Source: Dehalococcoidia bacterium UBA2160 (GTDB lineage Bacteria > Chloroflexota > Dehalococcoidia > Lucifugimonadales > UBA1123). Taken from it: 64,000 nucleotides of DNA. Of this stretch, positions 1 through 64,000 are shown piece by piece. The translations under genes were made by a program, and so were the position numbers. The stretch is taken from positions 27,633 through 91,632 of the forward strand of contig DCWO01000139.1 in assembly GCA_002328865.1 (NCBI GenBank). Reading direction: 5' to 3'. The notes under the pieces are model-generated. The model saw only the letters and a program-made list of their open reading frames with translations. It did not search any database and was not told the origin of the DNA. The number at the start of each line of letters is the position of its first letter. Within the stretch, counting starts at the first letter, position 1.

Positions 1-1080
1 GTCTGTGTCGAACAGGACGTTGGCCTCGGCTAGGCGAACCTGCTTCGCGTGCAGCGCGAGTAGCTGCTCCACCGCATCGTGCGCCGACCGGAATCCACCG
101 GAATCCTCGGCCTCTTCGCCGGAGATGATGAGGGGCGTCCGGTCCTGGTCGATGAGCACGTGATCCGCCTCGTCGACGATGACCGTGTCGAGTGGTCCCT
201 GCACGGGCAGCTCAGGCGGCAGTCTGAGGTTGTCCCGAAGGTAGTCGAAGCCGATCTCCCTGGCGGTGGAGTAAACCACTTGGCGCCCGTACGCGAGCCG
301 GCGTTCGTCGTCTTCCATCGAAGACAGGACGGCGTCGACGCTGATGCCAAGCGACGAGTAGACCGGAGTCAGCCAATCAGCGTCTCGCTGGGCCAGGTAG
401 TCGTTGGCCGTGACGACGTGAACCGACCTTCCCGAAGACGCGGCAACTATCGCAGCCAGCCCCGCCGAGACCGTCTTCCCCTCACCCGCATCCATCTCCA
501 CGATGGCGCCACGGAGCAGCAGCGCGGCTGAGATCGTCTGCTCTCGGGTCGGGGTGAATCGCAGCTCTGAGCCGGCGTCCAACGCGGCGAGCGCTTCGTA
601 AAATGACCCTGGCAGCGCGACGTCCGCCGGTTGGATGGTTTCAAGCATCTCGCGACCGCGCACGATTCCTCGCATAACCTCGCGTTCTTCTGCTGGCAGC
701 GAGAGATCATCGAAGACCTGGCTTGCGCGGGTCGCAGGCTCGTTGGCCAATTCGTAGCAATGAAGGAGCGAGTCGGGGACCTGTTCCCGGTCGAACGCCC
801 GCCACGCCCCCAGACGCCGCTCCATGGCGACGCCGGCTAGGGTGAGCGCTTGTGAGATCGATGCGAGGGATTCTGGGCGTCGTGAGACGGCCTGCAACTC
901 TGATCGGAGCTCAGCGTCCGACAGACGACGGCAGTCGGGACCGGCTGCGTCAGCGAGGTCGGCGCAACGAGCAGCCCGTCGCAAAGCTCGCTCATCCGGC
1001 GACGCGGAACGCTCGCGCAGCCAACCTGGCAGCGCGGTCGCCCCTTTGATGAGATCAATTGTTTCTCGCAGTATGCTCAC
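1..1080 (-). CDS. SecA-like DEAD-motor ATPase, N-terminal 360 codons (gene continues past the left window edge)
   Basis: Not in the ORF track because there is no stop inside the window. Found by translating the reverse complement from GTG at 1080 (VSILRETIDLIKGATALPGW...). SecA NBD1 hallmarks occur in order: IVEMDAGEGKTVSAGLAA (Walker A), HVVTANDYLAQRDADW, YSTAREIGFDYLRDNL, VIVDEADHVLIDQDRTPLIISG (DEAD box). An in-frame stop lies upstream at 1147-1149. GTG 1080 is the first start and lies 10 nt after the stop of the upstream gene. Confidence 0.85.
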   Translation of the reverse strand, partial: MSILRETIDLIKGATALPGWLRERSASPDERALRRAARCADLADAAGPDCRRLSDAELRSELQAVSRRPESLASISQALTLAGVAMERRLGAWRAFDREQVPDSLLHCYELANEPATRASQVFDDLSLPAEEREVMRGIVRGREMLETIQPADVALPGSFYEALAALDAGSELRFTPTREQTISAALLLRGAIVEMDAGEGKTVSAGLAAIVAASSGRSVHVVTANDYLAQRDADWLTPVYSSLGISVDAVLSSMEDDERRLAYGRQVVYSTAREIGFDYLRDNLRLPPELPVQGPLDTVIVDEADHVLIDQDRTPLIISGEEAEDSGGFRSAHDAVEQLLALHAKQVRLAEANVLFDTD

Positions 1081-1090
1081 GTGCGTCCCG

Positions 1091-2431
1091 TCAACCGTGG
1101 CTTTGACCGCTCGTCCTGGACTTGGGCGCCGCGTTCGGAGTCGGCTTCAGAGGCCTGCGCACTGACGAAGGCGCCATGCCCGCCCGCAGCGCGGCCATCA
1201 CGCCCGCAGCTTCCCAGTAATTGTCGACGACGTACAACTGCCCGGTGTCCCAGGGCAACCGAGCCAGGTCGTTTCGCATAACGTTCCGGTTCTCGCGCAC
1301 CGCGATCACCGGGATGCCTTGCTCCAGGGCCGCGAGGGTCGGAAGGCCGATGCAGCCGTCCGGGATGACCAGGCACGACACGTCCGCGGCGGTGATCACA
1401 CCGGGCATTTTCATCGCGTCGCCGTCCGATACGATTCGAGGAGAGCGCTGCAAGCCCTTGAGCACGCACTGAAGGAACGTGTTAGAGATGACCTCAGCCG
1501 CCATGCGGGGATCGACCACGCCCGGGTCCACGTTCGCGACCTCGTCCGACTCCATCATGGGCGCGTGCGCGGTCGGCACGTCGTAGATGCACGATGCCGT
1601 ATGAGTCAGCAGTGCCTCGACGCCGCCCCAGGGATTGATCATCTCCCCGCCGCTGGTGAAATAGTCCATGTGGTAGGGCATGGGAACGTCGATCACGGAG
1701 GCGATGGCCACGGCGTCGAAACTGCCTTCCCAAACGTCGAAGGCGTTGACCAACCCTTCGAACCCCTCGACTTCGCCGGTGGCGCGCCCGGAGTCCGAGT
1801 AGTGGCTGATCAGCCGAAGGGGCCGATCCAATACCGCCGTGCCTGCTATGTCCAACCCGTACGTGGCATGAGCGGCGTTGACAGCGTTGACGGTCGAGGT
1901 CACCCACTTGGGATCGTGGTCGGCGTCAATGGCGACCAACACGCGGTTCGAGCGCATCTTTCGCAGACCGGCGGTCCCCATCATCAGTCTGGAGAGCACG
2001 CTGCCTTCGACATACAGGCCGTTGTCGGGCATTTCGTTGATGTCGGATGCGTTGACCACGTTTGGGTGGGTGATCAGCGTCTCGCAGACCTCGGCGAGCA
2101 TGCGAGCCACGGGCGTTGCGTCGCCGGAGTGCCCGCCGATCTCGGCGCCGATGCCGGTTGGCACGATGAACACCGCGGTGAACGAATCGGTGTTCTCCCA
2201 GGGACGCTTCGAGAAGTCGAAAATCGAGGCTATGGACGGCAGGCGTTCGGAGTCGGTCCGCTCAATCAATCCGACTTCGCACTCGAATCTATTGTCCGAC
2301 GATTCGCTGACAACGAACCGTACGGGCACGCGATCGTCGCCCAAAGCGTCGGCTACACCTGCACGGGCGCGATCAAGGACGTCGTCGCCCCACGGGTTCG
2401 GGATCGTCAACTCTCGTTCAGCTAACCGCAA
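1091..2431 (-). CDS. conserved hypothetical protein, possibly DUF3326-family (TGIGAEIGGHSGDA motif)
   Basis: 446-aa ORF with non-biased composition. It overlaps the upstream decarboxylase gene by 14 nt (TTG start at 2431; an alternative TTG lies about 2410). The motif FIVPTGIGAEIGGHSGDA matches my recollection of DUF3326. The family name is from memory only and is unverified. Confidence 0.8.
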   Translation of the reverse strand: MRLAERELTIPNPWGDDVLDRARAGVADALGDDRVPVRFVVSESSDNRFECEVGLIERTDSERLPSIASIFDFSKRPWENTDSFTAVFIVPTGIGAEIGGHSGDATPVARMLAEVCETLITHPNVVNASDINEMPDNGLYVEGSVLSRLMMGTAGLRKMRSNRVLVAIDADHDPKWVTSTVNAVNAAHATYGLDIAGTAVLDRPLRLISHYSDSGRATGEVEGFEGLVNAFDVWEGSFDAVAIASVIDVPMPYHMDYFTSGGEMINPWGGVEALLTHTASCIYDVPTAHAPMMESDEVANVDPGVVDPRMAAEVISNTFLQCVLKGLQRSPRIVSDGDAMKMPGVITAADVSCLVIPDGCIGLPTLAALEQGIPVIAVRENRNVMRNDLARLPWDTGQLYVVDNYWEAAGVMAALRAGMAPSSVRRPLKPTPNAAPKSRTSGQSHG

Positions 2432-3605
2432 CCTGACTTGCTCCGTTCCTGGCGGCGAAATCGCCGTAGCTAGTTGACTGTAGTAGAGTCAACTCTCCCG
2501 ATTCAAGCATCGCGTAGGCGTCGGGAAGGTTGATTCCGTTGAACGTGTGAGCCTTGGGTTGTGTGTACGCTCCCATGCCAAGGATCGCGACCCTGCTGCC
2601 CGGCGTCAGCGGCTCTTCGAATCGGTAGTCGCCCAGAACGTCTCCGGCGAGGCATGACCTGCCGGCCAGTATGTATCTGTGCGACCCGTCCGGCGCATAG
2701 TCGAGGACATCCGGTTCGTATTGGTACTCGAAGACCTCGGGCATGTGGTTCACGGAGGTGTCGAGCACGGCGACGTCGACCCCTCCGCTGTCGAACACGT
2801 CGAGGACCGTGCTGACGATGAAACCTGCGTCGGCGACGAACGCGGCCCCGGGTTCGATGAATATCTCGATCTCCCGGTCGCTCCTCAGCAACGCGGAGGC
2901 GTCGTTGAGCGGAGCAAAATCGGTGGCTGAGCCAAAGGTGTAGCCTCCGCCAAGGTTCACCCAATCCATTCGGTCGAGGAGCAGCCCGAGCCGGTCGTCG
3001 ACTGCTGACGCCGTTGCGAACAGATCGAGAAGGTCGTCGGATTCGCAGTTTGTGTGCATGAGCAGCCCTTGAGCCACCGCGGAGATGTCGTGGGATCCGT
3101 GTTCGGCCGCGATGATCCGCTCGATAGGCGCTCCGAGTTTCGAGTGCCTACGACAGGGATCGTACCTTTCATCCGAAACGAACGAAATGCCCGGATTCAG
3201 TCGCAGGCCGGGGCTTGTCAGGTCCGGCGTCTCCGGTCCGTACCGCTCCAACTGGCCGATCGAGTTGAATGAGATGTAGTCGCAGCTTCGCCCTATCTCG
3301 GCGAACTCATGCTCGGCGACGGCAACTCCGTAGTAGTGGACCTTGCGCGAGTCGCCCAGGACCTGCCGCGCAAGCCGGATTTCGAAGGGCGAGCTGGCGG
3401 TAAACCCGGTCACGTGCGCCGCCAGCTCCTCCATGACCCACGATAGCGTGCACGGCTTCATGGCGTACAGGAGCGACACGCCGGCATCGTCGGTTGCGGC
3501 GCGGATTCGTCTGGCCGAGTCAGACAACTCAGCCTGAGAGAACACCAGCGCCGGCGTCTCCGGGACGGCGGCCAACGCCGCACGGATTTCAGCAGTGTCT
3601 AGCAT
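2418..3605 (-). CDS. nspC: carboxynorspermidine/carboxyspermidine decarboxylase family PLP enzyme (NspC/CANSDC homolog)
   Basis: 395-aa ORF, collinear with my recollection of Vibrio NspC along its whole length. Shared segments: YAMKPCTLSWV (PLP-Lys region), TASSPFEIRLA, ISFNSIGQL, GLRLNPGISF, HSKLG, LMHTNCES, MDWVNLGGG, IFIEPGAAF, GRSCLAGD, FEEPLTPGSRV, GAYTQPKAHTFNGINLP. Confidence 0.9.
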   Translation of the reverse strand: MLDTAEIRAALAAVPETPALVFSQAELSDSARRIRAATDDAGVSLLYAMKPCTLSWVMEELAAHVTGFTASSPFEIRLARQVLGDSRKVHYYGVAVAEHEFAEIGRSCDYISFNSIGQLERYGPETPDLTSPGLRLNPGISFVSDERYDPCRRHSKLGAPIERIIAAEHGSHDISAVAQGLLMHTNCESDDLLDLFATASAVDDRLGLLLDRMDWVNLGGGYTFGSATDFAPLNDASALLRSDREIEIFIEPGAAFVADAGFIVSTVLDVFDSGGVDVAVLDTSVNHMPEVFEYQYEPDVLDYAPDGSHRYILAGRSCLAGDVLGDYRFEEPLTPGSRVAILGMGAYTQPKAHTFNGINLPDAYAMLESGELTLLQSTSYGDFAARNGASQVAVS

Positions 3606-3638
3606 CGAGTCTCCGAGCCTTAATAGACCTGTAATTTA

Positions 3639-5159
3639 TCACACCGGCGGCTTCGGGTTCTTGCCAAGTCCGATCAACACAAGGCCCGCCTGATGACCGG
3701 CGCCTTCGAAGTAGTCGTATCTCTCCAACAAATGGTCCCGGCTGTCTTCGATAGCATCCGCGACGCTCGGCGTTCGGCGTCGCAGATCGCGGCCGAGCGG
3801 GGAGTCGAGAGACCAGGACGGGCTGATCTCCAACGGCAACCCCTCCGGCTCGCACGCTGTGGCGTACTGTTGTTTGAGCGATTCAAACTCATCCTCGCTC
3901 TCATATACGACCGGTGTGACGAACACCGATTCATCGATGTACAGGCCCAGCTCGTTGTCGAACACCTGAACCAGGTCGATCTCCGGCACGAGGTTCTCCA
4001 TCGCGTAGTACAAATCTTCAACGAGGCTTTGATCGGCCCGGTGGTAGTAGAACTGTTCACTGACCTCGGCCATCCGGACGGGCAGCGGTTTCTTCTGAGA
4101 ATAGTCCAGGTATTCCGATGCCTCCGCGCCTTCGACAAACAGGAACGGTATGTTCCCGTTTGTGGCGTCCACAAGCAACTCCACGCCATCCAGATCGTAG
4201 AGCAGCGCGACGTGTTGCCAGTAGCGCATGTGCCGCTTGGAGAACGAGTAGTCGAAGGTGTCCAGAATCTGGCGCAACGCGTCCTCGGGCGGTGGTTTTG
4301 GGATGCCGGGGCCCGATAGCACATAGCTCGACTCGAGTCCGAGGCCGTCGGTCAGGAACTTGAGCGCTTGGACCTTTTCGGAGCATATCCCGCCTCGGCC
4401 TTCGGCGACGCTGAACACGGTTTCGTCGCCGGTCTTGTACCGGAGTTTGTTTCCAGTGAACCGGGAGTAACTCTCGAAATCGGCGCGCCAAATGCGCTTG
4501 GCAAGGCAGCGGACGAGCTCAGTCGAAGCCTCGCGGGATCCCAGGGCCAAGATCTCATCGTGCTTCGAACCGCGATGGGTCTGCGACACCGTGTCGTTCA
4601 CGAAGTCCTCGAAGAACGAGCGGTTTCGATCCCATCGACGCCGGTGAAACCCGGCCCAGTTGCGAGCGTAGCCTGCTGGCCCGCGATCGAAGGTCAGCGC
4701 TATGACTTCGATGGGGACGCCATCCGCCACAATCCTGGCCACTCTCGGCGTATCCGATGCGCCAAGCGGTTTGTCGTATTGGAGTATCGAGGAGTTCGGA
4801 ATCGGGTGCGTGAGCCGTCCCGCGTCTGTGAGCACGTAGCTGGCATCCTGGAGCGCCAACAACGACTGGGCAGAGGACGCCGACATGCGCTGCTGCGCCA
4901 CGAGAGTGTCCACCGGGCAGTAGCGAAGGTGCTTGTCGACGAGGGCGCCAACGGTTAGCCGCACGTCTTCGGGCTCGATTCGGATCGCAGACGTGCGATC
5001 GGTGAGGGCGTCGGTCATCTGGACGAACACTGGCGGTCGAGTGTCCGAACCGCGTGGAAGGTCACGCCGGGTCGATTCCGCTGAACTTTGCTGCTCCATG
5101 GGCCCCTGCACCGGCTCAAACTGGTACGAGCCAATTATACAGATGAGGCGGCGAGACAT
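3639..5159 (-). CDS. hypothetical protein with putative transglutaminase-like (papain-fold) Cys-His-Asp core
   Basis: 506-aa ORF, first gene of the operon, 33 nt upstream of the decarboxylase gene. GRGGICSEKVQALKFL (Cys), then His 57 aa later in RYWQHVALLY, then Asp 15 aa later in LLVDATNG. This spacing is typical of transglutaminase-like cores. The true start may be an internal Met (MEQQSS or MTDAL). Confidence 0.75.
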   Translation of the reverse strand: MSRRLICIIGSYQFEPVQGPMEQQSSAESTRRDLPRGSDTRPPVFVQMTDALTDRTSAIRIEPEDVRLTVGALVDKHLRYCPVDTLVAQQRMSASSAQSLLALQDASYVLTDAGRLTHPIPNSSILQYDKPLGASDTPRVARIVADGVPIEVIALTFDRGPAGYARNWAGFHRRRWDRNRSFFEDFVNDTVSQTHRGSKHDEILALGSREASTELVRCLAKRIWRADFESYSRFTGNKLRYKTGDETVFSVAEGRGGICSEKVQALKFLTDGLGLESSYVLSGPGIPKPPPEDALRQILDTFDYSFSKRHMRYWQHVALLYDLDGVELLVDATNGNIPFLFVEGAEASEYLDYSQKKPLPVRMAEVSEQFYYHRADQSLVEDLYYAMENLVPEIDLVQVFDNELGLYIDESVFVTPVVYESEDEFESLKQQYATACEPEGLPLEISPSWSLDSPLGRDLRRRTPSVADAIEDSRDHLLERYDYFEGAGHQAGLVLIGLGKNPKPPV

Positions 5160-5448
5160 GCCTCACCGTCGCGAATCACACGAGGTGCGGCGCAAGGCGG
5201 TGTGGTCGGTAAGGGAGTGTCCGTGAGGCGGAATGAGGAGCGGCGATCTCGTGGCTGCGACTATGGCGTCAAAGGCATGCCGAATACACATAGGGCGCAC
5301 TTGATCGGACTACACCGTTGAAAGAGACCTGGCGCCGCCACACGCCCCGCGCGCTGGGCAGGAGAATCACGCGGAACGCGAGCGACGCCCGGTGGAGAGA
5401 TTCTGGTTCGTCGTTCGATTCTATGGCGACCGTGGCGGTCGCTCCGGG

Positions 5449-5730
5449 TTATGCTGACTTGGTTTCGTTAATTCGCGCTCGGCAAGAAGGGCAGCCGCAT
5501 TGCTTCGGCTCTCGCAGCATGTCGCGGAAGATTAGCTGGACCATCTCTTTCTCGGTTAACCTAAACGAACTGCCGATAGCGACGAACTCGATCAGTCGGG
5601 TGCTCTTGTCGGCCTGTTCGGCCTCGCTCAGTTCTTCGCCGTGGAGCAGGTTCTTTTTCGCGTAACCCTTGAGCGCCTTGAGATGCTCGGCAACCGCGTC
5701 ACGTGGATCGTTCAGCTCAGTGTGCGTCAT
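5449..5730 (-). CDS. small hypothetical protein (93 aa) with C-terminal CGCPSC motif
   Basis: ORF with balanced, helix-like composition (MTHTELNDPRDAVAEHLKALKGYAKK...). Same strand as the downstream operon and 290 nt upstream of it. No family recognised. Confidence 0.5.
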   Translation of the reverse strand: MTHTELNDPRDAVAEHLKALKGYAKKNLLHGEELSEAEQADKSTRLIEFVAIGSSFRLTEKEMVQLIFRDMLREPKQCGCPSCRARINETKSA

Positions 5731-6113
5731 GTCTCGTCTCCTGCCTGTTCGTCAAGGAGCTTGCCTTGGCTTCCACTAGAGGCTAGATACACGTTCGGCG
5801 CTCCTGCCCAAACCGCGACGGTGGGTGGGACCACTAAGGATTATCTGCATACATCCCTTTATTTTTCGTAGGGTACTTGTACATAGTATTCGACGAATTG
5901 TCGTTGGACGCCGAATGCGAACTCCGATTTTGGGCAGAGCGTCAAGCGACCGGTTTGTAGCTGGGAGCGAATTCAGAACATGACGAATGGGCGCTGCGGG
6001 GTGAAGCGGGTTCGCAAGGACAAGACGAACTGCCCAGGCGATGTCCGTCAGGCAGTTTCAGTGGATCTGAACCCGATGGCGTCGTCGTCCTGATGACTGC
6101 CCGTCGAGGAGGT

Positions 6114-6365
6114 CTAGAAGTAAAATCCGGGTTCTTCCTCGAAGTCGGGAAGATGGTTGGCCAATCGCCAAACGTTGGCGGCAGCCGAGACGACGGATTC
6201 GTGGGCGTTGTGAGCTTCGGATTCGCCCCACAGCTCGGCGGCGCGGCGCTCCATTTCCCTTCTGATCTCAGCCTCGGTGGTTGCAGTTCGTTCGTTTGAT
6301 CGCGTCACGGCAGCCCTCTCGCGCGCAAACGCGGGTACATCTCCCGCGTTCCGAATTGACACCAA
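6114..6365 (-). CDS. small hypothetical protein (start uncertain)
   Basis: 83-aa ORF with a TTG start that overlaps the consensus rpmH promoter. An internal GTG or ATG (MERRAAELWGESEAHN...) is a more plausible start. No family recognised. Confidence 0.35.
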   Translation of the reverse strand: MVSIRNAGDVPAFARERAAVTRSNERTATTEAEIRREMERRAAELWGESEAHNAHESVVSAAANVWRLANHLPDFEEEPGFYF

Positions 6366-6385
6366 TTTTTGGGAATCATTATAAT
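6356..6385 (+). promoter_or_regulatory. sigma-70-type promoter for rpmH (TTGACA - 18 nt - TATAAT)
   Basis: Perfect -35 TTGACA at 6356-6361, an 18-nt spacer, and perfect -10 TATAAT at 6380-6385, 25 nt upstream of the rpmH ATG. Confidence 0.6.
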
Positions 6386-6410
6386 CGTTAGGTATGTGAG
6401 GTAGCCATCA

Positions 6411-6548
6411 ATGCCAAAGAGAACTTATCAGCCACGAAAACGCCGTCGGGCCAGGGTCCACGGCTTCCGATCGAGAATGAGATCACGAGACGGCCGCAAC
6501 GTAATTAAGCGACGCATGTTCAAGGGACGAAGTAGACTTACTGTTTGA
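6411..6548 (+). CDS. rpmH: 50S ribosomal protein L34
   Basis: Too short for the ORF track; self-translated as [45 protein letters not shown] (45 aa). This is the canonical L34 sequence. Confidence 0.95.
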
Positions 6549-6643
6549 TTCTTCGAACCCCCCGAGTCCTGCGCGTCCCTTTTTTGGGCCGCGCGGTATA
6601 ATCAGCGCGCCTGAAGGCGGGGACTGGCTTTTGCCAGGCGCCT

Positions 6644-6976
6644 ATGCAGAGAGAACGCCGTCTGAGAAAGTCGAGCGATTTTGCTGCTGCGCGACGACAC
6701 GGTCGGAGTTGGGCGGACCCGCTGCTCGTGTTGATCGCTCGGCGCAACGGCGCGGACGCCAGCCGATTCGGATTCGCCGTGGGCCGCCGCGTTGGCAACG
6801 CCGTTGTCCGCAATCAGATCAAGCGGCGTCTGCGCGCATTGACGCGCCCTGTCGACATCGCGGATGGGTGGGACTTGTTGTTCATCGCCCGGCAAGGCGC
6901 CGCCAACTCGAGCTTTTCGGAACTGGCGAGGGCCGTGTCGAGACTTCTCAAACGTTCCCGCGTAGCGAGTTTGTGA
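6644..6976 (+). CDS. rnpA: ribonuclease P protein component
   Basis: 110 aa with [24 protein letters not shown]...[23 protein letters not shown], the typical RnpA motif region. It sits directly after rpmH. Confidence 0.9.
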
Positions 6977-7019
6977 CAAAACGCATGACGTTCTCAAACC
7001 GACCGTGGCGGCTTCCGAC

Positions 7020-7229
7020 ATGAAGAGACTCGCTCTCGGCGCCGTAAGGTTGTACCAACTAGTCCTGTCTCCGTACTGGCCTGGGGCTTGCAGGCATACG
7101 CCGACTTGTTCCCACTACGCCACCGAGGCAATACAGAAACACGGCGCCGGCAAAGGAGTCTGGCTGACCGTCGGTCGGCTGGGCCGATGCCGCCCATTTG
7201 GCACAAGCGGATACGATCCGGTGCCGTGA
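7020..7229 (+). CDS. yidD: membrane protein insertion efficiency factor YidD
   Basis: [69 protein letters not shown] is the full YidD signature. The track ORF begins at GTG 7005; ATG 7020 is preferred. Confidence 0.9.
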
Positions 7230-7500
7230 ACTGCGAAATCGAAGATTTGCGGCGCGTCGATGGCGCCGCGTTGTGACAAGGATTGGCGTCGAATGCGCAC
7301 TCAACCGACTTACATATTGAAGCATGCTGCGGCTCTGAAAGAACTGACAAGGCCGAAGAACGGCTCAATTGACCAGGCGATTTGCTGCCGTCGCATGACA
7401 AAATGAAGCAGCGAACGGTATCGGCCTGAATGTTCAGAAGACTTAATGCTGTGTGGGGCATCGACGGCAGTCGCCCCACCGAGATATTGGAATCGTTCGG

Positions 7501-8661
7501 ATGTTGAAAACAACTGGATCCGGCCCGCGCAAAGCAGGAATAATATTCGCGGCACTGGCTTTGGCCCTGATGGCCGGCGCCTGCAGTCGCATCAGTAATC
7601 CACAAGGATGGTCCGGGGTCGCCGCGTCCGGAGATACGCTCGTCGTTGGAACCCAGGAAGGGCAACTCCTCGCTATCGACAAGAACGATGGCTCGACCTT
7701 GTGGCGTCGCGATCTGATAGGCGAGGAAGATGAGCACGCGATCTACGGCGCCCCGATCGTCGATGGCGAAGTGGTGTTCGCCGGCAGCTACGACGGCAGG
7801 TTGTACGCGTTCGACCTCGAAGGATTGCCAGCCCGGTGGGGTGACAGGAGGCTAGACGACCGGATAGTTGGCGGACTGACGTTGGCCGGCGAGTCGATTG
7901 TGGTTGGGTCCGTATCCTTGGCCGACGACGGCGAAGACGAAGGTACGCTTTGGGCTCTGGATGCCGTCACCGGAGACGAACTGTGGCGATTCACCACCCC
8001 GGGACCGATCTGGACGACGCCCACGGTTGCCGACGGGCTGGTTTTCATCGGCACGCTGAACCAGATGATTTACGCAGTCAACCTCAGCGACGGCCAGAAA
8101 GCCTGGCAGTTCGAAACAGGCGGCGGCGTCGTGGCCAAGCCCCTCGTGTCGAACGGCCGTGTGTACGTTGGCGCGTTCGACAGCGTCTTCTACGCGCTAG
8201 ACGCCAAGACCGGCGCCGAGGCCTGGAGATTCTCAGAAGCGGAGAAGTGGTTCTGGGCCGGGGCGATTGCCCGCGACAACCTGATACTGGCGCCCTCGCT
8301 GGACGGAAACTTGTACGCTCTCGACGCGACTTCAGGCTTTCCTCAGTGGAAGATCGAATCCGAAGGTTCCATCGTGGGCTCCCCTGTGATCGTCGGAGAC
8401 CTGATCGCGGTTCCGATAGCCGATGGCGGAGAGTCGAAAATCTCCCTCGTTGAGATCAATGGGAGCCAGCGTGAGGCGTGCAAGATCGGCGAAGATGTGA
8501 GAACGCCGCTGTCGACGGACGGAGAACTGATATACTTTGCCGCGACAAATCATTCGATTTGGGCGCTTCGCATCAAGCAAAACGGAAACCCGGACGAAGA
8601 GTGGGTGTATTTTACTGACCAAGACGACCCGATTCCGAGAGATCGGAGCAAGGCGTGTTAG
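7501..8661 (+). CDS. PQQ-like beta-propeller repeat lipoprotein (BamB-like fold)
   Basis: Signal peptide and lipobox (AALALALMAGAC). Repeated motifs of the type G.L.A.D..tG...W / G.vy.g..dg.lyAld occur about eight times (LYAFDLEG, LWALDAVTGDELW, IYAVNLSDGQKAW, FYALDAKTGAEAW, LYALDATSGFPQW). ATG 7501 is preferred over GTG 7453. Confidence 0.85.
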   Translation: MLKTTGSGPRKAGIIFAALALALMAGACSRISNPQGWSGVAASGDTLVVGTQEGQLLAIDKNDGSTLWRRDLIGEEDEHAIYGAPIVDGEVVFAGSYDGRLYAFDLEGLPARWGDRRLDDRIVGGLTLAGESIVVGSVSLADDGEDEGTLWALDAVTGDELWRFTTPGPIWTTPTVADGLVFIGTLNQMIYAVNLSDGQKAWQFETGGGVVAKPLVSNGRVYVGAFDSVFYALDAKTGAEAWRFSEAEKWFWAGAIARDNLILAPSLDGNLYALDATSGFPQWKIESEGSIVGSPVIVGDLIAVPIADGGESKISLVEINGSQREACKIGEDVRTPLSTDGELIYFAATNHSIWALRIKQNGNPDEEWVYFTDQDDPIPRDRSKAC

Positions 8662-8678
8662 GGGCGGACTGAGGCAAT

Positions 8679-9599
8679 TTGGAATTCATAATCGACACCT
8701 GGAATTTGGTAATCATCCAGCCGATGATCAATGGCTTGGTGATGTTGTACAGTGTATTCTTCAGCAACTTCGGCATCGCTGTGATCGCGTTCACGCTGAT
8801 TGTCCGGATGATCATGATCCCCTTGTCCGTCAAGCAGAGCCGTCAGATCAAGTCAATGGGCGCACTTCAGCCGCTGATGAAGGAGATCCAGGCAAAGCAC
8901 AAAAACGACAAGCAGCGGGCATCCCAAGAGACGATGCGCCTGTACAAGGACCACGGAGTCAACCCGCTGGGTTGCCTGGGACCGATGTTCATCCAGTTCC
9001 CGATTTGGATCGGCCTGTACCAGGCGATCCTGCAAACGGTGCCTTCGAATCCCGAGAGCCTCGTCGGCCTGTCCCGTCACCTGTATGGCTGGCTTCCGCA
9101 GGTTCACAAGGTAGTGCCGATCGACAGTTCGTTCCTCTGGCTGGACCTGGCCAAGCCAGATCCTTCGCCGTTCATTATGCCCATTTTGGTGGGCGGCTCG
9201 ATGTTCGTAATGCAGAAGATGTCGAGCATGCCGGCCGCGGACGACCGGCAGGCATCGACAAATCGTATGATGTTGTGGATGATGCCGCTGATGTTCGGTT
9301 TCTTCACGCTGAATTTCCCGAGCGGACTGGCAGTGTATTGGGTGGTTTCAAACGTGATTGGGGTGGCGATTCAGGGGTTCATCACTGGTTGGGACCCGCT
9401 GAAGAACCTGTTCGCCTTCGGGCGCGCCGCCGATCAGGCGAGTACGGTCAGCACGACGCCTTCGCTGGCTTTGCCCACCGAGGAGACGGTAATCAATGAC
9501 GGAGATAGTAATAACGGCCAAGACAGTGGACGAAGCAATCGAGCTCGCCCTAAAGGAGCTCGACGCCGAGCGCGCCGAGGTAGAAATAGACGTCGTTAG
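8679..9599 (+). CDS. yidC: membrane protein insertase YidC (short, monoderm type, with Arg-rich C-terminal tail)
   Basis: 306 aa with a TTG start preceded by GAGG. YidC/Oxa1 core motifs are present: QIKSMGALQPLMKEIQAKHKNDKQRASQETMRLYKDHGVNPLGCL, and FLWLDLAKPD...PILVGGSMFVMQKM. The tail is ...RARPKGARRRARRGRNRRR. Confidence 0.92.
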   Translation: MEFIIDTWNLVIIQPMINGLVMLYSVFFSNFGIAVIAFTLIVRMIMIPLSVKQSRQIKSMGALQPLMKEIQAKHKNDKQRASQETMRLYKDHGVNPLGCLGPMFIQFPIWIGLYQAILQTVPSNPESLVGLSRHLYGWLPQVHKVVPIDSSFLWLDLAKPDPSPFIMPILVGGSMFVMQKMSSMPAADDRQASTNRMMLWMMPLMFGFFTLNFPSGLAVYWVVSNVIGVAIQGFITGWDPLKNLFAFGRAADQASTVSTTPSLALPTEETVINDGDSNNGQDSGRSNRARPKGARRRARRGRNRRR

Positions 9600-10131
9600 C
9601 CGAGGCAAGGCTGGCATACTCGGGATCGGCAGTGAGCCGGCCAAGGTGCGGGCGGTTCTTCTGGATGCTCCGTCCGACATTGTCACGACGACCACCGAGG
9701 TGCTCGACAAAGTTGTGTCGTTGCTCGGAGTTGACGTGGTCACCTCGCTGACCAACGCCGAGAAAGAAGACCTCGGCGGTCCAGCTTTCGACATCGAAGG
9801 TGACGACGCCGGGCTGCTCATCGGACGGCGAGGCGAAACCCTGAAGTCGCTCCAGTTCCTCGTCAAGTACATGGTCAGCCAGCGACTGGGCGTCAACGCC
9901 AACCTTCAGGTGGACGTCGAAGGCTACCAGGAGCGCAGGAACCAGGCTCTGGCCAACATGGCCCGTCGCGTGGCGCAGCGCGTACTGGATTCAGGGAACC
10001 CCATCAGCCTGGAGCCAATGCCAGCCAACGAACGGCGAATCGTTCACCTGACCCTCGCGGACCACGCACACGTCACCACGGAGAGCGCTGGCTCCGGCGT
10101 GGCCAGGCAGGTTGTGGTGCACCCCAAGTAG
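9496..10131 (+). CDS. jag: RNA-binding protein Jag/KhpB (Jag_N, KH, R3H)
   Basis: MTEIVITAKTVDEAIELALKELDAERAEVEIDVVSRGKAGILGIG is a canonical Jag N-domain. The C-terminus has PMPANERRIVHLTLADH (R3H). A strong SD, AGGAGA at 9481-9486, lies 9 nt before the ATG. Confidence 0.9.
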   Translation: MTEIVITAKTVDEAIELALKELDAERAEVEIDVVSRGKAGILGIGSEPAKVRAVLLDAPSDIVTTTTEVLDKVVSLLGVDVVTSLTNAEKEDLGGPAFDIEGDDAGLLIGRRGETLKSLQFLVKYMVSQRLGVNANLQVDVEGYQERRNQALANMARRVAQRVLDSGNPISLEPMPANERRIVHLTLADHAHVTTESAGSGVARQVVVHPK

Positions 10132-10203
10132 CCGCTTCAACCAAAGCGCGCCGACTTTCATTGACGACGCTGACCAGGTTCGAGATCGAGCGGGTGCAGA
10201 GTC

Positions 10204-11037
10204 ATGTCGAGTCCCATCAAGCCCGATGTCGTAGTGGTGGGCAACGTCACCAAGGACTTGACCAAGGAAGGTTATGTCCTGGGAGGCGGGGTCTCTTACG
10301 CTGCGTTGACTGTCAAAGCGCTCGGATTGAATCCCGCGGTGGTCACGAGTTGCGGCATCGATGTGGATCCCTCGGCGCTCCTGCAGGGGATTCCGGCTCA
10401 TGTTGTCCCTTCTAATTCGACCACGACCTTCGTTAACTCGTACCACGGCGGCCGTAGGCGTCAAGTGATCAAAGCTGTAGCCAACGTCATATTCGCGGCC
10501 GATGTCCCGGACGATTGGCGCGCGGCGCCGCTCGTGCTGCTGGCGCCGATCGCCCGCGAGATCGACGACTCCATCCTGGACGCGTTTCACTCGGCCACTG
10601 TCGCGGCGTCCATCCAGGGCTGGGTCAGAGATTGGGACGATCAAGGCAACGTCTTCTCGAAACCTTGGGACGGAGGGCGCGTGCTGGAGCGAATCGACGC
10701 CGTCCAGTTCTCCGACGATGACGACGTGCCGTCTGAGCAGATCGCCCAATGGAATGAGCGTTGCCCTGTACTCCTCAATACCCGTGGCTCCAAGGGCTGC
10801 CGGATATGGACCCGTGGGGCTTGGCGCGATCTGCCTGCCTTTTCGGCAAATGAAGTAGATCCGACCGGCGCGGGGGATGTGTTCTCGGCGGCGTACCTGG
10901 TAAGATTTCGAGAATCCGAAGACGAGCTGGACGCGGCCAGGTTTGCTGGCTGCGCAGCCAGCTTCTGCGTAGAACGCCAAGGCGTCGAAGGTATCCCAAA
11001 CCGGGTCCAGATTGAGGCTCGACTCAGAAGGAAATGA
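10204..11037 (+). CDS. PfkB-family carbohydrate/nucleoside kinase
   Basis: 277 aa. N-terminal VVVVGNVTKD...GGGVSYAA and C-terminal DPTGAGDVFSAAYL (PfkB signature 2). Confidence 0.85.
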   Translation: MSSPIKPDVVVVGNVTKDLTKEGYVLGGGVSYAALTVKALGLNPAVVTSCGIDVDPSALLQGIPAHVVPSNSTTTFVNSYHGGRRRQVIKAVANVIFAADVPDDWRAAPLVLLAPIAREIDDSILDAFHSATVAASIQGWVRDWDDQGNVFSKPWDGGRVLERIDAVQFSDDDDVPSEQIAQWNERCPVLLNTRGSKGCRIWTRGAWRDLPAFSANEVDPTGAGDVFSAAYLVRFRESEDELDAARFAGCAASFCVERQGVEGIPNRVQIEARLRRK

Positions 11038-11176
11038 CATCCTCAAAGCCATCTGTTTCGACTGTGACAGCTTAGCGGCGTTCGTTCTGGCATCGGACGC
11101 AGCATGAATCGATGTTTCTCGGCATCATGATCCGATAGACTCGGCCCGACAACGACTCATCAGAACCGGAAGGCAG

Positions 11177-11953
11177 TTGACGGTGGAAAACAAACGCGTC
11201 ACGTTGGCGCCTCTTGACCGGGTAGCGGTTGTTACACTGCGGTGGCAAGATGGCGACGGCCGAATCGACAACCCGATAGCTTTCGACATTGCCGACGTCT
11301 GCGCCGAAGTGAGACAGGACGACTCCGTTTGGGTTGTCGTCCTGACCGCTGACGGCGCCGAATTCTGTGGCGGGACCGATCCGGCCGCACTCCGTGCCGC
11401 CCAGACTGACGCCGCAGCGATCGAGACGCTCCGTGTGGCTGACGCTATCGCGGCCATAGAGAAGCCGGTTGTTTGCGCCATCAACGGCGACGCCGTCGAC
11501 CAGGGTCTCGAGATTGCACTCGCATGCGACCTGCGTGTTGCGTCAACCGGGGCGACGCTCGGGATGACGCAACTCGAACGCGGTTCGATGCCTTGGGATG
11601 GTGGGACACAGCGCCTGCCAAGATTGATCGGCCGGAGCAGGGCAACCGAGATGCTGCTGACATCCAGGTTGGTGTCGGCGGACGAAGCCGAGAACATCGG
11701 GTTGGTCAACTCGGTTGTCGGGCCGTCACAACTCCAAGACAAGGCGATCGAACTCGCATCCGTCATCGCTTCTCACGGCCCAATTGCCCTCAGATACGTC
11801 AAAGAAGCAGTTCTGAACGGTCTCGATCTAACCGTGGAACAGGGCCTGAGTCTCGAGGCCGACCTCAGCTTTTTGCTGCAAAGCACCAAAGACAGGTCAG
11901 AAGGCCTGTCATCGTTCTTGGCGAGACGAAAGCCTGAATACAGTGGCGAATAG
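11177..11953 (+). CDS. enoyl-CoA hydratase/isomerase (crotonase) family protein
   Basis: 258 aa. Crotonase layout: VVLTADGAEFCGGTD, KPVVCAINGDAVDQGLEIALACDLRV, GLVNSVV. Confidence 0.85.
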   Translation: MTVENKRVTLAPLDRVAVVTLRWQDGDGRIDNPIAFDIADVCAEVRQDDSVWVVVLTADGAEFCGGTDPAALRAAQTDAAAIETLRVADAIAAIEKPVVCAINGDAVDQGLEIALACDLRVASTGATLGMTQLERGSMPWDGGTQRLPRLIGRSRATEMLLTSRLVSADEAENIGLVNSVVGPSQLQDKAIELASVIASHGPIALRYVKEAVLNGLDLTVEQGLSLEADLSFLLQSTKDRSEGLSSFLARRKPEYSGE

Positions 11954-12707
11954 TGCGGACGGAGGACAGGTGACGGCTGACGAGACGACGGTTCTATATG
12001 CGAAGGACGGCCCCGTTGCCCGGATCGTCCTCAACCGTCCGAAACAGATCAACGCATTCAACGTGCAAATGCGCGACGACCTGTTTGCCGCTCTGGAAGC
12101 GGCCAAAGACGATCCCGACGTCAGGGCCGTCCTGATCTCAGGCGCCGGCGACAGAGGATTCTGCGCCGGAGCGGACCTCACGGAATTCGGATCCACACCC
12201 TCCCAGGCCATAGCCAGGCAGGTGCGTTGGGAGCGGGACCTCTGGGGCCTGTTCCTGACTTTCACAAAACCGCTTGTGGCCGCCCTCCATGGCTTCGTGA
12301 TCGGTTCCGGTGTCGAGATCGCATGCCTCTGCGACATCAGGATCGCCTCCGAGAGCGCCACGTTCCGCATGCCGGAAACGGCGCTGGGAATGGTTCCGGC
12401 CGCCGGCGGCAGTCAGACTCTGCCCAGAGTCATGGGGCAGGGCGACGCGATGGAGATGCTGTTGGCCAACACGCGGGTTTCGGCGTCGGGGGCGATATCG
12501 ACAGGACTCGTGCACGAGGTCGTGTCCGACGAAGATCTGGACGCGACGGCGATGGCCACGGCCAGCTACTTGGCCTCACGGCCTCCCGACGCGGTCGCGG
12601 CGATCAAACAGGCTGTTTTGACCGGCATGGACCTCCCAATCGCGCAAGGACTCGCACTGGAGCGCCGACTTGCGGCGCGATTGACGGCCGGAATGTCGGA
12701 AGGGTAG
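11943..12707 (+). CDS. enoyl-CoA hydratase/isomerase (crotonase) family protein
   Basis: 254 aa. RIVLNRPKQINAF, VLISGAGDRGFCAGADL, KPLVAALHGFVIGSGVEIACLCDIRI. Overlaps the previous crotonase gene by 11 nt. Confidence 0.88.
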   Translation: MANSADGGQVTADETTVLYAKDGPVARIVLNRPKQINAFNVQMRDDLFAALEAAKDDPDVRAVLISGAGDRGFCAGADLTEFGSTPSQAIARQVRWERDLWGLFLTFTKPLVAALHGFVIGSGVEIACLCDIRIASESATFRMPETALGMVPAAGGSQTLPRVMGQGDAMEMLLANTRVSASGAISTGLVHEVVSDEDLDATAMATASYLASRPPDAVAAIKQAVLTGMDLPIAQGLALERRLAARLTAGMSEG

Positions 12708-12774
12708 TGGAAACGAAGCCATATTGATGGTAGGCTATCGGGCGAATCTTCGACCAGGGGGCCCGTACTAGGAA

Positions 12775-14343
12775 ATGAATATCACCGAGTTTCTCGCCAT
12801 ATCGGCCGCCATCGTTCCCGATCGACCGGCTATGGTGTTCGAAGACCGGACAACGACATTCGAACAGTTGCAGTCCCGTGTCAACAAACTTGCAAACGGC
12901 ATGGCGGAACTTGGGGTCGGCGCGGGAGACCGGGTCGCGTTTCTCCACGTCAACACCGACCACTACGTCGAGGCATGCTTCGCCGCCGCGAAGCTGGACG
13001 CGGTGTTTGTTCCGCTCAACTTCCGCGCCCGCGGCGAAGAGCTTTCGTACATGATCAACGACTCCACGCCGAAAGTTCTGTTCCTAGGGCCCAGATACGC
13101 CGACCTCGTCAAGTCGTTCGCCGATGAAACCGAAAGCGTCGAGCACTACATCTGCATGGAGACCGAACTGGAAGGGTGGACGTCCTACGACGCCCTTTTG
13201 AACGAATCTTCCGACGAGGAAAGGTACCCCGAGGCGGGCGACGACGATCTGGCCGTAATCATGTTCACGGCCGGAACGACCGGATCCCCCAAGGGTGTAA
13301 TGCTCTCCCATGAGAGCTTCTCGTCGTACATCCTCAGCAACGTTTCTCCGGCGGACCCTGATGTCGATGAACGGAATATCCTGACCGTGCCGCTCTATCA
13401 CATCGCCGGAATGCAGGCGGTAGTGTCGGCCGTCTACGCTGGCCGGACGCTGATCATTCAGCGTCAGTTCGATGCGCTCGGCTGGATGCAGCTTGTCGAA
13501 GAGCACAAGGTCGACCGGGCGATGATGGTGCCGACCATGCTGAAACTCCTGATGGACCACGAAGAGTTCCATTCTCACGATCTGAACAGCCTCAAAGTCA
13601 TCACCTACGGCGCGGCGCCGATGCCCATCCAAGTGATCAAACGAGCCATCGAGGAGCTGCCTAACGCTCACTTCATTAATGCGTTTGGACAGACCGAAAC
13701 GGCTGCGACGATCACGATGCTGCCTCCCGAAGACCACATCTTGACTGGCACGCCCGAGGAGATAGACCGGAAACTCAAGCGTCTTTCCTCCATCGGAAAG
13801 CCGTTGGTGGACGTGGAAGTTCGGATCGTCGACGAGGACGGAGAGCAGTTGGACGTCGGCGAAACCGGTGAGATCGTCGCCAGCGGAGCCCGTCTGATGA
13901 AAGGTTACTGGCACATGGAAGCCGCCACCAAAGAGGCAATCCGCGGCGGATGGCTCTATACCGGAGACCTTGGGTACATGGACCCCGACGGCTACATCTT
14001 CCTCTCAGGGCGAGCAAAGGATTTCATCAAACGGGGCGGCGAGATGATATCGCCGGAAGAGGTGGAGCAGGTCCTGCAATCGCATCCAGCCATCGACGAG
14101 GCGGCGATCATCGGCATTCCCGATCTCGACTGGGGCGAGCGCGTCCGAGCCATCGTCGTGGCCAAACGAGGCCAAACGGTCGAGGAAGCCGAGATCATCG
14201 AGTACTGCCGCCAGCACCTGGCCAGCTACAAGAAACCCGAATCGGTGGTTTTGACGGACGAGCTCCCGCGAAATCCGCTTGGCAAGGTCTTGAAGCGAGT
14301 GCTCAGAGAGCAGTACGCGGAACCGATCGGCGCCGCAGACTAG
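12775..14343 (+). CDS. AMP-dependent acyl-CoA synthetase/ligase (ANL superfamily)
   Basis: 522 aa. AMP-binding motif MFTAGTTGSPKGVMLSH, YHIAG, GQTET, YTGDLGYMDPDGYIFLSGRAKD, C-terminal PRNPLGKVLKR. Confidence 0.92.
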   Translation: MNITEFLAISAAIVPDRPAMVFEDRTTTFEQLQSRVNKLANGMAELGVGAGDRVAFLHVNTDHYVEACFAAAKLDAVFVPLNFRARGEELSYMINDSTPKVLFLGPRYADLVKSFADETESVEHYICMETELEGWTSYDALLNESSDEERYPEAGDDDLAVIMFTAGTTGSPKGVMLSHESFSSYILSNVSPADPDVDERNILTVPLYHIAGMQAVVSAVYAGRTLIIQRQFDALGWMQLVEEHKVDRAMMVPTMLKLLMDHEEFHSHDLNSLKVITYGAAPMPIQVIKRAIEELPNAHFINAFGQTETAATITMLPPEDHILTGTPEEIDRKLKRLSSIGKPLVDVEVRIVDEDGEQLDVGETGEIVASGARLMKGYWHMEAATKEAIRGGWLYTGDLGYMDPDGYIFLSGRAKDFIKRGGEMISPEEVEQVLQSHPAIDEAAIIGIPDLDWGERVRAIVVAKRGQTVEEAEIIEYCRQHLASYKKPESVVLTDELPRNPLGKVLKRVLREQYAEPIGAAD

Positions 14344-14388
14344 CGCCTCTATCCTATGCCGAAACTCAACTTAGTCCGTCCGTCCTGA

Positions 14389-14423
14389 GTCCCGACGCAT
14401 CGGGATCCCGGCTTTGTCGGGAC
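14389..14423. terminator. nested GC-rich hairpins between convergent genes (likely bidirectional terminator)
   Basis: GTCCCGAC (14389-14396) pairs with GTCGGGAC (14416-14423). Inside, TCCCGA-CGCA-TCGGGA and TCCCGG-CTTTG-TCGGGA can form alternative hairpins. The element lies between the ligase stop (14343) and the serS stop (14542). Confidence 0.45.
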
Positions 14424-14541
14424 CTGCCGAAGGACCCCGACGTGCCAAGTATCGCCACGCGACCAGCGAGCGCCGACAACATTAGCTGAAATTCCTTCAC
14501 TGACTGCCCCCAGGAACTGTCCCGCGAGGGTGTGGCGGCGA

Positions 14542-15813
14542 TCAGCCTTCCGGCGCCTCGATCTTGTCGAATCCGGCGTACGGCCTCAGCACCTCAGGGA
14601 CGGCGACTGAGCCGTCTTCCTGCTGATAATTCTCAAGCACGGCGATCATGACTCGCGACAACGCCAGTCCCGATCCGTTCAGCGTATGCACGAACCTCGG
14701 CCTGGCCCCTTGCTCCGGACGATATCGAATCATAGCTCGACGGGCTTGGTAGTCGGTGCAGTTCGAGCAAGAACTGACCTCCAGCCATTCCTCCGCTCCC
14801 GGCGCCCACAACTCGATGTCGAAGGACTTAACCGCCGGGGCGGACATGTCGCCAGTGCACAGCTCCAGCACTCGATACGGGATCTCCAGCATCGCAGCGA
14901 CACTCTCCGCGTCCGCGACCAGCTTCTGAAGCTCCTCGGTGGACGTTTCGGGTTCCACGAACTTGTACATCTCCACCTTCTCGAACTGGTGGACTCGCTT
15001 GATGCCCCGCGTGTCGCGGCCCGCGGAGAACTTCTCACGTCGCCAGCACGGCGTGTGAGCGACATAGTTCAAGGGCAGGGTCCCAGCGTCCAGGATTTCG
15101 TCCCTGTGCAGGCTGGTGATGCCGGCCTCTGCCGTCGGCAGCATCCAGAGATCGTCCTCTTCGTCGTGATACATCTCTTCTTGAAAATGAGGCAAGTGTC
15201 CGCTGGCGGTCATCGTGTCTCGGCCAACCATATACGGCAGATAGACCTCTGTGTAGCCGTGCTCTCTGCTGTGGAGGTTCAGCATCCACGTGATCAGCGC
15301 TCGTTGAAGCGCGGCGCCCTTTCCGTGGAGCACGAAGAACCGCGAGCCGGACAGCTTGACTCCGCGTTCGAAGTCGATGACGTTAAGCGATGGGCCTAGC
15401 TCCCAGTGCGGTTTCTGCTCGAAGCTCTGCTCGCGCGGTTCGCCAACGGAGCGGACCACGACGTTGGAGGACTCATCCAACCCCACGGGCGCGTCATCTT
15501 GCGGGATGTTGGGGATCGAAAGCAATATCTCGTTCAGTTGTTCGTCGAAGTCGCGCAGCGCCCCTTCAAGCTGCTTGATGCGGCCGCCTACCTGGCGCAT
15601 CTCGTCGATCAGTTCCTGCGGTCGATCCTTGGAGCGACCGATCTCGCGGCTGACATCGTTTCGACGAGAGCGGAGTTCGTCCGCCTCGACGATGGCGGCG
15701 CGCCGTTGCCGGTCGAGGTCGAGAACCACGTCTAACGGCGCATCGTGACCGCGATTTTGCATGGCGGTGCGGACCAGATCGGTGTGGTCTCGAATGGTTT
15801 CTATGCTAATCAA
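14542..15813 (-). CDS. serS: seryl-tRNA synthetase
   Basis: 423 aa with a TTG start. N-terminal coiled-coil arm (IETIRDHTDLVRTAMQNRG...) and class II core (FFVLHGKGAALQRALITWML, TAEAGI, PCWRREKFSAGRDTRGIKRVHQFEKVE, TLNGSGLA). Confidence 0.95.
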   Translation of the reverse strand: MISIETIRDHTDLVRTAMQNRGHDAPLDVVLDLDRQRRAAIVEADELRSRRNDVSREIGRSKDRPQELIDEMRQVGGRIKQLEGALRDFDEQLNEILLSIPNIPQDDAPVGLDESSNVVVRSVGEPREQSFEQKPHWELGPSLNVIDFERGVKLSGSRFFVLHGKGAALQRALITWMLNLHSREHGYTEVYLPYMVGRDTMTASGHLPHFQEEMYHDEEDDLWMLPTAEAGITSLHRDEILDAGTLPLNYVAHTPCWRREKFSAGRDTRGIKRVHQFEKVEMYKFVEPETSTEELQKLVADAESVAAMLEIPYRVLELCTGDMSAPAVKSFDIELWAPGAEEWLEVSSCSNCTDYQARRAMIRYRPEQGARPRFVHTLNGSGLALSRVMIAVLENYQQEDGSVAVPEVLRPYAGFDKIEAPEG

Positions 15814-15862
15814 CGTTCACCTTCGTACCGGAGTAGATGTTTGTGGCTTGCGCCATGGCGTG

Positions 15863-16984
15863 TCAGGAGAGGATCTCTCGTAAACGCTGAGCGATGATCT
15901 GCTCGCCGTTTTCTTTGAGGGTCAGCATTCGGACGGCGAGCCCGTTGTCATCCTGGTGTTCTCGGACCCATATGCTCGGGTTCCCCGCTCGGAGTTCTTC
16001 GATGACGTCACCCGCTGTCTTGCCGACGACATCGGCGTCTATCTCTATGAACAGTCCTTCCGCCGGTCCATGGGCGGGGTAGTCGGACAGCGTTATGCCG
16101 CTCAAACCAGTGAGATCGGACCTGAGGGCCGAGATCCGCACCTCGTAGGCGGCGAAACGGTCCTCATGATTCATGGTCAGCCACTCGCGAAGCGCGCCGT
16201 AGACCGCGACGACCTCCTGGCGGTCCACCTTCATGGGACGTCCGAAGGAGCGGACAGAAGAGTCCTCGAATCCGATGAAGCTGTGCTTGCGCGCAACGTC
16301 CACGAGTTCTTTGCGGCCTGTGAGCACCCCGCTGGAGTTTACGGCCCCGAAGTATTTGGCGCCGTAAGCGACCAGGTCTGCGCCCATGTTTACGTACGCG
16401 CTAAGAAGGTCGGTCGGGTAAACTTGTCCGGCTGCATCGACGATGATCGGCACATCGTGAGCGTGGCCGATCTCGATGACGGTCTCGATCGGCAACGCGC
16501 CCGGCGTGCGGTCTCCCGGCGCCAGGTAGTGGATCGCGGCGGTGTTGGGGCCGATTGCCGCCTCGAGTTGGTCGACGGTAGTCCGGTCTTCATCGCCGAT
16601 CTCTACTAGTTTGCCGCCCGGAATCGTCATGCATCGATCGTACTTGACCCGAAGCTGGCGTTGGATCAGTATTTCGCTTCGCATCCCTGTCGTATCCGGC
16701 ATGCGCTCGATGTTGTCTTGATTGTCGCCCGAAATGATCGCGGCCGCTCCAACGGCCAAAGCCGCGGAGCATCCCGAGGTGACCAGAGCCGCTTCGACGC
16801 CAAGCATGTCAGCGATGCGGTGACCGACGCTGTCCATCAGTTCGCCGAGATTGACGTAGAACTCCTCGGAGTCGTCCATCAATGTGCGCACCGTCTCGGA
16901 TGGTGTGCCGCCGCCGAGCAGCGTTCGATTGCCCTGCGCGTTCAGCACGGGTCTGACGTTCAACTCTTCGAAGATGCTGGCCAT
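15863..16984 (-). CDS. SelA-like / DgaE-like fold-type I PLP-dependent enzyme
   Basis: About 373 aa. VTSGCSAALAVGAAA, IIVDAAGQ, and GADLVAYGAKYFGAVNSSGVL (putative PLP Lys) resemble the SelA/D-glucosaminate-6-P ammonia-lyase family. ATG 16984 is preceded by GGAGG. The track ORF begins at 16996. Confidence 0.75.
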   Translation of the reverse strand: MASIFEELNVRPVLNAQGNRTLLGGGTPSETVRTLMDDSEEFYVNLGELMDSVGHRIADMLGVEAALVTSGCSAALAVGAAAIISGDNQDNIERMPDTTGMRSEILIQRQLRVKYDRCMTIPGGKLVEIGDEDRTTVDQLEAAIGPNTAAIHYLAPGDRTPGALPIETVIEIGHAHDVPIIVDAAGQVYPTDLLSAYVNMGADLVAYGAKYFGAVNSSGVLTGRKELVDVARKHSFIGFEDSSVRSFGRPMKVDRQEVVAVYGALREWLTMNHEDRFAAYEVRISALRSDLTGLSGITLSDYPAHGPAEGLFIEIDADVVGKTAGDVIEELRAGNPSIWVREHQDDNGLAVRMLTLKENGEQIIAQRLREILS

Positions 16985-17168
16985 GGGCGCCTCCATTGGG
17001 CTGTCGGATTGCAGGATATTCTATGGCTACGGCTGAGCCTGCGCAACCCTCGGCGGACCAGACTCCCCGATCTGGGTTCGACATGCTGGAGGCGGGCTCG
17101 TCAGCATCAGCGTATAATTGCCAGGGGTCGCCTGACGGACGGCGGCAGTGTGCAGCAGGAGGGTTACG

Positions 17169-17534
17169 ATGCCGGAGGGCCATTCGGTGGTGACGGAATA
17201 CGCGGACGAACTGGTCCAAACCCCTCGGGCCCACCTAAGACTTGAACTCAAACAAGACGAAGACGGACTGTCGCTGGAGCATACTGGTCAGCTCCTCGCC
17301 AGATGTCACCTGAGCAGGGAGGGCATGGTGGCGGGAGGATTCTTGGCAAAAGCCCTTGGTGTGCCGATTCCTCCGATCGGAGAATCGGTGACCGCCCGGG
17401 TCTCGACAGGTGTGCTGTACCGTGCTCTGGGAATCTGTCAGTTGGACTTCGAAGAGGAATCTTCTTTCGTGCTCTTGGAGCGTCTGCTCGACGAAGCCGA
17501 GATGCAACGGGGCGCTCGAAGCGACGCCGAGTAG
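17169..17534 (+). CDS. hypothetical protein
   Basis: 121 aa from ATG 17169, with a strong SD (AGGAGGG at 17157-17163, 5-nt spacer). Composition is normal. No family recognised. Confidence 0.55.
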   Translation: MPEGHSVVTEYADELVQTPRAHLRLELKQDEDGLSLEHTGQLLARCHLSREGMVAGGFLAKALGVPIPPIGESVTARVSTGVLYRALGICQLDFEEESSFVLLERLLDEAEMQRGARSDAE

Positions 17535-17616
17535 TCGTCTGCGTTGATTTGGCCTCCGGTTGGCTCTATAATCGTTGCGGATTTTGTGATGCACGCGAAG
17601 AGAGGTCGGAAGTTCT

Positions 17617-18039
17617 TTGCCTGTTGATTACGGTGCCCTCTCGCCCGGACAGACGATTTCACGGCACACATACGTCGTGGACGACGCCATGGTCGATCGC
17701 TACGTGGACGCAGTTCAAGACGAATCGCACATGGCAACGGAGCGCGAACTGGCGCCTCCGATGTCAATCGCGGCTCTGAGTCTGACAGGCGTGGTTCAAG
17801 ACCTCCAAATCCCTGGCGGGACGCTTCACGTCGGCCAGGAGTTTCAGTTTTCGGGAGCGGTTTCGGTCGGCGCCACGCTTGAGTGCGTGGCCACGTTGAA
17901 GACGAACTCCATCCGCGGCGGTTGGAGGTTCATGGTGGTGGACTCGGTGGTTACGGAAGGGGGAAACCGGCTGGTGATGACCGGAAAGAGCACCATTACG
18001 CTTCCCGAAGACCTCGCTGGCGGCGGGGCTGGAAAGTGA
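17617..18039 (+). CDS. MaoC/hotdog-fold protein lacking the hydratase motif (HadA-like, probable non-catalytic dehydratase subunit)
   Basis: 140 aa with a TTG start. Hotdog-like length and pattern (GQEFQFSGAVSVGATLECVATLK...RFMVVDSVVT). No D-x-N-P-x-H motif. Its stop overlaps the start of the next gene (GTGA). Confidence 0.7.
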   Translation: MPVDYGALSPGQTISRHTYVVDDAMVDRYVDAVQDESHMATERELAPPMSIAALSLTGVVQDLQIPGGTLHVGQEFQFSGAVSVGATLECVATLKTNSIRGGWRFMVVDSVVTEGGNRLVMTGKSTITLPEDLAGGGAGK

Positions 18040-18440
18040 ATCAGGGCGATGCGCTCCCAAGCGTAGAGAAGTCCGTGACACAGGAGCGGGTCGAGCGCTA
18101 TGCTGAAGCGTCCGGTGATTTCAACCCAATCCATGTTGATGACGAATTCGCCTCACAGTCCCAGTTTGGCGGCAGAATCGCCCATGGGATGATGATCGCG
18201 GCGACCATCTCGGAGATGATGACCACCGCGTTCGGACGAGCCTGGCTCGAATCGGGCCGGATGAAGATCAGGTTCCGCGCGCCGGTGTTCCCGGGCGAGC
18301 AGATTCGGACCGGCGGCACGGTGAAATCGGTTCGAGAACGAGACGAAGGCGTTGAGATTGCGTGTGCCGTCCAAGTGACCAAGGACAATGGCGAAACCGC
18401 CATCAGTGGAGACGCCGTCGTTACCGTGGAGGCCGGATAA
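18036..18440 (+). CDS. MaoC-like (R)-specific hydratase/dehydratase (HadB-like catalytic subunit)
   Basis: 134 aa from GTG 18036. YAEASGDFNPIHVDDEFA matches the hydratase-2 core (S-G-D-x-N-P-I-H-x5-A). Followed by GGRIAHGMM. The track ORF starts earlier at 17883, but that part overlaps the previous gene. Confidence 0.8.
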   Translation: MNQGDALPSVEKSVTQERVERYAEASGDFNPIHVDDEFASQSQFGGRIAHGMMIAATISEMMTTAFGRAWLESGRMKIRFRAPVFPGEQIRTGGTVKSVRERDEGVEIACAVQVTKDNGETAISGDAVVTVEAG

Positions 18441-18499
18441 ACCGTCATGCGAGTGGATTGTTTTCAAGGGGCTGGGTTTGAAGACGAGGAGGGAACGTT

Positions 18500-19519
18500 T
18501 TGACCGCTGAACAGAATCTTGTCAGGATCGCCGTGGATGCCATGGGCGGCGACAACGCGCCTGCCGAGATCGTCAAAGGAGCGGTTGAGTTTGCCAGGAC
18601 CGGAAGCGCCCAGATCATGCTGGTCGGAGACGAAGACGCATTAAACTCGGAACTAACCGGGCTCGACACCGACGGCCTGCCCGTCGCCGTCGTCCCGTCG
18701 GAAGGCGTCATCAGAGAAGGTGAGCCGCCGGCGTTGGCGTTGCGGCAGAAACCCAAAGCCTCCATAGTCGTCTCGACCGCGATGGTAAAACGGGAGCAGG
18801 CCGACGCAAGCGTTACCATGGGGTCCACCGGGGCGGCCATGGCGGCTGCGGCGGTTGTGCTTGGAATGACGAAAGGCGTGGAGCGTCCGGCGCTGGGGGG
18901 ACCAATCCTCGGCACGGCGCCGAGAACCGTGATATTGGACGTTGGAACCAATGTAGATTGCAGGCCTCAACAGCTCGTCAGTTTCGCGGTGATCGGAGAT
19001 GTCTTCGCCCGCCACTTTTGGAACATCGAAAAACCGCGCGTCGCCCTCCTGAGCGTTGGCGCCGAGGTCGGGAAAGGCAACCGGCAAGTTCGCGAGACAA
19101 CTGAGTTATTGGAAAAGAGCGGCCTGAATTTCGTGGGCAACGTGGAAGCTCACGAGCTGGCCAAAGGAGCGGTCGACGTCGCCGTATGCGATGGATTCGT
19201 CGGCAACATCGTCATGAAGCTTACGGAGGGAATCGGGGATGCGATGGACGCGCGTCTCCGAGATCTGCTCGACGGCGCGCTGCCGCCTGAAGAGGTCAAC
19301 CGCGTGACCGCTGGTTTCCACGAACTGACAAATGTGGTCGAGATGACCGGCGGAGGGCCGTTGTTCGGCGTGAACGGCGTAACCGTGGTCGGGCACGGCT
19401 CGGCGAAAGCCACCGCAGTGTATCGCGCCATCGGAGTGGCTAAGATCGCAGTCGAAACTGGGTACGTCCCTCAGATCAACCGAGACCTAGAGGCAGTCCA
19501 CGCCAAACTCGATGCATAA
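18500..19519 (+). CDS. plsX: phosphate acyltransferase PlsX
   Basis: 339 aa. RIAVDAMGGDNAPAEIVKGA, LLSVGAEVGKGN, DVAVCDGFVGNIVMK and GVNGVTVVGHGSA are canonical PlsX motifs. Confidence 0.95.
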   Translation: MTAEQNLVRIAVDAMGGDNAPAEIVKGAVEFARTGSAQIMLVGDEDALNSELTGLDTDGLPVAVVPSEGVIREGEPPALALRQKPKASIVVSTAMVKREQADASVTMGSTGAAMAAAAVVLGMTKGVERPALGGPILGTAPRTVILDVGTNVDCRPQQLVSFAVIGDVFARHFWNIEKPRVALLSVGAEVGKGNRQVRETTELLEKSGLNFVGNVEAHELAKGAVDVAVCDGFVGNIVMKLTEGIGDAMDARLRDLLDGALPPEEVNRVTAGFHELTNVVEMTGGGPLFGVNGVTVVGHGSAKATAVYRAIGVAKIAVETGYVPQINRDLEAVHAKLDA

Positions 19520-19566
19520 TCTGGACACACGGACGAAATGACGATAGATCCGCGTCAGGAGGAGTC

Positions 19567-20319
19567 TTGGTCAAGTCCGACATTGAAGGCAAATTCGCAC
19601 TCGTAACCGGCGCTTCGAAAGGCATCGGCAGAGCTATCGCCCTGAGGTTGGCCGATGAAGGCGTCAACGTTGCGGTCAACTACAATCGGTCCGAGGACGC
19701 CGCCCACAAGGTGGTGGCCGATCTGGAGGCCGTGGGCGTCAAATCGTTCGCGGTCCACGGGGACGTCAGTCAAGTCGATCAAGTTCAAGCCATGGTTTCC
19801 AGTGTGCAAGACGCGTGGGGCAGAATCGACATCCTCGTAAACAACGCGGGCATCATAAGCGACGGACTGCTCGTGCGTATGTCCGACACTGCTTGGGATG
19901 ACGTCATGGGGACCAACCTGAACGGCACATTCCATTGCACCCGCGCAGTGTTGCGTCAGATGATCCGCCAACGCTGGGGACGGATCATCAACATCGGATC
20001 GGTCGTAGGAATCAGAGGGAATATCGGACAGGTCAACTACTCTGCATCCAAGGCGGCGATCATCGGCTTCACCAAAGCGCTGGCTAAGGAAGTGGCGACC
20101 CGAAACATCACGGTCAACACCGTGACACCCGGATACATCAGCACCGACACCGTGGACGTGCTTCCCCAAGAAACCAAAGACCGCATCATGACGTGGATAC
20201 CGCAGGGACACTTCGGAGAAGTGGACGACGTGGCGCACTTGGTCGCCTACATCGCCAGCGAGCGAGCAAAATACCTGACCGGCCAGATCGTCAGCATCGA
20301 CGGCGGGATGGCCATCTAG
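19567..20319 (+). CDS. fabG: 3-oxoacyl-[ACP] reductase
   Basis: 250 aa. ALVTGASKGIGRAIA, NNAGI, SVVGIRGNIGQVNYSASKAAIIGFTKALAKE, TGQIVSIDGGMAI. Directly downstream of plsX. Confidence 0.9.
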   Translation: MVKSDIEGKFALVTGASKGIGRAIALRLADEGVNVAVNYNRSEDAAHKVVADLEAVGVKSFAVHGDVSQVDQVQAMVSSVQDAWGRIDILVNNAGIISDGLLVRMSDTAWDDVMGTNLNGTFHCTRAVLRQMIRQRWGRIINIGSVVGIRGNIGQVNYSASKAAIIGFTKALAKEVATRNITVNTVTPGYISTDTVDVLPQETKDRIMTWIPQGHFGEVDDVAHLVAYIASERAKYLTGQIVSIDGGMAI

Positions 20320-20329
20320 GCGGCTGCAA

Positions 20330-21079
20330 GTGTCATTCGAAGGTAAGGTTGTGCTGGTTACGGGCGCCTCCAGGGGCATCGGGCGTGCGGTGGCGCTGGA
20401 GTTCGCGCGCCGTGGCGCCGACATCGCCTTCAACTATCTGCGAAACCACAGAGCCGCCTCCGCAACCCAGGCAGACATCGAAGCCCTTGGCGTTCGATGT
20501 CTGAAACTCAGAGCCCACTTGGGAGACGCTGAGAAGATCCGCGACCTGTTCGCACGCGTGGAGCAGGAATTCGGCCGGCTCGATATCCTGGTGAACAACG
20601 CCGCCACCGGCGTCCAGCGCACAGCCTCCGAACTGGAGGAGAAGCACTGGGACTGGACCATGGGGGTGAACGCCAAGGCGCCCTGGCTGTGTTCCGTGGA
20701 AGCTGCTCGCTTGATGCGTGACGGCGGCCACATCGTAAATCTCACCAGCGAAGGGTCTCGGCGCGTGCTGCCGTATTACTTTTCCGTCGGCACGTCGAAA
20801 GCGGCGCTTGAAGCGATCACGAGGTACCTGGCGATCGAATTGGCCGCGAAAAACATCTCGGTCAACGCGGTGTCGGGAGGCTACATCGAGACGGGCGCAC
20901 TTGACCACTTTCCGACGAAGGAACAGATGCTCGAGGCGGGCCGGGACACCCCGGTCGGCCGAATGGTTACCGTCGAGGACATCGCCGGAGTCGTCGCATT
21001 CCTTTGCACCCCCGGGGCAAACATGATTCGCGGCCAGGTGATTCTCGTCGATGGGGGCGTGACGCTGAAGGCCGAATAG
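20330..21079 (+). CDS. fabL: enoyl-[ACP] reductase, FabL type (SDR)
   Basis: 249 aa, collinear with my recollection of B. subtilis FabL. Shared segments: VLVTGASRGIGRA, FGRLDILVNNAATGV, ELEEKHWDWTMGVNAKA, VGTSKAALEAITRYLAIELA, ISVNAVSGGYIETGALDHFP, MIRGQVILVDGG. Confidence 0.8.
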   Translation: MSFEGKVVLVTGASRGIGRAVALEFARRGADIAFNYLRNHRAASATQADIEALGVRCLKLRAHLGDAEKIRDLFARVEQEFGRLDILVNNAATGVQRTASELEEKHWDWTMGVNAKAPWLCSVEAARLMRDGGHIVNLTSEGSRRVLPYYFSVGTSKAALEAITRYLAIELAAKNISVNAVSGGYIETGALDHFPTKEQMLEAGRDTPVGRMVTVEDIAGVVAFLCTPGANMIRGQVILVDGGVTLKAE

Positions 21080-21091
21080 GGCGCCGAGGTA

Positions 21092-21116
21092 GGCTCGGTC
21101 CAATAAAGACCGAGCC
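21092..21116. terminator. hairpin between convergent fabL and ygfZ-like genes
   Basis: GGCTCGGTC (21092-21100), loop CAATAAA, GACCGAGCC (21108-21116). This gives a perfect 9-bp stem. Confidence 0.5.
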
Positions 21117-21196
21117 ACCAGTCACCGAGTGTCGCCGATGCACCGGCGGTTTGCGGCCAAGTGCAAAAACCTACATCAGACCTGATCTTCCGAACA

Positions 21197-22189
21197 TCAC
21201 GTTATGACCACATCGACCTGGTCATCGGCGACCAGGGTCGTTCCGGGCTCGGAATGAGATTTCCGAACCAACGCCAGCGCGATGCGGCGGTCAGATCCGT
21301 CTTCGTTGAAGCTCGACGTGACAACGCCAACGCTTCGCTCGCTCGACGCCAGAGAGGCGCCAACGGGGATGGTTGCGTCAGAGTCCCACGTGAGTGACAC
21401 GAGGCGCCGCTGCACTTTGTCATAGGCGTTCAGCCGGGCGACGACCTCCTGACCGATGTAGCAGCCCTTGTTGAAGCTGACGTGTTCGAGCAGCCCAGCC
21501 TCCAGCGGATTGTACTCCTCGGTCAACTCGGCGCCAAATGTCGGGATGAGGTTTTCGATCCGCAGCAGTTCCGCCGCCGCAGGATCGACGGTCGAGACGC
21601 CGATGGCGGCGAAGCGTTCGCGAACCTCAGCCTCGGTTGTGCGGCCCGTGACTATGTCGTAAGCACTCACTCCCAAAGAATCTGTTCGGACCACGGTCAC
21701 GCCGTCCAAGGTTTGGCAGACGCCATTGTTGAACAAGTCCCAATTGCCGCAGTCCATGGCCAACGCCGCGTCGACAGCGCTGGCCGACTTCGGACCGACG
21801 ACGCTGATGGTTGCGGTCTCTTCGGTGATGTCCTGAACTTCGACGTCTTCCGTAAACGTGTAGAAGTCGATCCACTCGGCCACCTTGTGCTGGTTGCCGC
21901 GCCCTGTGAGCACGAGTAGATGATCTCCGCGGTGCAGGACGGTCAGTAAATCGATCACGCGGCCCTTGTTGGTTGTGAGCACGGTTCCCGCGCCGAGTCC
22001 AACAGTCAAGCCACGGAGGTCGTTGGTGGAGAGTCGATCCAACAGATCGATCGCGTCGTCTCCGGTGATCTTGAGTCGGCCTACGGCGGACCTATCGACG
22101 AGCGCGGTTTGTTCGGTTAGAACCCGGAACTGCGTTGAAAGGACATCGTCAACATCGCGCGAGATCGGAACTGCTTTGGGGGACGCCAT
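21197..22189 (-). CDS. folate-binding GcvT/YgfZ-family protein (Fe-S cluster-related aminomethyltransferase-like)
   Basis: 330 aa. ATG preceded by AGGAGG. GRLKITGDDAIDLLDRLSTNDL and FNKGCYIGQEVVARL are typical of the GcvT/YgfZ fold. Confidence 0.8.
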   Translation of the reverse strand: MASPKAVPISRDVDDVLSTQFRVLTEQTALVDRSAVGRLKITGDDAIDLLDRLSTNDLRGLTVGLGAGTVLTTNKGRVIDLLTVLHRGDHLLVLTGRGNQHKVAEWIDFYTFTEDVEVQDITEETATISVVGPKSASAVDAALAMDCGNWDLFNNGVCQTLDGVTVVRTDSLGVSAYDIVTGRTTEAEVRERFAAIGVSTVDPAAAELLRIENLIPTFGAELTEEYNPLEAGLLEHVSFNKGCYIGQEVVARLNAYDKVQRRLVSLTWDSDATIPVGASLASSERSVGVVTSSFNEDGSDRRIALALVRKSHSEPGTTLVADDQVDVVIT

Positions 22190-22275
22190 CGTCGCCTCCT
22201 GTCAGAACGCAAAGCGCCGCGACGTCATGCGCGGCATTGCGTTGAAGCACTGGGTTCTGGATGTTGCGGTCCGGG

Positions 22276-22626
22276 CTAGACGCTAAACGACGTGCCGCAT
22301 CCGCAGGTTGTCTTGGCGTTGGGGTTGTTGAAAACGAACCCTTTGCCGTTGAGCCCGCCCGAGTACTCCAGCGTGGTGCCGGCAAGGAACACGTACGATT
22401 TGCGGTCCACGAAGAGTTTCACGCCATGGTCTTCAATGACCTTGTCGTTCTCACTAGGCTCGGCGGCCAGATCCAGCACATAGGTGAGGCCGGAGCAACC
22501 GCCGCCTTTGACGCCGACCCTCAGGTGTGCGTCCGGGTCGCCGGCTTGTTGGGCGAACACGCGGACGTGATCCGCTGCCTGTTCCGAGATGCTGATGGTT
22601 AACGGTTCGGGCTTTACTCTTGCCAT
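22276..22626 (-). CDS. iron-sulfur cluster insertion protein (IscA/ErpA/HesB family)
   Basis: 116 aa from ATG 22626. LRVGVKGGGCSGLTY and the C-terminal CGCGTSF give the three conserved Cys of A-type carriers. Confidence 0.9.
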   Translation of the reverse strand: MARVKPEPLTISISEQAADHVRVFAQQAGDPDAHLRVGVKGGGCSGLTYVLDLAAEPSENDKVIEDHGVKLFVDRKSYVFLAGTTLEYSGGLNGKGFVFNNPNAKTTCGCGTSFSV

Positions 22627-22947
22627 TACACTCAACCGTCCTTGAAATTGAGGGACCGTTCGGAACGTCCCCAATTCATTCTACAGAATGTGTCAACCTT
22701 CTGCGCTCTGAAACAGAGTCCTGACGCGAACTGACATGCCGAGACTGATTTCGTGCTTGGACCGCATCGGATTGCCCAGGTTCGCTACACCAGCGGCTGT
22801 GATAGCCTGAGTTGATGCGACACTGGACGGACTTGGGAAGTCGTGCATGTTTGTCAACGTACACAGGCAAGGCTGAAGGGCGGCGCCACTTTGGCCCACG
22901 CGCCTCGGTAATGACGTGAACCGAGCTCGGTGGCTTGGCCGCATGCC

Positions 22948-23133
22948 CTACGCGGCGCTTTTCTTGCGGCCGGGTTTCATCTTGCCCTTCTTGATCTTGA
23001 TATTGAGCGAGAACGCTGGCTGCGTATCGCGCATGTGTCCGCACTGCAAGCATTCTTCGTAACGGCCATAGTGATCGGCACGCTCGTGCACGTCGCCGTT
23101 GCATCTTGGGCATGCCCGAAAGAGCAATGTCAT
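22948..23133 (-). CDS. small zinc-ribbon protein with Lys-rich tail
   Basis: 61 aa from ATG 23133 (SD AAGGTGGA upstream). Sequence: MTLLFRACPRCNGDVHERADHYGRYEECLQCGHMRD...IKIKKGKMKPGRKKSAA. Two CxxC pairs are present. Confidence 0.6.
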   Translation of the reverse strand: MTLLFRACPRCNGDVHERADHYGRYEECLQCGHMRDTQPAFSLNIKIKKGKMKPGRKKSAA

Positions 23134-23656
23134 GATTGCTTCCACCTTTCATCCTGCGATAGAGAAGTGATCATTGGCTTGGCGCCAACCGCCTGCCGCC
23201 GGGGCCATGTATCTCGTATCCGAACACTGCTAGGTCGCGCACCGTAGATTGATGCAGTTCGCGCAGTTCAGCATTCCATGGACTGGTCGTGGCACAAGGC
23301 AGTGGTCAGGTGTTGTGATCGCAAGTAAGGTATCATGCTATATGCGGTTTGTCAACTTTGCAATGCTTTTTGTGCATAAAAGAAGATAGGTACAGATCAG
23401 GGCTATATCGAGTGCGTCCGACGCATTGATGAGGATATCCCCGGATACGATTGACTCAACATGGGCGTGCAAAATATACTCTGTGGAAGAGTATTCGATG
23501 CTCGTCCTGTCTACATCCGTCGAACGGTGGGGGAGACCGACATCTCCCGTGGCGAGTTCGTTTACGATTTCGTCACCGCCAAAACAGATCATGCTGATGG
23601 GATGCCCCCCACGGGGCCGGCCGATCTGAACCCGCGTGGTGTAGACCGAGGTTATT

Positions 23657-24475
23657 GTGGTCGATTTCGATGGCAAAGTGGTGATAATTACCGGCGGCGC
23701 GCTCGGAATGGGGCGGGCTGCCGCTCACGAGTTCGCCAAGAGCGGCGCCGCGGTTGTCGTCGCCGATATTGACGACGAAGCCGGTGAGCGCAACGTTCGA
23801 CGCATGCACGACGAGAGCCAGAACGGTCTCTTCGTGCGCGCCGACGTCAGCGACGCTTGCGATTGCAGGGGCGTGGTCGAAGCGGCCGTCGCAGCCTTCG
23901 GCGGCGTGGACATCCTGTTCAACAACGCTGGGATCCAGCCGCCCGACTCCTACCTGAACGTTGAAGACACTTCAGAGGAGACATGGGACCGGATCACCGG
24001 CGTAAATCTCAAAGCCCATTTCTTGATGTCCAAGTACACGATCCCCGAGATGCGAAAACGCGGCGGAGGCGTGATAATCAACAACGCCAGCGTCCAGGGC
24101 TTGCAGTCGCAGCCGCTGGTGCCGGCTTACGCGGCCAGCAAAGGCGGCGTGCTGTCGCTGACTCGCCAGATGGCGCTGGATTACGCTTCCGAAGGCATTC
24201 GCGTCGTGGCCATCTGTCCGGGAACCATCGACACTGAGATGGTGAGGACAGTCGCGGCCCAGGAGGGGGGCGACATCGCCCAAACGCTCGCGCGGTACGG
24301 CGCCGGCCATCCGATTGGCAGGATAGGGCAGGGCGGCGACATTGCGGCGCTCGTGCTGTTTTTGGCCAGCGACGCCGCATCCTTTATGACCGGGACCCAC
24401 GTGGTCATCGACGGCGGCTTGATGGCCATGGGAGCATGGGCGGGCGGCGCCGGCGCGGCGACCGAAGACGATTGA
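23657..24475 (+). CDS. short-chain dehydrogenase/reductase (SDR)
   Basis: 272 aa. VVIITGGALGMGRAAA, NNAGI, NNASVQGLQSQPLVPAYAASKGGVLSLTRQMA, ICPGTIDT. Confidence 0.9.
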   Translation: MVDFDGKVVIITGGALGMGRAAAHEFAKSGAAVVVADIDDEAGERNVRRMHDESQNGLFVRADVSDACDCRGVVEAAVAAFGGVDILFNNAGIQPPDSYLNVEDTSEETWDRITGVNLKAHFLMSKYTIPEMRKRGGGVIINNASVQGLQSQPLVPAYAASKGGVLSLTRQMALDYASEGIRVVAICPGTIDTEMVRTVAAQEGGDIAQTLARYGAGHPIGRIGQGGDIAALVLFLASDAASFMTGTHVVIDGGLMAMGAWAGGAGAATEDD

Positions 24476-24516
24476 TCCGGTGGCCACACTTTTGAATGCT
24501 CTTTGGAGACGTGTCC

Positions 24517-25377
24517 ATGACAATTTTGACCAACGGGAACGACGTCTCGGTGCTCGTGGACGGGTTGGATCACCCCGAAGGCGTCGCGTGGGGCCAGGAT
24601 GGATTCGCATACGCGGGCGGCGAGGCGGGACAGATCTACCGGATCGACATCGAGCTCGGCCAGGCGGTTCAATTCGCTCAAGCGCCCAACGGGTTCATAC
24701 TCGGCATGGCGATCGATGCCGACAACAACATTTACGCATGCGACACTGGCAGCCACAGCGTGCTCCGAATAACCCAGGGTGGCGCGGTTTCCACGTACTC
24801 CCGAGGCGCGTCCGACGCGCCTTTCCACTTCCCTAACTATCCGGCATTCGACAGCCAAGGCAACCTGTTCGTCGCGTCGTCTGGCGATTGGAACGCGAGC
24901 AACGGTAGAGTTTTCAAGGTAAGGGCCGGAGGCGAAGCCGAAATTTGGAGCGATGAGTTGGCGGATTTTCCGAACGGCCTTTGCATGGGTCCGGACGAGA
25001 ACCATCTGTACGTCGCCATGAGCTTGAATCCGCCCAGGGTGATTCGGATCAACATCCAAGGCGATGGCGGCCCCGGAGAAATCGAAACTGTAGCCAATCT
25101 CCCACAGACAGTCCCGGACGGTCTGGCATTCGATACCAACGGGAACTTGTACATCTCTTGCTACCGACCCGATCGGATCTACCGGTTGTCGCCGACCGGG
25201 AATCTCGAGGTGTTGGCCGAAGACTACGAAGGCACCCTGATCGCCGCCCCAACCAACATCGCGTTTTGCGGACCAGATAGAGACATCCTGGTGTCGGCAA
25301 ACCTGGGACGCTGGCACCTCACTCGATACGAAGCGGGCGTCAGAGGGATGCGTCTACACCATCCCCGAGTGGGTTGA
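24517..25377 (+). CDS. SMP-30/gluconolactonase/LRE-family beta-propeller (probable lactonase)
   Basis: About 286 aa from ATG 24517 (GGAG 8 nt upstream). LDHPEGVAWGQDG, repeated NGxxxD blades, FPNGLCMGPDENHLYVA, VPDGLAFDTNGNLYIS. Confidence 0.85.
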   Translation: MTILTNGNDVSVLVDGLDHPEGVAWGQDGFAYAGGEAGQIYRIDIELGQAVQFAQAPNGFILGMAIDADNNIYACDTGSHSVLRITQGGAVSTYSRGASDAPFHFPNYPAFDSQGNLFVASSGDWNASNGRVFKVRAGGEAEIWSDELADFPNGLCMGPDENHLYVAMSLNPPRVIRINIQGDGGPGEIETVANLPQTVPDGLAFDTNGNLYISCYRPDRIYRLSPTGNLEVLAEDYEGTLIAAPTNIAFCGPDRDILVSANLGRWHLTRYEAGVRGMRLHHPRVG

Positions 25378-25959
25378 TTGGTTACTCAACAGCCGTGGCC
25401 TGTCGTGGTCGTGGTATCCGGGCCGCCGGCGGCTGGCAAAACAACAGTAGCCCAAGCCATGGGTCAAGCGCTCGGATTTCCCGTGCTATCGAAAGACGAC
25501 ATCAAAGAAACCTTGATGGACAACCTTGCGTGGACCGACAGGGCGTCTTCGATGGCCCTCGGCAAAGCCGCCATCGATTTGTTGTTCAGGTGGATCGCGG
25601 TCGAGATTGCCGCAAAGCGCTCTCTGATAGCGGAGATGAATTTTCACGCTCACCTTGACCCTCCGAAGTTCGTTGCCCTCCGCAAACGCATGCCGTGCCG
25701 CTTCGTGCAGGTGCATTGCACGGCGCCAAAGGACGTTCTGATCGAACGCTATCAAACGCGGGCCGCGTCAGGCGCGAGGCACCCCGGGCACTTCGACGAT
25801 GCGACCGAAGTTCAAGGTTCGATCGTGGAGCGCCTCGACCAAGGCGAATGGGCTCCGTTGCAAATTGCCGGGCCGCTCATTCATGGTGACCCAGCCGTCT
25901 GGGATTTCGACCGCATCCTCAGCGAACTCAGAACGGCCATTGACCGTCCGGAGGATTGA
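25378..25959 (+). CDS. P-loop kinase-like ATPase (AAA_33-like)
   Basis: 193 aa. Walker A VVVVSGPPAAGKTTVA. The start is immediately adjacent to the stop of the lactonase gene (TGA then TTG). Confidence 0.75.
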   Translation: MVTQQPWPVVVVVSGPPAAGKTTVAQAMGQALGFPVLSKDDIKETLMDNLAWTDRASSMALGKAAIDLLFRWIAVEIAAKRSLIAEMNFHAHLDPPKFVALRKRMPCRFVQVHCTAPKDVLIERYQTRAASGARHPGHFDDATEVQGSIVERLDQGEWAPLQIAGPLIHGDPAVWDFDRILSELRTAIDRPED

Positions 25960-25993
25960 CGGCGTCTGTACTCGGAACTCCATCGCCGAGTTG

Positions 25994-27049
25994 CTAGCGC
26001 GGCGTAACCAGAATCCGAAAGATGTCTTTGTCAGGCGAGATCATCCGCGGAAAGCCTATCTCGATAACCTGATCCAGTCTTATTACGTCGGACACCAACG
26101 GCAAGGTCTTCATCTGGCCGGCTGCGATCAACCTGACTGCCTCCTCGACATCCTCCTGTCCATACGCCAACGAGCCCGCCATCCGCACCTCGGCGGCTAC
26201 CAGACTGTTGAAGTCGAACCGCGGCGTCGACGTGTAGATTGCCACGAGCAAAACCAGCCCGCCTCGCCGCACCGACCCGACCGCCAACTCCGGTGTTGTG
26301 GCGGCGCCCGCCGCGTCGATGACGATATCGGGGCCGATGCCTTCGGTCAGTTCGGCAAGCGTGTCTCGCGCGTCTTGGGCATCGGGGTTGACGACCGCGT
26401 CAGCTCCGAGCTCCGCCGCAAGATCAAGGCTCATCTGTCGTGTATCGACCGCGAAGACCTCGGCCCCTTGGGCTTTCAGCGCTTGCAGGGCCAACAGGCC
26501 GACTGTCCCAGCGCCTATGACCGCGACTCGATCGCCAGCGCTGGCGGCGGAGCGCCGAACCGCGTGGACGGCAACCGACGCGGGCTCAACCAAGGCCGCT
26601 TCCTTGCTCGATACATTGGCTGGAAGGACCACGGTTTGCTCCGCAGGCCACACCACGCTGTCGGCCAAACCGCCGTCGATGGCGAATCCGATCGCGGCCA
26701 TCGACGGGCACTGAGAGGTCTCGCCCAGCCGGCACCACCTGCAAGTACGGCAAGTCAGAACGCCATTCAAAACGACACGATCTCCCACCTTCGGGTCGGT
26801 CACTCCGTGTCCCAACTCAGCCACCGTCGCTACGACCTCGTGACCGGTTGTCAGCGGCATCTTCCGGCCGGTAACCGGATTCGGCGAGTCGCTGGATATG
26901 AACACGGGGCCGTAGAGGTACTCTTCGATGTCGGTGGCGCAGATGCCGCAGTATTCGATGTCGAGCTTTACCTGCCCGGGTCCAGGCTTCGGTTCAGGGA
27001 CGGTCTCGAGCCGGAGGTCTTTGTTTCCGTGATACACCAAGGCTTTCAT
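25994..27049 (-). CDS. zinc-dependent alcohol/polyol dehydrogenase (MDR family)
   Basis: 351 aa. CGICATDIEEY, GHEVVATVAELG, structural-Zn cysteines CRTCRWCRLGETSQC, Rossmann VAVIGAGTVG. Confidence 0.92.
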   Translation of the reverse strand: MKALVYHGNKDLRLETVPEPKPGPGQVKLDIEYCGICATDIEEYLYGPVFISSDSPNPVTGRKMPLTTGHEVVATVAELGHGVTDPKVGDRVVLNGVLTCRTCRWCRLGETSQCPSMAAIGFAIDGGLADSVVWPAEQTVVLPANVSSKEAALVEPASVAVHAVRRSAASAGDRVAVIGAGTVGLLALQALKAQGAEVFAVDTRQMSLDLAAELGADAVVNPDAQDARDTLAELTEGIGPDIVIDAAGAATTPELAVGSVRRGGLVLLVAIYTSTPRFDFNSLVAAEVRMAGSLAYGQEDVEEAVRLIAAGQMKTLPLVSDVIRLDQVIEIGFPRMISPDKDIFRILVTPR

Positions 27050-27427
27050 TTTCGCCCTCCTGCCGAAGTGATGCTGCTGCGCCGAGTGTATGGAGCGCCG
27101 CCAAGGCCTGTCAATGTGACCCGCGCCGATACGATGTCCGGGAGGCCGGGCGATGGTCGAGTTTCTATGCTGGGTCTAAATTCGCCTACGAACCGTTCCA
27201 ACGCGTCGTGTGTCCACTCGCCGCAAGTCAGAGTCACGGTCGGAAATCGAAAACCCGCTGTCTGCTAGGGTTGCGTTTTGAGACGAGAGGGGATATATTT
27301 GGCGTGCGAATTCGCCCAGGGCGTTTGCGTGTGTCGTTTGCCGTATGTCCAGGCACGAATCACATGCATCGTGTGGGCGCCGCCGAGTTGATCGCATGTC
27401 GAATCATGCGGAAGGAGAAAAGCGTCG

Positions 27428-28435
27428 ATGTTAGATTCGGATCGCATCGGGGAAGTTGTCCTCGACGTAAAAGATCTTCGCACCTACTTTGTCACGAGGT
27501 GGGGCGTCGTAAAAGCAGTTGACGGCGTGAGCTTCCAAGTTCGACGCGGCGAAACGCTAGGCGTTGTTGGCGAATCGGGATGTGGCAAGTCGGTCACCTC
27601 GCTTTCCATTATGCGGCTGGTTCCTTCTCCTCCAGGCCATATTGTGGGTGGGCAGGTGCTTTTGGAAGGCGACGACATCCTTGAGCTCGACGACGGCGAA
27701 ATGGAAGAAATCAGGGGCAGTCGCATCGGCATGGTGCTTCAGGACCCGATGACCGCTCTCAACCCGGTGTTCGACATTGAAGACCAGGTCGGAGAGGCGC
27801 TCAAGATTCACAAAAACATGTCTGGCGAAGGATTGAAGGCCAACGTCATCGAAATGCTTCGTAAAGTCCGAATTCCGGCGCCCGAGGTGCGGATCAAGGA
27901 CTTTCCTCACCAGCTCTCGGGCGGCATGAGACAGCGCGTGGTCGGCGCCATCGGCATCTCCTGCGACCCCGCGGTGCTTATCGCCGACGAGCCCACCACT
28001 TCGCTCGACGCCACGATTCAAGCTCAGTATTTGCGTCTCCTCCGGGAGCTCCAGGAACAGACCGGCGTTGGCATCATTTTCATAACGCACGACTTCGGCA
28101 TCGTCGCCAAGATGTGCGACCGGGTTGCGGTCATGTACGCCGGAAAGATCGTCGAGCAGGGAGACGTTCGGCAGATATTCAACAAACCGGCTCATCCATA
28201 CACCGAGGCGCTGATTCAATCAGTGCCGAAAATGGAAGAGAAAGCAGAGCGGTTGTATTCGATTCCCGGACAACCGCCCGCGTTGTGGGCTTTGGACCAG
28301 AGTTGCGCCTTCGCCGACCGTTGTCGGTACGCGTTCGACCGGTGCACCGCCGAGTATCCGGATATGTTCGAGCTCGAACATGGGCAGCTTGCTGCCTGTT
28401 GGCTCAGAGAAAAAGACAAAGTGGCCACTGCCTGA
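27428..28435 (+). CDS. oligopeptide/dipeptide ABC transporter ATP-binding protein (OppD/DppD type)
   Basis: 335 aa. [32 protein letters not shown]-terminal oligopeptide extension HPYTEALIQSVP. Confidence 0.92.
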   Translation: MLDSDRIGEVVLDVKDLRTYFVTRWGVVKAVDGVSFQVRRGETLGVVGESGCGKSVTSLSIMRLVPSPPGHIVGGQVLLEGDDILELDDGEMEEIRGSRIGMVLQDPMTALNPVFDIEDQVGEALKIHKNMSGEGLKANVIEMLRKVRIPAPEVRIKDFPHQLSGGMRQRVVGAIGISCDPAVLIADEPTTSLDATIQAQYLRLLRELQEQTGVGIIFITHDFGIVAKMCDRVAVMYAGKIVEQGDVRQIFNKPAHPYTEALIQSVPKMEEKAERLYSIPGQPPALWALDQSCAFADRCRYAFDRCTAEYPDMFELEHGQLAACWLREKDKVATA

Positions 28436-28462
28436 GCGGCTTACTCTGGAATGAGGTGATTG

Positions 28463-29437
28463 ATGACTAGTAGCGATGGGACGCTTCTAAGCGTTCGGGG
28501 TCTTAAGAAGCACTTCCCCGTCGGGACGGGCTTCCTCACCAGGAACAAGTCCATGCTCAAAGCTGTGGACGGTGTTGACTTCGATATCGAGCCGGGCAAG
28601 ACCTACGGTCTGGTCGGTGAATCGGGTTGCGGCAAAACGACCACGGCGAAAATGATCCTGCTTCTGGAGGAGCCGACGGACGGTACGTTCTCGTTCGAGG
28701 GCAACGACGCTTTGACGATGGACAGAGATGGCCGAAAGAACTACAAGTCCAAAGTACAAGCCGTTTTCCAGGATCCTTGGGCGTCACTCAATCCCAGAAT
28801 GCGCGTCGGCGGCATTATCGGGGAGCCGCTCGAAGTCAACAGCACCCTGACGAAACAGGAGATCAAGACCAGAGTCGGCGGCCTTCTTGAAGAAGTGGGT
28901 TTGGCGGCCTATCAGTCGAACCTGTTTCCCCACGAATTCAGCGGCGGCCAGCGCCAGCGCATTGGCGTCGCACGCTCCCTGGCGCTCAACCCGAGCCTGA
29001 TCGTGCTCGACGAGCCCGTGTCCGCCCTGGACGTCTCCATTCGAGCCCAGATCATGAACCTGCTCGAAGACCTTCAAGACGAGCACAACCTGACCTACCT
29101 GTTGATCGCACACCACCTCGCAACAGTTCGCTACATGTGTGACAAAGTGGGAGTCATGTACCTGGGCCGGCTTGTCGAGGAAGCCGATACGGAAGAGCTT
29201 TTCGATAATCCTCTCCACCCGTACACACGGGCGTTGATGTCCGCTGCCTTGCCGTCGCACCCGGATATCGAGAGGGAGGAAATCATTCTGACCGGAGAGG
29301 TTCCTTCTCCTGTCAACCCGCCCGAGGGTTGCCACTTCCATCCACGGTGCCCGTCTCGGTTCGAGCCATGCGCCGATGCGGAACCGGTCGAAATCGAGCC
29401 GACGCCGGGCCATCGGGTCGTGTGCCACCTGTACTAG
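28463..29437 (+). CDS. oligopeptide/dipeptide ABC transporter ATP-binding protein (OppF/DppF type)
   Basis: About 324 aa. SD GAGGTG precedes ATG 28463. [55 protein letters not shown]. Confidence 0.92.
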
Positions 29438-29496
29438 CGATTTCTTGAGATCGGGCAGAAGCGAAACGACGCTCTCTGCGAAATACAAGCAAAAGA

Positions 29497-29530
29497 AACG
29501 CCGCCGTGGACGAAACGTCCCGGCGGCGTT
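29497..29530 (+). terminator. rho-independent-type terminator after oppF-like gene
   Basis: AACGCCGCCG (29497-29506), 14-nt loop, CGGCGGCGTT (29521-29530), followed by GTCGTTGTTG. Confidence 0.6.
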
Positions 29531-29617
29531 GTCGTTGTTGATGATCTATGGACGGGAGGTACGGGCGCGGTTGTCTCGATTCGGTTTACCAGATGTCACG
29601 CGTTGATCGACACAAAG

Positions 29618-29653
29618 AGAAAGGCAGGGCGTGCGTTCACTCCCTGCCTTTCT
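29618..29653 (-). terminator. hairpin terminator after the minus-strand opp operon
   Basis: AGAAAGGCAGGG (29618-29629) pairs with CCCTGCCTTTCT (29642-29653), a 12-bp perfect stem. It lies 70 nt downstream of the lipoprotein gene stop on the minus strand. Confidence 0.55.
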
Positions 29654-29723
29654 GGCCAACTGTATACTCGAGTCGGGACATCTCAGCCGCGAGGGCCCGG
29701 CGAGGTGAACTGCGCTTTTCGTA

Positions 29724-30257
29724 TCACGCCGGATTTACAGTGAACACGCCCACCTTGTCATCGTTGCATAGTATGTCGAAGGCGCCGGAGTTGCCCGGGT
29801 TGAAATCGTAAAACACCCTGGCCCCCGATTCGAACTCTAGGTCGACCGAGGTTGCAGTGGCGACGAATGCACCTCCGGCATTATTGATCTCAAGCCCGGA
29901 TATTACATAGTGGACTTCCTCCTGTTCGCCAACCACTTCCAGCGAACCAGTAGAGCCCTGGGCGAGTTCTGTAGGGAGCTGAATGGCTATGCGGACGCGT
30001 TGCCCCATTGTGACGGTGATGTCGCCTGGATCGGCAGTGCATCCGGCATCTGATGTCGCCAGGTCTACCCGAAACTGCTCGAATGCAGTGACGGGCGAGC
30101 GATGAAATTCGGTGGATTCACCTTCAGGCCTCGCCGATCCTCGATCACCCGATTTCACCCCACATCCCATCGCGGCCAGAACCAGTATGGCGATCGCGAC
30201 TGGGATGAACCGCACGATAGTCGCGACTGCTCGCGATGAGGTCGCTGGTGTATTCAT
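29724..30257 (-). CDS. hypothetical lipoprotein (last gene of the minus-strand opp operon)
   Basis: 177 aa from ATG 30257 (GAGG 9 nt upstream). Signal peptide and lipobox (AILVLAAMGCG). The mature part looks beta-rich. No family recognised. Confidence 0.65.
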   Translation of the reverse strand: MNTPATSSRAVATIVRFIPVAIAILVLAAMGCGVKSGDRGSARPEGESTEFHRSPVTAFEQFRVDLATSDAGCTADPGDITVTMGQRVRIAIQLPTELAQGSTGSLEVVGEQEEVHYVISGLEINNAGGAFVATATSVDLEFESGARVFYDFNPGNSGAFDILCNDDKVGVFTVNPA

Positions 30258-30395
30258 GTCAATCAACCTCGCAATGTGAGGACCACATCGTGTGACGACG
30301 GCGCGGATACGGCGCCGTGCCCCGCAGTCGGCGCGTTGCCTGGGCGCGTGCACACTTCCGACGCGGTCGGCCGCCGATGCGATAATCCCTGCCGA

Positions 30396-31475
30396 TCAGT
30401 TCAGTTGTCTCAATCGCGGATCGAGCCGGTCCCTCAACCAGTCACCCGTAAAGTTCAGGGACATCACCACCAGGAATATGCAGACGCCCGGGAAGAATGC
30501 GATCCACCACGCGTCGTTGATGAACGGCCGTCCGTCGTTTACCATCGCGCCCCATGCTGGGGTGGGCGGCGGTATGCCGGCGCCCAGGAAACTCAGAATC
30601 GCCTCAGTGAGGATGAGCTGCCCGACCCGAAGCGTGGCGATGACGATCACTGTGTTTATGGTGCCCGGCAGAATGTGCCAGATTAGAATTCGGAACGTGG
30701 AGGCCCCGGCCACTCTGGCGAGAGCGACATAGTCGCGCTCCTTGAGAGTCAGTGTCTCACCCCGGACATTGCGGACGAACGGGGTCCAAGACAGCAACGC
30801 CAACAAGATCAGTAGGATGGTCATCGTCTGACCGAGGGCGATCACCACCACGATGGCGACCAAAATGAACGGGAGCCCAAGCCATACGTCGGTGATGCGC
30901 ATGATGATCTCGTCGAGCCAGCCGCCGAAATAGCCAGCGACCAATCCCATGCTCACGCCGACCAACAGGCCGCTGGTCAGCGATATGGCGGTCACGGTGA
31001 GCGACACCTGGGCGCCTTTTATTATGCGGCTCAACAGATCCCGCCCGATGTTGTCTCCACCCAGAATATGATCCCACGAGGGAAAATGGACCTTGGGTTT
31101 CAGGTCTATTGCCAAGAACGCCTCTTCGACCGCTTCCTGGGTGTCGAGGCCGGTGGGGTCGAGTCCGTACTTGATCGCCGCTTCCTCGATCCCCAGGTTG
31201 AGTGGATCAGGGAAAGCGAGTGGGTCGGACGCGTCCTTGACGTTCAGGACGACGGGATCGTACCAGACAGGGGGGATGTTCCGGTTGTCGGGGATGGCTA
31301 CGAACGGGCTATGTGGCGCCAGTAAGTCCGCGAATATGCCGGTGAAGACCAACAAGCCGAGAACCAATACAGGAATGATGGGCCATCGCCTGAGGACAAA
31401 CCATATCTGCCCAACGGTGCCTCTTTCGGCGCCGATGTTTCGAGCCAGGTCAGCGGTGATATCTGCTTGAGCCAT
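30396..31475 (-). CDS. oligopeptide/dipeptide ABC transporter permease (OppC/DppC type)
   Basis: About 359 aa from ATG 31475 (SD AGGTGG). N-terminal OppC_N-type region, then a BPD_transp_1 core with YVALARVAGASTFRILIWHILP (EAA loop). Confidence 0.9.
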   Translation of the reverse strand: MAQADITADLARNIGAERGTVGQIWFVLRRWPIIPVLVLGLLVFTGIFADLLAPHSPFVAIPDNRNIPPVWYDPVVLNVKDASDPLAFPDPLNLGIEEAAIKYGLDPTGLDTQEAVEEAFLAIDLKPKVHFPSWDHILGGDNIGRDLLSRIIKGAQVSLTVTAISLTSGLLVGVSMGLVAGYFGGWLDEIIMRITDVWLGLPFILVAIVVVIALGQTMTILLILLALLSWTPFVRNVRGETLTLKERDYVALARVAGASTFRILIWHILPGTINTVIVIATLRVGQLILTEAILSFLGAGIPPPTPAWGAMVNDGRPFINDAWWIAFFPGVCIFLVVMSLNFTGDWLRDRLDPRLRQLN

Positions 31476-31488
31476 TGATTTATGCCAC

Positions 31489-32427
31489 CTACGCGTACCG
31501 GATTCGCGGGTCAATATAGGCGTACAAGACATCGGTCACGAAGTTGAAAAATACATACATGGCCGTGAACACCAACACGGTTCCCACCATGATAGGGAAG
31601 TCGTTGTTGTTAATAGCATCGAACGCCAGCCTGCCGAGCCCTGGGATTGAGAAGATCGTTTCGGTCACGACCGCGCCCGTGATGAAGCCGGTCAGCAACA
31701 AGCTCGAAAACGTAAGCGGGGCGATGAGGCCGTTCCGGAAGCCATGCTTCCATATCACCGCGTTGTTGGAGACCCCTTTGGCCCGTGCCAGCTTGATGAA
31801 CTCGGAATCGAGTATCTCCAGCATGGAGGAGCGCACGAGACGCAGGTACGTTGCGGCCGCAATCCACCCAAGGGTGACGGTTGGCATGACGTAGTGCTTC
31901 CATGAGAACGATCCTTCGCCAAGGGTGCCTGTCGGCAGCCACCGAAGCTGGACTGAGAATATCAGGATCAACATGATGCCCACCCAAAACACGGGCAGAG
32001 CTTGGCCGAAGAGGGCGAACGCTCTCGCCAGGTAATCCCAGACAGTGCCGCGTTTGACGGCGGACAGCACGCCCAGCGGGATCCCGATGACCGTGGCGAA
32101 TACGTAAGACAAGAAGCCCACCTTGAGCGTGGGCGGAAGGCGCTTCTTGATCTTGCTCAATACATCTTTGCGGTCCAGCAGACTGTCCTGCCAGTCTCCC
32201 TTCACGATGCGGCCAAGCCAGACCGCGTATTGCCAGATGATCGGTTTGTCGAGGCCCAGCTCCACGCCCAGAGCGTCCCAGCGCTCTTGCGTTATGCCGT
32301 ATCCGCCCTCTTGCGCATACAAGAACCTGGGGTCGCCCGCTATTCTGGACAGGAAGAAAGTGATCAACGTGGCCCCGATGAGTGCGGAGATCGCGAAGAA
32401 AAATCTTCTGATCAAGAACTGCCGCAT
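31489..32427 (-). CDS. oligopeptide/dipeptide ABC transporter permease (OppB/DppB type)
   Basis: 312 aa from ATG 32427 (GGAGG upstream). MRQFLIRRFFFAISALIGATLITFFL is the classic OppB N-terminus. EAA loop: FIKLARAKGVSNNAVIWKHGFRNGLIP. Confidence 0.92.
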   Translation of the reverse strand: MRQFLIRRFFFAISALIGATLITFFLSRIAGDPRFLYAQEGGYGITQERWDALGVELGLDKPIIWQYAVWLGRIVKGDWQDSLLDRKDVLSKIKKRLPPTLKVGFLSYVFATVIGIPLGVLSAVKRGTVWDYLARAFALFGQALPVFWVGIMLILIFSVQLRWLPTGTLGEGSFSWKHYVMPTVTLGWIAAATYLRLVRSSMLEILDSEFIKLARAKGVSNNAVIWKHGFRNGLIAPLTFSSLLLTGFITGAVVTETIFSIPGLGRLAFDAINNNDFPIMVGTVLVFTAMYVFFNFVTDVLYAYIDPRIRYA

Positions 32428-32740
32428 GACCTTATGTGCCTCCAAATAAAATCGGGCCGAGTCGGTCGCGCACTTCTGGCGCCGCGAAACCGGAGGTTAA
32501 CGCGCGAATTACGTGCTGAACATGGAAGTTCGTCTACACGAACCATCTGTCGTTCACGTTCTGGTCGAAAAGATCGCAAATCAGATGTTGACGATACTAC
32601 ACCCTGAGGCAACGCGCAACATCGAGCGAAACAATGGCCGACGATTCCATGTCGCGTTTGTGTCACACGACATGCCCCCACATGACGAGATTCCTCGCCC
32701 CATGGGGGCATGCCTTAACATTTCGCGGTGTCCGACCGTG

Positions 32741-34642
32741 TTACTTCAGTTTTACAGTCCTGATGTTGTTGATGGCGAATAGGTTGCCATTCGCCATGGG
32801 CCTCATGTCCCACGTGCCGCCGACGAACGCGTCGGGGTCGATGGCGGGCCACAGCGGCCGCTCGAAGATGCCGACGCACAATGCCTCGCGGGCATTGCTC
32901 TCGAAGAAGCTGGCGGACATCGCCTCGCGTTTGGCTTTGTCGGGCTCTCCGGCCATCTTGGTGTAGCTCTCGCTGGCCCACGGGATCTCCATGCCAACGC
33001 CGTAACCGCCGGCGCTGATGGAGCTCATTACGAACCCATGCGCCCAGTCATACGGGAAGTTGGACTTGTTCTCGTCGCCGCAACCCGTGAACGGGGTGTT
33101 GGTGGTTCGGGCGACCAAACCCGGCCGGTAGACCGAGTAGGCGGTCTTGATTAGGTTGACCTTGACGCCCAAATGCTGCTGCCAGGCAGCGCCGACGGAC
33201 TCGCCGATCTCAGCGCCAAGTTCTCCCGTGCCGACCCACAGATCCATCTCGAAGCCGTCGGCGTAGCCTGCCTCATCAAGCATGCCCTTGGCTTTGTCGA
33301 AGTCGGTGCCCCAGTCCCAGGCCGTGTCATGCGCGGGGCTGTTGCTCGAGTTATAGGGCTGATAGTTGACAAACCCCAACCCACCCAACAAGTTCTCTAG
33401 CAGCTCTTCGCGCTGGATGGACCAGGCGAAGGCGTTGCGCACGAGCCTCGAACTGACCATCGACGGGGTGTTTGCGTCGAAGTCGCCGCCGCCCTCAAAC
33501 GGGTCGCCGACGTGGGGCTTACTGGTGTCGCGGTCGCGCTCCAACTCGGCGCCGGTCAACGCCCCGAACTTCTCCCAGTAGTTGCCGGTCATGGAGATGT
33601 TGTCGATCGTATTGAACTCGGCCTTCTTCATGGCCGCAAAGCCCTTGCCGATCAGCTCAGGCAAATCTTTCAGTCCTACCTGGGCTACCTGAGCCTCGCC
33701 GGTCTCGAGCATCGCGCGGCGAGAAGCGCCCTCGGGTATCTCGAACCAGCGAGCATTCTCGACGAACGGGCCCCAACCCTCGGAAGTGCCCCAGTAGTCA
33801 GCGAAAGCATGTCCGACGATGGATTTGTCCTGTTCCCACTCATCGTTTTCAAAGGCGCCCACACCAATCAAGGCATCCTGCGTGGCTTCGACGCCTAACT
33901 CATCGAAAACGTTCTTCGACATGATGCCAGCGGTCTGCCAGAACCGGCTGAACCGGTGGAGGACCCCGCGGCTGTCGTAGTTGCGGTAGTGGAGCCTAAC
34001 CGTGTACGCGTCGAGCGCCTCCATGCTGGCGATCAACGGAGCGAAGTCGCCAGCCTGTCCGTGAATGGACTCGGGGTTGGTGACCGAGTTGGCGTCGTTG
34101 TACGAATACTCGACATCGGCCGCGGTCATCTCCCCCCAGCCCTGATGGAACTGGACACCCTGACGAAGGGTGAAGTCGCCGAACTCCAAGCTGGGGTCCA
34201 ACTCAAACGAAAGGGCCAGCATGGGCTCGGTCGTAACTGTTCCCTCCGGCGTGAGCTTGGAGTTGAACAACACGTCCGTGATGCCGCTCATATAGATGTG
34301 CTCGGCGCAGCCGGCAGAGCAGAACCTGGGCAACCCGCCAGGCGTGTTGGTGTCAGCCACAGCGATCGTGAGAGTGCCTGACGGCTTCGGACCGCTCGGC
34401 GCCGAAGGCGCCGCAGAAGTCGTCGGAGCCCGCGTGGGCGCGGCTACCGGCGCTGATGTGGATGGAGCAGGCGCAGATGCCGCCGGTGCGACTTGCGCGA
34501 CTGGCGCAGGCGCAGCCGGAGCAGCCGCCTGCGGCGCAGCCGGAGCGGCAGCCTCTTCCGCAGAACAGGCCAGCGCCAATATGGGCGCCAAAGCGACGGT
34601 GAGTCCTATCAACAGCTTCATGTTGGCTAGTTTGGACCACAT
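32741..34642 (-). CDS. peptide ABC transporter substrate-binding lipoprotein (family 5, OppA/DppA type) with Ala/Pro-rich linker
   Basis: 633 aa from ATG 34642 (SD GAGGAGG, 9-nt spacer). Lipobox LALAC. Then about 60 aa of AAPAAPQAAAPAAPAPV... low-complexity linker. Then an SBP_bac_5-sized domain. Confidence 0.85.
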   Translation of the reverse strand: MWSKLANMKLLIGLTVALAPILALACSAEEAAAPAAPQAAAPAAPAPVAQVAPAASAPAPSTSAPVAAPTRAPTTSAAPSAPSGPKPSGTLTIAVADTNTPGGLPRFCSAGCAEHIYMSGITDVLFNSKLTPEGTVTTEPMLALSFELDPSLEFGDFTLRQGVQFHQGWGEMTAADVEYSYNDANSVTNPESIHGQAGDFAPLIASMEALDAYTVRLHYRNYDSRGVLHRFSRFWQTAGIMSKNVFDELGVEATQDALIGVGAFENDEWEQDKSIVGHAFADYWGTSEGWGPFVENARWFEIPEGASRRAMLETGEAQVAQVGLKDLPELIGKGFAAMKKAEFNTIDNISMTGNYWEKFGALTGAELERDRDTSKPHVGDPFEGGGDFDANTPSMVSSRLVRNAFAWSIQREELLENLLGGLGFVNYQPYNSSNSPAHDTAWDWGTDFDKAKGMLDEAGYADGFEMDLWVGTGELGAEIGESVGAAWQQHLGVKVNLIKTAYSVYRPGLVARTTNTPFTGCGDENKSNFPYDWAHGFVMSSISAGGYGVGMEIPWASESYTKMAGEPDKAKREAMSASFFESNAREALCVGIFERPLWPAIDPDAFVGGTWDMRPMANGNLFAINNIRTVKLK

Positions 34643-34914
34643 AGGCTTGAACCTCCTCGTGTCTTTGTGATGACTATGGCCTACTTTAGACCTTACCGAA
34701 AACCTGCACATTTTTTACCACACCCGCCCTATTCAGTCAAGACCTTGGCGCCCAATGTAGACCGATTTCTGAGACAGTAGAAGTGCAATAAACGCTAACA
34801 TGCTTAAAAAGGTTCAAAGAGAAATCGGACGTGAAATGGAAGATACCGTAAAGGCGGTCATAGTGATAGAATGCGAACATTCGAGACACAGGCATGACCC
34901 AAGCACGGAGGCAT

Positions 34915-35823
34915 ATGATGGCAGACTTCGAAGGGATACTCCCGGCGATTATCACGCCAATGGGCGAGGATGGCAGATTCAACGAAGCCGCATTCAGAGA
35001 GGTGGTGGAGTTCAACATTCAGGCTGGCGTTAACGGATTCTGGGTGGCCGGCGGAACCGGCGAGAGCGTGCTCTTGGACGACGACGAGAACATGCAGATC
35101 GCCAACGCAGCCGCGGATCAGAACCGGGGTCGCACGAAAATGATCATGCACGTTGGAGCGGCGACGACTCTGCGCGCGGCAAAACTGGCGGAAAATGCGG
35201 GCAAAGCCGGCGTCGAAGCCATATGCTGCGTACCTCCGTTCTTCTATCGACAACCGGATGAATCGATCGTTCAGCACTACAAGACAGTCGCGGCAGCCGC
35301 GAACCTGCCTTTGTTCGTCTACAACCTGCCCGGCTCCACGGGTGTGGAGATCACGCCCGAGCTGATGCAAAAGATCCAGGACGGCGTGCCGCAACTCCAG
35401 GGGCTTAAGCATTCCGCGATGAACCAGGGTTTCGTCCGATCATTCGCGGATATGGGATTGGACGTTCTGATTGGCAACAGTACGCAGATGCTCGCGGCGA
35501 TGACCAACGGCGCGACTGGATGCGTCGACGGTCCTCCGAACATCGCCCCCGAGTTCTGGGTGGCGATTCGGGACGCATACAACGCCGGTGACATTCCCGC
35601 AGCCGAAGCCGCACAGCAGCACGCCGCAAAACTCACCGGGATCGTGCGAGAATTTGGCATGCACCCCACGATCAAGGCGCTGATCAGCGAGCGCCTGGGC
35701 ATCGACTGCGGCGACCCGCGGTTGCCAACGCAGCCGTTGTCGCCTGAGAACAGGGCGGAAGTCATCCGGCAGGCCGAAGCGCTTGGCGTGACTAAGCTCG
35801 CCGTTGCGCAATCAGACGACTAA
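34915..35823 (+). CDS. dihydrodipicolinate synthase-family class I aldolase (DapA/NanA-like)
   Basis: MMADFEGILPAIITPM..., GFWVAGGTGES, FVYNLPGSTG, and GLKHSAMN (Schiff-base Lys position). The start is ambiguous: ATG at 34894, 34915 or 34918, with GGAGG at 34907-34911. Confidence 0.85.
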   Translation: MMADFEGILPAIITPMGEDGRFNEAAFREVVEFNIQAGVNGFWVAGGTGESVLLDDDENMQIANAAADQNRGRTKMIMHVGAATTLRAAKLAENAGKAGVEAICCVPPFFYRQPDESIVQHYKTVAAAANLPLFVYNLPGSTGVEITPELMQKIQDGVPQLQGLKHSAMNQGFVRSFADMGLDVLIGNSTQMLAAMTNGATGCVDGPPNIAPEFWVAIRDAYNAGDIPAAEAAQQHAAKLTGIVREFGMHPTIKALISERLGIDCGDPRLPTQPLSPENRAEVIRQAEALGVTKLAVAQSDD

Positions 35824-35847
35824 GATCGATTTTGAAGGTGTGTAGTT

Positions 35848-35878
35848 CAAAAGGGGGCGCTCCAGGCGCCCCCTTTTG
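35848..35878 (+). terminator. rho-independent terminator after the DapA-like gene
   Basis: CAAAAGGGGGCGC (35848-35860), loop TCCAG, GCGCCCCCTTTTG (35866-35878). Perfect 13-bp stem with a T-run. Confidence 0.8.
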
Positions 35879-35964
35879 ATTGTCGCAGAGGATCGTGCCG
35901 CTTCGGCTTTCGCTGCTATAATTCCTCGACGGACCTTGCGCGAGATCGGCACGGAGGAATACGT

Positions 35965-36399
35965 TTGGAATACTGGATTGCCCTGGCTATCCGCAGTGGG
36001 ATTGGCGTGATTTTTGGGATACTGTTCGGATTCGTTGGATTGATGATCACGTTCGCCGTTGTGCCTGGTTATTACACGCCGCCGCTGTGGATGCTGGTTT
36101 TGACCACCGCGCTCGGTGCCAGCATCGCGGGTTTCCTCGCGTTCTACAAACCCGACGTGCCCTGGCGAATCGCCGCCAGAGGGTTCGCTCTGGCCCTCAT
36201 CGGAGGGTTCATCGGAGGCTGGATAGGTTATTGGTACGCCCAGACGTTCTATCCCGACGGGGTCAGGAACGTGATGCTGGTGGCGAGATCGGTAAAGTCT
36301 CCGGCGATTACACCGTTCATCAGTTCAGCTGCGATTGGCAGCACGGGCGTCGGCGCCGTCTATTACGCTATTCGGGCGTGGCGGTATCACGAGGTCTGA
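35965..36399 (+). CDS. hypothetical integral membrane protein (about 4 TM)
   Basis: 144 aa, strongly hydrophobic with Gly/Ile-rich helices (IGVIFGILFGFVGLMITFAVV..., ALALIGGFIGGWIGYWY). No family recognised. Confidence 0.6.
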   Translation: MEYWIALAIRSGIGVIFGILFGFVGLMITFAVVPGYYTPPLWMLVLTTALGASIAGFLAFYKPDVPWRIAARGFALALIGGFIGGWIGYWYAQTFYPDGVRNVMLVARSVKSPAITPFISSAAIGSTGVGAVYYAIRAWRYHEV

Positions 36400-36545
36400 A
36401 GCGCCACTTAATGCGCGCGCATCGACCTTCGGCGTTCGGCGCTTGATCGGAACTCGGTCGGGCGTTCTGTTTTCGCGACTCTCGCGATTGTCGGCGGCTG
36501 AGTTGACAGCCACCGGCGCCTTCCACTGAACGGGAGACTTGAGTC

Positions 36546-38315
36546 TTGGCATCGACAAACCCGGGAGATCGTTCGCTGTTTCGCCGAATGGCGCTGCAGG
36601 CACGGCCCTACTGGAGCCACATCTCCGCCCTCCTGCTGTTGCGAATGTTCGGCGTGCCTCTTGCGCTGCTGACTCCGCTTCCGCTCAAGATCGCCGTGGA
36701 CAGCGTCGTGGGGTCGGACCCGATACCTGGTTTTGTGGCGCCGATCGTTCCCTCGGCCTTGTCCGAAAGCAATCTACGTTTGCTGGCTTTCGCGGCAGGT
36801 CTGCAGGTGGCCATCGTCCTGCTGGCGCAACTGCAAGAACTGGTCAGCAATGCGCTTCGTGCGATTGCGGGACAGGGGTTGGTCAAAGAGTTCCGATCGA
36901 TGCTCTTCGCCCACCTTCAGAAACTGTCGCTCCTTTATCATGACACGCAAGGTCTGTCCGACTCCGTCTACCGTGTACAACAGGACGCCCCTGCGATTCG
37001 AGAGATCGCCATCAACAGTGTGATCCCGACTCTGGCGTCCGCGGTCACTTTAGCCTCCATGGTGTTCGTCATCGTTCGCATCGATTGGCAACTCGCCGTG
37101 GTTGCCATGGCGGTGTCTCCCATACTGTTCGCGTTCGCCCGGTACTACAACAGCAGGATGCGCGGCCGGTACCGGGAGGCGCGCCGAACTGAGAGCGACT
37201 CCATCCGAGTGGTGCAGGAAGCGTTTGGCGCGTTCAGGGTGGTCAAGGCGTTCGGACGCGAAACAGGAGAGCAGGCGAGATTCGAAGAGCACGCCGATGT
37301 CGGCGTGAGAATGCGCGTTCGGCTGGGCGTCGCAGAAGGGGTCTTCGGCCTGCTTGTGAATCTGACCATCGCGCTGGGCACGGCGTTGGTGCTGTACGTT
37401 GGCGTTCGAAACGTCCTCAACGGCGTGTTGTCATTGGGCGACCTCTTGGTCGTGCTGGCCTACATCGCGCAACTCTACGCCCCGCTCAGGACGATAAGCC
37501 GCCAAACAGCGACGCTTCAGGCGTCGTTGGTGAGCATGGAGCGCGCGTTCGATCTCCTGGATGAGGCGCCCGACGTGTTCGACCCGGCGAATCCGGTTCC
37601 CCTGCCAAGGGCAAAGGGAGTCGTCGAGTTCCGCAACGTCTCGTTCGCCTACGGTGAAGGCCAAGCAGTGTTGGATGACGTGTCTTTCAGAGTCGAAGCT
37701 GGAACGAGGCTCGGCGTGTCTGGTCACACGGGCGCCGGAAAGACCACGGTCGCCAGTCTGCTCCCGCGCTTCTACGATCCGACGGCCGGAGTCGTATTAA
37801 TCGACGGCGTGGACACTCGCGACTACGCGCTGGCTGACTTGCGGGCGCAATTCGCCATCGTGTTGCAGGACCCGGTTCTATTTTCGAGCAGCATCGCCGA
37901 AAACATCGCCTACGGCCTGCCGGGGGCGTCGCAAACGGAAATCGAAGCTGCGGCGCGTGCGGCCAACATCCACGAGTTTGTCAGCGGGTTGCGCGATGGA
38001 TACGATACCCTGGTCGGCGAACGAGGAATGCGGCTCTCCGGCGGCGAGCGGCAACGGGTCGCGCTGGCGCGGGCGTTCCTCAAGGACGCGCCGATACTGA
38101 TCCTTGACGAGCCAACCAGTGCAGTCGACACGCAGACCGAGGCCGGAATCATGGAGACGATGGAGCGACTGATGGTAGGTCGCACCACGTTCATGATCGC
38201 GCACCGACTCAGTACGCTGGACTACTGCAACGCTCGGATGGAGATCGAAGACGGGGTCGTGGTCAGCGCGAGCGGAGACGTCGAAATGCGAGGACTGGCC
38301 GCCACGTCGGATTAG
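36546..38315 (+). CDS. ABC exporter, fused permease/ATPase (MsbA/type I exporter-like)
   Basis: 589 aa. N-terminal 6-TM domain. NBD motifs: GHTGAGKTT, LSGGERQRVALARAFL, ILILDEPTSAVD, IAHRLST. Confidence 0.92.
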   Translation: MASTNPGDRSLFRRMALQARPYWSHISALLLLRMFGVPLALLTPLPLKIAVDSVVGSDPIPGFVAPIVPSALSESNLRLLAFAAGLQVAIVLLAQLQELVSNALRAIAGQGLVKEFRSMLFAHLQKLSLLYHDTQGLSDSVYRVQQDAPAIREIAINSVIPTLASAVTLASMVFVIVRIDWQLAVVAMAVSPILFAFARYYNSRMRGRYREARRTESDSIRVVQEAFGAFRVVKAFGRETGEQARFEEHADVGVRMRVRLGVAEGVFGLLVNLTIALGTALVLYVGVRNVLNGVLSLGDLLVVLAYIAQLYAPLRTISRQTATLQASLVSMERAFDLLDEAPDVFDPANPVPLPRAKGVVEFRNVSFAYGEGQAVLDDVSFRVEAGTRLGVSGHTGAGKTTVASLLPRFYDPTAGVVLIDGVDTRDYALADLRAQFAIVLQDPVLFSSSIAENIAYGLPGASQTEIEAAARAANIHEFVSGLRDGYDTLVGERGMRLSGGERQRVALARAFLKDAPILILDEPTSAVDTQTEAGIMETMERLMVGRTTFMIAHRLSTLDYCNARMEIEDGVVVSASGDVEMRGLAATSD

Positions 38316-38401
38316 GTTCGCCGGTCCGATGGGCGCCATGCGCCGCCAACCCAGGACCGCGCTCGTGATGTCACCACAAGCACATTAAGGGGGAACGAAA
38401 T

Positions 38402-39238
38402 ATGCCGAAACACGGCGCAGTTGTCGGGGATGTGGAGATCGTCTCTTTATCGGACGGACACCTGGAGTTCGAAACCGGTAGCTTCTTCCCCAACGTGCCG
38501 GCCGAAGCATGGTCGGATTATCGAAACGGCCTTACGCCAGAAGGGCGCATTCTTATGAATGTCGGCTCTTTCGTGGTTCGATCCGATGAGCAGACGGTGC
38601 TGATCGACACAGGTCTGGGGACGGGCGACCATGGCCTCGAACACTCATCGTCTGGGAAGCTCATAAAGGACATAGCGTCCGTGGGGATCACGACAGGCGA
38701 GATCGACCTTGTGGTGTTGACGCATCTCCATTTAGACCATATAGGCTGGAACTTGATCCGGGACGATGACGTATACCGTCCGACGTTCTCGAATGCGAAA
38801 TACTACGTCCCCAAAGCCGACTGGGACTTGTTCACGTCACCTGCCGGGTTGCGGCGGTTCACCACCATCAAGCATCAGGTGGCTCCGCTGGAGCCGCTGG
38901 GGATTATGGAGTTCATCGAGGGCAGGCAGCAGATCACGGAGACGCTCTCGGCATGGCCGACACCGGGTCACACGCCAGGCCACACCAGCTTCCTCGTGTC
39001 GTCCGCCGGCGAGAACGCGGTGATCCTTGGCGATGCGGCCCATGTTCCGGCGCAAGCCCACCACGTCGAATGGAGCCCAGCGCCTGACCGAGACCCCGCT
39101 CTGTCTCATGCGAGTCGCCGAGAGCTGTTCGACTGGGCCGAGCGAGAGAACGCGGTAGTCGCCTCCGGTCATTTCCCCAAGCCCGGTTTCGGCCGATTCG
39201 AGTTGGCCGACGGCCGACGGGTGTGGCGCCCGATGTAA
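38402..39238 (+). CDS. MBL-fold metallo-hydrolase
   Basis: 278 aa. LTHLHLDHIGWN (HxHxDH), GHTPGH, SGHFP. Confidence 0.88.
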   Translation: MPKHGAVVGDVEIVSLSDGHLEFETGSFFPNVPAEAWSDYRNGLTPEGRILMNVGSFVVRSDEQTVLIDTGLGTGDHGLEHSSSGKLIKDIASVGITTGEIDLVVLTHLHLDHIGWNLIRDDDVYRPTFSNAKYYVPKADWDLFTSPAGLRRFTTIKHQVAPLEPLGIMEFIEGRQQITETLSAWPTPGHTPGHTSFLVSSAGENAVILGDAAHVPAQAHHVEWSPAPDRDPALSHASRRELFDWAERENAVVASGHFPKPGFGRFELADGRRVWRPM

Positions 39239-39638
39239 CCCGGTTCGAGATACCGAGCGTCGCGTGAGTTGTGGCCGCGCGAACCCATTGACCACCTCGT
39301 ACCATTAGTGGGATATTCAATCAAAGGGTTGTTGCGGATGCCCTCTAGTCATCCTGCCTGTCCCAGCCTGCTCCGACAGGACTCGCTCACCGAACAACGC
39401 GAAACTCATCGCTCTGCGACGCATGGTCGCCTCGATGGGCATATGCGCCTGCCTGCTCAGGCAGCGCACGCGGACGCTCGTTCGCTTGTCGTACGAAAGT
39501 GCTAGCTGCGTTCATCTGGCAGGCCGATGTTCGGCGGCGGCGTACATGGTTAAATGAAGTCATGGAATGGACGAACACAAGCAGGTTTCACCGCTCGCCG
39601 ACGTTGATGGACACGGTCCGGTCAAACCGAGGCATTGT

Positions 39639-40091
39639 ATGATGAACGTACGCCGTCTCGAGAAGAGCAGCACCGACAAGGTGATTGCCGGCGTTGCCGG
39701 AGGTTTAGGCGAGTACCTGAACGTTGATCCTGTTGTTGTACGCATTGCTTGGGTCGTGCTCTGCTTCATAACGTTCGGCGTAGCGCTGATTTTGTACATC
39801 GCGATGGCCATCATCATGCCGGGACAGCGGACGCCGATCGCCGAGCGTGGGGCGCCCGTGGCCGAATACGACGAATATCAGGTCGAGGACGGCGACGAAT
39901 CCGCGATGACGCTAAACGCACGGCGTGATCGACGCCGCAACGCCGTTGCAATCGGGCTGATCGTAATCGGCGGATTCGCGCTGGCATCCAACTTTGGTCT
40001 GCTGTCGTTCCTCAACTGGAGCCTGCTGTGGCCGGTCGTCATCATCGCTCTGGGCGGTTTCCTGCTTCTGGCCCGAACCCGAGGCCGATAG
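39639..40091 (+). CDS. PspC-domain membrane protein
   Basis: About 150 aa from ATG 39639 (GAGG upstream). KVIAGVAGGLGEYLNVDPVVVRIAWVVLCF is the PspC domain signature. Additional C-terminal TM helices are present. Confidence 0.85.
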   Translation: MMNVRRLEKSSTDKVIAGVAGGLGEYLNVDPVVVRIAWVVLCFITFGVALILYIAMAIIMPGQRTPIAERGAPVAEYDEYQVEDGDESAMTLNARRDRRRNAVAIGLIVIGGFALASNFGLLSFLNWSLLWPVVIIALGGFLLLARTRGR

Positions 40092-40094
40092 GGA

Positions 40095-40470
40095 ATGGAC
40101 GAGAACGCTACCCCGTCCGACGGTGACCGCCAAGACTCGCCGCTCGATCCGGAAGCTCGCAAGCCGCCGGAACAAGCCGCCATACCACCCGAGGGCGGGC
40201 GCCGAGGTCCCTCGTTCGAATCGGAAGCGAGCCAACATTCGGCGGAGAGCAGGGCTCCGTCCGATGGCGATCTCGAGGACCCTTCGCTCGATCCCGAGGA
40301 GGGTCCGCTCGAAGATAATGCCACACCATCTGAGAGCGATTCCGAAGACCCCTCGCTCGCGTCCCGGAAGTCGAACCGCAAGCCGACGAGCACCTCGCTC
40401 AGTCAGAGGGTGGTGATCGCTATCCGCCTGATCAGACAGGCGACGAGGGTCGGAACGGCCGGCGTCGCCG
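40095..40470 (+). pseudogene. acidic Pro/Ser/Asp-rich repeat region, probably the displaced N-terminus of the downstream LiaF-like gene (apparent frameshift)
   Basis: ATG lies 3 nt after the PspC stop. Three imperfect repeats occur (NATPSDGDRQDSPLDPE / RAPSDGDLEDPSLDPE / NATPSESDSEDPSLAS). After about 40390 this frame becomes Cys/Arg-rich and implausible. The frame of the next gene is open from 40334 and continues the acidic low-complexity sequence (...PQADEHLAQSEGGDRYPPDQTGDEGRNGRRRRRVPFFAILL). Confidence 0.5.
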
Positions 40471-40474
40471 CCGA

Positions 40475-41335
40475 GTGCCGTTCTTTGCGATTCTTCTCAT
40501 CGTTGTCGGCGCTGTGTTCCTCATGCATACGACCGATGTGCTGCCGTGGTCGATTTGGTTGGAGATGTGGCGGTTCTGGCCTGTCTTGCTAATCGCTATA
40601 GGCGTGAACCTGATAGTTGCTTCACGCGCGCCGATTGTGGCCGCCGCCCTGGTCCTCGCGATATTCGCGGGGTCCGTGGGCGCAGCCTACGCTATGACTG
40701 AGAGCGGCGGAGGCGGCCATCTCGTCTCCACGTTCAGCGAATCGTTGTCGGATGTCGAGCGAGCCGATCTGGAAATCAGTTTCGGAGCGGGGACTTTGGA
40801 ACTGACCTCGCTTCCGGCGGGATCGCCGTCTCTCGTCGAGGCCAGTTTCTTTGGCAGACGCGCGGAGACGACCGTCAGCAGGTCGGGCAATAAAGCCAAC
40901 ATCGGATTCGCGATGGACCGATGGGGCCTCTTCCATGGTGCAACCGACGTCCTCTGGGAAGTCGCCATGTCCGAATCGACTCGTTTGACGCTCGACGTCG
41001 AGGGCGGGGCCGCGAAAATGGTGCTTGACCTTCGACGACTCCAGGTGTCCAACCTGGATATCAACGTCGGGGCCGCCGAGGTGAGAGTCGTGCTTCCTGA
41101 AGCCGCCGGCATAGTCGACGTGGATCTTGGCGGGGGCGCCGCCTCCATAAATGTTGTGGTGCCCGACGGCGTGGCCGCGAGGATAGTGAAGTCTTCTGGG
41201 TTCAGCATCGTGGACATCGACACTTCCAGGTTCCCGAAGTTCGGAGATGTGTATGAGTCGCCCGGCTACGCCGCCGCGGAGAACCGCGTCGATCTGACCA
41301 TCAACATCGGAGCCGCGCAGGTGACTGTCCGGTAG
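40475..41335 (+). CDS. LiaF-like protein (DUF5668-type TM hairpin plus toast-rack/DUF2154-like domain)
   Basis: 286 aa from GTG. FFAILLIVVGAVFLMHTTDVLPWSIWLEMWRFWPVLLIAIGVNLI is the LiaI/LiaF-type TM repeat. The C-terminal beta-rich region has repeated GAGTLEL, GGAAKMVLD, GAAEVRVVLP, GGGAASINVVVP and GAAQVTV strands, typical of toast-rack domains. Confidence 0.8.
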   Translation: MPFFAILLIVVGAVFLMHTTDVLPWSIWLEMWRFWPVLLIAIGVNLIVASRAPIVAAALVLAIFAGSVGAAYAMTESGGGGHLVSTFSESLSDVERADLEISFGAGTLELTSLPAGSPSLVEASFFGRRAETTVSRSGNKANIGFAMDRWGLFHGATDVLWEVAMSESTRLTLDVEGGAAKMVLDLRRLQVSNLDINVGAAEVRVVLPEAAGIVDVDLGGGAASINVVVPDGVAARIVKSSGFSIVDIDTSRFPKFGDVYESPGYAAAENRVDLTINIGAAQVTVR

Positions 41336-41471
41336 GTTACGCGAACCGCATCGGACCCAATGTCATGCCGTTCGGCCGGACCGCAACTCACGGCCACGGG
41401 GTTGTCGGGGCAGTCCCGTCCACCATACAATGCTACTCGCTTGGAGTCAGGCATCGTGGGCGGAGGAGCAG

Positions 41472-42251
41472 ATGTTTTCGATAGACCTTTCCGGTAAGAA
41501 CGCCGTCGTCTTCGGCGTCGCCAACCAGCGCAGCATCGCATGGGCGATTGCACAGGCCCTTGACCGCGCGGGCGCCAAGTTGGTGCTTGCCTACCAGAAC
41601 GAACGCGTTTCGAAAAGCGTGGAGAAGTTGGCCGCCACGCTTTCGACCCCGGCGATGACCATCGAGTGCGACGTCAGCGCCGACGAGAACGTCGAATCGA
41701 TGTTCGCGCGCATCCAAGGCGAGCTCGGTCACGTCGAGGCCGTGGTGCATTCGATAGCCTTCGCCAATCGAGACGACCTGGGCGGCGGCTTCGTCGATAC
41801 GGGCAGGGAAGGCTTCCGACTGGCGTTGGACATCAGCGCATACTCACTGGTGCCCATAACGAGGTATGCGGCCCCTCTCATGGTGGAGAATGGCGGCGCC
41901 GTGCTGACCATGTCGTTTCTAGCGTCGGAGCGGGTCTTTCCCGGCTACAACGTGATGGGGACCGCCAAGGCGGCCCTGGAAAACGAGGTGCGGCAGCTCG
42001 CGTCGGACCTTGGCGGCGACAATATCCGCGTCAACGCTATATCGGCGGGACCGCTGGACACTCTGTCGTCCAGGGTCATCAGCGGATACCGGGACATGAA
42101 GCGAATCCACGCGGAGCGCTCGCCGATGGGGCGTAACATCACCCTCGACGAAGTAGCGAACACCGCTCTGTTTCTGTGCAGCGGCATGTCCAGCGGCATC
42201 ACCGGCGAGGTCATCCACGTCGACACTGGTTATCACATAATGGGGATCTGA
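41472..42251 (+). CDS. fabI: enoyl-[ACP] reductase, FabI type
   Basis: 259 aa from ATG 41472 (GGAGG 5 nt upstream). LSGKNAVVFGVANQRSIAWAIAQAL, AFANRDDL, YNVMGTAKAALENEVRQLA (Tyr/Lys catalytic pair), NAISAGPLDTL, TGEVIHVDTGYHIMG. Confidence 0.92.
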   Translation: MFSIDLSGKNAVVFGVANQRSIAWAIAQALDRAGAKLVLAYQNERVSKSVEKLAATLSTPAMTIECDVSADENVESMFARIQGELGHVEAVVHSIAFANRDDLGGGFVDTGREGFRLALDISAYSLVPITRYAAPLMVENGGAVLTMSFLASERVFPGYNVMGTAKAALENEVRQLASDLGGDNIRVNAISAGPLDTLSSRVISGYRDMKRIHAERSPMGRNITLDEVANTALFLCSGMSSGITGEVIHVDTGYHIMGI

Positions 42252-42254
42252 GCC

Positions 42255-42761
42255 ATGAACTGGGCCGAGACGATTGCGAGCTGTCTCAAGGACGCGGGCG
42301 TGTCGCTTGTCGCCTACGTCCCTGACATCAGCATCTACCAGGTGACCCGCCTGCTGGAAAGCGACGACTACTTCCATGTCGTGTCCGCGACCAGGGAGGA
42401 AGAGGCCATCGGGATCGCCGCGGGCGCCTACTCGACAGGCAGAAATGCCGCCGTTTTCATGCAGTCCAGCGGCATGGGCAACTGTGTCAACGCCCTCGCG
42501 AGCCTGTGCATCCCCTCCCGCATCCCGATACCCATGTTCATCAACATGCGCGGCGAGGTCGGCGAGTTCAACATCGCTCAGGTCGCCATGGGGCGGGCGG
42601 TGCGGCCAGTGCTGGACTCGCTGGGCGTCACACACCATACGCTGGACACGGTGGATCGACTGGAACTGCGCGTGAGCGGCGCACTGAAGCTCTGCTATTC
42701 GTCGCGACAGCCGCTGGCTCTTTGCATGACCCCTCTGCTGCATGGAGGGAAGATTGCTTAG
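42255..42761 (+). CDS. sulfopyruvate/phosphonopyruvate decarboxylase-type ThDP enzyme, alpha (PYR-domain) subunit, ComD-like
   Basis: 168 aa. VAYVPDISIYQV...ATREEEAIGIAAGAYSTGRNAAVFMQSSGMGNCVNALASL matches the N-terminal ThDP pyrimidine-binding domain of split ComD/Ppd enzymes. The start lies 3 nt after the fabI stop. Confidence 0.78.
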   Translation: MNWAETIASCLKDAGVSLVAYVPDISIYQVTRLLESDDYFHVVSATREEEAIGIAAGAYSTGRNAAVFMQSSGMGNCVNALASLCIPSRIPIPMFINMRGEVGEFNIAQVAMGRAVRPVLDSLGVTHHTLDTVDRLELRVSGALKLCYSSRQPLALCMTPLLHGGKIA

Positions 42762-43308
42762 GTTCAACGCGACGAAGATGCTGCTCAGGCACATGGGAGA
42801 TCTCCCAGTAGTCGCCAACCTGGGTCCCACGACCGATGAGCTGTGGCACGCGGGCCATCGAGATCGCAACTTCTACACCTACGGCTCGATGGGCCTTTGC
42901 TCTTCGATTGCACTCGGCATCGCGCTGTCGACGGACGAGAAAGTCGTCTCGCTTGACGGAGACGGTTCGCTGCTGATGAACATGGGAACGATCGGCACGA
43001 TTGGGCGCGAGAAGCCCGGCAATCTGATCGTTATCGTCTGGGACAACGAGCAATGGGCTCAGACTGGAAATCAACCCAGCCACACGGCATACGAGACCGA
43101 CCTCGAACAGGTGGCCCACGGCTGCGGCATCGCCCAGACGGCCACGGTCGACAACGAGGAAGAGCTGCAATTAGTGTTCCTCCAGGCGCTGGAAGAGGAC
43201 GGTCCCTGGTTCATCGTTGCCAAGATCGAAGAAGACGAGTACCTCCCAGTCGCTCCGATCGAGCCTGAGATGACTGTGTACCGCTTCAGAAAAAGCTTCG
43301 GCGCGTAG
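42742..43308 (+). CDS. sulfopyruvate/phosphonopyruvate decarboxylase-type ThDP enzyme, beta (PP-domain) subunit, ComE-like
   Basis: 188 aa. GSMGLCSSIALGIAL...VVSLDGDGSLLMNMGTIGTI...NLIVIVWDNEQW is the ThDP diphosphate-binding GDG-x24-N motif region. Overlaps the alpha-subunit gene by 20 nt. Confidence 0.78.
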   Translation: MEGRLLRFNATKMLLRHMGDLPVVANLGPTTDELWHAGHRDRNFYTYGSMGLCSSIALGIALSTDEKVVSLDGDGSLLMNMGTIGTIGREKPGNLIVIVWDNEQWAQTGNQPSHTAYETDLEQVAHGCGIAQTATVDNEEELQLVFLQALEEDGPWFIVAKIEEDEYLPVAPIEPEMTVYRFRKSFGA

Positions 43309-43318
43309 AGCTCTCGGT

Positions 43319-44623
43319 TCAAGCCGGTCCCGCCGTTTGCTGGACCGCGTCGGACGCCCCGGACGTCACTGCCGCGTCAGTCGGCTCCCGCAATGCTCGC
43401 ATGAGCGCCCCTGCGAGGAGGATGGCGATCACGCCCGTGCCCGACAACGCCTTGATCGCGAATGCAGGGCTGGTCGCTTCCGCGATGGCGCCGATGATCA
43501 GCGCGCCGATCGGACCCGCGCCGATTGCAAGCGACACCACGCCCAACGCACGGCCGCGCATCCCATCGCTGGCGGCCAACACCACGATCGTCCCCTGCAT
43601 CGTGCCGAAGCCTGACGCGCCGAATCCCAATCCGATGAGCACCGGCAACGATATCGCGTAGGTGCTCGATGTGGCGAACACAAACGCCATAACCAGGCCG
43701 ATGAACGAGCCGCCAACGAACACTCGGCCGTGATGCTTGACGGCGCCGAACGACGCAATCGCGATAGCGCCGAATATGGCGCCCAAACCGTCCGCGCCCA
43801 TGAGCAGGCCGATCAATCCGTCCCCGACGCCCAGGGTCTCGCGCGCAATGACAGGGATCATCTGGACGTACGGGAACAGCAGCAGGTTCATCAAGATCGT
43901 CACGACGACCGTGGCGAGTATCAGGTTGTTCGACTTAACGTAGGCGAAGCCTTCAGCCAGATTGCGCGCGATGCCGCTGGTTTCGGAAGCGACGTGACGA
44001 CGTGGAGGGAGCCGGACGATCCACACCAACGTGATCGCAACCGCGTAAAAACAGCAAGCGACGGCGTATCCGGTGGACAACCCGGATATGGCGATCAGGC
44101 CGCCTGCAAGTGTCGGGCCCGCCATTCGGCTTCCGTGCATCCCGACGGAATCCAAAGCCATGGCGTTAGTGACCCCGCCCCTTGGGAAAAGATCGTGCGT
44201 GATGGATCTCCGCGACGGCATGTCGAAAGCCCAAGCCATCCCCGTCATCATTGCTGTCGCGTAAGCGTGCCACAGAGCCACCTGGCCGGACAGCAAAAGC
44301 GCCAACATTGCCAGAGAGGCTGCCAAAGTCGCCGATTGCGTACCGAGCAAGAGACGTCGTCGGTCCACCCGATCGGCCAAGACGCCGCCGATGGCGCCGA
44401 ACGCCAGCAACGGCGCCATCGCAAAAAAACCAACGAGTGCAACTCGAAACGGCGACCCGGTCAGATCGAGTACGAGCAGACTTAGAAGAGTTAACTGCAT
44501 CCACCGGGTGAGGTACGCGCAGAAATTGGCTGGCCAGAGCAGCCGGAATACGCCATTGCGGAAGGCGTCGAACGTTTGCGGACCGCGGGCAGGTCTGGGA
44601 CGCAATGATGAAAGGTGTGCCAT
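43319..44623 (-). CDS. MFS transporter
   Basis: 434 aa, about 12 predicted TM helices. GGVLADRVDRRRLLL matches the MFS loop 2-3 motif. Confidence 0.88.
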   Translation of the reverse strand: MAHLSSLRPRPARGPQTFDAFRNGVFRLLWPANFCAYLTRWMQLTLLSLLVLDLTGSPFRVALVGFFAMAPLLAFGAIGGVLADRVDRRRLLLGTQSATLAASLAMLALLLSGQVALWHAYATAMMTGMAWAFDMPSRRSITHDLFPRGGVTNAMALDSVGMHGSRMAGPTLAGGLIAISGLSTGYAVACCFYAVAITLVWIVRLPPRRHVASETSGIARNLAEGFAYVKSNNLILATVVVTILMNLLLFPYVQMIPVIARETLGVGDGLIGLLMGADGLGAIFGAIAIASFGAVKHHGRVFVGGSFIGLVMAFVFATSSTYAISLPVLIGLGFGASGFGTMQGTIVVLAASDGMRGRALGVVSLAIGAGPIGALIIGAIAEATSPAFAIKALSGTGVIAILLAGALMRALREPTDAAVTSGASDAVQQTAGPA

Positions 44624-44913
44624 GAAACGTGTGTCGTCATTCTAACGAGGAGACGGGCGCAGTTAAAGGTGTCCCAGGGACACTAGTCGGTCCGCATTCG
44701 GGTCAACGTCTACGCATCCGAAGCGTTGTGTGGACTCGACGATCGAAGGGCGCCCGTCATGCCCTGACCGTGTGGGGCGATGAACGATTCTGTCTCGCGA
44801 CCCCGCTGCCATCGTTTCGTCTAGGCTGCGGGTTCGAGGCTCTAGAAATAGGGCGATGCTTGGCGCCGTCGATTTAACCTTAGCTGAGAAATCCCACCTC
44901 GGTGAGGCAACCG

Positions 44914-45714
44914 TCAAGGGATGGCAGAGAGCAGCACCGTTTCGAGCGTCGTGTTGGGGACCCACCCTTGAAGCTCCGGCGCAGCAATCGATATCCGAGC
45001 CCAGGCGTCTCGCACTTCGAGCAACTCGGTCTCGGCGCCGGCGTGGATCTCGAACTCGGTCGCGTATTGGACGCCGGGCCCGCTATGGACCTGCACCGAT
45101 TCGTCCAGTATCACGGCCGTCGAGTCCAACTCGGCGTCGATCCGGGACCGTCCCGCCATCGTCAGCGCGGTGAACGCCAGCAGCACTGACGCGCCAACAG
45201 CGACGCTCACGGCGATGCGTCTCGACCGGCCGACGGGTCCGATCGTCGCGGCCGCTACGCCGCCCATAACCGCTGCCCACAGCGCCAGGGCCGTCGCCGC
45301 GAGCTCGTTCGCTGACAACTCGGGCAACGCTCCAGCCAGATCCGCCAGAGCCCCACGGGAACCGGTGGACTCCATTAGATCGACGGTCTGTGTCCTGACC
45401 AGATCCAGGTTGGCGGTCAGGTCTTCGTCCCGAGGCGACAGCCTTTTGGCTCGCAGGTAATTCAGAATTGCGCGGCCGATATCGCCCTGCTTGTGGTACG
45501 TGTTGCCCAAGTTGTAGTAAATCGAGGCGTCCTCGTACCCCAGGGCGGAAAGCCGCTCGTACGATCTTGCAGCCTCGGCATATGCGCCGTCGTCGTACAA
45601 TCCGTTCGCGGCTGCAAATGCGTCGAGGTCTCCCGGAGCATCGGCTGCTGCCGTTGTGGCGTCGACGAATGCGACGAACAGCATGACGAGCAGCAGCGCG
45701 ACAGCGGCCTTCAT
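44914..45714 (-). CDS. BatE-like TPR plus SH3-type protein (last gene of Bat operon)
   Basis: 266 aa. Signal peptide, TPR repeats (AEAARSYERLSALGYEDASIYYNLGNTYHKQGDIGRAILNYLRAKRLSP), a TM segment, and a C-terminal SH3-like region (VHSGPGVQYATEFEIHAGAETELLEVRDAWARI...GWV). ATGA overlap with the upstream gene. Confidence 0.75.
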   Translation of the reverse strand: MKAAVALLLVMLFVAFVDATTAAADAPGDLDAFAAANGLYDDGAYAEAARSYERLSALGYEDASIYYNLGNTYHKQGDIGRAILNYLRAKRLSPRDEDLTANLDLVRTQTVDLMESTGSRGALADLAGALPELSANELAATALALWAAVMGGVAAATIGPVGRSRRIAVSVAVGASVLLAFTALTMAGRSRIDAELDSTAVILDESVQVHSGPGVQYATEFEIHAGAETELLEVRDAWARISIAAPELQGWVPNTTLETVLLSAIP

Positions 45715-47462
45715 CGATTCAGTTCCCAGTCCAGTTCGTGGATCAGTCGCTCGGCATCGTCCAGGACGTTTCCGGCTGGATCCACGGTGATGCCGGGTGC
45801 GTAGCGACCAGCTTCGCTTTGCTCGAGCAGCGCATCCAGGTCGGATATCAGAGGGACGCTGACGTCCGCCTGTGTCAGTGACGCGGCTACAGCCTGTCGC
45901 GTCAGACCCGCCGGCGACCGGCCGAACACTGCTCCCAGATACTCGGTGAGGATCCTTCCGGATGCCTGATGCGGGTCCTCGCCGCGTTCGCGGGACATAA
46001 GCACTTCGTTCAACGCGGATTCGCTCGCGGATGCCACGTCGCCGTCAGCGGTCTGCCGAATGTGCAGTCGTCGCCGATGTCGCCAGGCCAGTGCGGCGAT
46101 CATGCCCAATGCCGGCGCCGCCCACCCAGCCCAGTAAAGGTGCCGCGATGTCAGCGGCGGTTCCGGGGTGGCCAGTCGGTCTGGCGCAACCTTGACGTGC
46201 CGGATGTCGGCTGCGGTCCGAAACACCTGACTCTGAACGGATTGGGACGCCGCTCCGGCGTCCAGCGAAGCAGGGTCAGGAGACACGAAAATCGGAATCG
46301 ATTGCGTTGAGACCGTCCGGTACATTTTGGCTCGTGGGTCGAAGAAGGCGTAGTCGATCGCGGAGATGGATAGACTGCCCGCGACCTTGGGCACCAGGAT
46401 GCGTTCGTACGTTCGAACCCCTTTCAGCTGTCCCGACTCCACGTAGGTGGCGCTGTCGGAGCTGTTCTCAAATGCACGCCAGTCGTCCATCTCCGGCCAA
46501 ACAGGGTCCGGCAGCAGGTCCAGGTTGCCCGTTCCGGAGACCTGAACGGTCAGGGTGACGGGTTCGCCGACGTTGACGGCGCTCACGTCAACAGAAGCCT
46601 CTATCGCGAAATCGCCGACTCCGCCGGCGAACGACGGAGGGGCATCCGTGGGCAGCGGTTGAACCTCCACGGTAACCGACCCTGAATTGTATTGGGGGCG
46701 GCCTCCGCTGAAGAACGTATTCGCGGCGTTCATCTCAGCCGGCTGGATCGTGATGGAGCCCAGAACTGTCGGAAACAGGATCGTTCTGAATTCAGTAACT
46801 CTGTACCTCAGGCCTTCCCTGGATTCAGAATACTCTCGGCGGCGGGCGGCTTGCGCATTCCAGAACCCCCAGAACACAGGGGGGGAATACGTCCGGCGGC
46901 CGAGAGCGAAGGATGCGGTGGATGCGTAAGACTTCACTATGTATGCGACTTGTTCGCCCAGGTACGGGTTGTCGTTGTCGACTTCAGCTTCGATGAAGAA
47001 CTCCTGGCCGGCCAGGCTCGACGGTTGCTGGGGGCTGGTTCCGGGGCCGCGCAACCCCGTGCCTTGCGTAACTGTGACCTCGATGGGGTCGGTCTCGTAT
47101 GGCGTGCCTCCGAGCAGCACCTGGACCGGTGGTATCGTGACCGTGCCGGGACGCAATGGACGGAGCCGAAAGCTGAAGCTGAATTCAGCGGAGAGCTGGC
47201 CGTTTCTGAGTGTCTGGGTCGAGGCCGTGGTCCGCCCAAGAAGTTGCACGCCGTCGATGATCGGCAACGTGGGCACCGGTATGTTGGTCTCGCCCGCAAC
47301 CGAGATGGTGAGTGTGACGACGTCGTCCGTGGTCACGGCGTCATCGTCCACGCTGGCGGCAACGATCGGCGTCTGCGCCGAAGCTTCCCGGGCAAACGGG
47401 GACACGACGAGAAACACGACGATCATGACCACGATGGCCCTTACCAACGAATTGACGCCCAC
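45711..47462 (-). CDS. BatD-like oxygen-tolerance family membrane protein
   Basis: 583 aa. Signal peptide, then repeated Ig-like beta segments (VTLTISVAGETN...PGTVTIPPVQV; VTLTVQVSGTGNL), a late TM helix (WAGWAAPALGMIAALAW) and a cytoplasmic tail. This is the BatD architecture and operon position. Confidence 0.75.
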   Translation of the reverse strand: MGVNSLVRAIVVMIVVFLVVSPFAREASAQTPIVAASVDDDAVTTDDVVTLTISVAGETNIPVPTLPIIDGVQLLGRTTASTQTLRNGQLSAEFSFSFRLRPLRPGTVTIPPVQVLLGGTPYETDPIEVTVTQGTGLRGPGTSPQQPSSLAGQEFFIEAEVDNDNPYLGEQVAYIVKSYASTASFALGRRTYSPPVFWGFWNAQAARRREYSESREGLRYRVTEFRTILFPTVLGSITIQPAEMNAANTFFSGGRPQYNSGSVTVEVQPLPTDAPPSFAGGVGDFAIEASVDVSAVNVGEPVTLTVQVSGTGNLDLLPDPVWPEMDDWRAFENSSDSATYVESGQLKGVRTYERILVPKVAGSLSISAIDYAFFDPRAKMYRTVSTQSIPIFVSPDPASLDAGAASQSVQSQVFRTAADIRHVKVAPDRLATPEPPLTSRHLYWAGWAAPALGMIAALAWRHRRRLHIRQTADGDVASASESALNEVLMSRERGEDPHQASGRILTEYLGAVFGRSPAGLTRQAVAASLTQADVSVPLISDLDALLEQSEAGRYAPGITVDPAGNVLDDAERLIHELDWELNR

Positions 47463-47463
47463 A

Positions 47464-48258
47464 CTACCAGTCCTTCTCCGGCGGTTCGCCCTGGGTCATT
47501 GAGATCTGCTGCAAGTTGCTCTGCAACATTTCCGTGCCTTCTCCGAGTGCTTCCAGTAAGATGCGGGCTTGCTCCTCCGTGAGCTCTGTAACGACCTGCT
47601 CGGGTCGGGAGATCGCGGTGTTGATGTCCTCGGATTGGTCAGATTCGGATTGGTCGCCCGGGGCTGGTGGGGACTCTACCGGAGACCCGCTCCCCGCTTG
47701 CGGGTCGTCGGCATCGTCTTCTTCCTCTTCGTCCGGTCCCTGGGCGTCCTCATTCTCCTGGTCTCCGGGCTGTTCCGGTTCCTGTTCCTGGGCTTGCAGT
47801 CGAGACAAAGCCAACTCCAGATTGTATTTGGCATCCACGTCATCCGGGTCCAGTCGCAGGGCTTTTTTGAATGATTCGATGGCCTCTGTGTAGCGTTCCG
47901 TCATGAAGAACGTGTTTCCGAGATTGTACTCGGTTTCCTGATTAAAGGTCTGGTCTGGCTGTTGTAACGTTATCTCGTACTCATCTTGGGCGTCCTCCAA
48001 TTCACCTTTGCGATACAGGGCGTTCCCGGCGTTGAGCAACGGTTCTTGACTGCTGGGCATTTCCTGCTGAGCGCGCATGTACTCGTCCAGCGCGGCGTCG
48101 TAGTTCGATTTGGCGAATTGTTCGTTCCCGAGGTTGTTCAGGAGTGGCCCCGCCCGTTCAGGGAGTGGTCCGGGTCCTCCGGCCAATGGCGCTTCGGGAC
48201 CGCAGGCGACAACTCCCGCTAGTGCGACGACCACCAATACGACCTTGTAGCAGATCAC
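47464..48258 (-). CDS. BatC-like TPR lipoprotein with acidic C-terminal tail
   Basis: 264 aa. Lipobox (LAGVVAC), three TPR units, then an Asp/Glu-rich tail (QEQEPEQPGDQENEDAQGPDEEEEDDADDPQ). Confidence 0.75.
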   Translation of the reverse strand: MICYKVVLVVVALAGVVACGPEAPLAGGPGPLPERAGPLLNNLGNEQFAKSNYDAALDEYMRAQQEMPSSQEPLLNAGNALYRKGELEDAQDEYEITLQQPDQTFNQETEYNLGNTFFMTERYTEAIESFKKALRLDPDDVDAKYNLELALSRLQAQEQEPEQPGDQENEDAQGPDEEEEDDADDPQAGSGSPVESPPAPGDQSESDQSEDINTAISRPEQVVTELTEEQARILLEALGEGTEMLQSNLQQISMTQGEPPEKDW

Positions 48259-49295
48259 GAGATGCGCCTTTCTCCGCGTCGACTGAACAGTGCATATGAT
48301 CCGGTCCGGTCCGGAACCAACTCGAATGCGACGAGTGCGGTGAGCGCTATAAGGAGGAATATCTGAAACCGCTCGATCCGGGTGGTCTCGATCTCACTTT
48401 CGATAGTCCCTTTCTCTAGACTGGCGATCTCTCTGGCAATGGCGGCAGCGGCGCTGCGGTCGCCGACCGTGCGGAAGTAGAAGCCGTCACCGGCATCGGC
48501 GATCTGCCGCAAAATCTCCTCGTTGAGACTAGACAAGACGGTCTGGCCGTCGCGGTTGCTCTTGTAGCGTGTGGCGCCGTTAGATGTGCCAGGCTCCGGA
48601 ATGGGCCCGCCCTGGGGCGTGCCCATTCCGACGGTGTGTACTTTGATCCCGTCAGCCGCTGCCTCGGCGGCGGCGGCGATCGGATCCCCTTCTTGATCCT
48701 CGCCATCGGTGATCACGATGACCGCCTTCTGGCCGGGACGTTGGTCGTCGAAGCCGCGGACGGCCACACGAATCGCGTCGGATAAGACAGTGCCCTGGCG
48801 CGAAATCATGCCGGGGTCGGCATCCTGGACGAATCCCCTCGCCGTGGCGAAATCGAAGGTAAGAGGGAATTGCACGAATGCGGCGCCTGAGAACACGACC
48901 AGACCGAGTTCGTCCCCATCCAGTCGCTGCATGATCTCGGCTATCTCCAACTTGGCCCTCTCAAGGCGATTGGGTTTGATATCCTCGGCCAACATACTCA
49001 TCGATATGTCCAGGGCGATCATCACCTGGGAACCTTGTTGCTCCACTGTCGCAACCTGTGAGCCCCACACGGGCCGGGCCATCGCCACGACGATCAGAGC
49101 CAACGCCATCAGCCACAGCCCGACCTTGACGCGGCGACCCGTATAGTTGATCGTCGAGGACAAGCGGGCGACCAACCTCGGATTGCCGATCTTCGTCAGA
49201 TCGTCACGCCGCCGGCGAGCAGCCCACAGCACCGCGATGATGGAAACAGGCAAGATTGCCGCCAGGAATAAAAGCTCCGGTCGGACAAAGCTCAT
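48255..49295 (-). CDS. von Willebrand factor A domain membrane protein (BatB-like)
   Basis: 346 aa. Two N-terminal TM helices, MIDAS VMIALDISMSM, AVIVITDGEDQEG, C-terminal TM helix. Confidence 0.85.
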   Translation of the reverse strand: MSFVRPELLFLAAILPVSIIAVLWAARRRRDDLTKIGNPRLVARLSSTINYTGRRVKVGLWLMALALIVVAMARPVWGSQVATVEQQGSQVMIALDISMSMLAEDIKPNRLERAKLEIAEIMQRLDGDELGLVVFSGAAFVQFPLTFDFATARGFVQDADPGMISRQGTVLSDAIRVAVRGFDDQRPGQKAVIVITDGEDQEGDPIAAAAEAAADGIKVHTVGMGTPQGGPIPEPGTSNGATRYKSNRDGQTVLSSLNEEILRQIADAGDGFYFRTVGDRSAAAAIAREIASLEKGTIESEIETTRIERFQIFLLIALTALVAFELVPDRTGSYALFSRRGERRIS

Positions 49296-49350
49296 CGCAA
49301 ATCTCTGCTCAGATCGGTGGTCTCCGATCCGTCACAAACGGATGATTGAC

Positions 49351-50355
49351 TCATGGAATGCTCCTGAAACGTGTGCTTCGAGCGAGCAGCTCCAATAGGA
49401 GCAGAATCGACGCGGGCAACAAGAACCATACGGCGAGTTCGCGGTATTTCGTGAATCGGCGTATGTCGATCTCTGACTTTTCCAGCTCGTTTATTTCGTC
49501 GTAGATCGAATGCAGACCCTCGGTATCGGACGCCGTATAGTACTTGCCTCCGGTGACATCTGCGATATGCCGCAAGGTCTCTTCATCCAACTCATAGCGT
49601 CCGACAACCATGCGGTTTCCGAGGAAGCCTCTCCATTGCGTCCCGCTCAACTCAGGTCGACCCATGCCAATTGTGTAGACCCTGACGCCAATGGCCTTGG
49701 CGGCTGAGGCTGCCGTCAACGGATCGACGACGCCTTTGTTGTTGACACCGTCGGTAAGAAGAATGACGACCCTTGACTCCGCCTCGGAGTCCTTGAGCAT
49801 GTTGGCCGCGGCGCCCAAGCCCATGCCAATGGCGGTGCCGTCTTCAAGACCCATCTCGGCGCCGAGTTCCACGTCCTCAAGCAGATACTCCAGCACCCGG
49901 TGGTCGATGGTTGGAGGGCTGCTGACGAACGCATTAGCGGCGAAAACCACCAGGCCGACGCGGTCGTATTTACGCTCTTCGATGAAATCGGTGATAACCT
50001 CTTTCGCAGCCTCGAGCCGATCCAGGGGGACGAAGTCCTCGGCCGTCATGCTTCCCGAAATGTCCAGCGCCAAGACGATGTCCACGCCCTCGCCCGTCAC
50101 GATCTCTTTTGCCTGACCGGTTTGAGGTCTCGCCACGGCGACGATCACCAGTGCGATAGCCAGCCAACGCAACACTGGCAGAAACGGCCTCAAGCCTACC
50201 TTCCAGGGCTGCTCGCCAGCCCGAGCCAGGGAGTTGTCGGAAAATCTTAGCCCAGCCGGTCGAGACAACCCTCGGTCGATTCTGGGCAAAACGGCGAAGG
50301 CGATCACTATCGGCAACAGAGCAAGCGCCCACGGTGTGGCAAAGTGCAAGTTCAT
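49351..50355 (-). CDS. von Willebrand factor A domain membrane protein (BatA-like)
   Basis: 334 aa. FATPWALALLPIV N-terminus typical of BatA, MIDAS DIVLALDISGSM, VVILLTDGVNN, C-terminal TM helix. Confidence 0.88.
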   Translation of the reverse strand: MNLHFATPWALALLPIVIAFAVLPRIDRGLSRPAGLRFSDNSLARAGEQPWKVGLRPFLPVLRWLAIALVIVAVARPQTGQAKEIVTGEGVDIVLALDISGSMTAEDFVPLDRLEAAKEVITDFIEERKYDRVGLVVFAANAFVSSPPTIDHRVLEYLLEDVELGAEMGLEDGTAIGMGLGAAANMLKDSEAESRVVILLTDGVNNKGVVDPLTAASAAKAIGVRVYTIGMGRPELSGTQWRGFLGNRMVVGRYELDEETLRHIADVTGGKYYTASDTEGLHSIYDEINELEKSEIDIRRFTKYRELAVWFLLPASILLLLELLARSTRFRSIP

Positions 50356-51383
50356 GCGGAGGCCGCCTTTGCGGGTTCCAAGCCCGTCGGCTCAACGATT
50401 GGCGCCGGACGGAGGGCTTCGATGGCCGCGCGGGTCGCGTCAACGGCTTCCTCAGACGTGGCCGTCATCGGAGTCAACTCTGTAAATTTGACGATGTCGC
50501 AAGTCCGGAGTATCGAGAGTGCGCCTTGCCAGGGGCCCGATGGGACGTCCGATGAACTGACGGCCCGCGCTGTTTCAGTCGTTGTCAGGTCCGGCGCCGG
50601 CACGTCGTATTCGCCCAGCAGATACATCCGGACCGTGTCTGAGATGAGCGTGAAGTGTACCTTGAAACGCCCGTGAGTCAGGAGGTCGAGCGCCTCGATT
50701 TGGTCCAGTTGGTCCATGGCAATCTCGAACGGGGTTCGGGTGTCCACCGGACCTGATTGCAACACGGGATCCGGACCCAACCGACGCCACAGGAGGACAG
50801 CACCGAGAATCAGCAGAGCGACGGCCACGGCGCCGCCGACACCCCACGGCCAAAGGGAAGGGACCGCGATACTGGACTGAGGTTTGATGTCTCGCAACTC
50901 TTCATCGCCGGCTTGCAATACTGAATTGACGCGCACCGTAAACGGTTGAACCGTCCGCGACACTATCTGTCCGTCGGGTTGTCGAAAGCTGACGGACACC
51001 TCAGGGGTAAGGTAGTCGCCGGTCTGAAACAGGGCCATCTCGTACATCTGCGCGGTGGTCAATGTGCCGTCAAGATTGGCAACGGCAGGCAACGGGGTTT
51101 GGCTCCGGATTTCAAAAGCTTCCCATTCGTCGGGCAGGCTGGGGAACACCACGTGGTACCCGTCCGGGTGGTCTGCCGAGATCGTGAGGACGAACGGATC
51201 GCCGACCGTTAGATCGACGCTGTCGATCGTCCAGGCGACCTCCAGATTCGTCGACTGAGCGAACGCGGCGCCGGTCGACAGCACGAGCGCCGCCGCCACC
51301 GCCATAGCAGCGATGCCTGACGGCAATTCTCTTCCGCGAGCCAAGGTCGGCGTCATGGCCAGAATAGCCGAAATGTACTTCAA
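50352..51383 (-). CDS. Bat-operon membrane protein (BatD-like N-domain plus DUF4381-like C-region)
   Basis: 343 aa (TTG start; internal ATGs at 51356 and 51305 are possible). Signal peptide MAVAAALVLSTGAAFAQS, a beta-rich ectodomain, a TM helix (WGVGGAVAVALLILGAVLLW), and a helical C-terminus. It occupies the position of the small membrane gene between DUF58 and batA. Overlaps both neighbours by 4 nt. Confidence 0.7.
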   Translation of the reverse strand: MKYISAILAMTPTLARGRELPSGIAAMAVAAALVLSTGAAFAQSTNLEVAWTIDSVDLTVGDPFVLTISADHPDGYHVVFPSLPDEWEAFEIRSQTPLPAVANLDGTLTTAQMYEMALFQTGDYLTPEVSVSFRQPDGQIVSRTVQPFTVRVNSVLQAGDEELRDIKPQSSIAVPSLWPWGVGGAVAVALLILGAVLLWRRLGPDPVLQSGPVDTRTPFEIAMDQLDQIEALDLLTHGRFKVHFTLISDTVRMYLLGEYDVPAPDLTTTETARAVSSSDVPSGPWQGALSILRTCDIVKFTELTPMTATSEEAVDATRAAIEALRPAPIVEPTGLEPAKAASA

Positions 51384-52267
51384 CGAGCCATCCGTCGTGT
51401 TCTCAACGAGAAAAACCGAGTCAAACCCGGTACGTAGTCTTTCTCGGTGTTCACCTCGATTCGGTCAATGCCCTGGCTGGCGAGCATGCGACGTTTTTCT
51501 GTTTCGAGGTTGTCCATCCGGGTTTCGTATTCTTCTCTCCACGACTTGCTGCCGGTGTCGACCCAATCCAGTTCCCCTGTCTCAGCATCTTCGAGCGCGA
51601 TCAGGCCGATGTCTGGGATATGCCTTTCGATCGGGTCGTGGAGGTCCACGGCAACGAGGTCATGCCGCTGATTGGTGGCTGCCAACGGACGTCTGAAGCT
51701 TTCCGGGTCGGCCAGAAAGTCGGAAATCAGGAAAACGATGCCCCTACGTTTGAGCAGCAGGTTGATCGTGTCCAGCGCCTCATTGATGGCGGTGCCTGTC
51801 CCTTTGGGCTCGAATACCAGCAGGTCCCGGACCATCCTCAGTGCGTGGCGCCGCCCTTTTCTGGGCGGAACAAGAAACTCCACCTGGTCGGTGAAAATCA
51901 GCAAACCAACTCGGTCGTTGTTGATCGTGGCCGCGAACGAGAGGACCGCGGCCAGTTCGGCGGCCAACTCGCGCTTGAACTGGCCGATCGTTCCGAACTC
52001 CGACGAGCCGCTGGCGTCGACGGCCAGCATGACGGTCAACTCTCGTTCCTCTTGGAACTGTCGCACGTGGAGCTCCGCCGTTCGCGCCGTGACGTTCCAG
52101 TCGATCCGCCGAATATCGTCTCCCGGAACGTAGGGCCGAATTTCATCGAACTCCATGCCTTGGCCTCGGAACACAGAGTGGTATTCGCCGGCGAAGCTGT
52201 GATTCGCCAGCCGCCGGGCGGTTATCTCTATGCGTTTGATCTTGTCGATCAGCTCGGTTGACAGCAT
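51380..52267 (-). CDS. DUF58-family protein (MoxR-associated, VWA-like)
   Basis: 295 aa. GEYHSVFRGQGMEFDEIRPYVPGDDIRRIDWNVTAR is the DUF58 hallmark. Followed by MLAVDASGS. Confidence 0.9.
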   Translation of the reverse strand: MLSTELIDKIKRIEITARRLANHSFAGEYHSVFRGQGMEFDEIRPYVPGDDIRRIDWNVTARTAELHVRQFQEERELTVMLAVDASGSSEFGTIGQFKRELAAELAAVLSFAATINNDRVGLLIFTDQVEFLVPPRKGRRHALRMVRDLLVFEPKGTGTAINEALDTINLLLKRRGIVFLISDFLADPESFRRPLAATNQRHDLVAVDLHDPIERHIPDIGLIALEDAETGELDWVDTGSKSWREEYETRMDNLETEKRRMLASQGIDRIEVNTEKDYVPGLTRFFSLRTRRMAR

Positions 52268-52436
52268 TGTTGTTTAACGGCCTGGGCGGCTGGCAGACTA
52301 TCTCGATGCCCCGCCCGGAATGGGATCATCGGAGAGCAATTGATTCCGCGAATTATGCGATCAAGGCGGTCGGTATTGCTTGATCGAAGCGTCCGGATTG
52401 AGATGGATCGCGCGCGCAATATGTGTGCATCCGCGG

Positions 52437-53429
52437 TCAGGGGACTTCGACATGATCGAGGATCTGCTGCACGATGTCCGTCGTGGTCATCGACTCAGCT
52501 TCGGCCTCGTAAGTGGGTATGACGCGGTGACGCAACACGTCCGGGGCTAGTTGTTTGACGTCCTCGGGGGTGACATAACCCCTGCCCCTCAGGAAAGCGT
52601 GGGCCCTCGCGGCCGTGACCAGATAGATGCTTGCCCTCGGCGACGCCCCATACGCGATCATTGGGCGTAGGTGGGACAGCCCGTTCGAATCCGGCGCCCT
52701 CGTCGCGAGAACGAGGTCTAGGACGTACTCTTTGACCTTGTCGTCGACGTGGATCGTCCGCACGATTTCGCGAGCCCGTAGGATGTCCTCCGGAGTGACG
52801 ACCGGATTGATCTCCGGCATCTCCCCGCCTGTAACGAGGTCGACGATCTGTCGCTCCTCGGCGCGTGCCGGGTAATCGACGAGAACCTTCAGCATGAACC
52901 GGTCGACCTGTGCCTCAGGCAATGGGTAGGTGCCTTCTTGTTCAATCGGGTTTTGAGTTGCCATCACAAAAAACAGCTTTTCGAGCGGGTACGTGGCGTC
53001 TCCGAGCGTGACCTGGCGCTCTTGCATCGACTCCAGTAGAGCGCTCTGAACCTTGGCCGGGGCGCGGTTCACCTCGTCGGCCAGGACCATGTTGGCGAAA
53101 ATGGGTCCCTGATGAACGGTGAATTCGGTCGTCCTGGGGTCGTACACCTGGGTGCCTATCAAGTCTGCGGGCAGCAAATCGGGCGTGAACTGGATTCTGG
53201 AGAATCGAGAGTGCAGACTCTCGGCCAGCGTCTTGACGAGCAACGTCTTGGCTAGTCCGGGAACGCCTTCCAACAGCACGTGGCCGTCGGCCAGCAGGCC
53301 GATCAAGACGCGCTCGACCAGGCCGTCCTGCCCAACCATGACTTTTCGGATCTCTCCGAGGAGACCCTGAAGAAACTGGGCTTCGCGTTCCACTCGCTGG
53401 TTGAGTTCGATCAGTCCTGAGAATTCCAT
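52437..53429 (-). CDS. moxR: MoxR-family AAA+ ATPase
   Basis: 330 aa. HVLLEGVPGLAKT (Walker A), LADEVNRAPAKVQSALLESMQE (Walker B / sensor), ASPRASIYL. Confidence 0.93.
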   Translation of the reverse strand: MEFSGLIELNQRVEREAQFLQGLLGEIRKVMVGQDGLVERVLIGLLADGHVLLEGVPGLAKTLLVKTLAESLHSRFSRIQFTPDLLPADLIGTQVYDPRTTEFTVHQGPIFANMVLADEVNRAPAKVQSALLESMQERQVTLGDATYPLEKLFFVMATQNPIEQEGTYPLPEAQVDRFMLKVLVDYPARAEERQIVDLVTGGEMPEINPVVTPEDILRAREIVRTIHVDDKVKEYVLDLVLATRAPDSNGLSHLRPMIAYGASPRASIYLVTAARAHAFLRGRGYVTPEDVKQLAPDVLRHRVIPTYEAEAESMTTTDIVQQILDHVEVP

Positions 53430-53914
53430 GAGTGCGTCTCCGGGATCTTCCGTGACGATGCGTAGTCGTTGTCGCGTAAATCGTTAGGCTGCCGCCAACC
53501 GAGTTGCTTTCAGCCGACGCGGGTCCATCGCCTGGTCGCGCCTCCCGGCTGCCGCGCCTTGAGCGGCCAGCCTAGCGTGCATGAATATCAGTGTGCCAGG
53601 GCAAGATCACGAAACCGTTGCGTTCAAATTACGGATCCGCAACCCGATCAACGCCTGCGTCGGGACGCGCAGGCATCTCCAACTATTATAGTCCCCCTGG
53701 GCATGTAACGGCGCGGAGAGAAGATAGGTTGGCTGGTTGCCCAGCCGAGAGGAGCTTGGATCGTTGGATGAACGGGTCGAATGTGGCCGCGAAGGGCCGA
53801 AACACGAGGGATGTGCCGATCGCAAGAGGTTGCATCCATTCGTCGCTCTGGTGGAAAGCCCCAATCACGAACCGGTTGCGAAAATCGACATCCGATCACC
53901 GGATGGCTCGTTCG

Positions 53915-55258
53915 TCACTTGCCTTCGTACAGTTCCTCGACGAGGCGAGTGTTCTGGAACGCCAGATAGCTGTCCTTGGTCATGGTGGGCTGGCTTTCGC
54001 CCAGGACGCTCTTCGCCGCTTGGGCGTCGTCGAACAGAAGGTCGATCACCGACATCGCCATCGCTTTGGCGGGGTTGACGACGGCCTGGACGTAGTCTTC
54101 GACCACGTAGTCGGTTCCGTGGCCTGTGCCGGTGGCCGCCGTGGTGTAGGGGTGGATGACGGGCATGATCTGGCTCAGGTCGCCCATGTCGGTCGAACCG
54201 CCGCGGTTGAGGTCGGCGGGATGCGTCACGAGTTCAGACTCGCCGACGATCTCGCCCGCGTTGGCCTTGAAAAGCTCCGTCATCGCCGGGTCGTTCTTCA
54301 TTGGGAGATAACCGGGGAGCGTTACGATCTCGACCTGTCCGCCCATCGTCAACGCGCCGGCGCGAAGGCAGCGGTCCATCTTGTCACTGGCGTCCGCAAT
54401 CGCTTCGGCGGTCCGTCCCCGCACCCGGCCCTCGTACCGCACGTCGGCTGGTATCGAATTAACCGCGACGCCGCCTCGCGTCATGATGCCGTGGAATCTT
54501 ACGTTCTGTTCGTTCAGCACCGTCTCCCGCTGCGTGTTGAGCGCATTGAGCGCCACCGTCGCCGCCTGGAGCGCATTTACGCCCAGGTGCGGTGAACCGC
54601 CGGCATGCGCGGCTTTGCCGATGAAGCGGACGTACTTTACGACGTGGCCGTTGCTCGTGCCGCCTAGGGCGAATTTCGCGGTTTCCTGATTGGACGAAGA
54701 GGTGTGGACCATCATCGCCATGTCGACGTCGTCGAACGCGCCGAGGCGGATGAACTCCTGCTTGCCCGCCATCAATCCCAGGGCGCCTTGCTGGTGGAGG
54801 CCCCATCGGAACTCCACGTCGATGAACTCCTCCGCCGGCACGGCGATCAGGGCGACGTTCCCTGCCAGCGATTCCATGACCTCCGGGGCAAGCAACCCCA
54901 CGGCGGCGCCCAGCATCATCGGCGTCTGACAGTGGTGGCCGCAGGCGTGGGCAGCGCCGGTCTCCGGGTCGGCGTGTGCGTGCTCCAGGACCCGCAACGA
55001 GTCCAGCTCTCCGATGACCGCGACCGTGGGACCGGGTCTCCCGCCCTCGATGACGCCCTTCAAACCTGTCAAGGCGATGCCGCTCTGGTGAGACACACCG
55101 AGTTCGCTGAGCTTCTCGCTCACGAATCTGGAAGTCTTGACCTCGAGGAAGCCGGGTTCCGGGTTCGCCAGGATAGTTTGGGCGGCCTCGATGAGCCATT
55201 CGGCGCGCTCGTCGATTGCGGCCTGGGCGATGGATTTTAGCTGTTCGATTGTTGGCAT
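53915..55258 (-). CDS. M20-family amidohydrolase (M20D/AbgB-like)
   Basis: 447 aa. AHACGHHCQ metal-binding motif, PAEE, GKAAHAGGSPHLGVNAL, GGSTDMGD. Confidence 0.88.
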   Translation of the reverse strand: MPTIEQLKSIAQAAIDERAEWLIEAAQTILANPEPGFLEVKTSRFVSEKLSELGVSHQSGIALTGLKGVIEGGRPGPTVAVIGELDSLRVLEHAHADPETGAAHACGHHCQTPMMLGAAVGLLAPEVMESLAGNVALIAVPAEEFIDVEFRWGLHQQGALGLMAGKQEFIRLGAFDDVDMAMMVHTSSSNQETAKFALGGTSNGHVVKYVRFIGKAAHAGGSPHLGVNALQAATVALNALNTQRETVLNEQNVRFHGIMTRGGVAVNSIPADVRYEGRVRGRTAEAIADASDKMDRCLRAGALTMGGQVEIVTLPGYLPMKNDPAMTELFKANAGEIVGESELVTHPADLNRGGSTDMGDLSQIMPVIHPYTTAATGTGHGTDYVVEDYVQAVVNPAKAMAMSVIDLLFDDAQAAKSVLGESQPTMTKDSYLAFQNTRLVEELYEGK

Positions 55259-55276
55259 GACCCCTCCGAGGGATAG

Positions 55277-56605
55277 CTAAGACGTGTGCGTCGATTCTTT
55301 CAACATGCTCCGCATCAGTTTCAGGTAGGACTGCTTCGTGAGGGGCGCCTCGTATTGGCCCACGATGCGGTTGGCGTGGCTTGCTCCGTCGGCGAGCAAG
55401 TCGATCACGGTCATCGCCATGGCCTTGGCGCCGGTTAGCACGCCCAACTCGTAGTCCTGGACCACGTAGTCATTGCCATGGCCGTTTCCGGTGGCGGCGA
55501 CGACGTAGGGATGGATGACGGGCATGAGCTGCGATACGTCGCCCATGTCCGTCGAGCCCGTGCGGTGCCCGAGCCTGACCAGGTTGTCTTTGCCAACCAA
55601 CGAGCAGGCATTCTCGCCGTACAGCCTCAGCATGCTTTCGTCGCTTTGGATCGGCAGGTAGCCGGGCAGGGTGGTGATCTCGACCGATCCGCCCACCGCC
55701 ATGGCTCCGGCTCGCAACGCTCGGTCCACCTTCTCGGACGCGTCCTTGAACGCCTCGATGCTGGCGCCGCGAACGTAAGTCTCCATCCTGACGTCGGCGG
55801 GCACCGAGCTCACGGCGATTCCGCCTTGGGTGATGATTGGGTGGATACGCACAGTCCCGGCGTCCCTGTAAGTCTCTCGCTGTGCGTGGATGCCGGACAT
55901 GGCGATCATGGCGGCATTCAGTGCGTTGACGCCCATATGAGGCGCCCCACCGGCGTGAGAAGCACGGCCGAGAAAACGAATCCTCTTGGCAACCATGCCG
56001 TTGTTGGAGCCGCCGAAGGCTATCTTGCCCTCGTTGGCGTTGGCGGACGTGTGCGTCATCATGGCGAGATCGACGTCGTCGAGGGCGCCGAGCCGGATGA
56101 ATTCGGGCTTGCCGCCGATGAATTCCAGCTTGCCCTGCCGCCGCAAATCGTCTCGATACTCTATTTCGATGTACTCCTCGGCAGGGACAGCGATCAACGC
56201 CACTCTGCCGGCCAGATTCTCCATGACGCCTTGGGCCTGAAGACCGGCCGCAACGCCGAGCATCATCCCGATTTGACAGTGGTGGCCGCAGGCATGCGCC
56301 GCGCTCGTTTCCGGGTCGGCGTGGGGATGGCCGATGACCCTCAGTGAATCCAGCTCACCCATCACGGCCAGGGTCGGGCCAGGGGACCCGCCGTCCAACC
56401 CGCCTTTGACACCCGTAATGGCGATTCCGCCCTCATGCTCGATGCCCCAGTCGCAGAAGATTTCCCTGACGAGCCGAGAGGTTTTCTGCTCGCGAAAACC
56501 CGGCTCAGGATTGTCGAGAATGGTCTTGGCGGTCCTGACCAACTGCTTCCCACGCGCGTCGATCTCCGCGACAGCGCGGGCTTTCAGCTCCTCGATGCTC
56601 GGCAT
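55277..56605 (-). CDS. M20-family amidohydrolase (M20D/AbgB-like), tandem paralog
   Basis: 442 aa, collinear with the downstream paralog (about 55-60% identity by eye). AHACGHHCQ, PAEE, GRASHAGGAPHMGVNAL, TGSTDMGD. Confidence 0.88.
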   Translation of the reverse strand: MPSIEELKARAVAEIDARGKQLVRTAKTILDNPEPGFREQKTSRLVREIFCDWGIEHEGGIAITGVKGGLDGGSPGPTLAVMGELDSLRVIGHPHADPETSAAHACGHHCQIGMMLGVAAGLQAQGVMENLAGRVALIAVPAEEYIEIEYRDDLRRQGKLEFIGGKPEFIRLGALDDVDLAMMTHTSANANEGKIAFGGSNNGMVAKRIRFLGRASHAGGAPHMGVNALNAAMIAMSGIHAQRETYRDAGTVRIHPIITQGGIAVSSVPADVRMETYVRGASIEAFKDASEKVDRALRAGAMAVGGSVEITTLPGYLPIQSDESMLRLYGENACSLVGKDNLVRLGHRTGSTDMGDVSQLMPVIHPYVVAATGNGHGNDYVVQDYELGVLTGAKAMAMTVIDLLADGASHANRIVGQYEAPLTKQSYLKLMRSMLKESTHTS

Positions 56606-56775
56606 GTGTGCGCTCCTTGTTGCTTTGGTCAGCCGGAAGAGGCTGCGGGTCGCCCAATTTGCACCATCCGGCGACGCCCGTAGCGGTGGTGACTAATCGC
56701 CTGGCGATTGTAGCATCCATGGCGGGGCGGGCCAATACGATTGCCCGCGCCAGCGAGGATGCCGCCGAAGAACGT

Positions 56776-57327
56776 TCAAGACACGACTCCGCCGCGTATG
56801 AAGCGTCGGGTGTTTTTCGTGTGGACGAGCCTCGCGGTGACCGCGACGATAATGATGAACCCGACCAGTTCCGGGAAATCGGTGAAGAACCGGAGAGCGT
56901 CGGAGACGTGCCTTGAGGCCCACTCACCCACCGGCGGATACGAGGCCCCGAAGTCCCAGCCTAGAAACGGCCAGAATAAGACGGATGCTGTCTGCCACGT
57001 TCGATCAAACATAATATGGCCGGCGCTGGACACCGCCGCCAAGGTTAACTTCTGACCGCGTCCCAGCGCCCAGACGGTCAGTCCCAAGCCCAGCAGCGTC
57101 ACCGCGAAAACCAGGGTATGCGCGATGCTGCGGAGACTGTTGTCCACCAGGCCAGGTGCGATCCACAGACCCAGGGGTTTGTCGATCAGATCGGGGGCCA
57201 TCGAGCCGACGATGACCAGCCTGAAATCCATCGATAGAGCCACGGCACGCTTCCGCCAGCTTGAAGCCGCCAAGCGGAAGGCGTACGCGGCCCCGATTGT
57301 CAGGCCGACATGGCCGAACACAAACAA
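56776..57327 (-). CDS. membrane-bound metal-dependent hydrolase, DUF457/YdjM-like
   Basis: 183 aa. MFVFGHVGLTIGAAY..., DLIDKPLG, SIAHTLVF. Multiple TM helices with conserved His/Asp, as in DUF457. Confidence 0.7.
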   Translation of the reverse strand: MFVFGHVGLTIGAAYAFRLAASSWRKRAVALSMDFRLVIVGSMAPDLIDKPLGLWIAPGLVDNSLRSIAHTLVFAVTLLGLGLTVWALGRGQKLTLAAVSSAGHIMFDRTWQTASVLFWPFLGWDFGASYPPVGEWASRHVSDALRFFTDFPELVGFIIIVAVTARLVHTKNTRRFIRGGVVS

Positions 57328-57591
57328 ACTCTCGTCCCCCCGCGCAGTTCGATGATCGCCGGGAAGCGTACCACACCGGGACCCCGCGACCTGGACTCAG
57401 ACCGACACTGAGTCGACAACGCGGTGTTCGCCAGCGATGATCTTTGTGCACGGCCAAGATGGGGGAAAGCCCATGCTTGTGCACGACAGAGACTCGGTTG
57501 CAGGAGCATCAAGGCTGTGCTAAGGTCACACCCGCCGCCTTGTCAGGGGCTCGATCGACTACGCTGTCAAAGCCGACTCGGGGGGACGAGA

Positions 57592-59346
57592 ATGCCAGGG
57601 CCGTACTCCGTCAAATTCGAATACAACGTCGCGATCATGATGCGCGATGGGACCACCACTTACGCCGACGTATTCCGGCCCGACGTGGCCGGAAAGACGC
57701 CGGCCCTCCTCAGCCGAACGCCGTACGACAAATCCGCGCCCGCCAACCGGACAGGCACGCTGGACGCCATACGCGGCGCCATGAGCGGGTACGCCGTCGT
57801 GGTGCAGGACGTTCGGGGCCGGTACAGTTCCGACGGCGTGTTCTACACGTTCGTCAACGAAATCGACGATGGCTACGACTCCGTCGAGTGGGTGGCGAGC
57901 CAGCCGTGGTGCGACGGCAATGTCGGGATGTACGGCGTCTCCTATGTGGGCGCCACCCAGTGGTTGACTGCGAAGTCGAATGCGCCGTCGCTCAAGGCGA
58001 TCGTGCCCGGCGTCACCGCTTCGGACTACCACGAGGGATGGACATGGCAGGGCGGCGCATTCGAACTCGGCTTCAACCTGTCCTGGGCCATGGGGGGGCT
58101 CACCGCCGCGAACTGGACGAACATCTCCCGAAGGTTGCATCTGCACGACGATGACCTGGAGCGTCTGATCGTGGCGAAGGACAACCTCACGGACGCGTAT
58201 CGCCATCTGCCCATGGCCGAGATGCCTCACCTGATGGGCGAACTCGCGCCGTACTACTACGACTGGCTGGATCATCCGGAATACGACGACTACTGGAAGA
58301 CGGTCAGCATCGAGGAGTCCCACTCCGACATCACCGTGCCGGCGTTCAACTTCGGCGGATGGCACGATATTTTCCTTGGCGGCACCATCCGGAACTTCAC
58401 GCGGATGCGCGAGCTCGGAGCAACGGAATCTGCCCGCAACGGTCAGCGCCTCCTGATCGGACCGTGGGTCCACGGCGGCGCTCCGACTAACGTCTCGGGA
58501 GCACACAACTTCGGGACACGAGCGGCGGCGGCGGAAATCGACCTCCAGGGCCAAATGCTCCGGTTCTACGACCACTGGCTGAAGGGCGAGGACAACGGCG
58601 TCTCCGACGACAAGCCTGTGCGCATCTTCGTCATGGGAGAGAACGTATGGCGCTCCGAAGACGAGTGGCCGCTCTCGCGGGCGAACATCGTGAACTTCTA
58701 CCTCCACAGCGCCGGCAAAGCAAACTCATTGAGCGGCGACGGACGGTTGTCGCAAGAGTTGCCGAATGGCGAAGAAGAGCCGGACGTGTACGCCTACAAT
58801 CCGTTGAATCCCGTTCCGACGCTCGGGGGCGGATTGTGTTGCGACGTCGGGTTCATGGCCGCTGGCGTCTACGACCAGCGTCGCGTGGAGGGCCGTGATG
58901 ACGTCCTCGTATACAGCACGCCCCCGCTGGGCCGGGACGTGGAGGTGACCGGGCCGATCAGCGTCACGCTCTTCGCGTCCAGCTCGGCTTTCGACACCGA
59001 TTTCACAGCCAAGCTCGTAGACGTCGATCCCGCCGGTTACGCTCGAAACCTGACAGACGGCATAGTTCGCGCTAGGTATCGTTTCACGCGGCAACCGGCG
59101 AGCCTGCTGCAGCCAGGTCAGGTCTACGAGTTCACGATCGACCTGTGGGCAACCAGCAATCTTTTCAAGCAAGGGCATAGCATCAGGCTCGAAGTTTCGA
59201 GCAGCAACTTCCCGCGGTTCGACCGGAACACCAACACCGGGGAGGCGATAGGGTCCGACGCCGAACATGTATCGGCCCTGCAGCACGTATTCCATACGAG
59301 CGAGTACCCGTCGCACGTCAAGCTCCCGCTGATTCCGAGAGACTAG
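57592..59346 (+). CDS. CocE/NonD-family serine hydrolase (S15 X-Pro dipeptidyl-peptidase-like)
   Basis: 584 aa from ATG 57592 (GGGGGA upstream). MRDGTTTYADVFRP, LSRTPYDK, VQDVRGRYSSDG, GMYGVSYVG (nucleophile elbow GxSYxG), and a C-terminal jelly-roll with SSSNFPRFDRNTNTG. Confidence 0.9.
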   Translation: MPGPYSVKFEYNVAIMMRDGTTTYADVFRPDVAGKTPALLSRTPYDKSAPANRTGTLDAIRGAMSGYAVVVQDVRGRYSSDGVFYTFVNEIDDGYDSVEWVASQPWCDGNVGMYGVSYVGATQWLTAKSNAPSLKAIVPGVTASDYHEGWTWQGGAFELGFNLSWAMGGLTAANWTNISRRLHLHDDDLERLIVAKDNLTDAYRHLPMAEMPHLMGELAPYYYDWLDHPEYDDYWKTVSIEESHSDITVPAFNFGGWHDIFLGGTIRNFTRMRELGATESARNGQRLLIGPWVHGGAPTNVSGAHNFGTRAAAAEIDLQGQMLRFYDHWLKGEDNGVSDDKPVRIFVMGENVWRSEDEWPLSRANIVNFYLHSAGKANSLSGDGRLSQELPNGEEEPDVYAYNPLNPVPTLGGGLCCDVGFMAAGVYDQRRVEGRDDVLVYSTPPLGRDVEVTGPISVTLFASSSAFDTDFTAKLVDVDPAGYARNLTDGIVRARYRFTRQPASLLQPGQVYEFTIDLWATSNLFKQGHSIRLEVSSSNFPRFDRNTNTGEAIGSDAEHVSALQHVFHTSEYPSHVKLPLIPRD

Positions 59347-59368
59347 GATAGCCGGATCCCGAACGAGG

Positions 59369-60319
59369 TCAGGCCAGGCAGCGGACAGGTTTGCCGCCGT
59401 TGTATTCGATCATGTCGGCGATCATCGGGCGAGCGTCCATCGCGACCCCGAGAGGCTCTCCCCGTATCTCGGAGTATGTCCGATGGATGTTGCCCGCCAG
59501 GCGCTCCGAGTCGTGCCACCCGCTGAACCGCCCTAGATCGGTTTGTCGCGCCAGATCAAGCGGAGATAGCCCGGCCTCGTAACCCTTCCTAGCAGTCTCC
59601 TGTAGGAAGCGCAGATACGCGGTCATGTCGTCGAGCATCTCAGGGCCGCAAAGCGCCCCGTGTCCGAGAACGATAGTTTCGACGTCCAACTCACGCAGCC
59701 GGCCCAACGCCCGAAGCGAACCCTCGACCGATCCGGCAATCACAAACGGCGTGCCGGCGTTGAAGACCAGGTCGCCGCTGAACAACAGCTTTCGTTCAGG
59801 GATCCAGTAGACGGTGTCGTTGCTGGTGTGGGCTGGACCGACGAAGATCGCCTCGATTAGCAACTCGTCGACGTAGACGTTGATCTGATCCGTGAACGTG
59901 ACGAACGGCGGCGCCATCTCGATCTTACCCCAGTCGACATTGGGGAACAGGCCTCCGCCGCTTCCGCCACCGGGCGGCAGCCCCGCCTCGAACATGGCCT
60001 GTCTCGTGAGCTCATGCCCGATAATCGTGGCAGTTGGGAACAGGTAGTTTCCGTGCGTGTGGTCTCCGTGATGATGAGTGTTCACCAGCGTCCTGAGCGG
60101 CAGATCGGTGACGGTCCGGATGGCGTCGTGAAACGCCCGAGCGCGGGCCTCCGTGAAGCACGTGTCGATAACGGTCACTGCGTCCCGCCCGACCGCGAAC
60201 CCGCAGTTGTTCAGCCCCCAACTCCCGTCGAGCTGCACATACGCGTAGATGCCGGGACTGACCTCTTCGATGGTCGGAGGCGGAATCTCGTCTGAGATGG
60301 GCAGGTGTGGGGCCGTCAT
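59369..60319 (-). CDS. MBL-fold metallo-hydrolase
   Basis: 316 aa. VNTHHHGDHTHGN (HxHxDH), GPAHTSNDTV, LGHG. Confidence 0.88.
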   Translation of the reverse strand: MTAPHLPISDEIPPPTIEEVSPGIYAYVQLDGSWGLNNCGFAVGRDAVTVIDTCFTEARARAFHDAIRTVTDLPLRTLVNTHHHGDHTHGNYLFPTATIIGHELTRQAMFEAGLPPGGGSGGGLFPNVDWGKIEMAPPFVTFTDQINVYVDELLIEAIFVGPAHTSNDTVYWIPERKLLFSGDLVFNAGTPFVIAGSVEGSLRALGRLRELDVETIVLGHGALCGPEMLDDMTAYLRFLQETARKGYEAGLSPLDLARQTDLGRFSGWHDSERLAGNIHRTYSEIRGEPLGVAMDARPMIADMIEYNGGKPVRCLA

Positions 60320-60385
60320 ATCATCATCACTCGGCAGGTTCGATCGCGATCGAATCTTCGCCCTGGATTGTTGATCGCCCGCGGC

Positions 60386-62143
60386 CTAATCGTCATCCTC
60401 CAGCGTGCTGGTGTCGCCCTCTGGGAGGCCGAGTTCGCGGGCTTTGAGTAGGCGGCGCATGATTTTGCCGCTGCGTGTCTTGGGCAGGGATGGGACGAAT
60501 TCGATCTCACGAGGCGCCACCATGGTGGACAGCTTCTCGCGGGCGAATCGCATGATGTCGTTGCGAAGCGCGGTGCTCTCCTCCACGCCGTCGTTGAGCG
60601 AGACGAAAGCTTTCACGATCTCCATGGCGATAGGATCGGGCTTGCCGATGACTCCGGCTTCGGCCACGTCGGGGTGCTCGATGAGGGCGCTCTCGACCTC
60701 AAACGGCCCCACGAGGTGGCCGGCGGTGTTTATCACGTCGTCGGCGCGTCCCACGAACCAGAAATAACCGTCCTCGTCGACTCGGGCGCGATCCCCGGTT
60801 ATGTACCAACCTTTTTTGAATCGGGAGTTGTACATAGTGGAGTTCTCCCAGTAAGCGTGGAACATCCCTGGCCAGTTGGGGCGGACGACCAGGTTCCCGT
60901 CTTCGCCTGCCGGGACCGCGTTGAAGTCGTCGTCGACGATGCCAAGCTCGACGCCCGGAATCGGCCTGCCCATGGAGCCCGGCTTTATCGGCATCGCGGC
61001 GTAGTTCGCGCACATGATCGCGCCGGTCTCGGTTTGCCACCAGTTGTCGTGGAATGGCATTCCGATGGCCTCTTCGCCCCACACGACTGCTTCTGGATTG
61101 AGCGGCTCGCCGACGCTGGCGGAGAACCGAAGGCTGGAGAGGTCGTACCGATGTGGAACGGCGACGCCGGCCTTCATGAGCATGCGGATCGCCGTCGGCG
61201 CCGTGTACCACACGGTGACTTTGTGCTTCTGAATCTGCTCGAACCAGGCGCTGGCACGGAATCCGCCCTCGTAGATTAGTTGCGTGACGCCGTTGGTCCA
61301 CGGGGCCATCATTCCGTACGAGGTGCCGGTGACCCATCCTGGGTCGGCGGTGCACCAGTAGATGTCGTCTTCGTGCAGGTCCAGCGCCCACTTCCCAGTG
61401 GCATACTGCTGGACGCACGCCTGATGGCGGTGGACCGCGCCCTTGGGCTTGCCGGTGGTGCCCGACGTGTAGTGCATGATCGAGTAGTCGTACTGGCTCG
61501 TGTTGACTATCGAGAAATCGCTTGGCGCGGCTTCCATCTGAGCGTCGTAGTCGAGGTCGCCTGCTTCAAGAGCCGACTCGTCTCGGCCGTTTTTGTTGAT
61601 TATGATCGTGTGCTCCAAGGCGGGGAGTTGGGAGAGAATTTCGGCGACCTTCCTGCGGAGGTCGGGCTGTGTGACCAGTATCTTTGCGCCACTGTCTTCG
61701 AGCCTGTCTCTCACGGGATCGGGACCGAAGGCGGAGAACAACGGGCCGACCACGGCGCCTGCTTTGAGTATTCCGAAGAACGCGATGTACAGCTCGGGTA
61801 TGCGATCCAAGAACAGGAACACGCGGTCGCCGGTCTCGATCCCCAGGTTTTGCAGCGCGCCGGCAAACCTGTCGGTCAGCTCCTTCATCTGGCCGAACGT
61901 GTAGTCTTCGCGTTCGCCGTTCTTGCCCTCCCAGATCATCGCGATCTTGTCGCGACGGGGACCGTTTGCGTGCCGGTCGATGGCCTCGTGCGCCTTGTTG
62001 AGGCCTCCTCCCGGAAGCCAATCGAGTTCGGAGTACACCTGCTCCCAATCGAATTCGCCCACGTTGTCCGGATCCAAATTGGGCTTTACCTTGAACTGGT
62101 CGACCGGCGGCTTTCCTATGGTTTCGAACGTCGACGTGGTCAC
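60386..62143 (-). CDS. AMP-forming acyl-CoA synthetase (AcsA/acetate-CoA ligase-like)
   Basis: 585 aa. NKAHEAIDRH, MHYTSGTTGKPKGAVH, WWQTETG, YITGDRARVDEDGYFWFVGRADDVI, LPKTRSGKIMRRLL. Confidence 0.9.
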   Translation of the reverse strand: MTTSTFETIGKPPVDQFKVKPNLDPDNVGEFDWEQVYSELDWLPGGGLNKAHEAIDRHANGPRRDKIAMIWEGKNGEREDYTFGQMKELTDRFAGALQNLGIETGDRVFLFLDRIPELYIAFFGILKAGAVVGPLFSAFGPDPVRDRLEDSGAKILVTQPDLRRKVAEILSQLPALEHTIIINKNGRDESALEAGDLDYDAQMEAAPSDFSIVNTSQYDYSIMHYTSGTTGKPKGAVHRHQACVQQYATGKWALDLHEDDIYWCTADPGWVTGTSYGMMAPWTNGVTQLIYEGGFRASAWFEQIQKHKVTVWYTAPTAIRMLMKAGVAVPHRYDLSSLRFSASVGEPLNPEAVVWGEEAIGMPFHDNWWQTETGAIMCANYAAMPIKPGSMGRPIPGVELGIVDDDFNAVPAGEDGNLVVRPNWPGMFHAYWENSTMYNSRFKKGWYITGDRARVDEDGYFWFVGRADDVINTAGHLVGPFEVESALIEHPDVAEAGVIGKPDPIAMEIVKAFVSLNDGVEESTALRNDIMRFAREKLSTMVAPREIEFVPSLPKTRSGKIMRRLLKARELGLPEGDTSTLEDDD

Positions 62144-62461
62144 AGTCTTCCTCCGGCGTGCTTCTAATTGGAGTGTTCTGACGTGTCCGGTCCGATTACA
62201 GTGAGCGTCAATTGGCGGCGATCAACCCCCGGCAGGCGTCTCGGACGCCTCGTCGAGCAGGCGGCGCCTGGTTCTTTGTGACGGTCGTACACTCCAACCG
62301 CGCCCTCAGCCATTCGGATCGGCAAATTGGGGACATTATACACAAACGATTCGGGGCCGTTGAGGCGTCGCGATCACGGAAAACGCGATGCTTCGATGGA
62401 GCGCATGATCAGCCAGCGCCGTGCGCGGCGACACTGAGGGACGGCTTTGTCGAAGAGTTCC

Positions 62462-62491
62462 TTGACCCTTCAACCAACCCGTCAATATAAT
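62462..62491 (+). promoter_or_regulatory. sigma-70-type promoter (TTGACC - 18 nt - TATAAT) for the crotonase/CoA-transferase genes
   Basis: -35 TTGACC at 62462-62467 and -10 TATAAT at 62486-62491. SD AGGAG at 62515-62519 and GTG start at 62527. Confidence 0.5.
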
Positions 62492-62526
62492 GGCCCAAAC
62501 CCAACCCTTCCATCAGGAGCAATCCC

Positions 62527-63291
62527 GTGAGATATGAGCTGATTAAACTTGAGCGCGATGAGAGCGTTGGCATCGTTACGCTCAACCGTCCTGAGGTTCT
62601 GAACGCCCTGAGCCGTCAACACTACAATGAAATCGACCAGGCGGTGACCGAACTGGAGGAAGACGACGATATCCGAGTGGTCATCTTTACCGGCTCGGGC
62701 GACAGAGCGTTTTCCGCGGGCGCGGACATTCACGAGATGGCGCGCATCGCCGAGGACCCCAACCCTCCTCCCGCCGATCCCAACCGACCCGAGATGACGT
62801 GGCACATCGCGGCGTGCACGAAACCGACCATCGGAGCGCTCAACGGGCTGGCCTACGGAGGCGGCGCGGTGCTTGCTTCGAGCTTCGACATACGAGTGGG
62901 TTGCGAGCGCACTCGATTCCGATTCCTGGCCGCCCAATACGGTCGGGTCAACTCCACCTGGAGCCTGCCCATGCAGGTTGGCTGGTCGATCGCAAAGGAC
63001 CTCCTGTTGACAGCCCGAGTTGTCGGCGCGGAGGAGTCGTTCCGAATCGGTCTGCTCAACTATCTCGTCCCTGTCGATCAACTCATGGAGAAGGCGATGG
63101 AGGTGGCGAAGCAAGTGGCCGCCAACGACCCGCGCATGGTGCAGGGGATCAAAGACCTGATGATTGAAGATATCGGCATGGGTTGGCGTGAGATGTACGA
63201 CAGCGAGTTGGAGGCGCAGGCCGGGAAGCTTGCCCCCACTCCCGTTTTGGAAGGGTTCAAACCATTCCTCGATAGAAAGGGGCGCAAGTAG
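62527..63291 (+). CDS. enoyl-CoA hydratase/isomerase (crotonase) family protein
   Basis: 254 aa. VTLNRPEVLNAL, VIFTGSGDRAFSAGADI, KPTIGALNGLAYGGGAVLASSFDIRV. Confidence 0.88.
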   Translation: MRYELIKLERDESVGIVTLNRPEVLNALSRQHYNEIDQAVTELEEDDDIRVVIFTGSGDRAFSAGADIHEMARIAEDPNPPPADPNRPEMTWHIAACTKPTIGALNGLAYGGGAVLASSFDIRVGCERTRFRFLAAQYGRVNSTWSLPMQVGWSIAKDLLLTARVVGAEESFRIGLLNYLVPVDQLMEKAMEVAKQVAANDPRMVQGIKDLMIEDIGMGWREMYDSELEAQAGKLAPTPVLEGFKPFLDRKGRK

Positions 63292-63293
63292 TT

Positions 63294-64000
63294 GTGACCG
63301 AACAGAACACACCGTTGCAGGGATTGAGGTTCCTCGATCTGGGCAGGTACCAGGCGGGGCCTCGCTGCGCCCTGATGTTTGCGAGAATGGGCGCGGAGGT
63401 CATCAAGATCGAGACGCCGGCCGGCGACGAGAGCCGCCGAAATGGCCCGCGCGTCCGCGGACAGAGCGCCTATTGGGTGCAGTACAACAGCGGCAAGAAG
63501 AGCCTGTCAGTCAACCTCAGAACCGACGAAGGCAAAGAGGTCCTGCGCGATCTGGTGAAGGTGTCCGACTTCTTCCTTCAGAACTTCCGGCCTGGGACGA
63601 TAGAGGTCATGGGATTCGGATACGAAGAACTGAAGAAGCTCAACCCCCGGATCATCATGATCAATGTCTCCGCGTACGGGCAGTACGGTCCGTACAAAGA
63701 CCGTGTGGGATTCGACCCGATCGGGCAGGCCATGGGCGGCCTGATGTCGCTGACCGGTTTCCCGGATGATCCGCCCATCCGGACCTACTTCCCGCTGATC
63801 GACCGAATCACGGCGCTGCACGCGACCATTGGCGCCCTCGCCGCGCTCCGCGAACGGGAAAACTCAGGCCTGGGGCAGGCCATCGACGTCTGCCTTGCCG
63901 ACACCGGTTTCACGACCAACGAGATACCGATCTCCGCGTATCTCGGCTCTGGCTACGAGCAACCTCGAGAAGGCAACGGCAAAGGCCTGGGCGGGACCTA
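63294..64000 (+). CDS. family III CoA-transferase (CaiB/BaiF type), 5' partial (runs off right edge)
   Basis: Self-translated from GTG 63294: TEQNTPLQGLRFLDLGRYQAGPRCALMFARMGAEVIKIETPAGDESR...WVQYNSGKKSLSVNLRTDEGKEVLRDLVKVSDFFLQNFRPG...GFDPIGQAMGGLMSLTG. These are canonical CaiB motifs. The track lists only a wrong-frame ORF here (63164..63769). Confidence 0.88.
   Translation, partial: MTEQNTPLQGLRFLDLGRYQAGPRCALMFARMGAEVIKIETPAGDESRRNGPRVRGQSAYWVQYNSGKKSLSVNLRTDEGKEVLRDLVKVSDFFLQNFRPGTIEVMGFGYEELKKLNPRIIMINVSAYGQYGPYKDRVGFDPIGQAMGGLMSLTGFPDDPPIRTYFPLIDRITALHATIGALAALRERENSGLGQAIDVCLADTGFTTNEIPISAYLGSGYEQPREGNGKGLGGT

Follow-up and report, generated by a model that had tools for sequence, protein, structure and literature searches.

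We show that the four genes A to D at the left edge of the analysed DNA (hereafter the window, the whole stretch of 64 kb) are the upstream part of a larger, conserved, envelope-associated gene cluster typical of Dehalococcoidia (SAR202). We classify the locus as a variant, found in Dehalococcoidia, of the PspA-linked DUF350/polyamine clusters; it carries a lineage-specific gene for a SecA-like ATPase. We propose a four-step scheme comprising a polyamine-forming enzyme pair, amide conjugation, a SecA-like motor serving the lipoprotein E and protection of the membrane, to which as a whole we assign a probability of about one half.

Gene organization and extent of the cluster

The window contains the following features:

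Gene A, 3639..5159, minus strand: putative cytoplasmic Cys-His-Asp acyl-transfer enzyme with a predicted NAT/transglutaminase-like fold, 506 aa
Gene B, 2418..3605, minus strand: PLP-dependent (fold III) decarboxylase of the carboxy(nor)spermidine decarboxylase family, 395 aa
Gene C, 1091..2431, minus strand: DUF3326 protein, decarboxylase partner (PavB-type), 446 aa
Gene D, 1..1080, minus strand: divergent SecA-like ATPase, first 360 codons, the remainder lying past the left window edge
93-aa ORF, 5449..5730, minus strand: about 290 nt upstream of A; possible extra gene of uncertain membership

The initial annotation had described a tight four-gene operon, and the packing given there, i.e. a 33-nt gap between A and B, a 14-nt overlap of the start of C with the end of B and a 10-nt gap between C and D, is exact according to the ORF coordinates. 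The four protein identities were also right, as judged by profile matches for B, C and D and by the invariant residues C239, H296 and D311 for A. The length of 506 aa for A is counted from the first ATG, while gene callers take the ATG at 5099 resulting in 486 aa. The four genes are real, but the unit is larger. Identical metagenome contigs extending past the window edge allowed us to complete the ORF of D (1072 aa; 11352-14570 of L001) and encode beyond it the lipoprotein E and protein F, followed on the opposite strand by genes for DUF350 and DUF4178 proteins. On L001, A-B-C-D-E-F form a series of six co-directional genes with gaps of 33, -14, 10, 18 and -4 nt, so that the unit comprises at least six co-directional genes plus DUF350/DUF4178, and PspA-PspAA in some genomes. 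The cluster is arranged in the order A, variable inserts and co-directional D-E-F, with DUF350 and DUF4178 being divergently transcribed and PspA-PspAA coming next where present.

The 93-aa ORF is called as a gene on L001, is conserved upstream of A only in L009-L013 (50-89% identity) and has no family match in Pfam or NCBIfam; it possibly belongs to a SAR202 sub-lineage version of the cluster.

Conservation across Dehalococcoidia and other phyla

The cluster is conserved in roughly 90% of the related species of marine Dehalococcoidia (SAR202). In the 63 GTDB species-level loci of related Dehalococcoidia whose 10-kb flanks are complete, D occurs 57 times, E and F 56 times each, DUF350 42 times and DUF4178 36 times, and 56 of these loci hold a K+ channel or B/C. 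The occurrence of D with its neighbourhood in 57 of the 63 species loci is more than expected for a chance adjacency. D, E and F stay adjacent despite extensive reshuffling of all other cluster genes, with median gaps of 52 nt from D to E and 25 nt from E to F. The placement of B and C between A and D, as seen in the window, is not general: both genes occupy three alternative positions among related loci, of which only about half have them within 10 kb, and the A-D interval often holds a K+ channel instead. The system can therefore apparently run without B/C nearby. A PspA-PspAA pair (PspA, PF04012, E 5.7e-27; PspAA, PF22743, E 6.7e-32) follows or flanks DUF4178 in 13 loci; on the contig of the source organism no PspA was found within the approximately 2.2 kb beyond DUF4178. 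In 21 of 80 species loci A occurs together with a PaaK-like acyl-CoA ligase, which points to acyl-CoA donors.

Homologous PVC-type clusters of Planctomycetes and Lentisphaerae contain E, F, A and DUF350 and lack the SecA-like gene. D is thus an add-on rather than a core component, and E can do without it in these lineages.

The surroundings of the decarboxylase and DUF3326 genes bear on the idea that the cluster is an anti-phage defence system, as these genes are immediately preceded in two different phyla by a Septu-like pair (an AAA_15/AAA_21 ATPase together with an HNH or unknown protein). We consider this highly improbable: A to D have no PADLOC match, the cluster is inherited vertically throughout the class as a conserved single locus beside housekeeping genes, unlike defence islands, and the presence of PspA, K+ channel and DUF350 genes argues for another function.

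Relationship to PspA-linked DUF350/polyamine clusters

The combination of genes had not been known to the initial annotation as a described system, but it is not entirely new, being a variant of the PspA-linked clusters of DUF350, DUF4178, lipoprotein, polyamine-enzyme and K+-channel genes (Ravi et al. 2024, PMC11237479). Two types were reported there: one combines CesT/Tir-PspA, a 7TM-spermine-synthase-like protein, DUF350, a Ctha_1186 lipoprotein and DUF4178, the other PspA, a GspS-like ATP-grasp enzyme, a K+ channel, DUF350, a DUF1190 lipoprotein and DUF2491. PMC11237479 further cites Li et al. (2019, Biochem J 476:2579) for PspA-linked DUF350 (YjfL) clusters. Shared with the locus studied here are DUF350, DUF4178, a lipoprotein, a ligand-gated K+ channel, polyamine-type enzymes, an amide-forming enzyme and, in the 13 loci mentioned, PspA-PspAA. 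The components differ in kind: CANSDC-like and DUF3326 proteins replace AdoMetDC and SpeE-like enzymes, and family A, a NAT/transglutaminase-fold Cys enzyme lacking a Pfam model, takes the place of the ATP-grasp ligase. Unlike in the known clusters, lipoprotein E is not detectably DUF1190 (hhalign probability 0.7%) and F matches no known family; a CesT/Tir-like gene was not recognised, and the SecA-like ATPase is additional.

The decarboxylase B and the DUF3326 protein C

B matches both Pfam domains of fold-III PLP decarboxylases, Orn_Arg_deC_N and Orn_DAP_Arg_deC, and its best solved relative is a carboxynorspermidine decarboxylase (CANSDC; PDB 9eaf, E 2.6e-65, residues 16-386). The catalytic residues K50, H184, GGGY 219-222, EPG 251-253 and CLAGD 318-322 are invariant in 17 homologues. 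B is thus a full-length CANSDC-family homologue, in common with the CASDH/CASDC route to spermidine/norspermidine, but its best NCBIfam match, nspC (TIGR01047, E 3e-75), reaches 253 bits and stays below the equivalog cut-off of 409 bits. A further difference from this route is that no gene for a saccharopine-dehydrogenase-like carboxynorspermidine dehydrogenase was found among the large ORFs checked in the 64-kb window, in agreement with the initial annotation, a DUF3326 gene being in the neighbouring position.

C is a DUF3326 protein (PF11805, E 2e-95, 320 bits) with homologues of at least 57% identity across several phyla. Its structural model (pLDDT 82) shows no likeness to CASDH, and neither the model nor the searches revealed a specific solved homologue or a recognisable cofactor site. 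DUF3326 genes adjoin a decarboxylase gene in L090, L091 and L092 and lie three genes downstream of one in L094, so that decarboxylases of both types occur as partners: L092 and L094 have a PLP-dependent, CANSDC-like enzyme, L090 and L091 a pyruvoyl enzyme that is AdoMet_dc-like. The DUF3326 gene of L091 is located inside a classical DUF350-DUF1190-GSP_synth-AdoMet_dc cluster.

Pavettamine biosynthesis provides a functional precedent, in which the DUF3326 protein PavB and the decarboxylase PavA are both needed for a C5-N-C5 triamine intermediate, strains devoid of pavA or pavB making no N-(5-aminopentyl)pentane-1,5-diamine (bioRxiv 10.64898/2026.06.12.731819, 2026 preprint). As here, the DUF3326 gene adjoins an alanine-racemase-fold decarboxylase annotated as CANSDC. 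In contrast, PavA has an N-terminal Rieske domain and the JmjC hydroxylase PavC as partner, neither of which occurs at the B/C locus, and this distant system resides in a Burkholderia-type endophyte and yields a toxin, whereas B and C are embedded in an envelope-type cluster. Both this experiment and the universal pairing of DUF3326 with decarboxylases support B and C as makers of a polyamine-like molecule, as had been speculated from the sequence.

The precedent also raises the question whether A, B and C, together with the PaaK-like ligase in relatives, are a biosynthetic cluster for a secreted acyl-polyamine natural product unrelated to membrane homeostasis, i.e. a toxin, siderophore or signal like pavettamine, the membrane genes serving export or self-protection. 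The only DUF3326 system studied by experiment does make a polyamine toxin (bioRxiv 10.64898/2026.06.12.731819), and enzymes such as NAT-fold amide synthases and PaaK/BagE-type ligases are typical of natural-product biosynthesis. We regard this as distinctly unlikely, however, as the recurrent DUF350, DUF4178, PspA, K+ channel and lipoprotein genes are an envelope-stress signature, ORF clustering revealed no recurrent dedicated transporter, NRPS, PKS or tailoring oxygenase, and the cluster is vertically conserved across the whole class instead of being patchy.

The Cys-His-Asp enzyme A

A belongs to a small family (174 representatives in 1.84 billion) and has no match in Pfam or NCBIfam, Pfam Acetyltransf_2 reaching only E 0.24; a search of the A profile against the PDB likewise found nothing. 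The residues C239, H296 and D311 are invariant across 29 homologues and lie within transglutaminase-like motifs, so that the C-H-D core previously ascribed to A is real. Its closest fold, however, is that of NATs and not of a classical transglutaminase: the best Foldseek matches of the AlphaFold model (pLDDT 87, pTM 0.86) are arylamine N-acyltransferases and amide synthases (E 1.7e-4, probability 1.0), the top 10 all being NATs, and the transglutaminase-fold proteases LapG and 3isr are among the weaker matches. A has the Cys-His-Asp triad and the core fold in common with the NAT/amide synthase family (GdmF-, RifF-type), but exceeds its members by about 200 residues, carries an additional beta-rich domain at the N-terminus and a helical region at the C-terminus, lacks detectable sequence similarity to the family and aligns with low TM-scores (0.25 by query length, 0.45 by target length). 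Natural fusions of A to arginase-family proteins exist, the partner domains being agmatinase-like. The NAT-like fold and these fusions support an amine-using role of A.

The initial annotation had speculated on a different role, which in concrete form reads as protein polyamination coupled to dedicated export: A would be a true transglutaminase attaching the polyamine of B and C to glutamines of the Q/S/Y/R-rich tail of the pre-lipoprotein E in the cytoplasm, F would act as chaperone and the modified E would need the specialised D for its export, in a possible parallel to accessory SecA2 systems, in which the export of serine-rich proteins is coupled to glycosylation. The order of the transglutaminase-type motifs of A (C...H...D), the weaker matches to LapG and 3isr, the invariance of Q, R and Y in the E tail despite its low complexity, the almost constant adjacency of D, E and F and the preprotein cross-linking domain retained by D speak for this. 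We nevertheless judge it unlikely, since the best structural matches of A are small-molecule/thioester N-acyltransferases, the PaaK-like ligase accompanies A in the loci described above and A, E and F occur together in PVC clusters that have no SecA-like gene.

The SecA-like ATPase D and its neighbours E and F

The part of D within the window matches SecA_DEAD (E 1.8e-61), and the full protein matches SecA_DEAD, SecA_PP_bind (the preprotein cross-linking domain) and P-loop_SecA, with SecA_SW only just above its cut-off. The ATPase motifs GEGKT, DEAD-type, TNMAGRGTDI and GRSGRQG are intact. D is not fully canonical, though: it scores 490 bits, and three D-family proteins 465-501 bits, against SecA equivalog cut-offs of 800-814 bits, and the two-helix finger has variable sequence in place of the normally conserved LRGYAQKDP motif. 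D shares 29-34% identity with E. coli SecA, and the family is only about 35% identical internally compared to 44-61% for the neighbours A, C and E. In E, the lipobox cysteine is invariant and the low-complexity tail is well conserved.

This divergence is reminiscent of accessory SecA2 systems, either SecA2-only (mycobacteria, Listeria, C. difficile, B. anthracis) or SecA2/SecY2 aSec, as D is likewise a divergent SecA-like ATPase whose gene adjoins that of a candidate dedicated exported protein; in C. difficile and B. anthracis, too, SecA2 and its dedicated substrates are encoded side by side. PDB SecA2 chains match D as well as SecA1 chains do. D is, however, below the cut-off of all four SecA2 models, and the D loci contain no SecY2, Asp or glycosyltransferase genes, in line with the absence of accessory-Sec glycosyltransferases noted from the sequence; SecY, too, was absent from the large ORFs checked in the window. 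We know of no described SecA2 from Chloroflexota, and to our knowledge a SecA-like ATPase has not been reported for PspA-linked DUF350/polyamine clusters.

D could also be the housekeeping SecA, diverged in this class and located next to E-F by descent, the functional system consisting of A, B, C, E, F, DUF350 and DUF4178 only. D has the complete SecA architecture with intact ATPase motifs and is annotated as SecA in IMG, and the homologous PVC clusters have no SecA-like gene; moreover, neither the large ORFs checked in the window nor about 1.7 Mb of related loci revealed another SecA, although this sample is far too small to expect a second secA by chance. This explanation appears rather unlikely to us, given the scores far below the cut-offs, the NCBI name 'hypothetical protein', the replaced two-helix-finger motif and an identity within one bacterial class below that of non-essential neighbours. 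The persistence of the D-E-F adjacency through extensive reshuffling also speaks against it; in L007, D and E have become separated by the insertion of an IS1595 element and of a methyltransferase/restriction gene.

Proposed model

Our preferred reading is the four-step scheme, which draws on the gene context, on the folds and on a single preprint about a distant DUF3326 system whose decarboxylase is fused to a Rieske domain; we infer from these the substrates, the direction of the chemistry, the relationship of D to E and the physiological output. In the first step, B and C would build an amine together, in the manner of the two enzymes PavA and PavB, C forming or helping to form a C-N-linked carboxylated intermediate and B decarboxylating it to yield a polyamine. 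A would then load an acyl group on its cysteine, in sister clusters provided by the PaaK-like acyl-CoA ligase, and transfer it to an amine of the polyamine resulting in an amide conjugate, thereby doing the same job as the glutathionylspermidine-synthetase-like ligase of proteobacterial DUF350/DUF1190 clusters. D, judged by its motifs to be catalytically intact although divergent, would work on the general SecYEG channel to serve the neighbouring and highly conserved lipoprotein E, with F as a cytoplasmic accessory. Finally, these products together with DUF350, DUF4178, the RCK-gated K+ channel and PspA would adjust or protect the cytoplasmic membrane under stress.

Organization and conservation of the gene cluster

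We confirmed the four packed minus-strand ORFs A to D proposed as an operon in the initial annotation, including their exact spacings in ORF coordinates, i.e. a 33-nt gap between A and B, a 14-nt overlap of B and C and a 10-nt gap between C and D. Pfam and NCBIfam support the identities of B as CANSDC-like decarboxylase, of C as DUF3326 protein and of D as SecA_DEAD protein. Identical DNA is present on contigs from TARA Oceans and other marine metagenomes, up to ~140 kb in length, and NCBI assigns the matching contigs to 'SAR202 cluster bacterium' (Chloroflexota, Dehalococcoidia). On one of these contigs, L001, D is complete with 1072 aa, and two further genes, encoding the lipoprotein E and the protein F without known family, continue the operon, so that the unit comprises at least six co-directional genes and not the four originally delimited.

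Features of the cluster and its surroundings in the window and on L001
3639-5159, minus strand: A, Cys-His-Asp enzyme, 506 aa with the first ATG as start (486 aa with the start favoured by gene callers)
2418-3605, minus strand: B, CANSDC-family decarboxylase, 395 aa
1091-2431, minus strand: C, DUF3326 protein, 446 aa
1-1080, minus strand: D, SecA-like ATPase, GTG start at 1080, ORF truncated by the left edge of the window
L001, 18 nt after D, co-directional with D: E, lipoprotein, 272 aa
L001, overlapping E by 4 nt, co-directional: F, 326 aa
L001, past F, opposite strand: TPR lipoprotein, DUF350 membrane protein and DUF4178 protein
5449-5730, minus strand: ORF of 93 aa, CGCPSC motif at the C-terminus, ~290 nt upstream of A
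6356-6385, plus strand: sigma-70 consensus (TTGACA, 18 nt, TATAAT; 12/12, perfect), upstream of rnpA-yidC-jag
6644-6976, 8679-9599 and 9496-10131: rnpA, yidC and jag, a group 1.5-5 kb from the cluster

The 93-aa ORF is kept at the same site in the nearest relatives (L009-L013, 50-89% identity) and is not found in more distant loci; its possible roles are that of a small regulator or of a seventh gene in the SAR202 form of the cluster. Rfam returned no match at E <= 0.1 in positions 1-8000 of the window, i.e. no riboswitch or RNA leader. The counts of internal promoters and terminators were not above the shuffled expectation, with nothing convincing within 1-5159, which neither proves nor disproves co-transcription. 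The rnpA-yidC-jag group is typical of the replication-origin region. This housekeeping block adjoins the cluster here and is absent beside it in distant relatives, in which DegV is the upstream neighbour; we rejected the proximity of yidC as meaningful and treat it as coincidental because the block is not retained in the more distant loci.

Hundreds of close homologues of A exist, nearly all of them in Chloroflexota. With each GTDB species represented by a single genome, a scan yielded 247 relatives, the best 80 of which all belong to Dehalococcoidia, SAR202 or Chloroflexota MAGs. Co-occurrence was determined by local tblastn of the cluster proteins against the species loci, counts out of 63 referring to loci with full 10-kb flanks. 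Conservation of the neighbourhood, set as a test in the initial annotation, held up in this comparison, D being present in 57/63 and E and F in 56/63 full-flank loci each. A K+ channel with RCK domain was found in 39/63 (52/80 of all species loci), B or C in 31/63 and either the K+ channel or B/C in 56/63, and DUF350 and DUF4178 were found in 42/63 (50/80) and 36/63 (41/80), respectively, these last counts being bounded by the reach of the flanks.

The gene order in the species loci is A, variable inserts, D-E-F and, on the other strand, DUF350 and DUF4178. Inserts between A and D are a 287-aa protein without known family, the K+ channel, a PaaK-like acyl-CoA ligase, a 211-aa protein without known family, or B and C. 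Instead of being part of a fixed four-gene set, the B-C pair occupies three positions, i.e. between A and D, which is the arrangement of the window (5/80 species loci), immediately upstream of A (13/80) and past DUF4178 (21/80). The adjacency of D-E-F is kept despite the reshuffling of the other genes (median gaps of 52 nt for D-E and 25 nt for E-F), and genes being reshuffled while remaining in the neighbourhood are a classic case for functional linkage.

Six species have A without D, E and F, with MFS, hydrolase and PALP genes as neighbours instead. Homologues of A with 45-49% identity whose 10-kb surroundings lack D, E and F were seen in L037, L044, L054, L062, L065, L077 and L088, the absence in L037 being weaker evidence as this is a short contig, and several of these loci have MFS transporter, dienelactone-hydrolase-like and PALP genes in common around A. 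They may represent a paralogue or a broken cluster. A different rearrangement is seen in L007, a 3.8-Mb Dehalococcoidia genome, in which the SecA-like gene is separated from E-F by insertion of a transposase of the IS1595 family and of a DNA methyltransferase/Mrr-like restriction gene (16480-18926).

B and C as a putative polyamine-building module

B matches both fold-III PLP decarboxylase Pfam domains. Its best-scoring family is nspC (TIGR01047), to which it aligns end to end while staying below the cut-off (E 3e-75, 253.1 bits, cut-off 409.05), and its alignment to the CANSDC structure 9eaf (E 2.6e-65) likewise covers the full length. The PLP lysine K50, H184 and the motifs GGGY (G219-Y222), EPG (E251-G253) and CLAGD (C318-D322) are invariant in 17 homologues, and B is predicted to be catalytically competent. 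As already noticed in the initial annotation, no carboxynorspermidine dehydrogenase (CASDH), including carboxyspermidine-type enzymes, accompanies B among the recurrent neighbours or the 10 large window ORFs checked; the constant neighbour is DUF3326.

C covers positions 1-336 of the 337 of the DUF3326 profile (PF11805) with 320.1 bits (cut-off 25), and identities of 57% or more are seen among its homologues from Chloroflexota, Acidobacteria, Planctomycetota, Nitrospinota and Gammaproteobacteria. In all four loci sampled outside Dehalococcoidia, DUF3326 is located near a decarboxylase, either adjoining or a few genes off, the partner being PLP-dependent and CANSDC-like in L092 and L094 and pyruvoyl-dependent and AdoMet_dc-like in L090 and L091. 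One co-directional block in L091 (4819-9338) encodes DUF350, DUF1190, a 70-aa ORF, GSP_synth, AdoMet_dc (123 aa) and DUF3326, showing that DUF3326 is also a member of classical yjf-type polyamine/DUF350 clusters, there with a pyruvoyl decarboxylase as partner.

In the pavettamine operon, formation of the triamine N-(5-aminopentyl)pentane-1,5-diamine depends on both PavA, composed of a Rieske domain and a CANSDC-annotated decarboxylase, and the DUF3326 protein PavB (10.64898/2026.06.12.731819, June 2026 preprint); we found no experimentally tested function for DUF3326 before this preprint. The predicted competence of B, the pairing of DUF3326 with decarboxylases and, by analogy, the requirement for PavA and PavB suggest that B and C constitute a polyamine-building module of two enzymes. 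The early proposal of a polyamine made by the decarboxylase and the DUF3326-like protein is thereby strengthened, both by the constant pairing and by an experiment in another system.

We considered C as an analogue of CASDH, SpeE or an NAD enzyme and rejected this as the PDB profile search was empty; Foldseek gave only generic alpha/beta-sandwich matches (lumazine synthase, HAD-like; TM by query ~0.22) and no specific solved homologue, in particular none supporting a CASDH-like protein. The model of C has a pLDDT of 82, the conserved GIGAEIGGH(A/S)GD loop being modelled at low confidence. Some NCBI records of C homologues (P0148, P0177, P0179) name DUF3326 proteins 'high light inducible protein', which is probably a propagated misannotation, and fed3, DUF650 and DUF3326 are listed as a conserved cyanobacterial gene cluster in a 2014 review. 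Directly upstream of the decarboxylase-DUF3326 genes, a Septu-like pair, i.e. an AAA_15/AAA_21 ATPase followed by an HNH protein or a protein without known family, is found in L090 (5440-7483, Phycisphaerales) and in L092 (4764-6785, a 5.6-Mb metagenomic contig). These two independent occurrences may reflect a functional tie of DUF3326 modules with a defence-type ATPase.

A as a putative amide-forming enzyme

No family match was obtained for A in Pfam, NCBIfam and PADLOC; neither Transglut_core nor Acetyltransf_2 appeared at E <= 0.01, Acetyltransf_2 reaching only E 0.24. Since PADLOC returned nothing for any of the proteins A to D, we rejected a defence system as the main reading and regard it as highly improbable. 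C239, H296 and D311 of A, within GGICSEKVQALKF, RYWQH and LVDATNGN, are invariant in 29 homologues, as are their equivalents in the distant branch from Planctomycetes and Lentisphaerae (PVC branch), and the order and style of Cys, His and Asp would place A in the transglutaminase-like/papain-like superfamily.

The AlphaFold model of A (pLDDT 87, pTM 0.86) gave 8k51_B as the best Foldseek match (E 1.7e-4, probability 1.0, TM by target length ~0.45). The top solved matches are arylamine N-acyltransferases (NATs), an N-malonyltransferase and the geldanamycin amide synthase GdmF, with E from 1.7e-4, transglutaminase-fold proteases ranking below the NATs. In NAT/amide-synthase-type enzymes, the acyl group is loaded on the cysteine and then handed to an amine. 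A PaaK-like acyl-CoA ligase accompanies A in 21/80 species loci. Relatives of A are few, only 174 being found when 1.84 billion representatives were searched exhaustively with a profile. Among the homologues are fusions of an arginase-family (agmatinase-like) domain with an A domain, i.e. P0293 (771 aa), P0439 (768 aa) and P0294 (L093 9439-11713), providing a Rosetta-stone link to diamine/polyamine metabolism; in L093 the arginase part is seemingly split by a frameshift into genes of 189 aa and 570 aa.

The most economical reading, drawn by analogy to these enzymes, is that A would amide-link an acyl donor and a polyamine, a protein glutamine being a possible alternative donor. That the outcome is a secreted acyl-polyamine natural product seems improbable to us. 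In proteobacterial clusters, the amide-forming role proposed here for A is filled by a GspS-like ligase. A represents a new NAT/transglutaminase-fold enzyme family without model, which is also fused to agmatinase-like domains.

D as a SecA-like protein and its neighbours E and F

Full-length D scores 489.6 bits against PRK12904 (cut-off 814) and 470.5 bits against TIGR00963 (cut-off 800), and two more members of the D family reach 458-501 bits, all below the SecA equivalog cut-offs of 800-814. D contains the full SecA domain set, i.e. SecA_DEAD (E 6.7e-73), SecA_PP_bind (E 4.7e-18), P-loop_SecA (E 9.6e-45) and SecA_SW (E 3.5e-6, 27.7 bits, barely above the cut-off of 26.7), with NBD1, the preprotein cross-linking domain (PPXD, SecA_PP_bind), NBD2 and scaffold/wing being complete. 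The ATPase motifs GEGKT, DEAD-type (DEADH in L001), TNMAGRGTDI and GRxGRQG are kept in the 15 displayed family members. The two-helix-finger loop (E. coli LRGYAQKDPKQEYK) is not conserved in the family and is replaced by variable sequence, e.g. AIAGPTHREAAAHF in L001 and LGNYGHKSAVADY in L048. Compared to E. coli SecA, to which it is 29-34% identical, D has an N-terminal extension of ~100 residues as judged by the Walker A position, and it lacks a C-terminal zinc finger. Identity within the D family is only ~35%, compared to 44-61% for the neighbours A, C and E over the same genomes. The NCBI pipeline labels D 'hypothetical protein'.

Since D scores below the SecA cut-offs, lacks the two-helix-finger loop and is less conserved than its neighbours, it behaves, judged by its sequence, like an accessory paralogue and not like the essential translocase. 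The same three observations speak against D being a diverged housekeeping SecA kept by descent, which we consider unlikely; a second or canonical SecA was found neither in the 64-kb window nor in 88 loci, a sample of well under 1% of each genome that is too small to decide. D also stays below the cut-offs of four SecA2 models (TIGR03714, TIGR04221, TIGR04397 and NF012136; 335-412 bits, cut-offs 725-1100), and neither the gene clusters that recur over 83 loci nor the Pfam annotations of L001, L007 and L008 include SecY2, Asp or glycosyltransferase genes of the aSec type. A literature search for 'SecA' and 'Dehalococcoidia' was uninformative. D appears to represent a SecA-like lineage in Chloroflexota that we did not find described.

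The features of E are an invariant lipobox Cys, a small conserved domain at the N-terminus, a short hydrophobic stretch and an unusually well conserved Tyr/Arg/Ser/Gln-rich tail with the terminus GGFRGGGG. We rejected its assignment to DUF1190 (YjfM-like), as 1/25 members gave a weak match (E 0.083) and hhalign aligned the short hydrophobic motif alone (probability 0.7%). In L014 (16241-17998), L018 (16166-18072), L023, L036 and L048 the E-like tblastn signal extends over 1.7-1.9 kb, about twice the usual gene length, pointing to either a second E-like copy in tandem or an expansion of the tail. F shows the invariant motifs NPDLPD.Y and G.D.R and has no sequence relatives in Pfam, NCBIfam and PDB; our impression from the alignment is that of a possible winged helix. 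A, E and F are three protein families without models in the cluster.

Relationship to PspA-linked clusters and clusters without SecA

The four-gene combination had been taken as undescribed, and this does not fully hold, as the cluster resembles the PspA operon types of Ravi et al. 2024 (PMC11237479). Type 1 is composed of a spermine-synthase-like protein, DUF350, a lipoprotein and DUF4178, type 2 of a glutathionylspermidine-synthetase-like ligase, a ligand-gated K+ channel, DUF350 and a DUF1190 lipoprotein; linkages with AdoMet decarboxylase go back to Li et al. 2019, as far as cited in PMC11237479. Shared features are DUF350 (PF03994, E 3.3e-56, L001 17674-18561), DUF4178 (PF13785, E 8.9e-6, 26.3 bits against a cut-off of 25, L001 18587-19171), polyamine-type enzymes and, in relatives, the K+ channel, the polyamine-type enzyme and/or ligand-gated K+ channel of this cluster type being represented in the window by B and C. 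The lipoprotein partner is DUF1190 or Ctha_1186 in PMC11237479; E has the invariant lipobox Cys and, compared with DUF1190, a weak match only.

Unbiased clustering of all ORFs of the loci recovered the known cluster genes and two more families. PspA/IM30 (PF04012, E 5.7e-27) and PspAA (PF22743, E 6.7e-32) directly follow DUF4178 in 13 loci; neither is present within ~2.2 kb past DUF4178 on the contig of this organism. The locus thus belongs, as a variant found in Dehalococcoidia, to the PspA-linked DUF350/polyamine cluster type, for which we found no functional tests in the literature searched.

The distant branch of A is rare (~100 bits, triad conserved), its named hosts being Lentisphaerae and Planctomycetes; three loci of this branch are clusters without a SecA-like gene (0/3):

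Clusters of the distant branch, genes in order
L094, co-directional: DUF350, E-like, F-like, A-like, CANSDC-like decarboxylase, 211-aa protein, K+ channel, methyltransferase, DUF3326
L095 and L096, co-directional: DUF350, E-like, F-like, A-like, 258-aa protein, PaaK-like ligase, SNase, K+ channel

These loci define the core as DUF350-E-F-A with amine, ligase or channel modules, and because they have no SecA-like gene, D is a Dehalococcoidia-specific addition, always located just upstream of E-F, and not the centre of the cluster as initially assumed. The gene between the K+ channel and DUF3326 in L094 (14371-15297) is PRMT-like, i.e. of the protein arginine methyltransferase type, in a cluster of low GC (37%). 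Together with the arginine-rich tail of E this suggests that protein modification in these clusters may deserve attention.

Proposed function and implications

We propose, with a probability of roughly one half, that B and C would make a polyamine, which A would link by an amide bond at the membrane, that D would act as a specialised SecA-like motor for the lipoprotein E with F as accessory, and that all of these would serve membrane maintenance jointly with DUF350, DUF4178, the K+ channel and PspA. Of the initial interpretation, the polyamine and the conservation remain, while the operon limits, the fixed set of four genes, the novelty of the combination and the centrality of SecA had to be corrected; its model of protein polyamination coupled to export appears quite unlikely. 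A version in which A, as a cytoplasmic transglutaminase-type enzyme, would put the B/C polyamine on the Gln/Ser/Tyr/Arg-rich tail of pre-lipoprotein E, with D (and F) as dedicated export motor evolved in Dehalococcoidia for the bulky, cationic modified substrate, is a long shot. If true, it would parallel, with a polyamine as the modification, the glycosylation-coupled export of accessory Sec systems and would be the first bacterial protein-polyamination/export pathway described.

As a summary, the kind of cluster is already known and functionally unexplored, and it contains here the three families without models A, E and F as well as a SecA-like lineage not found described. The locus joins four puzzles, i.e. 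DUF3326, the PspA-linked DUF350/DUF4178/polyamine clusters, the A family and the SecA-like lineage. If D is a second SecA dedicated to the lipoprotein E, the SecA2 concept would reach beyond Firmicutes and Actinobacteria. The deep ocean is rich in SAR202 and other Dehalococcoidia, which are almost uncultured, and being retained in ~90% of the sampled species, the cluster is probably central to their envelope biology.
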